Shown here piece after piece: positions 1-40,865 of a stretch of DNA of 40,865 nt. The stretch is taken from the UHGV virus genome UHGV-0180691. One strand, written 5' to 3'. How positions within the stretch are numbered: position 1 is the stretch's first letter; every line of letters begins with the position of its first letter. Below the pieces are notes generated by a model. The model ran no database searches. It was not told where the DNA came from and saw only the letters and a program-made list of their open reading frames with translations. The DNA comes from a virus. The position numbers and the translations under genes were made by a program.

Positions 1-4
1 TTTA

Positions 5-706
5 TTGATATGGCTAGTCCTGAGAAACAATCCTTACAAAGGAGTTGATTTGAGCCTGGTTGAACTTAAGGACACCCTTTCGGGGGTGTCTACTTTTGCA
101 TGGATGTTCAGTGTTGTAAGTATAATTCTTGTCTTTATAGGTTGGTTCGTTACTTACAATAACTCGTTAAAAATTGCTACTCGTTCCGAGTCAAAGTCAA
201 TAATAGATGCTATTGCTAAAATTTTAAATGAAGTTTCAGATTTATCCCTCGAATATTGGGTTAATAAATCTGTTTCTCCAAGTGCGAACCCTTTTAAAAG
301 AGCAGCGAATTCTAATCCTTTTAAAAAGAAAAGGTTAGAGTCTCCCACGGGGTTATCCACACCCAGCGCAAAATTATTCATGACTGCTATTCATGGGAAG
401 TCGATACAAATAAATAAGTACATTGACTTTTTGCGTAGCAGGGGATTTGTAATATCTGACTCATTTTTCACTCAAGTTCTCATTAAAGCCACTATGGAAT
501 ATGAGAAATCATTTGTATACAGTAAAACTTACAGGGTGACACGTGCTCAAGAGGTTGCAAGTGCTTGCACTGATTTTATGATGCACTTGTACGATGAATT
601 TCAAAGAAATTATCCTCCTCGAATGCCATTTTCAATATGCGATAAAATAAGAAAATTAGATGATGATATTGACAAATGGTATCAAGGGCTTTATGAGCGG
701 CAATAA
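5..706 (+). CDS. hypothetical membrane protein; AT-rich accessory gene beside integrase (5' end may lie beyond the window)
   Basis: Reading frame is open to the window start (track begins with TTG at 5; first in-frame ATG at 104). Hydrophobic N-terminal segment FAWMFSVVSIILVFIGWFV. Visibly AT-rich compared with neighbouring phage genes (by eye, not computed). Convergent with int. No motif recognised. Confidence 0.4.
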   Translation: MIWLVLRNNPYKGVDLSLVELKDTLSGVSTFAWMFSVVSIILVFIGWFVTYNNSLKIATRSESKSIIDAIAKILNEVSDLSLEYWVNKSVSPSANPFKRAANSNPFKKKRLESPTGLSTPSAKLFMTAIHGKSIQINKYIDFLRSRGFVISDSFFTQVLIKATMEYEKSFVYSKTYRVTRAQEVASACTDFMMHLYDEFQRNYPPRMPFSICDKIRKLDDDIDKWYQGLYERQ

Positions 707-713
707 TTGCCGC
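697..713. terminator. 17-bp perfect palindrome GCGGCAAT-A-ATTGCCGC between convergent genes, followed by T-rich sequence; possible terminator hairpin
   Basis: Palindrome read directly from sequence; centred on the TAA stop of the 5-706 ORF; T-run at 722-729 is not immediately adjacent, so terminator function is uncertain. Confidence 0.3.
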
Positions 714-719
714 TTGTGT

Positions 720-1883
720 TTAAGATTTTTTTTCTATCGATGTCCTTCCATCATACTCAGTCAGGTATTTTCCGTAATGGCGGAACAGCATTTCCGGTCC
801 CTTATGCCCCATTTGTCCCGCAAGCCAAAACAGGTTAGCTCCTTGACTGATATGTCTGGTGGCGAACGTATGCCTAGTCTGATATGGGTTTCTATAACGA
901 ATACCAGCCTTACGTAATGTTGGAACCCATGCTTTTTTTCTAATTGCATCAGCACTGGCCCAAGGTTTGTTCCTTTTTGGGTCTTCGAATATCATTTCAC
1001 CTTTCATAAAAGTGAACAGTTTCTGGCTGTCGAGAGCCGCCAATGCTTCTTCAGTCAGTTCTACTTTCCTTGTGCCTGCTTTTGTTTTTGTTGCTTTAAT
1101 GACACCAACTACACTGGCATTTTGAACGTGTGCTGTCCTGCCTACAAAGTCGATATCACGCCAACGAAGAGCACACAACTCAGAACTACGCAGCCCGGTT
1201 TGTATAGCGAACCGAAAAAGGTTCTCACACTGCTTATTGCCAGTTGCTGAGAGCAATGCGTCAACTTCTGTTGGCGTCAAAGGATCTACCACATAACTAC
1301 TTTCTGCCTCTGATTTATCACTTTGGTAACGTGAGGCTGTCACTAGTGATACAGGGTTAATCTGAAGAATACCATCCGTCACCGCCTCATCCAAAGCAGA
1401 ACGCAGGAATGACAGCTGGTTTCGAATAGTCTTTAATGTGGTTTTCTGGCTCTGGATCCATGTCTTCAATGCAGCTGGCGTCAACTCACTTGCAGGAAAA
1501 ATATGAAGTGCTGACAGCGCGCTTCGGCATTTCTTATATCCGCCAATTGTTGAAGGGGACAGTTTCCTCGTTTCGCATATCACCAAATATTCGTCCAAGT
1601 ACATCTTCACAGTTTTACCGGCGGCAGCGTTGCCAAAAATTCTTAACCGGTTAGAACGAGGAAAGTATTCCGCATAAACGAAAGTCCCCCTCTCGATCTT
1701 GTTATATATTTCTCCGAGTGTGCGCTCGGCGTACTTAATGTTTTTTGGAGTTACGTCCAGATTAGAAAGGGGCTCACGGCATTTTACCCCTTTATAAGTG
1801 AAGGTAATATTTATGGTTTCACCGTTGCGATGTTTCCTGATGGTTACGCCGCGTGGGAGTTTAGGCGATTCTGTCGTGCCCAT
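720..1883 (-). CDS. int: phage tyrosine integrase
   Basis: 387 aa; C-terminal catalytic region with conserved R...HxxR...Y context (RHTFATRHISQGANLFWLAGQMGHKGPEMLFRHYGKY); located at prophage end with overlapping excisionase-like gene upstream. Confidence 0.9.
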   Translation of the reverse strand: MGTTESPKLPRGVTIRKHRNGETINITFTYKGVKCREPLSNLDVTPKNIKYAERTLGEIYNKIERGTFVYAEYFPRSNRLRIFGNAAAGKTVKMYLDEYLVICETRKLSPSTIGGYKKCRSALSALHIFPASELTPAALKTWIQSQKTTLKTIRNQLSFLRSALDEAVTDGILQINPVSLVTASRYQSDKSEAESSYVVDPLTPTEVDALLSATGNKQCENLFRFAIQTGLRSSELCALRWRDIDFVGRTAHVQNASVVGVIKATKTKAGTRKVELTEEALAALDSQKLFTFMKGEMIFEDPKRNKPWASADAIRKKAWVPTLRKAGIRYRNPYQTRHTFATRHISQGANLFWLAGQMGHKGPEMLFRHYGKYLTEYDGRTSIEKKS

Positions 1884-2062
1884 TTTGCAACCTCACTAAG
1901 ATCAATCCATCTTTCCTTAACGCCTTCGACCTTTAGCACCTGAACCCCTTCACGCCACACTCCGCGCTGTATGCGCTTATTAATAGCATCAGGGGTTTCG
2001 CCAGTCTCTTTGCAATAAGTTGAGATGGGAACACAATCGAGGCTCAGCATATACTTCTCCAT
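1844..2062 (-). CDS. xis: excisionase-like small DNA-binding protein
   Basis: 72 aa basic protein immediately upstream of and overlapping int start; position typical of xis. Confidence 0.55.
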   Translation of the reverse strand: MEKYMLSLDCVPISTYCKETGETPDAINKRIQRGVWREGVQVLKVEGVKERWIDLSEVAKWARQNRLNSHAA

Positions 2063-2084
2063 TAACCCGGCTGCACCCGAGTAA

Positions 2085-2657
2085 TTAATATTTGTCGCTG
2101 GTGGTAGGGATCAGTTTCTGCCAAATTGCTGACACGTATTTTGCCTGATGGCGCGCATCAGCCAGGGCATTGTGCACATCGCCAATAAAAGGCATGTCAC
2201 GCTTCGGATCGAAACCGACACTGCGACCGAGCGTAACAATAGTGCGCACATCGTGATCGTTCCAAAAGGCCCAAGGGCAAATGCGGCCGGCGCGTTCGTA
2301 AGCTCCACGCAGAATCACATTGTCAAAGGTGGCACCGTTACCCCAGACCTTCATGTATTTGGGATTATCTGCGTGCCGGTGAATGAAATGGCTCAGTTCC
2401 GACAGTGCATCAGTGATAGGCATCGCATCATCAACGCAAATAGCTGAGCGCGCTTCTGAGCTTTGTTTGAGCCACCAAAGAATAGTATCTCCGTCCGGTA
2501 CCGCACCCTGATCCATTGCGCTTTCAAGCGAGACGGCCGTATAGAATTCTTGGCCAAGTTCACATGTATGAGGGTTAAAAAAGACGGCACCAATTGACAC
2601 GATCGGCGCGTTTGGCTTTTTTCCCATTGATTCGAGGTCAATCATTAAGTCGTTCAA
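2085..2657 (-). CDS. putative 3'-5' exonuclease (DnaQ-like fold, phage early-left region)
   Basis: 190 aa; acidic N-terminal motif MIDLESMG resembling exonuclease motif I; 4-bp ATGA overlap with upstream ORF suggests translational coupling. Family assignment from memory, not searched. Confidence 0.5.
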   Translation of the reverse strand: MNDLMIDLESMGKKPNAPIVSIGAVFFNPHTCELGQEFYTAVSLESAMDQGAVPDGDTILWWLKQSSEARSAICVDDAMPITDALSELSHFIHRHADNPKYMKVWGNGATFDNVILRGAYERAGRICPWAFWNDHDVRTIVTLGRSVGFDPKRDMPFIGDVHNALADARHQAKYVSAIWQKLIPTTSDKY

Positions 2658-2947
2658 TTGCTTTCTCCATTGTTAATTCTTGGCTTTTGATTCACTGGGG
2701 GGGGGGGGTAGCGCGAGTCGGCGTTGTCGCTAACGTGGCAATAATGAGCCCCGTCAGGACGAGTACAAATTGTCCCGCACCTATCACATGCCAATATTGC
2801 TTCCAGCTCCGCAATCCGCTCCTCTGCTTTTGACAACTGCTCGAGAAGTTCTTCTGCTAACGTCACACGCATCACGACTTTCTGACAGTCGTGGCGTTTG
2901 GCTCTGGCGATTGTGCCGCGCAGAGTCGCATATTTGTTTGTGGTCAT
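2654..2947 (-). CDS. hypothetical small protein containing a poly-proline stretch encoded by a G12/C12 homopolymer
   Basis: 97 aa ORF; coiled-coil-like segment (EELLEQLSKAEERIAELEAIL) and CxxC; in operon context with overlapping neighbours. Confidence 0.4.
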   Translation of the reverse strand: MTTNKYATLRGTIARAKRHDCQKVVMRVTLAEELLEQLSKAEERIAELEAILACDRCGTICTRPDGAHYCHVSDNADSRYPPPPVNQKPRINNGESN

Positions 2948-3141
2948 TGGACGGACTCCTGACGAAGATGGTTAATTTCGGCGTCAAGGCTCATTCGCTG
3001 GTCCATCGATTCCGTCAAGGCGGCAAATGTAACGTCCAAGCGAGTGGCTACCTCACGCATCAGAGAGGCTTCTGCTGGTGGCAGTTTCCCCGCCGCAGCA
3101 TGGGCTGCGGCTACCAGTTCTTTTATCTTCATGCGTGGCAT
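2944..3141 (-). CDS. hypothetical small early protein
   Basis: 65 aa ORF with overlapping start/stop to neighbours on the same strand. Confidence 0.35.
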   Translation of the reverse strand: MPRMKIKELVAAAHAAAGKLPPAEASLMREVATRLDVTFAALTESMDQRMSLDAEINHLRQESVQ

Positions 3142-3668
3142 GCGCGTGATTCCATAAGCTCATTGAAACGGTTAATGAACAAGCCATATGCCTGGCCTGG
3201 GCGAAGTGGAACGATCTGGATAATGTCGCTGGCCGGAATACCTTCGAGGCAAGGCCAGAGTGAACCGTCGTCGATATCCAGATCGCGGCGTTCAGTGGCA
3301 AGCATCACCAGATCGGCATATTTCACTACCGCTGACATATCAGAGGTTATGCTGAATTTGGTGCGGATCAGGTCATCAACCATCGTTTCGATGCGTTGAT
3401 AATCCGGCAGAAGTGCTTTGAGAGGAGCAGGGATGTCCTGGCAATACGCTTCGGCCGCGTCATGCATCAGGGCTTCAAAGGCAAACTCTGGCGGCACAAT
3501 TTGGCTGCACAGCACCGAGTGCTGGGCCACGCTGTAAAATTCCGGCAGATGACCAGTGAAGCGGCAGATGTGTGAAAGTGCGGTCGCAATATCCTCGATC
3601 TCCACATCGTCAGCGGTTGAATTGAGGTAATCGAATTTCTTTCCTGAAAGTGTCTGGATATAACTCAT
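3129..3668 (-). CDS. yfdR: HD-domain phosphohydrolase (YfdR-like 5'-deoxynucleotidase family)
   Basis: 179 aa; HD motif context (ALMHDAAEAY) and upstream His (ALSHICRF); size and neighbourhood match the CPS-53-type early-left block. Confidence 0.65.
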   Translation of the reverse strand: MSYIQTLSGKKFDYLNSTADDVEIEDIATALSHICRFTGHLPEFYSVAQHSVLCSQIVPPEFAFEALMHDAAEAYCQDIPAPLKALLPDYQRIETMVDDLIRTKFSITSDMSAVVKYADLVMLATERRDLDIDDGSLWPCLEGIPASDIIQIVPLRPGQAYGLFINRFNELMESRACHA

Positions 3669-3803
3669 CGTCTTTTCTTCTCCATATTTGGCAGCTGCAC
3701 CTGCGCCAGTTTTTGGTTGTACGAATCCCTCGCCATTGGCGATTAATAAAGGGAATTACGCTTCAATAAATCCCCGCGGCGCCGGGGATTTAATGCAGAG
3801 AAA

Positions 3804-4634
3804 TTACGCTTTAAAGTTACCGATAAAGGTTTCAACCGGCTTGTCGGTGAACTTCTCTATCAGCAGGTCACGGAACTCGTTGGCGATAGCTTCTTCCTGG
3901 GCTTCCAGTTGAACGATGCGGAGTACAAACACCGGTTCCCCGCTTTTAAGCAGGCTGTTACGCAGGCTAAAGCGGCGTTCGCCTAGGCCTTCATATGGCA
4001 CGCATTTGAACTCGAAGGCGACAGGCATCACGTCTTTACTGCTGGCTTCAACGCTCTGCATCAGGGACTTTCTGCCGCCAAAATCTTCGTCTTCATGAGC
4101 TGCTTCCGAGACTTGTTTGATATTGACGCGACGAACGGCACCAGCTGCCTGCGCGATGGACAACACATTCCCGTCGGCATCAAATGCGCTCAGGAAGTCG
4201 GCCCAGTCCTCCAGCCATTCAGCAATTTCCTTCTGGCCCAGTCGATCGCCATTTACCTGAAGTAGGGCTCGGAATGGCGCTGTCTTTTTGAGGGTGATAG
4301 ATGCGACGTTATCAGCATGGCCAGGGTTAGCCAGAGTACCGATATTGAACACGGAGCGTGCGGTCATGTTGTCAGCATCGATAAAGCATCGCGCTGGTTC
4401 AGCTTCGTTGGCATAGCCAGCTGCATAACGCACAAAGTCAGGAATGCTGGTTGTGGTCATGGCACCGCGAAAACGAAAACGCTCCAGATCGAAACGCTCA
4501 AGGCTTTCTACGTTTACGCCATCAGGGAGCAGGGCAGTAGGGCATGCTGTTTCTTTAACTGCAGTAAGGTGATAACCGGAAAGAACAAGGTCTTTCACCT
4601 GCTGCAGGGCATTGCCGTCTAAAATCTGGGACAT
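3804..4634 (-). CDS. conserved phage early protein, YfdQ-like (DUF2303-type), function unknown
   Basis: 276 aa; size and position between YfdR-like and YfdP-like ORFs; assignment from memory of prophage CPS-53 gene order, not searched. Confidence 0.5.
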   Translation of the reverse strand: MSQILDGNALQQVKDLVLSGYHLTAVKETACPTALLPDGVNVESLERFDLERFRFRGAMTTTSIPDFVRYAAGYANEAEPARCFIDADNMTARSVFNIGTLANPGHADNVASITLKKTAPFRALLQVNGDRLGQKEIAEWLEDWADFLSAFDADGNVLSIAQAAGAVRRVNIKQVSEAAHEDEDFGGRKSLMQSVEASSKDVMPVAFEFKCVPYEGLGERRFSLRNSLLKSGEPVFVLRIVQLEAQEEAIANEFRDLLIEKFTDKPVETFIGNFKA

Positions 4635-4687
4635 AAAATTTCCTTAATATGTTGTCAAAGGGATGTCAGTGATTTGTCTGCTGCGGA

Positions 4688-5059
4688 TCACTGTGCCGCT
4701 TTAAGCTTTCCGTCAACGCCGCCGTTGATCCCGAACAGCTGCCCCTGATCTTCCTGCAGGATGGTCAGCTTGCCGCCTTTGTTAACCCACATTGGTGTTT
4801 CGGTGGTGTCTTCTTCGGAGGCTTTACCGCGCGGGGTTGGGGTGACGTAGTTCAGCTTGTGCTTGATCTTGACGCGCTTCTCTTCGACGGAGTTACCCAT
4901 ACGCTCAATATCAAAGGTGAGGACTACTTTGCCTTTGGTACCGTTGTTCAGAACGCCAAGCGCGGTAGTGTTTAAAGCTGCCGCGATCTTGTTCATGAAC
5001 ACGCCGGCATCCAGTTCGCCCAGGAAATCGGGCACTACGGTCATGCGGTCATTACTCAT
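4688..5059 (-). CDS. conserved phage early protein, YfdP-like, function unknown
   Basis: 123 aa; position and size consistent with yfdP of CPS-53-like early regions. Confidence 0.45.
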   Translation of the reverse strand: MSNDRMTVVPDFLGELDAGVFMNKIAAALNTTALGVLNNGTKGKVVLTFDIERMGNSVEEKRVKIKHKLNYVTPTPRGKASEEDTTETPMWVNKGGKLTILQEDQGQLFGINGGVDGKLKAAQ

Positions 5060-5268
5060 GGTTTAACCCTCTGTGAGGCGGCTGCCACCGCCAGTGGAAC
5101 TTCTCCATACACAACAGAAAAGGGCACCTGCGCTTCGGCTATGGGTAGGAGGTCCATTTCCATAGCGCCCGGGTGGATTGGGGAATGAGCCCGTCGCCCG
5201 GTGATGCCCTTGTCTCTTGTGTAAAAAAGGTGCCCACCGATGTGATGGGCAAAGACTACACACAGCAA
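5056..5268 (-). CDS. hypothetical small ORF upstream of YfdP-like gene (doubtful)
   Basis: 70 aa; ATGA overlap with downstream gene start but TTG start and overlaps another ORF in a different frame. Confidence 0.2.
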   Translation of the reverse strand: MLCVVFAHHIGGHLFYTRDKGITGRRAHSPIHPGAMEMDLLPIAEAQVPFSVVYGEVPLAVAAASQRVKP

Positions 5269-5684
5269 TGATTTTGTTGTGGCGGTGGTGCCTCCACCTG
5301 CCGGACCGGCCAGAACCGGCGACGCTACACCTCAAGAAACGTATTCATTTCAAAAGTTGAAATAAAAACTTGTTGGCCTCGTCACGTGCGCAGAGCCGCA
5401 TTACCACAACTGGAAGCGCACTCTTTCGGTAACAAACCTGCCCCCGCAGTGAAAGAGAGAAGGAGTGCGCTTTCACGTTGTGCCCTTAAAAAGCTGGCTG
5501 TCACCCTCAAGGGGAAAGTGAGCAGCCAGAACAGGGATCACTTCTTATTGCTTTGGCCTGCTTTTAACCACATCAGGCGCGGTGGTAAGTCATTTGCGAA
5601 TCATCCGGTCATTCATACGCCACCGGCGGCTACTTCGTGGGCTTCCTGCCTGTTCGCTGTTGATGAAAATGAAGATAAAAGATA

Positions 5685-5725
5685 TTTGCGAAATGCGCAA
5701 GAAATAAAATGCGTAAAACGCAATT
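5685..5725. promoter_or_regulatory. putative left operator/promoter (OL/PL) region
   Basis: Motifs TTTGCGAAATGCGCAAG (5685-5701) and ATGCGTAAAACGCAATT (5709-5725) closely match motifs in the cI-cro intergenic region (15 of 17 identical to 6542-6558). Confidence 0.45.
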
Positions 5726-5733
5726 GAAAGGGC

Positions 5734-5766
5734 GTAAAAAAACCGCCGTGTAGGCGGTTATTTGTT
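5734..5766 (-). terminator. rho-independent terminator downstream of repressor gene (possibly bidirectional)
   Basis: Stem AACCGCC / GGCGGTT with 6-nt loop (5741-5760); 7 A on plus strand upstream gives a U-run on the minus-strand transcript. Confidence 0.7.
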
Positions 5767-5777
5767 CTTAGGGGATG

Positions 5778-6473
5778 TTATCCGTGCCGTTTAACTGACT
5801 GCGACTGGCTGATCATTACCTTGCCGAAAACGTAAAATCTGTCTTCATTGGACTTATCCACTGACCACTCCCGATATTTAGGGTTATCGGAAATGACAAG
5901 AATTTTATCTGGGATCATCTGTAATCTTTTGACGTAAATTTTATCATCAAAACCAAAGACATAAATCCCATCACCATCAAACTCATTAATCGAAATATCA
6001 ACGAATATCAAATCACCTGGTTCAATGGTATCAGCCATGCTGTCACCACGAACGTTAATCACTTTGACCGTATCTGGTGTTCTCCCACCAAATAATGCGG
6101 CGGCTCTTTCGTTGTTGTACTCAATGGACCTGATGACATCGACGACATCACTACCTTGTATATGGCCCATGCCAGCACTGGCGCTGACATCGAGCAACTC
6201 GACTCTAAACACAGGGTCACCCTCTCCATAAGCTGGATTTTTACCACTGGATTTACATACAGTATTTTCATTTGGAGATGGTGTAAAGAGTTCTGCCACG
6301 CTGACACCAAGTGCCGTAGCATATTTGCTAAGCGATTGTTCAGTAAATGACTTTTGTTTTCCAGTCTCAACCCGTGAGACGTTCGCACCGTCAATACCTA
6401 CAGCTTCAGCAAGATCTGAAATTTTCATGCCCTTTTCGAGGCGTAATTCTCTAATGCGGTTTCCTATGTTCAT
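5778..6473 (-). CDS. cI: CI-like prophage repressor (N-terminal HTH, C-terminal LexA/S24-like autopeptidase domain)
   Basis: 231 aa; N-terminal HTH (IRELRLEKGMKISDLAEAVGIDGANVSRVETG); C-terminal domain with GDSM and VKRL context typical of S24 Ser/Lys dyad; divergent from cro-like gene. Confidence 0.9.
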   Translation of the reverse strand: MNIGNRIRELRLEKGMKISDLAEAVGIDGANVSRVETGKQKSFTEQSLSKYATALGVSVAELFTPSPNENTVCKSSGKNPAYGEGDPVFRVELLDVSASAGMGHIQGSDVVDVIRSIEYNNERAAALFGGRTPDTVKVINVRGDSMADTIEPGDLIFVDISINEFDGDGIYVFGFDDKIYVKRLQMIPDKILVISDNPKYREWSVDKSNEDRFYVFGKVMISQSQSVKRHG

Positions 6474-6484
6474 GCGTCCATTAC

Positions 6485-6566
6485 AGGTTGTTTTTGCGTG
6501 ATATGCAAAGCAACTTGCGCAAGTCGTAACTACACATTAATATGCGTAATGCGCAATTACAGGGGG
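6485..6566. promoter_or_regulatory. putative right operator region (OR) with divergent PRM/PR promoters
   Basis: Repeated operator-like motifs TTTGCGTGATATGCAAAG (6493-6510), CTTGCGCAAG (6514-6523) and ATGCGTAATGCGCAATT (6542-6558) between divergent cI and cro. Confidence 0.55.
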
Positions 6567-6570
6567 TATT

Positions 6571-6834
6571 ATGCAATCACCGTTAAGAAATTTGCGAAAA
6601 TCGCAAGGTTTGACTCTCTCTCATGTGGCAAACGTGGTGGACATTGATCCAGCCAACCTAAGCCGAATTGAAAGGGGTCAACAAATCGCATCACTCGATG
6701 TAGCTGAAAGGCTTGTGAAGTTTTATTCGGGCCAAATTGATGAGCTCCAAATCTTGTACCCGCACCGTTATACGCAGGCTACAGAAACTGGGGAAGCAAC
6801 GGTACCACAGGAAAAAGGGGAAAGCCGTGGGTAA
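6571..6834 (+). CDS. cro: Cro-like HTH transcriptional regulator
   Basis: 87 aa; HTH (LRKSQGLTLSHVANVVDIDPANLSRIERG); divergent from cI; RBS AGGGGG upstream. Confidence 0.8.
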   Translation: MQSPLRNLRKSQGLTLSHVANVVDIDPANLSRIERGQQIASLDVAERLVKFYSGQIDELQILYPHRYTQATETGEATVPQEKGESRG

Positions 6835-7375
6835 CGAACCGGAATGGAAAGTTGATAAGCAGCCAGCCTGGCTGGTGGCCGCAATCAAAAAAACAATCAC
6901 CGAACTGCCGGGCGGATATTCAGAAGCTGCTGAGTGGTTGGGTGTGACCGAGAACGCGCTGTTTAACCGGCTGCGTACCGATGGTGATCAGATCTTCCCG
7001 CTCGGTTGGGCGATGGTGCTTCAGCGTGCTGGTGGTTCAAACCACATCGCGAACGCTATTGCACGTCACTCGAACGGTGTTTTTGTGCCATTGGCTGATG
7101 TTGAAGAGATTGAGAACGGCGATATCAACCAGCGTCTCATGGAGTCAGTTGAGTGGATCGGCAGGCATTCGCAATACGTTCGTAAAGCTACCGCTGACGG
7201 CGTTATTGATGCTCAGGAACGCGCCCAGATCGAAGAGAACAGCTATCAGGTGATGGCTAAGTGGCAGGAACATTTGACGCTGCTTTTCCGTGTGTTTTGC
7301 GCGCCGGAAAAGAGTGACGCCCGCGAGTGTGCAGCTCCGGGCGTCGTGGCAGACAAATCTTGTATGGAGAAGTAA
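6827..7375 (+). CDS. putative CII-like/YdaT-like early regulatory protein
   Basis: Start moved to GTG at 6827 (RBS GGGGAAAG upstream; overlaps cro stop); position immediately after cro; family assignment tentative. Confidence 0.4.
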   Translation: MGNEPEWKVDKQPAWLVAAIKKTITELPGGYSEAAEWLGVTENALFNRLRTDGDQIFPLGWAMVLQRAGGSNHIANAIARHSNGVFVPLADVEEIENGDINQRLMESVEWIGRHSQYVRKATADGVIDAQERAQIEENSYQVMAKWQEHLTLLFRVFCAPEKSDARECAAPGVVADKSCMEK

Positions 7376-7380
7376 TCCGC

Positions 7381-7707
7381 ATGACCAGTTTAACGGCTTT
7401 TAACCGTTTACCGCAACTGAGGATGATCCCGGTACCGGGCGCTCCGTTGTTTCGGTATGAACGCAGAATAGCAAACCGCTGGGTGCCATGTAACCACAGT
7501 CGGGCGGTCGCAATTGTGGGGGTTTACTACAGGAAGGCGAAACGCTTATGCGCGAAGTTAACCGAAGGTTCAAAGACCACAGAGGGATCCCCGTTCGGGT
7601 TATCCGGTGGGAGCCAGAGACTCAACGAGTTATCTACCTGCGGGATGGTTATAACCACGAATGTTTCAGCCCGCTCGAACAATTCAAGCGCAAGTTTACA
7701 GAGTTAA
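7381..7707 (+). CDS. hypothetical early protein
   Basis: ATG at 7381 with GGAG 10 nt upstream; 109 aa; between cII-like and replication genes. Confidence 0.35.
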   Translation: MTSLTAFNRLPQLRMIPVPGAPLFRYERRIANRWVPCNHSRAVAIVGVYYRKAKRLCAKLTEGSKTTEGSPFGLSGGSQRLNELSTCGMVITTNVSARSNNSSASLQS

Positions 7708-7716
7708 AGGACGACC

Positions 7717-8571
7717 ATGAGCACTAAATTAACGGGTTACGTTTGGGACGCTTGTGCCGCTTCTGGCATGAAGCTGTCCAGCGTTGCCATCATGGCGCGT
7801 CTGGCAGACTTCAGCAGTGATGAAGGGGTTAGCTGGCCTTCCATCGCTACCATCGCGCGCCAGATTGGTGCCGGTGAGAGCACGGTTCGCACAGCCATAT
7901 CTCAACTGGAAAAAGACGGGTGGTTAACCCGCCAGCAGCGCCGTAAAGGCAACCGCAATGCATCGAACGTTTACCAGCTCAATGTTGCGAAATTACAGGC
8001 TGCTGCTTTTTCTCACCTGTCAGATTCTGACGCATCAAATTCTGATGCCTCAAAAACCGACGCGTCAAAATCTGAGGCATCAAAAAACGATGAAAAAGGC
8101 GGTTTTCACCCGTCAGAATCTGGGGGGGATCCGTCAGTAAATACAACTACTGATCCATCAGTTAAAAAACCTTTTTGTCCGGTTGCGCCGCAACCAGACC
8201 CTGAAGTGATGATTACCGATAACGCCATCCTGGTTCTGAATCATCTGAACCTGGTTAGCGGCTCACGATACCAAAAATCAAAAACTTCTCTGGAAAACAT
8301 CCGTGCTCGCTTGCGCGAAGGTTACACCGTTGGTGACTTACAACTGGTGATTGACCTTAAGCATGAGCACTGGAACGGCAATGACGTGCAGTACCAGTAC
8401 ATGCGCCCTGAAACGCTATTTGGCCCGAAAAAGTTCGAGGGTTATCTGCAAAGCGGGATCCGTTGGGACAAGAAGGGGCGTCCACCACGTGAAAGCTGGG
8501 GTGAAAAGAAACACGATCCGATGAAGTTCGGTCCGGTTGATACCAAGATTCCAGAGGGGTTCAGAGGATGA
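7717..8571 (+). CDS. replication initiation protein (O-like, N-terminal winged-HTH; conserved phage C-terminal domain)
   Basis: 284 aa; position after cro/cII; internal low-complexity linker encoded by direct repeats (iteron-like) as in lambda O; RBS AAAGGA upstream. Confidence 0.65.
   Translation: MSTKLTGYVWDACAASGMKLSSVAIMARLADFSSDEGVSWPSIATIARQIGAGESTVRTAISQLEKDGWLTRQQRRKGNRNASNVYQLNVAKLQAAAFSHLSDSDASNSDASKTDASKSEASKNDEKGGFHPSESGGDPSVNTTTDPSVKKPFCPVAPQPDPEVMITDNAILVLNHLNLVSGSRYQKSKTSLENIRARLREGYTVGDLQLVIDLKHEHWNGNDVQYQYMRPETLFGPKKFEGYLQSGIRWDKKGRPPRESWGEKKHDPMKFGPVDTKIPEGFRG
8026..8088. repeat. four direct repeats with 15-bp periodicity (core GAYGCNTCAAAA), iteron-like, inside the replication gene
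   Basis: Cores start at 8029, 8044, 8059, 8074; followed by an A-rich stretch; encode the SDASNSDASKTDASKSEASKND linker. Confidence 0.5.
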
Positions 8572-9455
8572 CGGAAAATAAATACTGCCGCGCACTGGCT
8601 GAACTCCGTTCAAAACCAGCGCATGAATTGAAAGAAGTTGGCGATCAGTGGCGAACTCCAGATCTACTTTTTTGGGGCATCAATTCGATATTTGGCCCGA
8701 TGGCTCTGGATCTGTTTGCAGATGATAGCAATGCAAAATGCCCTGCATGGTATACCGCCGAAGATAACGCGTTGACGCAGGACTGGTCAGAACGTCTGGC
8801 AGAACTCGGTGGCGCCGCGTTTGCTAACCCGCCATACAGCCGTTCTCAGTACCATGAAAAGCAGGCCATCACTGGCATGACTCACATCATGAATCACACA
8901 ATGGCTATGCGTGATAAAGGTGGTCGTTACATATACCTCGTGAAGTCAGCCACAAGTGAAACATGGTGGCCGGAGGATGCCGATCACATCATGTTTATTC
9001 GTGGTCGTATTGGGTTTGATCTTCCTGTTTGGTTTGTTCCCGCTGACGAGAGGCAGCAACCCACCAGCGCATTTTTTGCCGGGGCAATAGCTGTTTTCGA
9101 CAAAACCTGGCGTGGTGAAAGCTTCAGCTATATCAATCGCACCGAACTGGAAGAAAAAGGGCGTGCAGCATTGTCATTGGCTCAATTCGCCGCGGCAAAA
9201 ATGGCCCTTCCTTCGGTGCCGGAAAAAGCAATGCCTACTCCAATTGCAACACCTGATGCAGAGTCGCGCATCTGGCCTCTTGAGGTTGGACTGGTGTTTA
9301 ACCAAATTGAAGGGGCTGACGCTCTACCTGTTTCACAGCAGAACAAGCTGAAAGCCAATATCAACCAGCTGTGGCTCGAACGTATGCCTACGAGTGAAAT
9401 TATCACGACCGCTGGTGGTCTCTTCAACAGCATGCAGGGGGCCGTCAATGCGTGA
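8568..9455 (+). CDS. DNA N6-adenine methyltransferase (phage Dam-like)
   Basis: 295 aa; motifs DLFADDSN and FANPPYS (NPPY catalytic motif); stop overlaps start of the next methyltransferase gene. Confidence 0.7.
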   Translation: MTENKYCRALAELRSKPAHELKEVGDQWRTPDLLFWGINSIFGPMALDLFADDSNAKCPAWYTAEDNALTQDWSERLAELGGAAFANPPYSRSQYHEKQAITGMTHIMNHTMAMRDKGGRYIYLVKSATSETWWPEDADHIMFIRGRIGFDLPVWFVPADERQQPTSAFFAGAIAVFDKTWRGESFSYINRTELEEKGRAALSLAQFAAAKMALPSVPEKAMPTPIATPDAESRIWPLEVGLVFNQIEGADALPVSQQNKLKANINQLWLERMPTSEIITTAGGLFNSMQGAVNA

Positions 9456-11385
9456 AATCATCGTTGATAACTTTGCCGGTGGTGGCGGCGCGAGTACCGG
9501 CATTGAACTGGCCATCGGGCGTAGCGTGGATATCGCTATCAACCACGACGAAAACGCTATTGCGATGCATAAGACGAATCACCCAGACACGCTGCATTAT
9601 TGCGAGTCGGTGTTTGACGTTGACCCAAGCGCAGCCACCAGCGGTAAACCTGTCGGCCTGGCCTGGTTTAGCCCTGACTGCCGCCACTTTTCCAAAGCGA
9701 AGGGCGCTAAGCCAGTTAAGAAAGAGATTCGCGGGCTGGCGTGGATTGTTCTGCGCTGGGCGCTGGCAGTACGTCCCCGAGTCATGATGCTGGAGAACGT
9801 CGAAGAATTTAAGACATGGGGCCCGCTGCTGGATGAAGAATTACGCCCGGATCCTGAGCGTGCTGGTGAAACATTCGAGGCATTTGTCGGCATGCTGTCG
9901 ACTGGTATCGCTGCGAATCACCCAGCACTGGCTGAGGTTTGCGAATTTCTTGCCATTGAGCCGCACGGCAAGCAGGCGCAACAGCTGATCGCCGGGCTTG
10001 GCTATGAGGTCGATTATCGTGAACTGCGCGCTTGTGACTATGGCGCGCCGACGATCAGAAAGCGTTTCTTCATGGTCATGCGTTGTGACGGCCGCAAGAT
10101 TCATTGGCCTGAAGCGACTCATGGGGATCCAAAATCACTGGAAGTACAAAGCGGCAAGCTGGCGCCATGGCGTACCGCGGCGGAGTGCATTGACTGGAAT
10201 ATCCCGGCCCGGTCCATCTTCGACCGCAAAAAGCCGCTGGCGGAAAATACGCTCAAACGTATCGCGCGCGGCATCCAGCGTTTCGTTATCGAGAGTGCTT
10301 CGCCGTTTATCGTTAAGTGCAACCACACCACGTCACACGGCAAATATGATTGTTTCCGTGGGCAGGAGCTCGAGGCTCCATTACAAACCATCACGAAAAC
10401 CCACGGCTATGCGCTGGCGGTACCGCATCTTACTAAATTCCGCACCGGGGCCACCGGGCAGCCAGTGACCGAGCCGGTTCCAACTGTCACCGCTGGTACG
10501 TCGGCGCGCCCGGGCGGGAATGGACATGCGCTTGGCGTAGTTGAGGCCGCCCTGACACCGTTCCTGGCTGGCAATGGCGGCAGTGAGTACCAGGCAAAGC
10601 CGCGCCCGCTGGATAAACCCGCTCATACAATCCTCAAGCAGTCCCACGCGTGCGTGGTTGCGCCGGTCATCGCCCGCCAGTTTGGCGCCAGTGTTGGGCA
10701 CAGGGCTGACGAACCGAGCGCGACGATTACTGCAGGTGGTGGCGGTAAGTCGCAGCTGGTAACTCCAACATTGATCCAGATGGGGTACGGCGAACGCCCA
10801 GGACAAGAACCGCGTGTTCTTCAACTGAATAACCCGCTCGGCACGGTCACTGCTGGTGGTAATAAGTTTGCAACGGTGAGCGCGTTCCTGGCGAAGCACT
10901 ATGGTGGGAATTACACGGGGCCGGGTGTTGGTATGGATGAGCCTGCCCATTCAGTCACTACTGTTGATCATCACGCGGTAGTTGCGTCGCACCTGGTGAA
11001 GCTGCGCGGAACCTGCCGCGACGGTCAGACCATGGATACACCTATGCCGACGATTACCGCTGGTGGCCAGCATGTTGGCGAGGTCCGGACATTCCTCGAA
11101 ACATACTGCGGTGATAGCGAGGATGAATGGCTGGTGACGATCGAGGGGGTTAAGTACCAGATCGTCGATATCGGAATGCGCATGCTGCAACCGCATGAGC
11201 TTTATAAGGCGCAGGGCTTCCCTGACGGCTACGTTATCGATCAGGACTATCGCGGCAATCGTTACGCCAAAGACAAGCAGGTAGCGCGCTGCGGTAACGC
11301 AGTACCGCCGCCGTTCGCTCGTGCTCTGGTAGAAGCAAATCTTCCTGAATTATGTGCAAATCAAAAGGCGGGTGCAGCCGCCTGA
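9448..11385 (+). CDS. DNA cytosine-5 methyltransferase with extended repeat-containing variable region
   Basis: Start at ATG 9448 (MREIIVDNFAGGGGASTG = motif I); SPDCRHFS (catalytic Cys motif IV), MLENVEEF (ENV motif VI), C-terminal LQGFP and GNAVPPPFARAL (motifs IX/X); about 360-aa region between motifs VIII and IX with repeated T(V/I)TAGG modules. Confidence 0.85.
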   Translation: MREIIVDNFAGGGGASTGIELAIGRSVDIAINHDENAIAMHKTNHPDTLHYCESVFDVDPSAATSGKPVGLAWFSPDCRHFSKAKGAKPVKKEIRGLAWIVLRWALAVRPRVMMLENVEEFKTWGPLLDEELRPDPERAGETFEAFVGMLSTGIAANHPALAEVCEFLAIEPHGKQAQQLIAGLGYEVDYRELRACDYGAPTIRKRFFMVMRCDGRKIHWPEATHGDPKSLEVQSGKLAPWRTAAECIDWNIPARSIFDRKKPLAENTLKRIARGIQRFVIESASPFIVKCNHTTSHGKYDCFRGQELEAPLQTITKTHGYALAVPHLTKFRTGATGQPVTEPVPTVTAGTSARPGGNGHALGVVEAALTPFLAGNGGSEYQAKPRPLDKPAHTILKQSHACVVAPVIARQFGASVGHRADEPSATITAGGGGKSQLVTPTLIQMGYGERPGQEPRVLQLNNPLGTVTAGGNKFATVSAFLAKHYGGNYTGPGVGMDEPAHSVTTVDHHAVVASHLVKLRGTCRDGQTMDTPMPTITAGGQHVGEVRTFLETYCGDSEDEWLVTIEGVKYQIVDIGMRMLQPHELYKAQGFPDGYVIDQDYRGNRYAKDKQVARCGNAVPPPFARALVEANLPELCANQKAGAAA

Positions 11386-11399
11386 TATGGAGAAATAGC

Positions 11400-12092
11400 A
11401 TGAATCAGTTAACCGCAAAGGGTGTTGTGACAATGTCCAGCCGTGAAATTGCCAGGCTGGTGCAGAGCAAACATGGTGATGTGAAGCGCTCAGCTGAGCG
11501 CCTTGCATCTGCTGGTATTTTAACCGCGCCGTTGGCGCACACCCCCTACACACACCCGCAAAACGGGCAAACCTACGAGGAGTATTGGTTCAACAAACGT
11601 GATTCTCTGGTGATCGTCGCCAGGCTGTCGCCAGAATTTACCGCCGCTGTTGTCGATCGCTGGCAAGAGCTGGAGAACAGCCAGGCCGTAAGTGTCCCGC
11701 AAACATTGCCGGAGGCATTACGTCTCGCCGCGGATCTGGCCGAGCAGAAAGAACAACTCAGCCAGCAGTTAGCCGCTGCCGCGCCGAAAATTGAGTTTGT
11801 CGATCGGTATTGTACTGCCAAAGGCTCAATGTCTTTCCGCCAGGTGGCAAAGCTGTTGCAGGCCAAAGAGACCGATTTCCGCTTGTTCCTCATTGAGAGC
11901 GACATTATGTACCGGCTCGGCGGAGTGCTGACACCGCGGCACCAGCACATTGCTGCCGGGCGGTTTGAAGTGAAAACTGGCACCACGAGCGAAACAAACT
12001 ACGCCTTTAGCCAGGCACGTTTTACACCCAAAGGCATCGAGTGGATCGGCGGCCTGTGGACGGCACACATCGCTAAGGGGCATGCCGCGTGA
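11400..12092 (+). CDS. Rha/antirepressor family protein (N-terminal Rha-like, C-terminal Ant-like domain)
   Basis: ATG at 11400 with GGAG upstream; N-terminal MSSREIARLVQSKHGDVKR pattern typical of Rha family; assignment from memory. Confidence 0.6.
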   Translation: MNQLTAKGVVTMSSREIARLVQSKHGDVKRSAERLASAGILTAPLAHTPYTHPQNGQTYEEYWFNKRDSLVIVARLSPEFTAAVVDRWQELENSQAVSVPQTLPEALRLAADLAEQKEQLSQQLAAAAPKIEFVDRYCTAKGSMSFRQVAKLLQAKETDFRLFLIESDIMYRLGGVLTPRHQHIAAGRFEVKTGTTSETNYAFSQARFTPKGIEWIGGLWTAHIAKGHAA

Positions 12093-13150
12093 GAGGACTG
12101 TTTACAGCCGAGACTGTTCCTCGCCTTGGCCTAGTGGTGTTAAAGCCGGGCAGCGAACTGATGTCTCTGTTTCAACAGGGGCGTGTGCTGGTGGAGCCTC
12201 AGCCAAAAAGCATGGCTGGGCTTCCGTCGGGCCTCGTCCCTGATGCCAGGCAGCCGCTGGCAGAAGATAAGTCCCTCGAGGAATTCTTCACCGACGAGAG
12301 AGTAATCCGTGCAGCTGGCGGTTTGACCGCGTTGGAATCCTGGTTAGAACGTAACGTGAAGGAATGCCAGTACCCGCACACTGATTATCACCATCATGAG
12401 CTGGTAACGATGCGACACCCCCCTGGATCAATGTTGCTCTGTTGGCATTGCGATAACCAGCTGCGCGATCAAACCACCGCGGCGCTGGCAGAACTGGCCC
12501 GGCGTAATCTCATTAACTGGCTGATCAGTTCCATCCTGTCATCGCTTGGCTATAACAACGAGCGTGAATTATCCCTCGGTGAATTGTGCTGGTGGGCCGT
12601 CTATTCAGGCATTGCTGTTGCAATCACGGAAAGGATGGCCCAGCGTGCGCTTCGATTACCGGACGAGTCGTTTTTATCCGTATATCGAGAAAGTGACATT
12701 GTGCCGATGCCCCCCGCTAAAAGCATTTTGCAGAAGAAGGTCACCCCTGCGGTCACGGCTGCGAAATTAAAGCATGGAGCAAATCAGGAAGTGGCCTATG
12801 ACCAGCCAAAGGTTCTGGCTCTGCATGCGGATCCTGAATCCCCTGAATCATTCATGTTGCGCCCAAAACACCGCAGGTGGATGAATGAGGACTATACCCG
12901 GTGGGTTAAAACCCAGCCCTGTGAAGGTTGCCGGCGGCCAGCGGATGATCCACACCATGTCATTGGTCACGGCATGGGCGGTACCGCCACTAAAGCCCAC
13001 GATTTGTTCGTGATCCCTCTGTGCAGAGAGTGTCACGACAAATTACATGCTGATGTTGCAGCGTTCGAGAAAAAACACGGTACCCAGCTGGAGCTGCTAT
13101 TCCGGTTTATGAATCGAGCGCTGGCGATCGGCGTAATAACAAAAGCGTAA
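12089..13150 (+). CDS. DUF968-type phage protein (YdfU-like) with C-terminal Cys/His HNH-like motif
   Basis: 353 aa; GTG start with AAGGGG RBS; C-terminal CEGCRRPADDPHHVIGHG...CRECHDKLH. Confidence 0.55.
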   Translation: MRGLFTAETVPRLGLVVLKPGSELMSLFQQGRVLVEPQPKSMAGLPSGLVPDARQPLAEDKSLEEFFTDERVIRAAGGLTALESWLERNVKECQYPHTDYHHHELVTMRHPPGSMLLCWHCDNQLRDQTTAALAELARRNLINWLISSILSSLGYNNERELSLGELCWWAVYSGIAVAITERMAQRALRLPDESFLSVYRESDIVPMPPAKSILQKKVTPAVTAAKLKHGANQEVAYDQPKVLALHADPESPESFMLRPKHRRWMNEDYTRWVKTQPCEGCRRPADDPHHVIGHGMGGTATKAHDLFVIPLCRECHDKLHADVAAFEKKHGTQLELLFRFMNRALAIGVITKA

Positions 13151-13171
13151 TTGTATGGAGCGCTGAGCATA

Positions 13172-13864
13172 ATGAATTTACAAGAACTGGAATATACGCG
13201 GATTGAACTGCGCCGCGCGCTGGCGGATTTATCAGGATCGACAAAAGGACAGCTGCAGGCGTTCAGTGAGCATCCACCAGCAGATAAGAATAAATACCCT
13301 CGGCACCATCCTGAAATCGTCATGGAGGGTGGGGAAGGTTGTGGATCGAAGGTTGTAAAAACTCTGGCCACTCCGCTTTATGTTCTTGAGACAAGGAGCC
13401 GTCGCCGACCTTTACCGCCTATTAAGGATACGGAGTTCGCTTGTTCAGCATGGCGTCGATCGGTCAATGGTCTGGGGGCGCATTTGCAGGCATGGGTGCG
13501 GTACTGCTATGGGCATGACCTTGCTTTCCGGTACCAGAGGTTAATGTGCCAGCACGTATGGGAAGAGTTTCAGCGTCAGCATAGCGGCAAAAAAATCCAA
13601 GACCGTGTCACTAAAAAACTGGTAGGGCTTGTCTGGCTGGCGGCGCAAGAAGTTGCTGCCTCGCGTAATAACGATACCTATCAGGAGTATGCTGGAGCAG
13701 CTCTGGCGCGCATGGTCAGCGTTGAGCGTTCCACCTGGCTCAGAGTGTATTCAGGCCACTGGGCAGCTTTCAAAGCGTCGTTTTCGGAGATGGACAGCCA
13801 GGCACTAAGCGAAATTTTGACACGGTACGAAGAGTACCAAGAACTGAAAGTGGCGGAAATGTGA
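13172..13864 (+). CDS. putative late-gene antiterminator (Q-like)
   Basis: ATG at 13172 with GGAG upstream; immediately upstream of a strong intrinsic terminator and the lysis cassette, the canonical Q position; sequence family not verified. Confidence 0.5.
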   Translation: MNLQELEYTRIELRRALADLSGSTKGQLQAFSEHPPADKNKYPRHHPEIVMEGGEGCGSKVVKTLATPLYVLETRSRRRPLPPIKDTEFACSAWRRSVNGLGAHLQAWVRYCYGHDLAFRYQRLMCQHVWEEFQRQHSGKKIQDRVTKKLVGLVWLAAQEVAASRNNDTYQEYAGAALARMVSVERSTWLRVYSGHWAAFKASFSEMDSQALSEILTRYEEYQELKVAEM

Positions 13865-13957
13865 GGTAACTTTCACTAACTCCCTCAATTAGGCTTGCAA
13901 AATGCAACAAAATAAGCGATATTTGAAGCTAATTTGATATATTGCCAAAAGTTTATA

Positions 13958-13982
13958 AACCCGCCAGCGAGCGGGTTTTTTA
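13958..13982 (+). terminator. rho-independent terminator (tR'-like) downstream of Q-like gene
   Basis: Stem CCCGC / GCGGG with loop CAGCGA followed by T6. Confidence 0.7.
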
Positions 13983-14003
13983 TTAGATGTTTTTTAAGGA
14001 ATC

Positions 14004-14291
14004 TTAAGGGAAAACACTACTCCATTGGAATTGAGCTCCTGCATCGAAGATTGTTAGCTCTGCGACATCTCTTGGTGTTCTCTTAGCTTTAAATGCTGGG
14101 CTATTTTCGTAAAAGCACTTCATGTTTTTCATATAGCGGTATAACACATCGCCAGAAGCATCATAAATAATAAATGAATCAATATTATGTGTATTAGTCT
14201 TTGATTCATTCGGGTCGATGTAACAAACAATGTTTCTTATAGCTTGGCGCACTTGCGCGATACTCTGAAATGACACAACTAGTACCTCCAA
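14004..14291 (-). CDS. doubtful hypothetical ORF in AT-rich spacer
   Basis: 95 aa but TTG start and weak RBS; internal ATG lacks an RBS; listed only because it is the sole ORF in a roughly 690-bp AT-rich interval. Confidence 0.15.
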   Translation of the reverse strand: MEVLVVSFQSIAQVRQAIRNIVCYIDPNESKTNTHNIDSFIIYDASGDVLYRYMKNMKCFYENSPAFKAKRTPRDVAELTIFDAGAQFQWSSVFP

Positions 14292-14550
14292 TTTCTTATG
14301 AATACTCTTTATATATCGTCTAGATGCATGTTTTCTTTATGCCAGGTCTTTATTTTTATAAATACGGCAAGTTCTAATTAGAAATTGAGCGCTTCCAGAT
14401 AGGGAGCATTTATTTGTGGAAATGGGCGGCTGGTGGGTGTTGTAGCACCCAACCAGCCATTAGCTCATGCTTTCAGGTCACAAGCTAACCAAGGCCCATT
14501 GCTTTAGCGCAAAAGCATAGTGAGCCTATCAGAGTTACGCTTACGGATCT

Positions 14551-15603
14551 ATGAAAAATACTGTAAATATAAACAGTGTTGAGCTTATCAACGCTGACTG
14601 CCTGCAATACCTAGCAACCCTCCCAGATAACACCATCGACCTTATTGTTACGGATCCGCCTTATTTTAAGGTGAAGCCGAACGGCTGGGATAATCAGTGG
14701 AACGGTGACGCCGACTATCTTCGCTGGCTTGATATGTGTCTTGCCCAGTTCTGGCGAGTGCTTAAGCCTGCCGGCAGCCTGTATTTGTTTTCAGGTCACC
14801 GACTTGCATCCGATATTGAGATCATGATGCGTGAACGCTTCAACGTCATGAACCACATTATCTGGGCGAAGCCATCAGGGCGCTGGAACGGGTGTAATAA
14901 AGAAAGCCTGCGCTCTTACTTTCCCGCGACGGAACGCATCCTTTTCGCTGAGCATTATCAGGGGCCATATAAGCCGAAAAGCGACGGGTTTGCTGAGAAA
15001 AGCAACGAGGTCAAACAGCACGTCATGGCTCCGTTAATCACCTACTTTCGGGATGCACGAGCCGAACTGGGGGTCACGTCCAGGCAAATAGCTGACGCCA
15101 CCGGAAAGAAAAATATGGTGTCTCACTGGTTCGGTGCCAGTCAGTGGCAACTACCGAACGAGCAGGATTACGAAAAGCTGCAGGAATTGTTCACTCAGAT
15201 CGCCATTGAGAAGCACCGCGCCTCAGAACTCAAAGCACCGCATCACCAGCTGGTGGCCACATGGCATTCGTTGAACCGGAAATACCTTGATCTGCTGGAA
15301 GAGTACAAATCTCTTCGGCGGCATTTCTCTGTGACAGTAGCCGTGCCCTATACAGACGTCTGGACACATAAACCCGTCCAGTTCTATCCAGGCAAACACC
15401 CGTGCGAAAAGCCCGCTGATATGTTGCGGCAAATCATCAACGCCAGCAGCAGGCCCGGCGATGTGGTAGCTGATTTCTTTATGGGCTCGGGATCAACTGT
15501 TAAAGCAGCCATTGAACTGGGCCGCCAGGCTATCGGCGTAGAACTGGAAGAGGAACGTTTCAACCAGACGGTAAGTGAGGTGAGGCAGCTGGCAGGGGAA
15601 TAA
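14551..15603 (+). CDS. DNA methyltransferase, N6-adenine/N4-cytosine class (beta-type, DPPY motif)
   Basis: 350 aa; VTDPPYF (motif IV) near N-terminus and FFMGSGST (motif I, AdoMet binding) near C-terminus, the order typical of beta-class amino-methyltransferases. Confidence 0.8.
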   Translation: MKNTVNINSVELINADCLQYLATLPDNTIDLIVTDPPYFKVKPNGWDNQWNGDADYLRWLDMCLAQFWRVLKPAGSLYLFSGHRLASDIEIMMRERFNVMNHIIWAKPSGRWNGCNKESLRSYFPATERILFAEHYQGPYKPKSDGFAEKSNEVKQHVMAPLITYFRDARAELGVTSRQIADATGKKNMVSHWFGASQWQLPNEQDYEKLQELFTQIAIEKHRASELKAPHHQLVATWHSLNRKYLDLLEEYKSLRRHFSVTVAVPYTDVWTHKPVQFYPGKHPCEKPADMLRQIINASSRPGDVVADFFMGSGSTVKAAIELGRQAIGVELEEERFNQTVSEVRQLAGE

Positions 15604-15673
15604 AAGCTTGGGTCGCTATCGCGGCCCTTTTTATTACCTCAACTGGACACCCGCAACGTAGCGAGGTGAGAGC

Positions 15674-15889
15674 ATGTATCGAATGGAAAAAATCACGACG
15701 GGTATTGCATACGGCGCATCGGGAGGGGGGACCGGATACTGGTTGCTTCAGCTCCTCGATAAAGTCTCCCCATCTCAATGGGCGGCCATTGGTGTGCTCG
15801 GTAGCCTCATGTTTGGTTTGCTGACGTGGTTAACGAGTCTGTACTTCCAAATTAAAGCGGATCGCCGCAAAGCTGCGCGGGGTGAATGA
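15674..15889 (+). CDS. S: class II holin / pinholin (phage 21 S-like), dual-start motif
   Basis: 71 aa, two predicted TM helices, C-terminal RRKAARGE; Met1-x-Arg-Met4 dual start; strong resemblance to phage 21 S pinholin as I recall it. Confidence 0.85.
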
Positions 15890-16425
15890 TGTCGAACAAA
15901 GCAAAGCTCAGCGCAGCAGTGCTGGCGCTAATCGCGTCAGGGGCATCTGCTCCACTCATTTTCGACCAATTCATCAGCGAGAAAGAAGGCAATGCGCTGG
16001 TGGCCGTTGTTGATCCGGGTGGGGTCTGGTCTTTATGTCACGGCGTGACCGTTATCGATGGCAGGCGTGTTGTTAAGGGCATGACAGCCACAGAGGAACA
16101 ATGCCGCAAGGTTAACGCTATTGAACGTGATAAGGCATTAGCCTGGGTGGATCGCAATATCAAAGTGCCTCTGACAGAGCCGCAGAAGGTAGGCATCGCA
16201 TCTTTTTGCCCGTACAACATCGGGCCGGGTAAATGCTTCCCGTCCACGTTCTATAAGCGCATCAATGCTGGTGACCGGAAAGGGGCATGTGAAGCTATTC
16301 GCTGGTGGATTAAAGATGGCGGCCGTGATTGCCGACTAACCAAAGGCCAAAAGAATGGCTGCTATGGGCAGGTCGAGCGGCGCGATCAAGAAAGTGCGCT
16401 GGCGTGCTGGGGGCTGGACCAATGA
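15886..16425 (+). CDS. R: SAR endolysin (T4-lysozyme-like muramidase with N-terminal signal-anchor-release domain)
   Basis: 179 aa; Gly/Ala-rich weakly hydrophobic N-terminus ([19 protein letters not shown]); E...D...T catalytic spacing ([22 protein letters not shown]); overlaps holin stop. Confidence 0.85.
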
Positions 16426-16940
16426 AAATTAATGCAGGTCTTATCGGCGTTATCGTTATTGCTGGCCTTTCGGTCGCTCTCGTTAAGAGTTGCTCAAACG
16501 CCAGTAGCCTGCAGAGCGATAACGACGTTCTGCGAAGTGACAACTCTTTGCAGGGGCAGGTGATCGCTACCCAGGCATTCAACTTTAATCGGTTCTATCA
16601 GGTAGCCGAACATGCCAACAGGCTTAACGCCCTGATAGACACCAGCACCGAAGAAACCGTAATCGAATACCGGGAGATTCTCCGCCGTGAAAAAACCTGT
16701 GATCTGCCTGTTCCTGCTGACATTGCTGGTGGGCTGCTCGAATACGCGTACCGTTTACGTGCCAGCGCCATGCACACCGATACCAACAGACCTGACGCAG
16801 CCGATGATCGTGCCGCTGCCGCCAGCTCAATGACGTACTGCCAGGCTGTTTTGTGGATAAAGCCTCTACTGGCCGTGATTGAGAAGGGCAACAATAATTT
16901 CGCTGGCATAAGGCAGATCGAGCAGGAAAGAAAGAACTAG
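16422..16940 (+). CDS. Rz: i-spanin (Rz-like)
   Basis: ATG at 16422 overlapping endolysin stop; N-terminal TM segment; coiled-coil-rich periplasmic region; contains an embedded lipoprotein ORF in another frame. Confidence 0.7.
   Translation: MKINAGLIGVIVIAGLSVALVKSCSNASSLQSDNDVLRSDNSLQGQVIATQAFNFNRFYQVAEHANRLNALIDTSTEETVIEYREILRREKTCDLPVPADIAGGLLEYAYRLRASAMHTDTNRPDAADDRAAAASSMTYCQAVLWIKPLLAVIEKGNNNFAGIRQIEQERKN
16688..16834 (+). CDS. Rz1: o-spanin (Rz1-like outer-membrane lipoprotein) embedded within Rz in an alternative frame
   Basis: Hand translation from GTG 16688: MKKPVICLFLLTLLVGCSNTRTVYVPAPCTPIPTDLTQPMIVPLPPAQ; lipobox LVGC; proline-rich mature region; GGGAGA about 10 nt upstream; below the 60-aa cutoff of the ORF track. 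Confidence 0.6.
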
Positions 16941-17063
16941 GAATAGCTCGTCCTTGAGCACACGGGTATTTCTGAACGACGGCTTTACCTGACATAGCAA
17001 AGCACCGTTAAATTGTAGAAAAGACTCGATATTTAACAAGCGAAGCGCAGCAATGTAAAAAAA

Positions 17064-17092
17064 AATGCCCTCACATGGAGGGCTACCAGAGT
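17064..17092 (-). terminator. rho-independent terminator on minus strand
   Basis: Plus strand shows A9 then GCCCTC-ACATG-GAGGGC; on the minus strand this is a GC stem followed by U9; lies downstream of the minus-strand gene 17355-17852. Confidence 0.6.
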
Positions 17093-17354
17093 CTCAGTTT
17101 CACTTGCTCTTTTTATGGATGTTTCCCAGGAGTTGGCAAACTACTCATCAGAGTCATAAACAGCCTGGCATCCGGCATGAGATTAACAAGCGTAAGCGGA
17201 AAAAATTAAGATTTTACGTATGCAGAAAGATGGAGGTTAGTTGACAAATTATCTATCGTTACACGACACCGACATTCGAGACCACCAGATGCGGAAAGAC
17301 ATCCTCTCTAAGTCAATTGCTGCCTGAACAAAGTTAAAAGCCAAAGCGCATAAT

Positions 17355-17852
17355 TTAATCACACTCTTGCCGTTGCCGATCTAGAGTGTTAAGTGCCTTC
17401 ATGTAAGCGCTATACGCTCCCTTAAATGTTTGTCCAGCCTGCTCAATTGCCGACTCTTGTAATTCTTGATTATTACCAGCGCTGTCTGCGAGATAAAAGG
17501 CCTTAAGAACGTTCGCCGCAACTAAACCCAGCTCAGGAGGGGCGTAGGTCATTACTTCTGTAGCGCTTTGAACTACGGGTAACATATCTTTTCTCAGGTC
17601 GCCTCTGGTCATTGGGTTGGTCAATGCAGGAGAAAAGCCAAACGAAGTAACTGAAACCATAAATTGATTATATTTTTCTCTCAATAGTGACTCCTGCTTA
17701 TCTAAACGAATAATGCAGGCTGTTTTGGAGGCATTGTGAGTTTGTAAATAGTTTCCATACAATCCCAAAAGCGCAGTAATGCTTACACCAAGTAAGGTAC
17801 AGATTACGGGAAAAATGACATTAAACTGGTTTATCCGTGGGCGACTGCTCAT
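17355..17852 (-). CDS. hypothetical single-pass membrane protein; AT-rich insert between lysis and packaging modules
   Basis: ATG at 17852 preceded by AAGGAG with 8-nt spacer; N-terminal hydrophobic helix (FNVIFPVICTLLGVSITALLGLYG); antisense to the late operon; own downstream terminator; AT-rich by eye. Confidence 0.55.
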   Translation of the reverse strand: MSSRPRINQFNVIFPVICTLLGVSITALLGLYGNYLQTHNASKTACIIRLDKQESLLREKYNQFMVSVTSFGFSPALTNPMTRGDLRKDMLPVVQSATEVMTYAPPELGLVAANVLKAFYLADSAGNNQELQESAIEQAGQTFKGAYSAYMKALNTLDRQRQECD

Positions 17853-18263
17853 GACCAAAGCTCCTTAGTTAACAACTTAATTTTCACTAATTAGTAAGTC
17901 CATATTTGCTTGCCATGATTTTAACATCAAGCTCCAGAACGTGGTTGGTAATCATTTTTAGAGTCTCTTTACTTCCAGATTTGACCGTTTTTGTTAATTA
18001 ATTTCCAGCTGGAGAAATGAGGCTAACCGCCTCGATCAGCAAGGGACCGGCAATACTGGTGTCAAAGCATACACGAGAATGAATCTCATAAGTAAAAGGT
18101 ACTCCTGGCGATTATAAACACCGAGGGGGCGAGGACACGCGGAAAAAGCCAAATTTTTGCATTTTTATCGGCCATCACCACCACTTCAATTCATTGAAAC
18201 ATCGGGATAAAAATTTTTCCGGTGTCGATTCTGTTTGTTTTTTGTTCATCACTGGAGCCATTC

Positions 18264-18758
18264 ATGGATCATGAATTAAAGCGACTGCAGCTTAACGTCA
18301 GCCAGCTGGCGGCCTTGTCCGGTGTGCATCGCCAGACTGTGTCAGCCAGGCTGAAAAATGTCCGTCCGGCAGGTGGCAACGACAGCAACCTGAAACTGTA
18401 TGGCCTGACAGATGTCCTTGCTGAGCTGATGAAAATGCCTGCCCCGGTAGCTGAAGGAGAAATGGAGCCTCAGGACCGTAAAGCCTGGTATCAGTCAGAG
18501 CGTGAAAGGCTGAAGTTTGAACAGGAAGTAGGAGAGCTTATTCCCGCTTCAGATGTTGCACGCGAGTTTGCCGAAATGGCGAAGGCCATGATTCAGGTTC
18601 TTGAGACGTTGCCGGATATTCTTGAGCGCGATTGTGCGCTTAATCCTGCAACGGTTTCCCGCGTCCAGTCGATTATTGACGATCTCCGTGATGAAATTGC
18701 CCGGCGGGTCATGAGTGACGAAGAAAAAGCAGAGGAGGACATCCTGGAGGAGGAATAA
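18264..18758 (+). CDS. terminase small subunit (putative, HTH-containing)
   Basis: ATG 18264 with GGAG upstream; N-terminal HTH-like (LNVSQLAALSGVHRQTVSARL); acidic C-terminus; immediately upstream of and abutting the large terminase gene. Confidence 0.6.
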   Translation: MDHELKRLQLNVSQLAALSGVHRQTVSARLKNVRPAGGNDSNLKLYGLTDVLAELMKMPAPVAEGEMEPQDRKAWYQSERERLKFEQEVGELIPASDVAREFAEMAKAMIQVLETLPDILERDCALNPATVSRVQSIIDDLRDEIARRVMSDEEKAEEDILEEE

Positions 18759-20881
18759 TGTTGGCACTGGCGACCGCCCTCACATTGAAACGTGACACCG
18801 GACACCTGATTAAAGCGCCACGCAGAATGCCTGTATCAGTGGCGGTAGCAAAATATATGCGTGTCCCCACCTCCGGAGGTAATTCCGTCCCCTGGGATCC
18901 GATGGTGGCGCCTTATGTTCTGGAGCCTATGGACTGCCTGGCATCCCGTGAATACGACGCCGTGATATTCGTCGGACCTGCCCGAACGGGTAAAACAAAT
19001 GGTCTGATTGACGGATGGGTGGTTTACAACATCGTCTGTGATCCGTCCGATATGCTGCTGGTGCAAATGACACAGGATAAGGCACAGGAGCACTCAAAAA
19101 AGCGTCTTGCCCGAACATTTCGCTGCAGTCCGGAAGTCAGAAAAAACCTGAGCCCCCGGCATAATGACAACAACGTTCACGATAAGTATTTCCTTTCAGG
19201 TAGCTTCCTGAAAATTGGCTGGCCATCCATCAATGTCATGTCGTCATCAGATTTTAAGTGTGTGGCGCTGACGGATTATGACCGATTCCCTGAGGATATT
19301 GATGGCGAGGGCGACGGCTTCTCACTGGCCTCCAAACGTACAACCACCTTCATGTCCGCCGGGATGACGCTTGTAGAGAGTTCTCCGGGGCGTGATATTC
19401 GTGACAGCAAATGGCGCCGCAAGTCTCCTCATGAAGCTCCACCGACGACCGGTATTCTTTCCCTGTACAACCGTGGCGATCGCCGCCGCTGGTACTGGCC
19501 GTGTCCGCACTGCGGTGAATATTTTCAGCCTGCTATGGAGTCCATGACCGGCTACCGTGATGAACCGGATCCGGTTAAAGCCAGTGAGGCGGCACACCTG
19601 CTTTGTCCGCACTGCAGCGGCATTATCACTGCGGATAAAAAGCGCGAGCTTAACGGCGCAGGAGTCTGGTTGCGGGAAGGGCAGAGTATTGACCGTGACG
19701 GCAATGTATCCGGCGAACCGCGGCGATCGCGCATAGCCAGTTTCTGGATGGAAGGACCCGCAGCCGCTTATCAGACCTGGGCGCAGCTGGTGTACAAGCT
19801 GCTGACAGCTGAGCAGGAGTATGAGGCCACTGGCAGCGAAGAAACCCTCAAGGCGGTAATCAATACCGACTGGGGGCTACCATACCTGCCGCGCGCAGCC
19901 AGCGAACAGAGGCGCGCCGATGTGCTGATGCAGCGGGCGGAGGATTACGGTAAGCGCCTGGTCCCGCCTAAGGTGCGTTTCCTGCTGGCGGCCGTTGACG
20001 TCCAGGGCGGCAAAAAGCGCCGTTTCGTCGTGCAGATTATCGGTTATGGCGAAAACGGTGAACGCTGGCTGGTGGATCGCTACAACATCCGCCAGTCGCT
20101 GCGCTGCAATGAGCATGGCGAGGCGGAGCCGATCCACCCGGGCGCGTATCCGGAGGACTGGCAACTGCTGGTCTCCGATGTGCTGGAAAAAACGTATGCG
20201 CTGCAGTCTGACCCGGCGCGGCGTATGCCGGTGCTGGCGATGGCCGTCGACAGCGGCGGTGAAGAAGGCGTGACGGACAACGCGTATAAATTCTGGCGAC
20301 AGTGTCGGCGTGACGGCCTGGGTAAACGTGTTTACCTGGTTAAGGGCGACAGCACAAAGCGTCAGAAAATCATTACCAAAACCCACCCGAATAATACCGA
20401 ACGCAGCGACCGTCGCGCCGACGCGCGCGGCGAGGTGCCGGTGTATCTGCTTCAGACCGACCTGCTTAAGGACCAGCTCAGCAACAACCTGGACCGCGAA
20501 ACCCCCGGTGGCGGATACATCCATTTTCCTGACTGGCTGGGGGAGTGGTTCTACGAGGAACTGACCTATGAAGAACGCGGTGTTGATGGCAAATGGCGAA
20601 AACCCGGCAAGGGCGCCAACGAAGCCTTTGACCTGTTCTGCTATGCGCACGCCGTGGCGGTTCTGCGCGGGTACGAAAAAATTCGCGACTGGGAAAAACC
20701 TCCTGCATGGGCTGAGCCGCAGGATCTCAATCCAAATATTCATGAAGGGACCCCCCCCCGGGAGATAACCGTGAAAAAAACAAAACCCGTTCAGTCGCCT
20801 GTGCAGGCTGAACCTGAAAAGGACACAGCCCTCTCCGGCAGCTGGCTCGGGTCTTCCGTTAAGGGAGGCTGGTTGCTGTGA
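18758..20881 (+). CDS. terminase large subunit (lambda GpA-like)
   Basis: 707 aa; Walker A-like VGPARTGKT; CxxC...CxxC zinc-like motif (CPHCGEYF...CPHCSG); size and context of GpA-family terminases. Confidence 0.9.
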   Translation: MLALATALTLKRDTGHLIKAPRRMPVSVAVAKYMRVPTSGGNSVPWDPMVAPYVLEPMDCLASREYDAVIFVGPARTGKTNGLIDGWVVYNIVCDPSDMLLVQMTQDKAQEHSKKRLARTFRCSPEVRKNLSPRHNDNNVHDKYFLSGSFLKIGWPSINVMSSSDFKCVALTDYDRFPEDIDGEGDGFSLASKRTTTFMSAGMTLVESSPGRDIRDSKWRRKSPHEAPPTTGILSLYNRGDRRRWYWPCPHCGEYFQPAMESMTGYRDEPDPVKASEAAHLLCPHCSGIITADKKRELNGAGVWLREGQSIDRDGNVSGEPRRSRIASFWMEGPAAAYQTWAQLVYKLLTAEQEYEATGSEETLKAVINTDWGLPYLPRAASEQRRADVLMQRAEDYGKRLVPPKVRFLLAAVDVQGGKKRRFVVQIIGYGENGERWLVDRYNIRQSLRCNEHGEAEPIHPGAYPEDWQLLVSDVLEKTYALQSDPARRMPVLAMAVDSGGEEGVTDNAYKFWRQCRRDGLGKRVYLVKGDSTKRQKIITKTHPNNTERSDRRADARGEVPVYLLQTDLLKDQLSNNLDRETPGGGYIHFPDWLGEWFYEELTYEERGVDGKWRKPGKGANEAFDLFCYAHAVAVLRGYEKIRDWEKPPAWAEPQDLNPNIHEGTPPREITVKKTKPVQSPVQAEPEKDTALSGSWLGSSVKGGWLL

Positions 20882-21093
20882 CGAAAGATGATATCTGGAA
20901 AACGCTGCTGATGGTGCGTCAGGCCTACCAGGACTCGCTGGACGGCAAGAGCATTTCTTTCACAGGCGTGAATGGTCGCGCCATTACCAACCACGATCCG
21001 AAAGCGTTGCGCGACGAGCTTGATTACTGGGAGCGGCGCTGGCGGGCGGTCAACCGCCGCGGCGGTTCGTACAAACTCGCTAACTTTCTGTAA
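20878..21093 (+). CDS. head-tail joining protein (gpW-like)
   Basis: 71 aa; GTG start overlapping terminase stop; position between terminase and portal as lambda W. Confidence 0.55.
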   Translation: MTKDDIWKTLLMVRQAYQDSLDGKSISFTGVNGRAITNHDPKALRDELDYWERRWRAVNRRGGSYKLANFL

Positions 21094-21101
21094 GGCGTTC
21101 T

Positions 21102-22622
21102 ATGGGCATTCTTGAAAGAACACTGGGGGCTATTTCCCCCGGGTGGGCAGCGGCACGCGCGCGGGACCGTCTCCGGCTTAATGCTTATGAAGCGGCAAAC
21201 CCGTCACGGCTGCACAAGGCTAAAAAGCAAAGTCAGTCCGCGGACACCTCGGTATTTGCAGCAGGTCAGTCCCTGCGGGAACAGGCCCGGTGGCTCGATG
21301 AAAATCACGATCTGGTGATCGGCCTGTTCGACAAAATGGAAGACAGGGTAATCGGTGCCCACGGTATCCATGTTGAGCCCCAGCCTCTCGATCTGGAGGG
21401 AAACCTCCATTCCGAGTTCGCGGGGCAGCTTTCGGCGCTCTGGGCGGAGTGGTCCGTGCGTCCTGAAGTGACTGGCATGTTTACCCGTCCGGAAGCCGAG
21501 CGCCTGCTGTTGCGTTCTGCGCTGCGTGACGGGGAAGTGTTCACGCAACTGGTCAGGGGAAACGTACCCGGCCTGCAGCATGCCACGTCAGTACCGTTTT
21601 CTCTGGAAATGCTGGAGGCGGATTTTGTGCCGTTCAATCTTAACAGCACCGCCGGCCAGCAGGTTCGCCAGGGCATCATCGTGAACGACTGGGGGCGTCC
21701 CGTCGGCTACCGCGTTTACAAATATCATCCGGCGAACATGATGCGGTTCAGCGCGGAACTTAAAACCGTCTCTGCTGACAACATGCTTCACCTGGCGCAG
21801 CGCAAGCGGCTGCACCAGCTGCGGGGTATCAGCCTGATCCACGGAGTCATTACCCGTCTTTCGGACATCAAGGATTATGAAGAGAGCGAGCGCGTGGCCG
21901 CCCGTATTGCCGCTGCACTGGGCTTTTACATCAAGCGCGGCGATGCACAGTCACTTGGTGATGACGGTGAGTTTTCAACCCCCGGCGGGCAGCGTCACTA
22001 CGATATCGCGCCGGGCATGATTTATGACGAACTCCGCCCCGGCGAAGACCTTGGCATGGTGGAGTCAAACCGCCCGAACGTTCATCTCTACGAGTTCCGA
22101 AACGGGCAGATGCGGGCCGTGGCCGCCGGTACGCGCGGCAGTTATTCCAGCATTGCCCGGGACTATAACGGCACCTACAGCTCCCAGCGTCAGGAACTGG
22201 TGGAGAGCTTTGAAGGTTACAACGTCCTCCAGCAGTGGTTTGTCGGCCAGCACAGCCGGCCCGTTTACCGCGCATGGCTGGCGATGGCGTTGCTGAGCGG
22301 CGTTGAAGTCCCGCCGGATGTGGATCCGAATTCTCTCTATAACGCACTTTATCTCGGGCCGGTGATGCCGTGGATTGATCCGGGCAAAGAGGCGAACGCC
22401 TGGAAAGCCATTGTGCGTGGCGGCGCGGGCACCGAAGCGGAATGGGCGCGGGCCAGGGGGAAAAATCCTCAGGAGGTTAAGCGCCAGCGACTGCGTGAAA
22501 CTGAATTTAACCGTAAACACGGGCTGGTGTTTGATTCCGACGCCGCCAATGACAAAGGAGCGATGCCAGATGCAACGGCAAAACCAGACGATAAACGGCG
22601 TGAGCCGGACGATGATGATTAA
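21102..22622 (+). CDS. portal protein (lambda gpB-like)
   Basis: 506 aa; position after terminase/W; acidic C-terminus; size typical of lambda-family portal. Confidence 0.85.
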   Translation: MGILERTLGAISPGWAAARARDRLRLNAYEAANPSRLHKAKKQSQSADTSVFAAGQSLREQARWLDENHDLVIGLFDKMEDRVIGAHGIHVEPQPLDLEGNLHSEFAGQLSALWAEWSVRPEVTGMFTRPEAERLLLRSALRDGEVFTQLVRGNVPGLQHATSVPFSLEMLEADFVPFNLNSTAGQQVRQGIIVNDWGRPVGYRVYKYHPANMMRFSAELKTVSADNMLHLAQRKRLHQLRGISLIHGVITRLSDIKDYEESERVAARIAAALGFYIKRGDAQSLGDDGEFSTPGGQRHYDIAPGMIYDELRPGEDLGMVESNRPNVHLYEFRNGQMRAVAAGTRGSYSSIARDYNGTYSSQRQELVESFEGYNVLQQWFVGQHSRPVYRAWLAMALLSGVEVPPDVDPNSLYNALYLGPVMPWIDPGKEANAWKAIVRGGAGTEAEWARARGKNPQEVKRQRLRETEFNRKHGLVFDSDAANDKGAMPDATAKPDDKRREPDDDD

Positions 22623-24672
22623 CCCCCGCGCCAGCCTGGCGGGTGTCGATGCGGCGAACGGTCAGTGCTGGTACGAAATCCGCGCGCTGGCTGCCGGACG
22701 GGTCGAAATCTTCCTTTATGACGTGATCGGCGGCTGGGGCATTACTGCCCAGCAGTTCGTCACTGACTGTAAAGAGGCGGGGGTGTTTGAGGCCAGCGCG
22801 GTGGATCTGCATATCCACAGTCCCGGCGGCGATGTCATGCAGGGCTTTGCCATCTTCAACACCCTGTCTCGGCTGAAAGCGAAGATCGATATCTGGGTGG
22901 ACGGCGTGGCGGCCAGCATGGCCTCAATGATTGTCTGCCTGCCGGGCGCCACGGTGCACATGCCGGAAAACGCCTGGATTATGGTGCACAAACCATGGGG
23001 CGGTATAGCCGGGGATTCTGACGACATGCGCGATTACGCCGCATGGCTTGATCGTAACGAAGCCCTGATGCTCAGCGCCTATATGAACAAAACAGGACTG
23101 GGGCAGGAAGAGCTGGAAGCGATGCTGAAAGCGGAGACCTGGCTTAACGGTGCCGAGGCGGTGGAAAAAGGCTTCGCCGACACGCTTGAACCTGAACTGC
23201 AGGCCGCGGCCTGTGTGAATGAAAATAAACTGAAGGATTACCAGAATATGCCAGAACAGATTAAATCTCTTTTCACGCCGCGCGCCGAAGCTCCGGTGAA
23301 TCAGCCACCGCAACCTGCTCCGGTACAGGCAAACCTTAACACGCCAGCGCCACAACAGCCTGCACCGCAGATGACAAATATCGATATCACCGCGCTGGCC
23401 CAGCAGCTGCAGCAGCAGATGCAGACGGCGAACGCAGAGCGTGTGAATTCCGTCTCAGCCGTATTTGAGGCGTTCCCGGCCTTCGCGACGCTGAAGGCTG
23501 AATGTCTGGCCGACTTCACCTGCAACGCTGAAAAAGCCCGCGATAAACTGCTGCAGGCGCTGGCGGCGGGCACCACTCCGAGCGCTGGTCCGGGCGCGAT
23601 TCATCTTTATGCCGGTAACGGCAATCTGGTCGGTGATTCCATTCGCGCTGCAGTAATGACCCGAGCGGGCTATGCGCAAGCCGAAAATGATAATGCTTAC
23701 AACGGTTACACCCTGCGCGAACTGGCACGCGCCTCCCTTGTTGATCGCGGTATCGGTATCTCCGGCGCTGGCACGGCACAGGCGATGGTCGGGCTGGCGT
23801 TCACCCACAGCAGCAGCGATTTCGGCAATATCCTGATGGATGTGGCACACAAAGCGGCTCTGATGGGCTGGGAGGAAGCCACCGAAACCTTTGAACAGTG
23901 GACCCGTAAGGGCACGCTGACCGATTTCAAAACCGCGCACCGCGTAGGTCTGGAATCACTGGCATCGCTTCGCAAGGTCCGAGCCGGGGCAGAATATAAA
24001 TATGTCACCATCAAGGATCGCGGCGAGCCAATTGCCCTGGCGACCTACGGAGAACTTTTCAGCATTGACCGGCAGACCATCATCAACGATGACCTGGACA
24101 TGCTGACCCGTATCCCACAGGCAATGGGGCTTGCTGCGCGTGCCACCGTGGGCGATCTCGTTTGGGCGGTGCTGACTAGCAACCCGAAAATGTCCGATGG
24201 TAAGCCGTTATTCCACGCCGATCACGGCAACCTTGTATCCGCCGATCTGAGTATCGAAGGCCTGGATACGGCGCGTAAGGCGATGCTGCTGCAAAAATCG
24301 GGCGATCGCCGTCTGAATATTCGCCCGGCCTTTATGCTCACGCCAGTGGCAATTGAGTCACGGGCAAACCAGTTGATCAAATCAGCAAGCGTGCCGGGCG
24401 CGGATGCCAACAGCGGTATCGTGAACCCGATCCAGAACTTTGTGACGGTGGCCTCTGAGGCTCGCCTGGATGACAGCAGCCCGACGGATTACTACCTGAC
24501 CGCTGCACAGGGACGCGACACCATTGAGGTGGCATATCTCGACGGCATCGACACCCCGTATCTGGAGCAGCAGCAGGGCTTCACCGTTGACGGCGCTGCG
24601 TTTAAGGTGCGTATCGATGCCGGGGTTGCACCGCTTGACTGGCGCGGCATGGTTAAAGTCACCAAAAAATAA
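22570..24672 (+). CDS. fused prohead protease (ClpP/S49-like) - scaffold - major capsid protein (tripartite capsid gene)
   Basis: Start set at ATG 22570 (AAAGGAG 9 nt upstream; alternative ATG 22612/22615); N-terminal HIHSPGGDVMQGFAIFNTL...MVHKPWGG protease region; central Q/A/P-rich low-complexity scaffold-like region; C-terminal MCP-sized domain; strong terminator follows. Confidence 0.8.
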   Translation: MQRQNQTINGVSRTMMINPRASLAGVDAANGQCWYEIRALAAGRVEIFLYDVIGGWGITAQQFVTDCKEAGVFEASAVDLHIHSPGGDVMQGFAIFNTLSRLKAKIDIWVDGVAASMASMIVCLPGATVHMPENAWIMVHKPWGGIAGDSDDMRDYAAWLDRNEALMLSAYMNKTGLGQEELEAMLKAETWLNGAEAVEKGFADTLEPELQAAACVNENKLKDYQNMPEQIKSLFTPRAEAPVNQPPQPAPVQANLNTPAPQQPAPQMTNIDITALAQQLQQQMQTANAERVNSVSAVFEAFPAFATLKAECLADFTCNAEKARDKLLQALAAGTTPSAGPGAIHLYAGNGNLVGDSIRAAVMTRAGYAQAENDNAYNGYTLRELARASLVDRGIGISGAGTAQAMVGLAFTHSSSDFGNILMDVAHKAALMGWEEATETFEQWTRKGTLTDFKTAHRVGLESLASLRKVRAGAEYKYVTIKDRGEPIALATYGELFSIDRQTIINDDLDMLTRIPQAMGLAARATVGDLVWAVLTSNPKMSDGKPLFHADHGNLVSADLSIEGLDTARKAMLLQKSGDRRLNIRPAFMLTPVAIESRANQLIKSASVPGADANSGIVNPIQNFVTVASEARLDDSSPTDYYLTAAQGRDTIEVAYLDGIDTPYLEQQQGFTVDGAAFKVRIDAGVAPLDWRGMVKVTKK

Positions 24673-24697
24673 CGACCGTCTTCTGACGGTTTTTTTA
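24671..24697 (+). terminator. rho-independent terminator after capsid gene
   Basis: Stem ACCGTC / GACGGT with loop TTCT followed by T7. Confidence 0.65.
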
Positions 24698-24742
24698 TAT
24701 CCGGGGCGGCACGTGCTGCTCCTTTTTTGTCTGGAGAGAAAA

Positions 24743-25078
24743 ATGGCGAGAAATTATCAGCAGGACGGTAACACCCTTGATTTTCAGAATACCGGTGTGA
24801 CCGATATTCATTCGGGGGACGCTGTGCTTTCGGGGGCGCTGGTGGGCGTCGCTCATGATGACATTCCGGCAGGGCTGTGGGGCGTGCTGCACACTACCGG
24901 CGTGTTCACTCTGCCAAAGGCTGCGGAAGCGGTCACTGTTGGTCAGAAGCTTTATCTGGCAGACGGTAAACTGACGGTGGAAGCGGGTGAGGCGGCTGCA
25001 CCGAATCCCCTGGCAGGTACGGCATGGGCAGCCGCCGCGGCCGATGTCGATGCCGTTCCGGTACGGCTGGGTTATTGA
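24743..25078 (+). CDS. small head-associated protein (DUF2190-like; possible decoration/cement protein)
   Basis: ATG 24743 with GGAGAG RBS; 111 aa, Ala/Gly-rich; directly after the capsid gene. Confidence 0.45.
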   Translation: MARNYQQDGNTLDFQNTGVTDIHSGDAVLSGALVGVAHDDIPAGLWGVLHTTGVFTLPKAAEAVTVGQKLYLADGKLTVEAGEAAAPNPLAGTAWAAAAADVDAVPVRLGY

Positions 25079-25434
25079 TGAACCGCTTTCGCCAGCGCCT
25101 GTTAAACGCGGATGCCCGGATCTCCCGGGCATTTGCCGAAGAGGTTCCGGCAGTCCTCTCCATCGGCAGTGAGTTGCGTCCTGTCACCGTGATTTTTGAG
25201 ACGCCAGACGCACCCGTGGACGTACCGGGCGGAGGTCAGATTCAGGATCGGGCCCCGGCGTTCAGCGCGATGACTGCCGATATCGCGGGGCTTGAGAAGC
25301 ACCACGAGGTGGAAATTAACGGTACCACTTACCGCGTAACGCATGTTGGTGCAGATGAAGAAGGCCGCACCCGCGTCACCCTGGCTTATGGTGCCCCGGG
25401 CAAACCGCAGCCGGAAATCAACAAGTGGAGCTGA
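25078..25434 (+). CDS. putative head-tail connector/adaptor protein
   Basis: ATG 25078 overlapping upstream stop; 118 aa; position in head-completion block. Confidence 0.4.
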   Translation: MNRFRQRLLNADARISRAFAEEVPAVLSIGSELRPVTVIFETPDAPVDVPGGGQIQDRAPAFSAMTADIAGLEKHHEVEINGTTYRVTHVGADEEGRTRVTLAYGAPGKPQPEINKWS

Positions 25435-25435
25435 T

Positions 25436-26098
25436 ATGGCACGTGAGTCCAGACTGCGACGGGACCTGCCCGTCGATATCGATGTGGATGCCATCTGGCG
25501 GATAGCGGAACAGATCGGAGCCACCCAGAAACAGTTTCGGGCAGCATACTCCCGCGCGCTGAGGCGTACGGCGACCACCCTGCGCAAGAAAGCCGTTGCT
25601 GACATGAAGGACGGCCTGGCGCCGCGCAGTCTGGACCTGGTGCGCCGGCGCCTGCTTTCCTTTCGTCTTGATCGTGCTTCACAGTCAAAACTGGATAACT
25701 TTCGTCTCTGGTTCGGCCTGAATGCCATCAAGGTGAAAGACCTTAAAGGCCGGATAAACGGCCGCGTGAGGCCTCACCATACCCGGCGGGATAAATCCAC
25801 AGGGCGGTTTATGAAAGCGCGACGCCAGGCGGAAAACGCCGGATTTACGCCTAAGGGCAGTCTGCTTTCTGCACGCACGTTTGAAAACGGTGAGGTGACT
25901 CGCTCCCGCAGGGAGAACAGGCGGACGGTGGTTATTCGCGATCCGGATACCCGGCGGACCCGCGAAGCGGAAGTCGATATTTATGAGCCGATGCTGAACT
26001 ACATCGAAGATAACGCCTTTGCCGAGGCGATGGAGATTTTTATGCATCATTTTGAAACCGATCTGCGCGGGCGCGTGAAAGCCCGAATATCTGTCTGA
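25436..26098 (+). CDS. phage structural protein (head completion / neck, putative)
   Basis: ATG 25436 with GTGGAG RBS; 220 aa, basic; position between head and tail modules. Confidence 0.4.
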   Translation: MARESRLRRDLPVDIDVDAIWRIAEQIGATQKQFRAAYSRALRRTATTLRKKAVADMKDGLAPRSLDLVRRRLLSFRLDRASQSKLDNFRLWFGLNAIKVKDLKGRINGRVRPHHTRRDKSTGRFMKARRQAENAGFTPKGSLLSARTFENGEVTRSRRENRRTVVIRDPDTRRTREAEVDIYEPMLNYIEDNAFAEAMEIFMHHFETDLRGRVKARISV

Positions 26099-26106
26099 GG
26101 TGGACC

Positions 26107-26661
26107 ATGGCTGAGCCATTACTGCTGGGGCAGTATCACGATGCGGTCACCGGCGCGCTGAAAAACATTGCGTGGGTACGCGACGCCGATGCCTACCCGG
26201 AAAAAAACGTGCCCCGCTTTACCGGGCTGACCACTCCGGCGGTGTATTTCTCCATTAATGGCTGGGAGCAGGACGGAGGTAACGAAGGGCAGCTCAACGT
26301 CACCCTGTCCTGCGATTTGTATGTGGTGGTGGATGCGGCTGGCGCGGGCGTCAGCAGGCCGGAAATTTTCCTGCGTACGGCGGCCGCCGATATCACCCAG
26401 TGGATTGACGGCCAGTTGTTCGGCCTGACCAGTCTGGCGCCCGCCGTGTTTATCGATGCATCACGTGATGAGTTTGATCCGCGCATGGACGATTACCTGG
26501 TGTGGCGCATTTCCTTCACACAGTCAGCGGCATTTGGTGCGGATCCGTTTGCGCAGATCAATGCCCCGCTGAATGCCGTCTGGCTCGGTAAGGCACCAGA
26601 TATCGGCCGGGCACATGTGGACGATTATCAGCTGATTTACGAGGCGAAACCCGATGAGTGA
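26107..26661 (+). CDS. putative tail completion / sheath terminator protein
   Basis: 184 aa; position immediately upstream of baseplate/sheath genes; no motif verified. Confidence 0.4.
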   Translation: MAEPLLLGQYHDAVTGALKNIAWVRDADAYPEKNVPRFTGLTTPAVYFSINGWEQDGGNEGQLNVTLSCDLYVVVDAAGAGVSRPEIFLRTAAADITQWIDGQLFGLTSLAPAVFIDASRDEFDPRMDDYLVWRISFTQSAAFGADPFAQINAPLNAVWLGKAPDIGRAHVDDYQLIYEAKPDE

Positions 26662-27271
26662 TATCGAGGGCGATTTACAGCGCCGCCTGGCAAACATTGT
26701 CCGGCGCGGGGTTATTCATTCCGTTAAGCATGACGGTATACCGAAATGCCGGGTGGACCTGGGCGACATCACCACCACCTGGCTGCCGCTCTGCCAGGGC
26801 TTTTCGGGGACTAACCGGGCTGACTCCAATCCGTATGCGGTCGGGGATGCGGTCACGGTACTGTCGGAGGCGGGCGAGCTCAATAATGGCCGGGTGTTTC
26901 CCGGCTGGAATACCGGCGGTCTGCCGGTACCGGAAGGCAGCGGCAGCGAGCATATCACCCGCTACGGAGACGGTACCGAGATCCGCTATGACCGTGCCGC
27001 GCATGCCCTGACCATCACCCTGGCGGAAGGCGGTACCTACAAAATTATCGGGAAAGGCACGCTCGACGGTCCGGTGGAAATCACCGATACCCTGACTGTA
27101 CAGGGGAAAACGCAGATAAACGCCGACACGAACGTGGCCGGAAATATCGGTGCGACCCAGGAGATTTCGGACGGTACCGGGAAAATGAGCGGGATCCGTC
27201 AGACGTTCAATAACCATGATCACCGGGGAGACAGTGGTGGCATGACCGGGAAACCTAATCAGAAAATGTGA
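26654..27271 (+). CDS. baseplate spike/assembly protein V-like (gpV family)
   Basis: 205 aa; N-terminal LANIVRRGVIHSV...CRVDLGDITTTWLP and C-terminal HRGDSGGMTG resemble P2 gpV as I recall it. Confidence 0.6.
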   Translation: MSDIEGDLQRRLANIVRRGVIHSVKHDGIPKCRVDLGDITTTWLPLCQGFSGTNRADSNPYAVGDAVTVLSEAGELNNGRVFPGWNTGGLPVPEGSGSEHITRYGDGTEIRYDRAAHALTITLAEGGTYKIIGKGTLDGPVEITDTLTVQGKTQINADTNVAGNIGATQEISDGTGKMSGIRQTFNNHDHRGDSGGMTGKPNQKM

Positions 27272-27292
27272 CCTGCATCAGCAGGTTTTTTT
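27271..27292 (+). terminator. intrinsic terminator-like hairpin plus T7 between gpV-like and sheath genes
   Basis: ACCTGC-ATCA-GCAGGT followed by TTTTTTT directly upstream of sheath RBS. Confidence 0.5.
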
Positions 27293-27309
27293 ATGCCTGG
27301 AGAAAATTA

Positions 27310-28779
27310 ATGTCGAATTTACATGGTGTGGAAACGATCGAACTGACATCCGGCACGGTCGCGGTCATGACGATCCAGACGGCCATTATCGGCCTGGTGG
27401 GCACTGCGCCTGATGCCTCTGCCGGTACGCCAGCCAGTGCCAGCACGGGGACGCCAATCCTGGATAACGTTGTGGATTTTGCCGCGAAAATTGCCGGCAG
27501 GGCAGGAAACGTGGTGGTGGTTGAAGCTGTAGCCGGTATTCCCGATGCGGGGGATCCAGCGGAGGTGGGAACTTCCGCCATCTGGGATGCTACGGGGCTT
27601 AAGCTGACCATCACGCTTGGCTGTGATGAAGCTGGCAAGCTGACGGCTACTCCCGCAACTGTTGCTGCTGCCGTGAGGGCAGTCGCAGACGTGAAAGTAA
27701 ACGCAACGGGGGACGGTAGCGGTATTGTCTTACCGTTCAGTCTGCAGCTCGCTGGTGGCGAGGATGAGCCATTCCCCCTGAATACCCCGGTTGCAATTGT
27801 CGGTACCTCGATGCTCTCGCGTCTTGGGGACAAAGGCACGCTTAAGCAGGCGTTGACGGAAATCAACGACCAGCGAAATGCCCTGACCGTGGTAGTGCGT
27901 GTGGCGGAGGGGGCAGATGAAGCTGAGAAACGTGCAGCGGTGCTGGCCGGGATTGGCGCGCTGTCGTCGGCAAAATCCGTGACAACGTACCAGCCACGTA
28001 TCGTCATCGCACCGGGATTCAGTGAGGATGATGCGGTAGGCAAGGCACTGGAAACCGTTGCCGGCAAGCTGCGGGCTGTGGCGTATGTTGACTGTGAGTC
28101 CGGTGCCACGCTGCAGGAGGTTGTGCAGCGTCGCCAGTCTTATGGTACCCGCACCGAGCTGCTGCGTCCGCGTGTGCAGGTCAGCAACGCTGACGGTCAA
28201 CTTGTCTATCGTCCGTATTCTGCGTTTGCGGCGGGGCTGCGTGCCCGTATCGACTTTGAGAAGGGCTGGTGGTGGAGTAAATCCAACCAGGACATTAACA
28301 ACATCCTCGGCGTGGAGCAGATTGACGAGTTCATTCTGGGCGATGAAAACTGTGATGCGAATCTGCTCAACATGCAGAACGTGTCCACCATTATTCGCCG
28401 TGCAGGGTTTAAGCACTGGGGGAACCGCCTGTGCGGTACCAACCCGCAGTGGCGCTTTGAATCTGTTCGCCGTACCGCCGACGTCATCGAGGACAGTATC
28501 CAGGAAACGATGCTGGAGTACGTTGACCGCCCGCTGGACCGGGAAAACGCCGATGACATTATCGGCACCATCAATGCCTATATGCGCCAGCTGGTCGGGC
28601 TCGGTGCCATCTTCGGCGGACGTGCCTGGCTGGATGAGGAGCTTAACACCGCTGAGAGCATGGCGGCGGGCGTGCTGTACATCAACTATGACTTTGGTCC
28701 GAAATCGCCGACTGAGCTTATCAGCCTGCGCGTCCGGGTGAATAACAACTATGCGCTTGAGGAGATGCTGGCAGCATGA
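27310..28779 (+). CDS. contractile tail sheath protein
   Basis: ATG 27310 with GGAGAAAA RBS; about 490 aa; followed by tube, chaperone and tape-measure genes in canonical order. Confidence 0.8.
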   Translation: MSNLHGVETIELTSGTVAVMTIQTAIIGLVGTAPDASAGTPASASTGTPILDNVVDFAAKIAGRAGNVVVVEAVAGIPDAGDPAEVGTSAIWDATGLKLTITLGCDEAGKLTATPATVAAAVRAVADVKVNATGDGSGIVLPFSLQLAGGEDEPFPLNTPVAIVGTSMLSRLGDKGTLKQALTEINDQRNALTVVVRVAEGADEAEKRAAVLAGIGALSSAKSVTTYQPRIVIAPGFSEDDAVGKALETVAGKLRAVAYVDCESGATLQEVVQRRQSYGTRTELLRPRVQVSNADGQLVYRPYSAFAAGLRARIDFEKGWWWSKSNQDINNILGVEQIDEFILGDENCDANLLNMQNVSTIIRRAGFKHWGNRLCGTNPQWRFESVRRTADVIEDSIQETMLEYVDRPLDRENADDIIGTINAYMRQLVGLGAIFGGRAWLDEELNTAESMAAGVLYINYDFGPKSPTELISLRVRVNNNYALEEMLAA

Positions 28780-29282
28780 GCGAAAAAAACACACTACGCG
28801 TCTGGACCTTCTTCCGGCAGGGGGTCCGCATACAGGGGGCGCATGAATTCACCCCACCGACACTGTCCATTGTCAAAACTGATTTGCGTACCGGCGCGCA
28901 GGATGCGCCGTCCCCCGTGGATGACGGCATGGAGGCCCTGACCTGTCAGCTGAAATTCTACGGTATGGATACGGACATGCTGACCGCCTTCGGTTTTGTA
29001 AGCGGCAGCCGCCCGCGCTTTACGGCCTATCAGGGCTATCTGGCGAACGGTACCGCGCTTGGCACCGTCGAGGAGATCGAAGGCTTTGTGCAGACCGTTA
29101 CGCCGGATGCGCGGGGCAAGGACAATCTGTCCGAGAACGCCATCACGGTGGAAATCGCGGTGAGCTATTACCGCCAGACCAAAGACGGCAGGGAGCTTTT
29201 TGCTATTGATACCGAGCGCTTCGCGCGCCGGGTGAATGGTGTTGATGTACTGTCTGGACTGGCGGCGAAGGTCCGCCTCTGA
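28776..29282 (+). CDS. tail tube protein
   Basis: 168 aa directly after sheath, GAGGAG RBS; followed by terminator. Confidence 0.7.
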   Translation: MSEKNTLRVWTFFRQGVRIQGAHEFTPPTLSIVKTDLRTGAQDAPSPVDDGMEALTCQLKFYGMDTDMLTAFGFVSGSRPRFTAYQGYLANGTALGTVEEIEGFVQTVTPDARGKDNLSENAITVEIAVSYYRQTKDGRELFAIDTERFARRVNGVDVLSGLAAKVRL

Positions 29283-29301
29283 TTTTTCAACTGAACATAC
29301 C

Positions 29302-29324
29302 AACGGCCTGCGGGCCGTTTTTAC
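29302..29324 (+). terminator. rho-independent terminator after tail tube gene
   Basis: Stem CGGCC / GGCCG with short loop followed by T5. Confidence 0.55.
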
Positions 29325-29340
29325 TTTTTAAGGATTATTT

Positions 29341-29628
29341 ATGAGTTTTCCCGGTGAAACCCGCGTGATCAAACTGTATTCCCCTGTTTCGATTGAGAAC
29401 GGTGGCTTACTCGAACAGGTGACGATACGCGAACCGCTGGTGCGTGACCGCATCGCTTTTTCCAAAGACCACGGCAGTGAAGAAGAAAAAGAAGCGCGCA
29501 TGATTGCGTTATTGTGCAACCTCAGCGAGCAGGATATCTGGCAGCTCACAGCGGCGGATTATGCGCAGCTGCTGGACGCATTTAATGTTTTTATGCTCCC
29601 GCCCGCGGATCGACCGAAAGAGGTCTGA
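29341..29628 (+). CDS. tail assembly chaperone (P2 gpE-like)
   Basis: 95 aa acidic protein between tube and tape-measure genes; a 46-codon ORF in the -1 frame overlaps its 3' end. Confidence 0.6.
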   Translation: MSFPGETRVIKLYSPVSIENGGLLEQVTIREPLVRDRIAFSKDHGSEEEKEARMIALLCNLSEQDIWQLTAADYAQLLDAFNVFMLPPADRPKEV

Positions 29629-29768
29629 TGCGGGCGATACGCTTTCTCGGGCGGCGCCTGCATTTTCCCATGGCGGAATACCTGGACATGCCATTCAGTG
29701 TGTTTTCTGATTTTCTCACCGACGAAGTGGAGGCGGTAAATCGTGGCCGGATTAAGCCAGAACCTTAA
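29628..29768 (+). CDS. -1 frame extension ORF downstream of tail chaperone (E'-like; candidate programmed frameshift product)
   Basis: Hand translation MRAIRFLGRRLHFPMAEYLDMPFSVFSDFLTDEVEAVNRGRIKPEP; frame open from 29586; overlaps chaperone 3' end and tape-measure 5' end. Confidence 0.35.
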   Translation: MRAIRFLGRRLHFPMAEYLDMPFSVFSDFLTDEVEAVNRGRIKPEP

Positions 29769-31416
29769 GGCCGTCATTACCTTTGGCGGCAATATCGACA
29801 GCTCCTGGAGCCGTTCAGCGAACGGTTTGCAAAAGAGCCTGAAGGATGTCGGAAAGCAGTCAGAAAAACTGAGCAAAGACCAGGCTAAGCTGGCGGCGGA
29901 GATTAAGAAAGCAAAGCTTGCCGGGCAGAGCCTGGGCGATCTGAAACGCCGTTACAGCGATGTGTCCCGTGAAATCCGTAAAACGGAGTCCGAACAGCAG
30001 AAGCTGAACCAGCAGATGCAGAAGGCGCAGCGGCTGGCGTCATTTAAGGGGGCAGGTAAAGGATTGTTTCGCCGCGGTCTGGGTATCGCCGGACAGCTGG
30101 GCGGCATGGTGGCACCGGGGCTGGCGATCGGCGGCGGCGGGGTTGTGGCCTCCGCACTGGGCACTCTGATTGCCCCGGCGGCCACCAACGCGGAAACGGC
30201 CAGACGCGCCGGCGTGGCGAAAAGCTATGGCGTCGATATCCCGACGTTTGATGCATGGGACACCCTCGCAAAACAGTACGACATGAACGGAGAGAATATC
30301 GGCGATCTGTTTGAGGAGTATCTGCACAAGGCGGGGGAGTACAAGCAGAACGGCAAACAGGGCTCACTGCAGGATGCGTTTGAAACGCTGGGCTTCAAAG
30401 CCGGCGACTTTGCCGGCCTGAGCGATATGGCGCAGTTTGAAAGAATCGTCGAGCGTGCGCTCAGTCTGCAGGATGAGTCAAAAGCTTCGTTTGCTCTTGA
30501 TTCGCTGTTTGGCGGCGAGGCCAGCAAGCTGCTGATGCTACTGAAGCAGTCCGGGAAAAGTTACCGCGACCTGATGGACGAGCAGCGTCGGTATAACCTC
30601 GTCACGAAAGAGGGGGCTGAAGGCGCGATGGCGGGCAATCGTGCCATTACTAATCTGCAGACCGTTTTCTCTTCTGCACTGGCGGAAATCTCCGGCCAGC
30701 TCGGTAACGAACTGGCGCCGGATATCCGACGCCTGACTGACGATATGGCGGAGTGGTTTAAAGGCGGGGGGATCAAACGCATCGTCAGTTTTCTACGCAA
30801 TGATCTCTACCCAGGCGTGCTGACGTTCGGGCAGGGGATCGTTTTCGTCGGGAAAGTGGCGTATGCGCTGGCGAAAAAACTGTCCTGGTTGTTGCCGGAT
30901 GAGCGAAGCGATCAGCGTGATGTGCTCAAATCGCTGGCCATGACCGGCTCGGTCGATATCGCCCGCATGACGGCGCAGCGTAACGGCCAGGGAGAGTGGT
31001 TCGAACAGCAGCTCAAAGAAAAACCGGGTCTGCCGGACGATGTGAAAAAATCGTACCGGGATACGCGAGGTATCTTCAGTGATGACAATGAAGGCTTTGA
31101 TAAATCACTGGATAAATATCTGACACCGGAAAACAGCGGACCGCTGTTTGGCCTGGATAGGGCTCAGAGCAATAGCGCGTCGGCTTCAGGCGACGGAGGT
31201 TACTGGGATGCACTTCTCCAGCGCCTTGATACAGCCGACCAGCAGCCACAGGCAAGGCAGCTTACTGACAACCGGAAATTCGAATACCGTTTCGAAATTA
31301 ACGGAGCACCCGGACAAAGCGAGCAAGGTATAGCTGATGCGGTCGAGGGGGTGACGAAAACCAGCCCGGCGTTTACGGGTAACAGCAGCATGATGGACGG
31401 AGGACAAATCTGGTGA
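29743..31416 (+). CDS. tail tape measure protein
   Basis: GTG 29743 with GGAGG RBS; 557 aa; coiled-coil-rich N-terminus, Gly-rich hydrophobic segment (GIAGQLGGMVAPGLAIGGGGVVASALG); position after chaperone. Confidence 0.75.
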   Translation: MAGLSQNLKAVITFGGNIDSSWSRSANGLQKSLKDVGKQSEKLSKDQAKLAAEIKKAKLAGQSLGDLKRRYSDVSREIRKTESEQQKLNQQMQKAQRLASFKGAGKGLFRRGLGIAGQLGGMVAPGLAIGGGGVVASALGTLIAPAATNAETARRAGVAKSYGVDIPTFDAWDTLAKQYDMNGENIGDLFEEYLHKAGEYKQNGKQGSLQDAFETLGFKAGDFAGLSDMAQFERIVERALSLQDESKASFALDSLFGGEASKLLMLLKQSGKSYRDLMDEQRRYNLVTKEGAEGAMAGNRAITNLQTVFSSALAEISGQLGNELAPDIRRLTDDMAEWFKGGGIKRIVSFLRNDLYPGVLTFGQGIVFVGKVAYALAKKLSWLLPDERSDQRDVLKSLAMTGSVDIARMTAQRNGQGEWFEQQLKEKPGLPDDVKKSYRDTRGIFSDDNEGFDKSLDKYLTPENSGPLFGLDRAQSNSASASGDGGYWDALLQRLDTADQQPQARQLTDNRKFEYRFEINGAPGQSEQGIADAVEGVTKTSPAFTGNSSMMDGGQIW

Positions 31417-31883
31417 GTGAAATCGTTCCGGTCTATGAAGACTTCGGACAGTCGTGGTCCGGCGCTGTCCGTGGCGCACAGGCCGCCCGAGTGATGATGA
31501 TGCTGGGCGACTTTGCCTTTTCGATTGATACCACCGCGTACAGCCAACTGACCCGTGAGGCCAGCTGGCGCTGGAGTGAGCAGGAGCGGATCGGTAAACA
31601 GGATTTACTGCAGTATACCGGCAAGCCCGGGCGAACGGTTCGGCTTGAAGGGGAGTCGCATGCTTTCTTCCGCAAGGGGGTGGATGCCGTCAACGATCTC
31701 TTCGACCTCGCAGATCAGAATAAGCCACAACAACTGGTCAGCGGCGAAGGGGATGTGCTTGGCTGGTGGGTGGTTATCGACTTCTCCGACACAACCAGCC
31801 GTTTCCTGCCAGGCGGTGGCCACCGAAATAAAAACTGGACGATGACGCTGAAACATTATGCCGACGACATATCAAACCCGTGA
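31413..31883 (+). CDS. tail protein U-like (gpU family)
   Basis: 156 aa; GTG start overlapping tape-measure stop; position and size as P2 U / R-pyocin U-like. Confidence 0.55.
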   Translation: MSEIVPVYEDFGQSWSGAVRGAQAARVMMMLGDFAFSIDTTAYSQLTREASWRWSEQERIGKQDLLQYTGKPGRTVRLEGESHAFFRKGVDAVNDLFDLADQNKPQQLVSGEGDVLGWWVVIDFSDTTSRFLPGGGHRNKNWTMTLKHYADDISNP

Positions 31884-32073
31884 CGGTGATGTGCTTGATG
31901 CAGTCTGTGCGACACATTACGGCACGGAAAACCTTTCTTATATTGTGACTCAGGTGCTTGAAGCGAATCCGGGACTGGCTGACATCGGTGCCGTTTACCC
32001 GTCTGACCTCTATATCATCCTGCCTGATCTGGCGCCGCCGGTTCAGGATTCTGCATTTAGTCTGTGGGATTAA
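31858..32073 (+). CDS. tail protein X-like (LysM-like domain)
   Basis: 71 aa; GDVLDAVC...YG...VLEANPGLADIGAV resembles P2 gpX/LysM as I recall it; positioned between U-like and D-like genes as in R-type pyocin clusters. Confidence 0.6.
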   Translation: MPTTYQTRDGDVLDAVCATHYGTENLSYIVTQVLEANPGLADIGAVYPSDLYIILPDLAPPVQDSAFSLWD

Positions 32074-32074
32074 T

Positions 32075-33193
32075 ATGACTGAACAGATTGTTAAACCGGA
32101 ATATGCACCTGCTTTCAGCATCAACGCGGAGGGAAAAGATATTACCCGCGCGCTGCAGCAAAGCCTGTCGGAGCTGACGCTGACGGATTATGGCGGCGCT
32201 ACGGCAAAGGCGGATGAACTGAAAATCACGCTGCTGTCCGAAACGTTGCCTCTGCCGGTGAAAGGGGCACGGTTACGCGTGGCGCTGGGTTTTAACGACC
32301 AACTGGTGGATAAGGGCTGGTTTGTGGTGTCCGGCGTGGGCAGCAGTGGCCCGCCACGTCGTATAGAGATTTATGCCACTGCCGCGCCCATGAATGCACA
32401 GAAACAGCCTGGCGATGTGCTCAGCCAGAAAACGCGCAGCTGGGATAACCTGCGACTTGCGGATCTGGTTAAAACCGTGGCCACCGAAAACGGTCTGGTG
32501 CCGAAAGTGGCCACAGAGCTTGCAGACATCCACATTGACCATGTTGATCAGGTTGCAGAATCCGACGCGAACCTGCTGACCCGCCTTGCCCGAACGTGGA
32601 ACGCTGTCAGCAAACCCTCAGGCGGTTACTGGCTTTTTTTGCGCCAGGGTGCAACCGCGAAAGCCTCCGGAGAGCAGACCGGCGCTCTGGTTATCACACC
32701 AGAACAGGTATCAAACTGGTCGTACAACGAAGGTGAACGGGGGAGTTCGACAGGAAAGGCCACCGGCAGTGGCGGTAAGTCCTCGGGTAAAATTGGCGTT
32801 CGGTATTACGATGAGGCTGACGGAAAGACCAAAACCACCACGGTCGATCATGACGGTCCCTCAATGGCGAACCCGTATACCCAGCCGGTGAAGGACACCG
32901 CTGACCAGCAGGCAAAGTCAAAAAAAACGCAGGCACAGCGCAATGAGCAAAAAATGACGGTTACTGGTCCTTGCCGCCCTGAACATGTCCCTCTCACCGC
33001 AGAATCCGGCGTATCCACGTCCGGCTTTGGTGAGCGGGAAGATCGTGCCTGGGTGGTGGAGTCGCTGGTTTACTCCCTGACACCCGGCGGCTTCAGCTAC
33101 ACGTACAACCTGGTGGTTGATATTCGCAAGCCTGCGAAATCCTCTAAAAAATCCGGCAGCAAGGATAAAACTGGACCGGATTACTTCGGCTAA
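32075..33193 (+). CDS. baseplate hub protein (P2 gpD-like / late control D family)
   Basis: ATG 32075; 372 aa; position after U/X; Gly/Ser/Lys-rich internal linker. Confidence 0.7.
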   Translation: MTEQIVKPEYAPAFSINAEGKDITRALQQSLSELTLTDYGGATAKADELKITLLSETLPLPVKGARLRVALGFNDQLVDKGWFVVSGVGSSGPPRRIEIYATAAPMNAQKQPGDVLSQKTRSWDNLRLADLVKTVATENGLVPKVATELADIHIDHVDQVAESDANLLTRLARTWNAVSKPSGGYWLFLRQGATAKASGEQTGALVITPEQVSNWSYNEGERGSSTGKATGSGGKSSGKIGVRYYDEADGKTKTTTVDHDGPSMANPYTQPVKDTADQQAKSKKTQAQRNEQKMTVTGPCRPEHVPLTAESGVSTSGFGEREDRAWVVESLVYSLTPGGFSYTYNLVVDIRKPAKSSKKSGSKDKTGPDYFG

Positions 33194-33232
33194 CTTACCG
33201 CCACCCGGCGGACCTGATACGGAAAAAATACT

Positions 33233-33580
33233 ATGAACGGCGTAAACAGCTGGACGGGTAAACGCCTGTCCGGTACCGACCATTTGCGTCAGTCGGTCAG
33301 CGACATCCTCTCAACCCCGGTAGGTAGCCGGGTGCTTGTCCGTGATTATGGCAGCAACCTGTTTTCGCTGGTGGACAACCCCCGAGATGACCTTACGCGG
33401 CTACGTATTATCGCAGCGACCGCCTCGGCGCTGGCGAGATGGGAGCCGCGGCTGAAGGTCACGCGCGTGGTCGTCTCTTTCCCGGCAACTGAAACGGGGT
33501 GTGTGGTGGATATTGAAGGGATCAACAAAGAGAACAATCTTCCTATCAGCACCGGAGGCATACCGATATATGGCAAGTAG
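33233..33580 (+). CDS. baseplate assembly protein W (gpW/gp25-like)
   Basis: 115 aa, the typical gpW size; followed by J- and I-like genes. Confidence 0.75.
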   Translation: MNGVNSWTGKRLSGTDHLRQSVSDILSTPVGSRVLVRDYGSNLFSLVDNPRDDLTRLRIIAATASALARWEPRLKVTRVVVSFPATETGCVVDIEGINKENNLPISTGGIPIYGK

Positions 33581-34484
33581 TTATGACGTAATTAACCTGT
33601 CCGCCCTGGCGGTACCGGATGCCATCGTGGTTCCGGATGCTGCAGATATTTTTACCCGCTGGCTGGCACGCCTGCGCGAACTGGATCCGGTATTTGATGC
33701 GCTGGTGGAATCTGATCCGGCGTTTAAACAGGGTGAAATCAATGCCTACCAGCTCGCCCTGGCGTTTCAGCGAGTCAATGACGCGGTACGCGCAGTTTTC
33801 CTTGCCAGCGCAAGAGGGGCCGATCTCGACCAGATTGGCGCGGGCTTTAACGTTTCCCGTCTGGTGATAAATCCCGGAGATCCGGATGCTGTGCCACCTG
33901 TCGATCCTGTTTATGAAGATGATGACGCTTTTCGTGAGCGTATACAGCTTTCATGGGCACAACTGAATACGGCAGGCGCGCGCAATGCATACCGCTTCCA
34001 TGCCAAATCAGCAGATAACGATGTGCTGGATGCGGATGCTTACGGACCGGAGACGCATAACCGACCGGGGGAAGTAGACGTCTACGTCCTGTCGCGAACC
34101 GGGAATGGTGAGGCCAGCCCCAGCCTGACAGAAAAAGTGATGAGCGAACTGAGCGCCGATGAGGTCAGGCCTCTGACTGATTATGTAAGCGTAAAAAGCG
34201 CCACCATTGTCAACTATGCGGTAACGGCTGAACTGGATATACCTGACGGACCGGATGCACAGACGGTGCTGGAACATGCCATCAGCACGCTGACAAGCTA
34301 CACCCGGCTTGCGCATCGCATAAACGGCCTCGTACCGCTTTCCGCGATTTACGCAGCACTCCAGCAGCCCGGCGTCACAAGAGTCAGGCTGATAAGTCCG
34401 GTCGCAGATCTGGAAGCAGCCGCGGGGCAGGCTCCCTGGTGCAGTGCGATAAACGTCACCCGCAAAGGAGGGTCCGGTGGATAA
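33570..34484 (+). CDS. baseplate assembly protein J-like
   Basis: ATG 33570 with GGAGG RBS overlapping W; about 305 aa; followed by I-like gene with overlapping start. Confidence 0.75.
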   Translation: MASSYDVINLSALAVPDAIVVPDAADIFTRWLARLRELDPVFDALVESDPAFKQGEINAYQLALAFQRVNDAVRAVFLASARGADLDQIGAGFNVSRLVINPGDPDAVPPVDPVYEDDDAFRERIQLSWAQLNTAGARNAYRFHAKSADNDVLDADAYGPETHNRPGEVDVYVLSRTGNGEASPSLTEKVMSELSADEVRPLTDYVSVKSATIVNYAVTAELDIPDGPDAQTVLEHAISTLTSYTRLAHRINGLVPLSAIYAALQQPGVTRVRLISPVADLEAAAGQAPWCSAINVTRKGGSGG

Positions 34485-35028
34485 ATTTCGCTCCCTGCTA
34501 CCGCCCTCCGCCATCCAGCCAGAGCGGGCACTGGAGCAGGCCAGTTCGGAGCAGATCACAGCGCTGGATACGGGCATGGTGCGTAAGGTGAAAGACCCCG
34601 ATACCTGTCCGGCGCATTTGTTGCCCTGGCTTGCCTGGGAATTTTCGGTTGATTCCTGGGAAGACGCCTGGACTGAGGCTGAAAAGCGGCAGGTGATTAA
34701 GGATGCCGCATATGTTCATCAGCATCGCGGTACTGCCGGCGCTGTCAGGCGGTCACTGAGCGCTGTCAGTCTCCCAACTACCGTGGTGGAGTGGTGGGAG
34801 GATCTGCCGCGTAAGGCTCCCTACACCTTCCGCATTGAGGTTTACAGCCTTCAGGAAGTTGATGACGCGCTGTATCAGCGTATCCGGCGGCAGGTCGATA
34901 AAGCGAAGAACCTGAGGAGTCTGTTGACCTCTATTGACGTGATTGCGGATCTGGGCGCCATGGGAACTTATTACACCGGCGGTGCTGTCACCGCCTGGAT
35001 TGATATTGATATTGAGGCAGGAGTTTAG
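34477..35028 (+). CDS. tail protein I-like (baseplate wedge)
   Basis: 183 aa; GTG start with AAGGAGGG RBS; immediately upstream of tail fiber gene. Confidence 0.7.
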   Translation: MDKFRSLLPPSAIQPERALEQASSEQITALDTGMVRKVKDPDTCPAHLLPWLAWEFSVDSWEDAWTEAEKRQVIKDAAYVHQHRGTAGAVRRSLSAVSLPTTVVEWWEDLPRKAPYTFRIEVYSLQEVDDALYQRIRRQVDKAKNLRSLLTSIDVIADLGAMGTYYTGGAVTAWIDIDIEAGV

Positions 35029-35030
35029 CC

Positions 35031-36356
35031 ATGGCTGAGAAGTATTACAGTATTCTGACCAACAGAGGCAAAGAGCTGGAGGCGCAGTCTTCTGCGACCG
35101 GGAAGCCCGTCATAATTAAAGATTTTGTAGTAGGTGATGGTAACGGCCAGCCGGTTAAGCCTGACCCGGCATTAACAGCCCTTGTTCGCGAAGTTTATCG
35201 TGCGGCGGTTTCATCATTGCAGGTCTCACCGGAACAGGCTAATCAGTTTATTGCGCAGCTTGTACTGCCTGCCGATGTGGGCGGCTTTGTAGTCAGGGAG
35301 GTCGGACTTTTGACCGATGCAGGCGAGCTTTATGCTGTAGCGAACTGTGCCGCGATCGAGAAGCCAGTAAGTGGTATCAGCGTTAAACTCCAGTTTAGAC
35401 TCGCTGTGTCTGAAACGGCTGATATCGAGCTGAAGGTTTCAACGGGCGATGGGTTGTTTCTGCGACAGGATGCAAACCTGAGTGATGTGATGGATATAGT
35501 CAGGGCACGGAAAAACCTTGGGCTGAAAGAGGCAGCAGTTCTGGATGTTGGGACAAAAGCTGGCACTGTGGCGGCAGGGGATGACGAACGCATTACCGGC
35601 GCTGTGCAGCGCGCTGGTGACGAAATGGCGGGATCTCTTTCTATCACTGACTCAACCGCACTCCGCTTAAAGCAGAAAGATGTGAGTACCCTTTTCCGCT
35701 TTGACGGTACAACGTTTTACCTGATGTTTACAAAAAAAGGTGATCCGAATGGCGGGTATAACAATTTACGTCCTTTTTATGTTGATGCAAATACCGGGGC
35801 TGTAACCCTAGGTAATGTAGTTAAGGCCCCTGCGGGAATTACTGCAAATTCAATTACGTCGAATACAAGTGTTTTCATCGAGAGTGACGACCGTCAGCAT
35901 ATTATTTTTCAAAATAAAGATGGCACCCCGAGAGCATATATTTATAAAGACCGTAATTCCGATCTTCGTCTGAATAACGGTAATGAGGGGGGCGGAGATT
36001 TTGTTATCTCACGTACCGGTGACCTCTTGTGGGGCCCGAATGGAGCGAGACTGAGCTATGACGGGAATCTCTACGGCTCTGTATGGGGCGGTTGGCTGTC
36101 AAACTGGCTAACTGGGCGGCTTGGGGCGAAGGCGGAAATTAACTGGGTGCAGTCAAATTTCATCACTGATGTCGCGCTCGGTGCCGAGGGGTCATTCATC
36201 ATTGCTAAAAATGCATGGCAGCGCGCGCCTGCTGGATGTGTCCTTACTGGTTACAACGCCGAAGGTAACGAACCTGTAAACGATACATTATTTTACCGCC
36301 CCATTCAGAAATATGTTCCGACTGTCGGCTGGATGGTCATTGGTCACACTGCATAG
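35031..36356 (+). CDS. tail fiber protein (conserved N-terminus, variable C-terminal receptor-binding region)
   Basis: 441 aa; N-terminal MAEKYYSILTNRGKELEAQ...VVGDGNGQPV typical of P2 H / Mu S-type fibers; C-terminal part visibly lower GC. Confidence 0.8.
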   Translation: MAEKYYSILTNRGKELEAQSSATGKPVIIKDFVVGDGNGQPVKPDPALTALVREVYRAAVSSLQVSPEQANQFIAQLVLPADVGGFVVREVGLLTDAGELYAVANCAAIEKPVSGISVKLQFRLAVSETADIELKVSTGDGLFLRQDANLSDVMDIVRARKNLGLKEAAVLDVGTKAGTVAAGDDERITGAVQRAGDEMAGSLSITDSTALRLKQKDVSTLFRFDGTTFYLMFTKKGDPNGGYNNLRPFYVDANTGAVTLGNVVKAPAGITANSITSNTSVFIESDDRQHIIFQNKDGTPRAYIYKDRNSDLRLNNGNEGGGDFVISRTGDLLWGPNGARLSYDGNLYGSVWGGWLSNWLTGRLGAKAEINWVQSNFITDVALGAEGSFIIAKNAWQRAPAGCVLTGYNAEGNEPVNDTLFYRPIQKYVPTVGWMVIGHTA

Positions 36357-36366
36357 GACACATGGT

Positions 36367-36894
36367 ATGGCATTAACACTTAAAAATTTAACGATTTACA
36401 CACCTGAATATTACGACCTGATGATTCAGGCGATTTATCTTCAAACAGAAGATGGTCTGGACTGGTATCTACATTTGACCCGCTTCCAGCCTGATACGCT
36501 GAAAATTTGTTTTGATGATAAAGGGGTAATCCGATCATACCATGCTGACGCGTCACGCCTTTATCCGTTGAATCTTTCGGTAACTGAGGTCAATACCGCC
36601 GATGTGCCGGATGGCCTGAATATTTACGGTGAATGGATGTGGAACGGCGAAAAAATAATTCCACGTGAGTTTACCCGGCAGGAAAAAATCGACCAGGCAG
36701 AAGCCCATCGTTCAGAATTGATCGCCGCTGCAGGGGAAAAAATTGCACCACTCCAGGATGCCAGCGATTTGGGTATTGCCACAAAAATGGAGGCGGATCA
36801 ACTGATGGCGTGGAAGTCCTACCGGGTGAAACTAAACCGCCTGGTGTTCACAAATGATCAGGAGATCAGCTGGCCGTCACCACCAGAAACATAA
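36367..36894 (+). CDS. tail fiber assembly protein (Tfa/gpG-like chaperone)
   Basis: ATG 36367; 175 aa; follows the tail fiber gene. Confidence 0.7.
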   Translation: MALTLKNLTIYTPEYYDLMIQAIYLQTEDGLDWYLHLTRFQPDTLKICFDDKGVIRSYHADASRLYPLNLSVTEVNTADVPDGLNIYGEWMWNGEKIIPREFTRQEKIDQAEAHRSELIAAAGEKIAPLQDASDLGIATKMEADQLMAWKSYRVKLNRLVFTNDQEISWPSPPET

Positions 36895-37074
36895 ATAGTT
36901 AGCCTCAAGCCTTTACCAGGCGGGCTTTATGTTGCTGCTGGCTCCTGTTATTGCACTCTTTTTAAAATTTACAAACGCAATAATTCTAAAGCCAAGAGAA
37001 ACTTAGAAACGAAACGGTGAAGCTTTGAACAGTCACGATAGGGCCTGTATCTTGCGGACAATTACAAATAAAAC

Positions 37075-37094
37075 TACTGTATATAAAAACAGTG
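37075..37094. promoter_or_regulatory. LexA binding site (SOS box) in umuDC promoter
   Basis: TACTGTATATAAAAACAGTG = CTGT-N8-ACAG consensus, 16 nt upstream of umuD start codon. Confidence 0.85.
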
Positions 37095-37109
37095 TTTGAG
37101 GTGTGTGCA

Positions 37110-37529
37110 ATGGAATTCATCAGGCCAACAGAACTGCGAGAAATTATCGCTCTCCCGCTTTTCAGTGACTTAGTTCAGTGTGGTTTCCCAAGTCCTGCAG
37201 CTGATTACGTTGAACAGCGTATCGATCTCAATGAGTTACTTGTCGCTCACCCGAGTTCAACGTATTTCGTCAAAGCCGCGGGTGATTCTATGATCGAAGC
37301 CGGGATCAGCGACGGTGATCTTCTGGTGGTGGACAGCTCCAGGACTGCTGAGCATGGTGATATTGTCATCGCTGCGGTGGAAGGGGAGTTCACTGTTAAA
37401 CGCCTTCAGCTGCGCCCGACCGTGCAACTCAATCCTATGAACAGCGCCTATAGTCCGATTGTTGTGGGCAGCGAAGACACGCTGGACGTTTTCGGCGTCG
37501 TGACTTTCATCGTTAAATCTGCGAGCTGA
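37110..37529 (+). CDS. umuD: UmuD, error-prone polymerase V accessory subunit (S24 autopeptidase)
   Basis: 139 aa; near-identical stretches to E. coli UmuD as I recall it ([44 protein letters not shown]); LexA box upstream. Confidence 0.85.
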
Positions 37530-37531
37530 AT

Positions 37532-38800
37532 ATGTTTGCGCTCTGTGATGTGAATTCGTTCTACGCATCATGCGAGACGGTGTTTCGGCCAGATTTGAAA
37601 GGGCGGCCAGTGGTTGTTCTTTCGAATAATGATGGCTGTGTAATAGCACGAAGCGCCGAGGCCAAAGCCGCTGGAATTACTATGGGAGAGCCGTTCTTTA
37701 AGCAAAAGGAGCTTTTCCGGCGCGCTGGCGTTGTCTGCTTCAGCAGCAACTATGAGCTGTATGCTGATATGTCGAACCGGGTAATGACGACGCTTGAGGA
37801 AATGAGCCCCCGCGTTGAAATTTACAGTATCGATGAAGCTTTTTGTGACCTGACGGGCGTTAGGAACTGCCGGGACCTGACTGACTTTGGCAAAGAGATC
37901 CGCGCTACAGTTCTGAAGCGAACGCACTTGACTGTCGGGGTTGGCATTGCCCAGACAAAGACATTGGCGAAGCTTGCCAATCACGCAGCGAAGAAATGGC
38001 AGCGCCAGACCGGCGGGGTAGTGGACCTGTCGAACATTGACCGTCAGCGGCGGTTACTGGCTATTGTACCTGTGGAGGATGTATGGGGTGTCGGCAGACG
38101 CATTAGCAAAAAGCTGAACGCCATGGGCATCAAAACAGCTCTGGACCTCTCAGAACAAAGCACCTGGATTATCCGTAAACACTTTAACGTTGTACTCGAG
38201 CGAACTGTCCGGGAACTGCGCGGTGAACCATGTCTGGAGCTTGAAGAGTTTGCGCCGGCAAAGCAGGAAATCGTGTGCAGCAGGTCTTTTGGTGAACGCG
38301 TCACCGAATACGAACAGATGCGGCAAGCTATTTGCAGCTATGCGGCGCGTGGTGCCGAAAAGCTTCGGGGCGAGCATCAGTATTGCCGCTTTATCTCTGC
38401 CTTCGTGAAAACCTCTCCATTCGCGCTTAATGAGCCGTATTACGGTAATAGCGCTTCAATGAAGCTTCTCATACCTACACAGGATTCCCGCGACATTATC
38501 AACGCCGCAGTAAAGTGCCTGGACAAAATCTGGAAGGATGGTCACCGGTACCAGAAGGCAGGAATCATGCTTGGGGATTTTTTCAGCCAGGGTGTGGCCC
38601 AACTTAACTTGTTCGACGATAACGCCCCGCGGGCCGGCAGCGAAAGGTTGATGGAGGTGCTTGATCACTTGAACGACAAAGATGGAAAAGGCACCCTGTA
38701 CTTCGCGGGGCAGGGCATTCAGCAGCAGTGGCAGATGAAACGAGAAATGTTGTCGCCGCGATATACGACGAGATATTCAGATCTGCTAAGAGTCCGATAA
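37532..38800 (+). CDS. umuC: UmuC, Y-family DNA polymerase V catalytic subunit
   Basis: 422 aa; N-terminal [15 protein letters not shown] and SIDEAF motifs of Y-family polymerases; immediately downstream of umuD. Confidence 0.9.
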
Positions 38801-38932
38801 GTATTCCTGATGTCTTGGTCCGCTTTGTGTCATTCGCAGACATTGGCGGAATAGAAAGCAGCCGTGATGTGTTTTCATTAACTATGGTTACGTTAGAATA
38901 GGCTCGTTGAAAACGAGATAACTGGAGTATAA

Positions 38933-39577
38933 ATGTTTGCTGATTTTGGTATCGTGAATTTCTGGACGTACCTGCTTGGTGCGACGCTGATCGTCCTTGC
39001 GCCTGGCCCTGAAACCATGTTCGTGATTAAAACGAGCATCACCAGCGGCATCAAGCGGGGCTTTGCTGCCATATTTTCCATTCTACTGAGCGACGTTATT
39101 CTGGTTCTGCTGGCATGGTGTGGGCTGGCCGCGGTCATAAGCTCAACCCCTGCCTTGTTTAACGCCATCAAATACGCAGGCGCTGTTTATCTTTTCTATC
39201 TCGGTGTCCAGACGATACGCGCTATCTTTAAGCAAACTGTCGAAACAAGTGAGGAAAAGAACTCTTCAGCTGATACCGGGGGGATCATCGGACGCGGAAT
39301 GCTGGTTACTCTTCTGAATCCAAAAACACTGCTGTTCTATATCTCTTTCTTCGCCCAGTTTATCAATGTTCAGGCTGAACACTCCTGGATGGCGTTCATC
39401 ATTCTGGCAGCAGTGATGTTCGCAATTACTCTCGTTTATTTCGGCTTTCTCGTTTTCTGCGGCTCTTATCTGCTCAGTCGTCTGAAAGGTAATCGTAGAT
39501 TATCGGCGATTGGAAACGCGTTGGTAGGGATGTTCTTCATTGGATTTGCAGCACGGCTCGCAAGCGCAACTTCTTAA
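38933..39577 (+). CDS. leuE: LysE/RhtB-family amino-acid exporter (LeuE/YeaS-like)
   Basis: 214 aa, about six predicted TM helices; strong similarity to E. coli LeuE as recalled (MFAEYGVLNYWTYLVGA...); GGAG RBS. Confidence 0.75.
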   Translation: MFADFGIVNFWTYLLGATLIVLAPGPETMFVIKTSITSGIKRGFAAIFSILLSDVILVLLAWCGLAAVISSTPALFNAIKYAGAVYLFYLGVQTIRAIFKQTVETSEEKNSSADTGGIIGRGMLVTLLNPKTLLFYISFFAQFINVQAEHSWMAFIILAAVMFAITLVYFGFLVFCGSYLLSRLKGNRRLSAIGNALVGMFFIGFAARLASATS

Positions 39578-39588
39578 CTGGACAGCTA

Positions 39589-39611
39589 AACCGCCGTGAG
39601 GCGGTTTTTTT
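39589..39611 (+). terminator. rho-independent terminator after leuE-like gene
   Basis: Stem AACCGCC / GGCGGTT with loop GTGA followed by T7. Confidence 0.7.
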
Positions 39612-39678
39612 CGTAATTTTGCTGGATGGTACGTCCGCTTATCGCTTATTTCGAGCGTGCAACGTCTGCTTTGTCCTT

Positions 39679-40350
39679 TCATCCTGTAGCCTCTATAAGC
39701 TCCGGCCCTTGATTCTTCACGTTCCCCACGGCGTGCGTCACGGCGTGCCATATAAACTTGTCTGCTGGAACAGCACCGTCAGCTGCTATCTCTTCAGCTT
39801 CTTTCCCTCCTATATCTTGACGCATCCACTCCCGGGCGGCTGCTGGCGACAAAACAAGTGGTCGACGGTCGTGAATATCTACCAGACCTTTATCCGCTGC
39901 CGATGTCACAATGAGAAAACCTTCCGCATCATCGCCGCGCTCAAACGGTGTGCTGCCGATCGCCGCCATAAAAATCGGCTGGCCGTCTGCCCGGTGAATG
40001 AAATATGGCTGCTTTCTGTCGCCTTCCTTCTTCCACTCGAACCATCCATCAGCAAAGCAGATTGCCCGGCCATGCTGCCAGAGAGGCTTGAACATCCTGC
40101 TGGTGGCCGCTGTCTCGACACGCGCGTTTATCAATGGTGCTTTATCCCACCATCCTGGCGCGTAAGACCACAGGACCGGATCAAGATGCAGCTGCTCGTC
40201 GCGTTCGCTCAGCAGCAGAACTTTGGTACCAGGCGCCACGTTGTACCGGCCAATAGGTTCCGGATCATACGCAATGTCACGGTCGGCTTCATCGGCCAGG
40301 TATGACAGATATTCTTCACGGGTCTGGGCTTGTGCAAAACGTCCACACAT
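39679..40350 (-). CDS. yedK: SOS-response-associated peptidase (SRAP, abasic-site processing protein YedK)
   Basis: 223 aa starting MCGRFAQ (catalytic Cys2); high similarity to E. coli YedK as recalled. Confidence 0.85.
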   Translation of the reverse strand: MCGRFAQAQTREEYLSYLADEADRDIAYDPEPIGRYNVAPGTKVLLLSERDEQLHLDPVLWSYAPGWWDKAPLINARVETAATSRMFKPLWQHGRAICFADGWFEWKKEGDRKQPYFIHRADGQPIFMAAIGSTPFERGDDAEGFLIVTSAADKGLVDIHDRRPLVLSPAAAREWMRQDIGGKEAEEIAADGAVPADKFIWHAVTHAVGNVKNQGPELIEATG

Positions 40351-40575
40351 AGAAACCTCCAGTCAGTCAGACTGAAAGTATAGGGCAGGGAGAAAAAGTA
40401 GCGCGCGCTGGTTAAGTCTTACAAACGGATTCGCGGTGAATATGCTGATGAGGATGAAATGCGTAAAGCGATACGTTGTGAAACTGGAAGGAGTTACGCA
40501 AAGTTGCGACAAAGCCAAAAGAGAACGCTAAATCCGGTAGGGGATCCGGGTTCGCTGTGATGACAATATGGAAAT

Positions 40576-40815
40576 TCATTCATTAGTAAGCCACATATCA
40601 GACTCTTCAAACATATCCTCCAGCATACGGTTCAACTTTTCACGGTCACTTTTGCTGGCATCACTATTCAATCCGTTAGCCTGCATAGGCTTAACCTTCA
40701 CTTCAGCATCAGGGAATATGCTATGAACTCGCCTCGTCAGCTCAGCCAAAATAATTTCTCTTGCGCCATCCAAGCCCTGAACATTTCGCTTATCGTAAAC
40801 CAACTCAACAAACAT
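40576..40815 (-). CDS. dinI: DinI-family DNA-damage-inducible protein
   Basis: 79 aa acidic protein with DinI-like C-terminus (EESDMWLTNE); AGGAGA RBS; possible LexA box truncated by the window end. Confidence 0.7.
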   Translation of the reverse strand: MFVELVYDKRNVQGLDGAREIILAELTRRVHSIFPDAEVKVKPMQANGLNSDASKSDREKLNRMLEDMFEESDMWLTNE

Positions 40816-40865
40816 AACAGTCTCCTTAATCTCTGTGAGGGGAGGTTATATTTTTACTGTAAATA

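Follow-up and report, generated by a model that had tools for sequence, protein, structure and literature searches.

A Gifsy-2-type protease, scaffold and capsid fusion gene with a candidate internal translation start in a probable contractile-tailed prophage

In phage HK97, the capsid protein gp5 is a fusion of a delta domain and a capsid domain, the gp4 protease is encoded by a separate gene directly upstream, and the shell has covalent cross-links and no cement protein. A tripartite fusion occurs in Salmonella phage Gifsy-2, where the protease and scaffold are reportedly removed by proteolysis, and the capsid domain and a decoration protein are said to form a T=7 shell. The Gifsy-2 gene (STM1034.3n) is described as a tripartite capsid gene and as a fusion of protease and coat protein (Effantin et al. 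2010, Virology 402:355), as far as the citing passages in PMC12315714 and PMC8538268 convey, the coat fusion being mentioned in the former. In phage lambda, protease and scaffold share one frame, and translation from an in-frame start inside gene C yields the scaffold protein Nu3 (NC_001416: C 4418-5737, nu3 5132-5737).

Here, a stretch of 40,865 nucleotides from the viral genome UHGV-0180691 (the window), apparently a nearly complete prophage, was analyzed around an open reading frame that an original prediction had described as prohead protease, scaffold and major capsid protein fused in the Gifsy-2 manner. We are confident that this is a Gifsy-2-type tripartite gene for the head shell, carried by a temperate myovirus of enterobacteria with a lambda-like packaging and head module and a P2-like contractile tail. 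A single frame is predicted to encode a ClpP-like serine protease (residues ~34-206), a flexible linker with a helical scaffold-like segment (~227-335), and an HK97-fold capsid protein (~345-700).

22555..22560, + strand: Shine-Dalgarno sequence AAGGAG of the full-length start, 9 nt 5' of ATG 22570
22570..24672, + strand: full tripartite ORF, an uninterrupted frame of 700 aa plus stop, from ATG 22570 to TAA 24670-24672

The predicted single ORF of 700 aa can be read directly from the sequence. Its ATG is located within the 3' end of the portal gene, roughly 30 codons 5' of a conserved WY motif, and is preceded by a Shine-Dalgarno (SD) sequence with an anti-SD duplex energy of -7.9 kcal/mol; an ATG with a strong SD recurs at this place in the Chris1, Gifsy-2 and F10 clades, even though residues 1-14 of the protein are poorly conserved. 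ATG 22612 and ATG 22615, corresponding to the start in the annotation of phage Chris1, were considered as the primary start and rejected, because their SD sequences are weak (-2.6 and -3.2 kcal/mol) and the upstream strong-SD ATG is kept across clades.

The original prediction had named a frameshift or sequencing error separating protease and capsid as its possible undoing, and this was checked. Relatives without the fusion are known, for example Vibrio phage K265, in which a 240-aa ClpP-like protease is followed by a separate capsid gene, and nothing specific favors the idea that an error of sequencing or assembly joined two genes here. The ORF matches family profiles of 652 and 668 positions end to end, the same fused frame is found at more than 80 independent loci and in more than 70 deposited phage genomes, and the identical 700-aa protein is encoded on three independent metagenome contigs. 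As the profile matches are full-length and the fused loci independent, a frameshift artefact can be dismissed as the source of the fusion; this alternative, to which we assign a negligible probability, is effectively refuted already.

22669..23187, + strand: ClpP-type (S14) protease domain, residues ~34-206, from Pfam, NCBIfam and solved ClpP chains
22915-22917, + strand: catalytic Ser116, from the ClpP alignment
22987-22989, + strand: catalytic His140, from the ClpP alignment
23134-23136, + strand: Glu189, at the position of the ClpP Asp, from the ClpP alignment

Annotation of the ORF with Pfam, which the original prediction had proposed as a check, returned CLP_protease followed by Phage_capsid_4, and with the further tools described below each element of that prediction was confirmed. 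The CLP_protease match covers residues 76-205 (E 2.8e-28), and the curated model NF045542 (Clp_rel_HeadMat, "head maturation protease, ClpP-related") matches residues 46-205 with 189 bits against a cut-off of 120. The two motifs quoted for the protease were both located, HIHSPGGDVMQGF at residues 81-93 and MVHKPWGG at residues 138-145. Solved ClpP chains match the N-terminal domain down to E 8e-16 with the catalytic serine and histidine aligned, so that the lack of protease motifs on proper alignment, also named beforehand as a failing of the reading, does not apply: Ser116 lies in the ClpP motif GxAASMA and His140 in HxPxGG. The AlphaFold2 (AF2) model of this domain has a pLDDT of 70-89. The third triad residue is Glu189, in place of the Asp of cellular ClpP, and this substitution is what would favor an inactive, degenerate ClpP fold that serves only as scaffold while a host or other phage protease processes the capsid. 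Ser116, His140 and Glu189 are, however, all invariant in eight diverse members, the first two in canonical ClpP motif contexts across proteins only 50% identical; the NF045542 cut-off is exceeded, and the Pfam and PHROG matches in the interval between the portal and tail genes include no other protease gene. We regard an inactive domain as very improbable.

23278..23385, + strand: P/Q/A-rich linker of variable length, residues ~237-272, from composition, indels and low pLDDT
23386..23565, + strand: helical scaffold-like segment, residues ~273-332, from the AF2 model
23602..24669, + strand: major capsid protein domain, residues ~345-700, from Pfam and a profile match to solved capsids

The low-complexity middle region had been described as rich in Q, A and P, and residues 236-272 indeed contain 10 P, 6 A and 6 Q among 37. 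Linker length varies through indels among homologues, and a pLDDT below 50 over residues 210-272 predicts disorder. Three AF2 helices follow at residues 273-300, 303-314 and 320-332 (pLDDT 60-83), a stretch (~273-332) in which the Pfam search matched no family; comparison with Gifsy-2, lambda Nu3 and the HK97 delta domain suggests that this segment may act as the scaffold. The expected capsid-sized C-terminal domain matches Pfam Phage_capsid_4 (PF25209) over residues 389-697 (E 5.6e-50) as well as PF10124. A profile built from 16 sequences of the domain matches the solved capsid proteins with Mu gpT domains 8rkc and 8rkx (E 5e-10), where a single-sequence search of the PDB with residues 206-700 gave marginal matches only (E 0.006). 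With an input alignment of 35 close homologues (76-96% identity), AF2 modeled the full protein poorly (mean pLDDT 48); the usable parts are the protease domain and the three helices at 273-332. Because AF2 gave no reliable model of the capsid domain (pLDDT <50), its fold is assigned from sequence homology, which points to a Phage_capsid_4, Mu gpT-like protein of HK97 fold. The conserved capsid block starts at HxxAGNGN, and the N-terminus of the mature capsid protein probably lies between residues ~333 and 350.

At the family level, the ORF scores 921.2 bits against NF045540 ([quoted passage not shown]; cut-off 475), residues 45-698 aligning to profile positions 2-651 of 652, and it matches PHROG_133 end to end (E 4e-286). 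NF045541, the type 2 family with an S78 protease, reaches 371 bits, below its cut-off of 525, and aligns only to residues 243-697; the protease in the window is ClpP-type, not S78, and the ORF does not belong to type 2. Together with a collinear alignment to the Gifsy-2 protein at 50% identity and 69% positives (a single BLASTP alignment over 678 aa that covers all three segments), the NF045540 score bears out the Gifsy-2-type tripartite reading.

21102..22622, + strand: lambda-family portal protein (Pfam Phage_portal_2, E 1.2e-88)
24674..24728, + strand: two tandem intrinsic-terminator-like hairpins with T-runs (hairpins 24674-24691 and 24703-24722)
24743..25078, + strand: head decoration (cement) protein, 111 aa (Pfam Phage_cement_2, E 5.5e-23; PHROG_122 head decoration)
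27310-28779, + strand: tail sheath (PHROG_23 tail sheath, E 2.4e-108)
28776-29282, + strand: tail tube (Pfam Phage_tube on a contig carrying an identical gene)

The genes around the ORF support this placement. Upstream lie a gpA-type large terminase (Pfam GpA_ATPase and GpA_nuclease), a gpW-like head-tail adaptor matching PHROG_118, and the portal gene, whose last 53 nt overlap the fusion gene, in the same manner as in Gifsy-2 and F10. The strong terminator anticipated 3' of the ORF consists of two hairpins that together fold at -24.9 kcal/mol (z -3.7), and phages mEp213 and Ayreon have a terminator annotated at the equivalent position. A Q-type antiterminator is encoded upstream, and the hairpins probably stabilise or attenuate the late transcript. 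The cement protein that follows is 40% identical to the protein encoded 3' of the Gifsy-2 capsid gene.

The tail is contractile, as had been predicted, instead of the siphovirus type of Gifsy-2. An FII-like connector precedes it, and one downstream block holds sheath, tube and homologues of P2 gpU, gpX, gpD, gpW/gp25, gpJ and gpI (PHROG baseplate and tail proteins); on the contig with the identical gene, Pfam likewise reports Phage_sheath_1, Phage_tube, Phage_P2_GpU, Phage_tail_X, Phage_GPD, GPW_gp25, Baseplate_J and Tail_P2_I. Temperate phages routinely recombine heads and tails of different lineages. A sheath is present in 16/16 related viral contigs that were scored as tail-typed and are at least 70% identical, and the protein cluster at 96% identity has 1,430 members. 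Fusion with a contractile tail is the norm for the whole clade, including the deposited phages Chris1 and yong2, and the combination is already known. Given the Chris1 and yong2 layout, the 16 sheath-bearing contigs and the size of the cluster, the finding is therefore ordinary: the gene was correctly recognised and belongs to a catalogued protein family that NCBI already names, and "prohead protease/scaffold/major capsid fusion" is a better annotation than "Clp protease", the label in several deposited genomes.

23233..23250, + strand: candidate internal translation start, with AAGGA at 23233-23237, a 10-nt spacer and ATG at 23248-23250 (Met227)

In addition to the full-length start, the ORF contains a candidate start in its interior. 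Met227 falls at the junction of protease and linker, and initiation there is predicted to yield a 474-aa scaffold-capsid protein without the protease. The ATG and an AGGA upstream of it are invariant across all family loci examined; among 24 distinct sequences the AGGA, 10 nt 5' of the ATG, does not change even though the residues it encodes do (E/Q/K, then E/D). The -5 codon ends in G in 26/26 representatives, compared with a gene-wide frequency of 0.38-0.39 for K and E codons. When alignment columns were ranked by conserved SD-likeness, the best 4 of 646 were those at ATG 23248, and the GC minimum of the gene (31.7% vs 58.3%) is centred on the same ATG. RNA folding around the internal start gave no significant structure (z -0.79), an observation that fits an open initiation region and is not evidence by itself.

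The patch at 23233-23250 also has a reading without a second product, in which only the full-length 77-kDa polypeptide is made, a protease and a scaffold come attached to every capsid subunit, and the conserved nucleotides are an intergenic relic, a ribosome pause for protease folding, or the by-product of a peptide motif such as a Met-Pro processing site. Met227-Pro228 is invariant at the protein level and could equally be a cleavage or recognition motif, and the window has a modest SD at the internal site (-5.5 kcal/mol), weaker than that of the main start. Protein constraint can moreover mimic an SD signal, since conserved Gly-Gly-Asp codons produce conserved SD-like strings elsewhere in this gene, near residues 93 and 153. 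Our literature search on Gifsy-2 and capsid/protease fusions, the coverage of which did not extend to the primary Gifsy-2 paper, retrieved no account of two products or of the expression or processing of such fusions. Against this reading, a relic would not fix a synonymous position in every representative while neighbouring synonymous sites are saturated, nor would it keep the GC minimum within 6 nt of the internal ATG, as is the case in 23/26 representatives, and at the SD it is the encoded residues that vary, not the nucleotides. The same feature also recurs at the same junction in the type 2 family, whose protease is not homologous: an invariant ATG is found there in 32/32 representatives, with a mean SD energy of -7.9 kcal/mol and often the sequence AAGGAGG, and its column ranks first of 657. 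We consider production of the full-length polypeptide alone a tenable possibility, on the doubtful side.

On balance, these patterns lead us to lean slightly toward translation of the gene from the conserved internal start at 23248 as well, as in lambda C/Nu3. Retention of the signal in families with unrelated proteases (ClpP and S78) would imply convergent retention of that strategy. Whether "tripartite" capsid genes are best described as nested gene pairs, encoding a protease-free main shell subunit and a full-length form that delivers a limited number of tethered proteases, is in our judgment evenly poised.

For this locus we infer processing, stoichiometry, T number and internal-start use, and family knowledge suggests the following course of assembly. 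A procapsid built from capsid domains would form on the lambda-type portal and enclose the protease and scaffold parts. If the internal start is used as well, the main building block would be the protease-free scaffold-capsid protein from Met227, equivalent to HK97 gp5, and the full-length protein would supply fewer, built-in copies of the protease, much as lambda makes Nu3 inside gene C. The protease would then cut away all residues ahead of the capsid domain, and a mature capsid protein of ~38 kDa would remain; DNA packaging would be accompanied by expansion of the shell, which the 111-aa cement protein would subsequently stabilise. A functional internal start would explain how fusion genes set the ratio of protease to capsid.

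Among described systems, the locus is close to Citrobacter phage Chris1 (ON041214; fusion protein 89.5% and sheath 86.5% identical at the amino acid level) and Hafnia phage yong2 (MZ516527; 68% and 71%), for the latter of which a literature search found no paper. Both combine the fusion with a contractile-tail module in the gene order of the window, and they differ only in sequence divergence and in annotation, the gene being called "Clp protease" with annotated starts 3' of the strong-SD ATG. Gifsy-2 has the same order of ClpP-like protease, central segment and capsid protein, flanked upstream by a lambda-family portal gene with an overlapping end and downstream by a Phage_cement_2 gene, and it too has the invariant internal ATG, with GAGGAG as SD; the difference is in the lambda-like siphovirus tail genes that follow there (Z, U, V, G, T, H and others).

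With lambda, the window shares the terminase, W and portal context and a separate decoration protein. The families of lambda gpC, gpE and gpD were not found in the head module, in contrast to the gpA-type terminase and the portal. The gpC protease is an S49 peptidase that aligns only weakly to the window protease (hhalign probability 48%); gpE is the product of a separate gene and has no detectable sequence similarity to the window capsid domain. In lambda, D comes before the capsid gene E; in the window the order is reversed, with the cement gene after the capsid gene, and its product is a Phage_cement_2 protein, not a gpD-family one. Type 2 fusions (NF045541; Rhodobacter phage RcHotPocket gp10) share the layout of protease, linker and capsid, the Phage_capsid_4 family (36% identity over residues 356-696) and the conserved internal ATG with SD at the junction, and differ in having Peptidase_S78 where the window has a ClpP-type protease. 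HK97 gp4 likewise has a different fold (S78), and the predicted internal product of the window, with a scaffold-like part of ~120 aa ahead of the capsid domain, shares the architecture of gp5. If the internal start is functional, this one gene would link the strategies of lambda, with its nested C/Nu3, and of HK97, with its fusion of delta domain and capsid.

The original prediction of one 700-aa reading frame joining a protease, a scaffold-like segment and a capsid protein was borne out by database searches. The frame runs without interruption for 700 codons from ATG 22570 to TAA 24672, and the sequence motifs cited for that prediction were found within it. Pfam places CLP_protease at residues 76-205 (E 2.8e-28) and Phage_capsid_4 at residues 389-697 (E 5.6e-50; a match to Mu-like gpT is weaker), and the anticipated low-complexity region was located at residues 236-272, which are enriched in P, Q and A. 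The N-terminal domain aligns with solved ClpP chains (best E 8e-16), with Ser116 inside a GxAASMA motif and His140 inside HxPxGG; these two residues and Glu189, which occupies the Asp position of ClpP, are invariant among eight members sharing only ~50% identity. A profile of 16 C-terminal-domain sequences matches the solved Mu-gpT-type capsid proteins 8rkc and 8rkx (E 5e-10). Domain boundaries are approximate, taken from an AF2 model and alignments:

residues ~34-206, protease (AF2 pLDDT 70-89)
residues 210-272, disordered stretch (model and alignments)
residues 273-332, three helices (pLDDT 60-83)
from ~residue 345, conserved capsid block beginning at HxxAGNGN (alignments)

PHROG_133 aligns end to end with the fusion protein (E 4e-286), which also scores 921 bits against the curated NCBIfam Gifsy-2-type model NF045540 ([quoted passage not shown]), for which the cut-off is 475. 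Judged by sequence, the gene belongs to the Gifsy-2-type family, carrying every defining feature that sequence can address. Membership of the type-2 S78-protease fusion family was ruled out, as its model gave 371 bits, below a cut-off of 525.

The start at 22570 is preceded at 9 nt by AAGGAG (Shine-Dalgarno (SD) energy -7.9 kcal/mol), whereas SDs are weak at the ATGs further on, 22612 and 22615. A strong-SD ATG ~30 codons ahead of a conserved WY motif is shared by the Chris1, Gifsy-2 and F10 clades, and the fusion gene start overlaps the portal gene by 53 nt, an overlap of a kind also present in relatives. The terminator expected after the frame is present as two hairpins with T-runs (-24.9 kcal/mol jointly, z -3.7), and phages mEp213 and Ayreon have terminators annotated at the matching position:

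24674-24691, hairpin with T-run
24703-24722, hairpin with T-run

In deposited annotations of Citrobacter phage Chris1 and Hafnia phage yong2 the fusion gene is labelled only "Clp protease", and in both the annotated start falls downstream of the conserved strong-SD ATG: by 12 codons in Chris1 (L001, 13702), and in yong2 (L002, 4566) 58 codons past the point where the tblastn alignment begins. A single assembly-derived protein (P0106, 1,022 aa) joins Phage_portal_2, protease and capsid domains, probably through a frameshift or gene-calling read-through at the portal/capsid overlap. [quoted passage not shown]

The possibility that a frameshift or sequencing error had created the fusion was set aside, since the identical 700-aa protein occurs on three independent metagenome contigs and full-length matches exist in >70 deposited phage genomes, among them Pseudomonas F10 and MD8, E. 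coli mEp213 and mEp043, and Stx2 phages. The fusion-protein name is already attached to the nearest named cluster, which comprises 1,430 member sequences (Enterobacter hormaechei, 96% identity), and at least 583 stretches of the viral contig collection encode relatives. The fused gene is neither an artefact nor rare. An unfused relative is found in Vibrio phage K265 (L094, 3071-4997), where a 240-aa ClpP-like protease with 41% identity to residues 1-217 of the window protein precedes a capsid gene of its own, coding for 391 aa and of the HK97 family (Phage_capsid). The protease module therefore has capsid partners from different families.

From what is known of the family, capsid domains would build the procapsid shell on the portal, enclosing the protease and scaffold parts, and the serine protease would then remove everything N-terminal of the capsid domain, presumably cutting between residues ~333 and 350. 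The shell would expand while DNA is packaged, followed by binding of the cement protein.

The fusion itself is already known, and the sole lead worth an experiment is a candidate internal start at Met227 (ATG 23248), where the protease domain ends. Across 82 family loci, AGGA precedes this ATG at 10-nt spacing in 24/24 distinct upstream sequences, while the residues encoded by the AGGA region vary (E, Q or K, then E or D). In all 26 representatives (below 90% identity) the -5 codon ends in G, compared with a gene-wide G-ending fraction of 0.38-0.39 for Lys and Glu codons, and neighbouring synonymous sites are freely variable. The four best conserved anti-SD pairings among 646 alignment columns all lie at this ATG. 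In the window, the 60-nt segment of the gene with the lowest GC is also centred there (31.7% vs 58.3%), and in 23 of the 26 representatives the minimum falls no more than 6 nt from the internal ATG. No significant RNA structure was detected around ATG 23248.

Met227-Pro228 is invariant, and this conserved Met-Pro could instead be a processing motif rather than a start; the internal SD in the window is only moderate, and SD-like strings elsewhere in the gene also arise from conserved Gly-Gly-Asp codons. In the type-2 family (RcHotPocket gp10), which shares the capsid domain and has an S78 protease non-homologous to that of the window, 32/32 representatives place an ATG at this same junction between protease and linker. 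The SD there averages -7.9 kcal/mol and often reads AAGGAGG (-11.6); it surpasses the SD of the annotated start, and the column comes first among 657. Lambda offers a precedent, with nu3 (5132-5737) nested in frame within C (4418-5737). We place at even, or a shade better, the chance that the gene yields two products, the full-length protease-scaffold-capsid protein and a 474-aa scaffold-capsid protein initiated at Met227, the latter with an architecture like that of HK97 gp5. Two products, if true, would set the protease-to-shell ratio; no description of them from such fusion genes was found in the literature searched.

In gene content the window resembles a nearly complete prophage, with the LysE-type translocator at its right end probably representing host flank:

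720-1883 (-), integrase with Arm-DNA-binding domain
5778-6473 (-), CI-like HTH and S24 repressor
13151-13864 (+), Q-type antiterminator
38933-39577 (+), LysE-type translocator
8568-9455 (+), Dam-family N6-adenine methylase
9394-11385 (+), 663-aa ORF with an N-terminal match to C-5 cytosine methylase
14551-15603 (+), N6_N4_Mtase, directly ahead of the lysis genes
37092-37529 (+), UmuD-like S24 peptidase
37532-38800 (+), 422-aa gene with PHROG_1268 "DNA polymerase" match

The three DNA methyltransferase-like genes may serve anti-restriction functions, and the 422-aa gene presumably encodes a Y-family polymerase of the UmuC kind, brought along as cargo behind the tail-fibre genes.

The cement gene is followed by a tail block encoding an FII-like connector, neck protein, baseplate spike, sheath, tube and tape-measure protein, with homologues of P2 gpU, X, D, W/gp25, J and I:

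24743-25078, Phage_cement_2 protein (111 aa), just downstream of the fusion gene
27310-28779, tail sheath

The same layout is present in Chris1 (fusion 89.5%, sheath 86.5% identity) and yong2 (68% and 71%), so the combination of fusion gene and contractile tail is already known. Tail typing covered 83 related loci, made up of 80 viral contigs and the records of Chris1, yong2 and Gifsy-2. The window-type sheath was found in 16/16 tail-typed viral contigs with at least 70% identity, two further contigs gave only a partial sheath match, and the clade at 50-57% identity mostly carries a lambda gpV-type tail. The more distant myoviruses E. coli vB_EcoM-705R4 and Vibrio Valp1 combine the same sheath type with lambda-like heads in which C/Nu3, D and E are separate genes, and the lineage is therefore an ordinary head/tail mosaic in which a Gifsy-2-type gene and a cement gene stand in place of the C-D-E block. 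Viral contig L052 (IMGVR_UViG_2883423733_000001) encodes a fusion protein of the 55%-identity clade; the locus also gives weak matches to the window sheath (35% identity, covering 22% of its length) and FII protein (37%), and may represent a second, independent pairing of the fusion head gene with a different contractile tail.

The literature treats the Gifsy-2 gene as a protease-coat fusion (Effantin et al. 2010, as cited in PMC12315714). In direct comparison, the Gifsy-2 product is 50% identical to the window protein and fully collinear over 678 residues, in agreement with the arrangement first proposed, and a protein encoded downstream of its capsid gene is 40% identical to the window cement protein. 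The proposed contrast in tails was also correct, because the window has sheath and P2-like genes whereas Gifsy-2 has lambda-like Z, U, V, G, T and H. Relative to lambda itself, the terminase, W and portal genes of the window are lambda-type, whereas its protease, capsid and decoration proteins fall outside the lambda C, E and D families.

Follow-up and report, generated by a model that had tools for sequence, protein, structure and literature searches.

A conserved -1-frame extension of a predicted P2 gpE-type tail assembly chaperone, probably reached by slippage at a U_UUU tetramer, in prophage-like DNA

The window analyzed in this study is the whole 40,865-nt stretch of the virus genome UHGV-0180691. 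A gene on the plus strand at 29341..29628, preceded by AAGGA at 29330-34 (six nt 5' of the start) and closed by the stop TGA 29626-28, encodes a 95-aa protein in what we call the zero frame. This protein matched the Pfam family PF10109 (Phage_TAC_7; E=7.2e-11, 42.4 bits, gathering score 25), which is described as 'tail assembly chaperone proteins E, or 41 or 14', as well as the PHROGs family phrog_166 'tail protein' (E=2e-24), and its N-terminal domain was approximately 29% identical to that of P2 gpE. The gene is located between its upstream neighbour, the tail tube gene (28776..29282, plus strand; Pfam PF04985 Phage_tube, E=8.5e-21), and the tape-measure gene (29743..31416, plus strand), which has a GTG start and the sequence GGAGG at 29729-33. 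The 557-aa tape-measure product matched phrog_3654 (E=2e-228) in addition to several other tape-measure PHROGs, and the same start at GTG 29743 is annotated in relatives. The tape-measure gene in turn lies between the chaperone gene and a gpU homologue (31413-31883; PF06995). Sheath and tube genes were found 5' of the chaperone gene, and homologues of the tape-measure, gpU, X, D, W, and J genes follow in this order on its 3' side. The tail module is of the P2-type contractile class and lies in prophage-like DNA, and its chaperone gene is assigned by sequence to the P2 gpE type of tail assembly chaperones. Rfam and tRNA scans of the whole window found nothing.

In the -1 frame relative to the chaperone gene, an open frame extends from 29586 to the TAA at 29766-68 and comprises 60 sense codons. 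Its position was read from the sequence as the original prediction had described it: it shares the 14 final codons of the chaperone, and its end overlaps the first 26 nt of the tape-measure gene. The opening at 29586 was likewise correct, whereas the length of 46 codons given for the frame was not, as the 46-codon ORF is the ATG-started part (29628-29768) of the 60-codon frame (29586-29768). The chaperone stop overlaps this ATG in the form TGATG, and, together with an SD-like AAGAGG (29618-23), the ATG at 29628 constitutes a possible, non-conserved independent or reinitiation start (29618..29630, plus strand) for a 46-aa E' peptide. Among annotated relatives, the closest are Citrobacter phage Chris1 (79% DNA identity) and a prophage of Escherichia coli SC476, and in both annotations there is a gap of approximately 100 nt where E' sits.

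To describe conservation, we used 80 loci from IMG/VR, 23 genome loci, and several phage records, all encoding relatives of the chaperone; the conservation counts rest on 58 distinct colinear relatives. The overlapping -1 ORF was present in these homologs, and its stop occupied the identical position in 58 of 58. Within 29629-29742, which overlaps no other gene, the mean entropy was 0.68 at the third position of the -1 frame, compared with 0.26 and 0.08 at the first and second positions, and the segment 29631-29669 displayed a clean -1-frame periodicity. The dN/dS values (Nei-Gojobori, calculated against twelve relatives) ranged from 0.04 to 0.17 in the -1 frame and were approximately 1 or more in the other two frames. 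Additionally, the E' peptide (...R[FL]LGRRLHFPMx[ED]YLDMPFSxF...) could be traced down to relatives whose chaperones are 45-55% identical. By a simple calculation, a 60-codon open frame is expected by chance with a probability of (61/64)^60, or approximately 0.06, so its length by itself is unconvincing and the case for the -1 ORF rests on the comparative evidence. The conserved stop, the variation at third positions, the dN/dS values, and the recognisable peptide in distant relatives indicate that the -1 region is a real coding segment under purifying selection and not a product of chance.

The proposed E'-like extension (29592..29768, plus strand) comprises 58 aa of the post-slip -1 frame, YAPARGSTERGLMRAIRFLGRRLHFPMAEYLDMPFSVFSDFLTDEVEAVNRGRIKPEP, and ends at the stop TAA 29766-68. 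Neither this E' nor 21 members of its family matched PF06528 (Phage_P2_GpE, the P2 E' family), and the extension had no match in PHROGs. An hhalign comparison with P2 E' alone was not significant and aligned HFPMAEYLDM with HWPPSELYPM. A comparison with pooled E' extensions, in an alignment built by hand from those of P2, WO, Mica, phiRSP, Alexa, PPpW-3, Valp1, MQ-4, and ZRG1, gave a probability of 91% (E=1e-6). The pooled comparison provides moderate evidence that the extension may be a divergent member of the same E' class. When the predicted fusion was compared with the P2 fusion by BLASTP, the N-terminal domains alone aligned. No natural in-frame E+E' fusion was present among the candidates retrieved from a collection of 5.8 billion proteins (top coverage, 68%), in which the longer matches were N-terminal mis-starts, chimeras, or indel-containing contigs, and no annotated joined product was found in the protein collection. 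A sequence search of solved structures identified no relatives, and an alignment-free structure prediction of the fusion reached a pLDDT of 46 and was unusable.

The ATG at 29628 was found in 13 of the 58 relatives, and the others carry ATC (19), CTC (18), ATT (6), AGG, or CTT at this position. Furthermore, in 36 of 71 distinct relatives the -1 frame contains none of ATG, GTG, and TTG ahead of the codon at 29670; in the rest, the starts are scattered. Because there is no conserved start, yet 29631-29669 is under coding constraint, the sequences imply that E' must be reached via the upstream gene at the family level. The same argument, based on the lack of a start of its own, has been applied to P2 E' (in the passage of PMC3931495 that cites Christie et al. 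2002).

Alternatively, ribosomes might terminate at TGA 29626-28 and reinitiate at ATG 29628 through the TGATG overlap, assisted by the SD-like AAGAGG, which would produce E' as a separate 46-aa peptide and would require no frameshift in this phage. The overlap is present, AAGAGG is located four nt 5' of the ATG, this ATG is shared by about a quarter of the distinct relatives, and the 46-aa ORF has been predicted by gene callers in metagenomes (P0002, 52 member sequences). However, the ATG is replaced in 45 of the 58 relatives, whose E' stays intact and under purifying selection, half of the distinct relatives are without a canonical start before 29670, and U_UUU is invariant in the ATG-bearing lineages too. 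A free E' would also be physically uncoupled from the chaperone domain, and this coupling is the very purpose of the G/GT and E/E+E' design (lambda; PMC5009743). As a family-wide mechanism, reinitiation is ruled out by the distribution of the ATG and by the start-less relatives. We consider it unlikely to be the sole route to E' in this phage and rate it higher as an additional one; TGATG reinitiation is a possible second route here.

Judging from the sequence comparisons, -1 frameshifting is likely to be the main route to E'. In the mechanism proposed here, most ribosomes would stop at TGA 29626-28 and yield the 95-aa protein, and a minority would slip back by one nt with tRNA-Phe on UUU 29590-92, re-pairing to UUU 29589-91. 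The slipped ribosomes would decode UAU 29592-94 next and stay in the -1 frame as far as TAA 29766-68, resulting in a 142-aa fusion (84 + 58 residues) of the form ...DAFNVF-YAPARGSTERGLMRAIRFLG...KPEP. How often the slip occurs would determine the ratio between the short and the long product. In analogy to lambda G/GT and P2 E/E+E', the common N-terminal domain may coat the tape-measure protein, and the C-terminal domain found in the frameshift product only may recruit the tube protein (PMC5009743). We infer the occurrence and frequency of the slip, the ribosomal site (A or P) at which it would take place, and the fusion protein itself from the nucleotide sequence, and the roles of the two protein domains from these analogies.

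The interval in which the shift could occur is limited on its 5' side by the -1-frame TAA at 29583..29585 (plus strand), which was read from the sequence and is shared by 52 of 58 relatives (6 have CAA), and on its 3' side by the zero-frame stop, which lies at 29623-29638 among the relatives. At the site, the zero frame reads AAU GUU UUU AUG. The GTTTTTA to which the original prediction had drawn attention is located at 29587-93, and the doubt expressed about it as a heptamer was justified, since the zero frame divides it as T_GTT_TTT, followed by ATG, and not as X_XXY_YYZ. No X_XXY_YYZ heptamer occurs in the overlap of this phage, which has the tetramer U_UUU alone (29589..29592, plus strand; Phe codon UUU 29590-92 after U29589). 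This tetramer is of the Z_ZZN type, i.e., a motif for cognate re-pairing of one tRNA, and by codon pairing tRNA-Phe is predicted to be the only tRNA able to re-pair after a -1 slip. If UUU is placed in the A site, as in the Mica register, the P-site Val codon lands on UGU or CGU, as base 29586 varies between T and C; if UUU is placed in the P site, as in the P2 register, the A-site codon is AUG, not UUG. In E. coli, U_UUU counts among the established -1 tetramers, whose tested order is A_AAG >> U_UUC > U_UUU > C_CCY > A_AAA, and in an E. coli reporter tetramers gave 0.26-5.6% shifting with a pseudoknot and approximately 0.15%, barely above background, without one (PMC4066793).

Positions 29587-29597 did not vary among the 58 relatives, not even at the synonymous sites 29589 and 29592, and 29587-29604 were nearly invariant (entropy of 0.00, 0.00, and 0.06 by codon position), a segment that covers the synonymous sites 29589, 29592, 29601, and 29604. 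Zero-frame third positions just 5' of 29587 had a mean entropy of 0.89. Among slip-prone sequences, U_UUU (29589-92) alone was retained by all relatives that share this E'. Downstream, both frames were weakly constrained in 29604-29625 (pN ~ pS), and the substitution patterns in this segment did not pin the exact shift point.

In the slip column, the zero frame reads GTT TTT ATG in the clade of this phage, Chris1, and yong2, CGT TTT ATG in Rouxiella, AAT TTT TTG in Serratia rubidaea, and CGT TTT TTG in Citrobacter sp. ANG330; the latter two are distant relatives that have the same E' and carry canonical heptamers. In the wider PF10109 family, the zero frame reads GGT TTT TTG (P2 and Wolbachia WO), GAT TTT TTT (WO VitA), xxA AAT TTT (Mica, Alexa, and MQ-4), xxG GGT TTT (phiRSP, Valp1, and Sulfuricurvum), GGT TTC (PPpW-3), or TCT TTT TCG (ZRG1). 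Full heptamers were identified in the same position in WO, Mica, Alexa, MQ-4, phiRSP, Valp1, and the relatives L105 and L106, and ZRG1 provides an example of a tetramer-only site (U_UUU) elsewhere in the family. The pattern NNT TTT (NNT TTC in PPpW-3) was kept in all relatives with a -1 extension except for the pair formed by E. coli phage vB_EcoM-569R10 and an E. whittamii prophage, in which a tetramer-only site in GTA AAG (A_AAG) is located two codons downstream. Because the residue before Phe varies (V/R/N/G/D/S) and its codon ends in T throughout, the constraint acts at the nucleotide level and not at the protein level.

The alignment with P2 E that had been proposed as a check placed the Phe of this UUU in the column of the Phe at the annotated P2 slip site: Phe84 of this chaperone, Phe84 of P2, and the Phe of Mica share one column of the protein alignment, and the Phe residues here and in P2 both fall at approximately position 77 of the PF10109 profile. 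The GenBank record of P2 (AF063097) marks a -1 frameshift at T_TTT_TTG, and the record of Mica annotates a joined frameshift product. On this comparative basis, the slip site is probably U_UUU at 29589-92, a reduced form of the heptamers that relatives have at this codon. The E/E+E'-like arrangement suggested earlier is supported at the sequence level by a PF10109 gene between the tube and tape-measure genes, a selected -1 ORF without a conserved start, and U_UUU in the P2 slip column.

A shift in the same direction could instead take place at C_CCG (29598-29601), where peptidyl-tRNA-Pro would slip during slow Pro-Pro bond formation and give the junction ...NVFMLP-ARGSTER. C_CCG is also a Z_ZZN tetramer, with 1.8- to 3.6-fold activity over background in E. 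coli (PMC4066793); CCGCCC is invariant across the 58 close relatives, Pro-Pro is conserved in the subfamily, and the substitution patterns demand only a shift upstream of approximately 29604. Nevertheless, base 29598 is G, T, or A in yong2, Rouxiella, Rosenbergiella, Tatumella, the loci L067, L072, and L080, and others with the same E'. Because this base is not conserved, re-pairing at C_CCG would fail in those relatives, all of which keep U_UUU. P2, Mica, and WO have nothing equivalent to the C_CCG site. We regard a shift at C_CCG as improbable, more so than reinitiation as the sole route.

Slippage of RNA polymerase on the T5 run, which would generate mRNAs one base shorter or two bases longer and thereby place E' in frame at the RNA level, appears very improbable. 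Efficient transcriptional slippage in bacteria takes place on runs of about 7-9 or more; the run here consists of 5 T, that of a Rouxiella relative (L104) of 4, and those of relatives with A_AAT_TTT or G_GGT_TTT are shorter still, even though the sequence is a homopolymeric T run and long A or T runs have been tied to transcriptional slippage (PMC4066793 and PMC5009743). Equally remote is the reading of the -1 ORF as a frame open by chance, or as a spacer without coding function between the chaperone gene and the tape-measure gene: 60 open codons are not very improbable and the 60-aa translation is unrecognised by Pfam and PHROGs, but this reading is excluded by the stop shared by all 58 relatives, the third-position periodicity, and the low dN/dS confined to the -1 frame, and it is further opposed by the retention of the peptide beside diverged chaperones and by the hhalign relationship to other E' extensions.

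Returning to slippage at U_UUU, we looked for elements that might stimulate it. GC-rich pairings are possible 6-8 nt past UUU, between 29598-605 and 29648-56 or between 29600-06 and 29630-36. The folding z-scores of this phage and 18 relatives ranged from -2 to +1 in single-sequence folds and were not unusual, RNAalifold detected no consensus pairs in 54 sequences, and both hand-named stems displayed no covariation beyond controls. In both stems, the 5' arm is invariant and the 3' arm is altered at synonymous -1-frame sites, which breaks pairs. A downstream stimulatory RNA structure is unsupported by these three analyses (z-scores, RNAalifold, and covariation). No convincing SD-like element was found 6-17 nt upstream of the slip site. 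Pro-Pro stalling as a stimulator of U_UUU was rejected for its wrong geometry, since UUU lies three codons 5' of the stalled P site.

The shifting efficiency could be low, and this is the main weakness of the proposed mechanism. As a speculative reading that we hold to be rather doubtful, this clade of enterobacterial prophages might have swapped the two-tRNA heptamer of the family for a bare U_UUU without a recognisable RNA stimulator, either with a stimulator that has escaped recognition or with TGATG termination-reinitiation added as a second E' route in some lineages, this phage included. Candidates for a stimulator are the invariant 12 nt downstream (AUGCUCCCGCCC), which would act inside the mRNA channel, and the nascent ...AFNVF peptide. 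If this reading is true, a second route would provide two ways to set the ratio of chaperone to extension.

Taken as a whole, the locus is an ordinary tail-chaperone feature, probably with two products, and its slip site is weaker than the textbook form. E' is unannotated or appears as an orphan small ORF in the records of Citrobacter phage Chris1, the E. coli SC476 prophage, Hafnia phage yong2, Wolbachia WO, and Vibrio phage Valp1. The joined 142-aa product proposed here would correct the annotation in a widespread group of enterobacterial prophage tails, and no model in Pfam or PHROGs picks up this E' family. In addition, the turnover of slip sites at one fixed Phe codon (T_TTT_TTG, A_AAT_TTT, G_GGT_TTT, and bare U_UUU) offers a natural series for how much slipperiness a tail chaperone needs. 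The general picture derived from lambda, P2, and Mu is unchanged, and the value of the present result lies chiefly in annotation and in one point in the variant series.

Among known systems, the tetramer (Z_ZZN) sites of the IS1/IS3 family have a single-tRNA slip motif, as does the site proposed here, and U_UU[U,C] is one of their three predominant tetramers (PMC4066793). The IS sites are usually accompanied by a hairpin or pseudoknot on the 3' side, an SD-like stimulator on the 5' side, or both, whereas none is supported here; for a tetramer-type signal, the 3' structure would be expected 5-8 nt away. Lambda gpG and gpGT follow the same logic at the same genome position, i.e., two products with a common N-terminus, the longer one made by a low-frequency -1 shift just 5' of the tape-measure gene. 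Neither gpG nor gpGT is in the virion, and the product ratio matters in tail assembly (PMC5009743). Lambda is a siphovirus, and its chaperone belongs to a different family with no detectable sequence similarity to this one; it also has the canonical heptamer G_GGA_AAG, whereas there is none here.

The likeness to Mu is only loose. Mu gp41 is named in the PF10109 description, lies between the tube and tape-measure genes, and has a longer product made via recoding (PMC5009743), so that chaperone family and gene position agree. The type of shift does not, since the GenBank record of Mu annotates a verified -2 shift and the conserved coding frame here is -1. Separately, two distant relatives, L108 (Pseudomonas) and L110 (Sulfurospirillum), have the extension in the +1/-2 frame, like Mu.

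The chaperones of Burkholderia phage Mica, Acinetobacter phage Alexa, and Serratia phage MQ-4 share the PF10109 family and the layout found here. The A-site UUU of their heptamer (A_AAT_TTT) occupies the same column as the UUU of this phage. In these three phages, the P-site AAT after A is re-pairable, in contrast to GTT after T or C in this clade, and their zero frame stops 2-3 codons past the site, compared with 11 codons here.

P2 gpE shares the PF10109 N-terminal domain with this chaperone, and E lies between the tube (FII) and tape-measure (T) genes, the same place as here, although the gene order of this module (V-sheath-tube-E-T-U-X-D-W-J) is unlike that of P2. Christie and co-workers are said to have found that the P2 fusion is made at about 10% and is essential. 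As in the present phage, the -1 ORF of P2 begins in the 3' end of E, is without a conserved start of its own, and stops inside the beginning of T. The E' of P2 matches PF06528, whereas the E' described here does not and is related at the profile-profile level to the pooled alignment. The -1 frameshift of P2 occurs at T_TTT_TTG, according to the account of Christie et al. 2002 in PMC3931495. P2 has this full heptamer, whereas the present phage has T_GTT_TTT followed by ATG, with Phe as the one re-pairing tRNA. P2 slips on the Phe UUU codon that shares an alignment column with the one proposed here, and P2 gpE+E' comprises 142 aa, equal to the fusion predicted here.

Two codons after the proposed U_UUU slip site (29589-29592), the chaperone gene encodes a zero-frame Pro-Pro pair (CCG CCC, 29599-29604, + strand) that is conserved across the enterobacterial subfamily. 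In distant members of this subfamily, its codons vary synonymously (CCT CCT, CCC CCG, or CCG CCA), indicating protein-level selection on Pro-Pro. P2 and Mica lack the pair, unlike the enterobacterial subfamily. A role of Pro-Pro as a stimulator of the U_UUU slip was also considered and rejected, as the geometry argues against it.

The T run is absent from two more distant relatives, Escherichia phage vB_EcoM-569R10 (L087) and a locus of E. whittamii (L107). Two codons downstream, immediately 5' of the conserved Pro-Pro, both loci have GTA AAG, which contains the tetramer A_AAG; the zero-frame codons GTA AAG CCT CCG lie shortly 5' of the stop codon at 965-967 in L087 and at 1065-1067 in L107. 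The candidate slip site is shifted in position and switched in type within the subfamily.

The extension E' was truncated in one relative, IMGVR_UViG_2851654087_000003 (L004), by the loss of a single base from the GGGCGG run equivalent to 29650-29655 of the window. This locus is otherwise near-identical to the window, and the deletion reflects an error in sequencing or else a prophage that is defective.

Among the 16 records examined, a joined frameshift CDS was present only in those of P2, Mica, and Mu. The annotated relatives in which E' was unannotated or called separately were L001, L002, L086, L120, L124, and L125. It has no annotation in Citrobacter phage Chris1 or in E. coli SC476 as annotated by PGAP, and is called as a separate small ORF, labeled 'hypothetical protein' or 'gpGT', in yong2, WO, and Valp1.

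The 58-nt gap between the tube and chaperone genes contains a terminator-like hairpin (29302-29329, + strand; AACGGCC-TGCG-GGCCGTT, then TTTTACTTTTT), and its stem is conserved in the E. coli SC476 prophage as well as in Chris1. This hairpin may act as a partial terminator, lowering the expression of the chaperone and tape-measure genes relative to that of the sheath and tube genes.

The best PHROG match of the tape-measure protein (29743-31416) was phrog_3654 (E=2e-228), labeled 'unknown function', and its matches to tape-measure PHROGs were weak only. At 557 aa, this protein is shorter than P2 gpT (2448 nt, ~815 aa).

In two distant PF10109 relatives, from Pseudomonas caspiana (L108) and Sulfurospirillum (L110), the extension lies in the +1/-2 frame. 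Their extension peptides look conserved (...NFSAEEIMSMSFSDMVWW... and ...FHFGFEDCLQMYVSELLE..., respectively), and NNT TTT is retained in both loci. The +1/-2-frame extension is a feature that L108 and L110 have in common with Mu.
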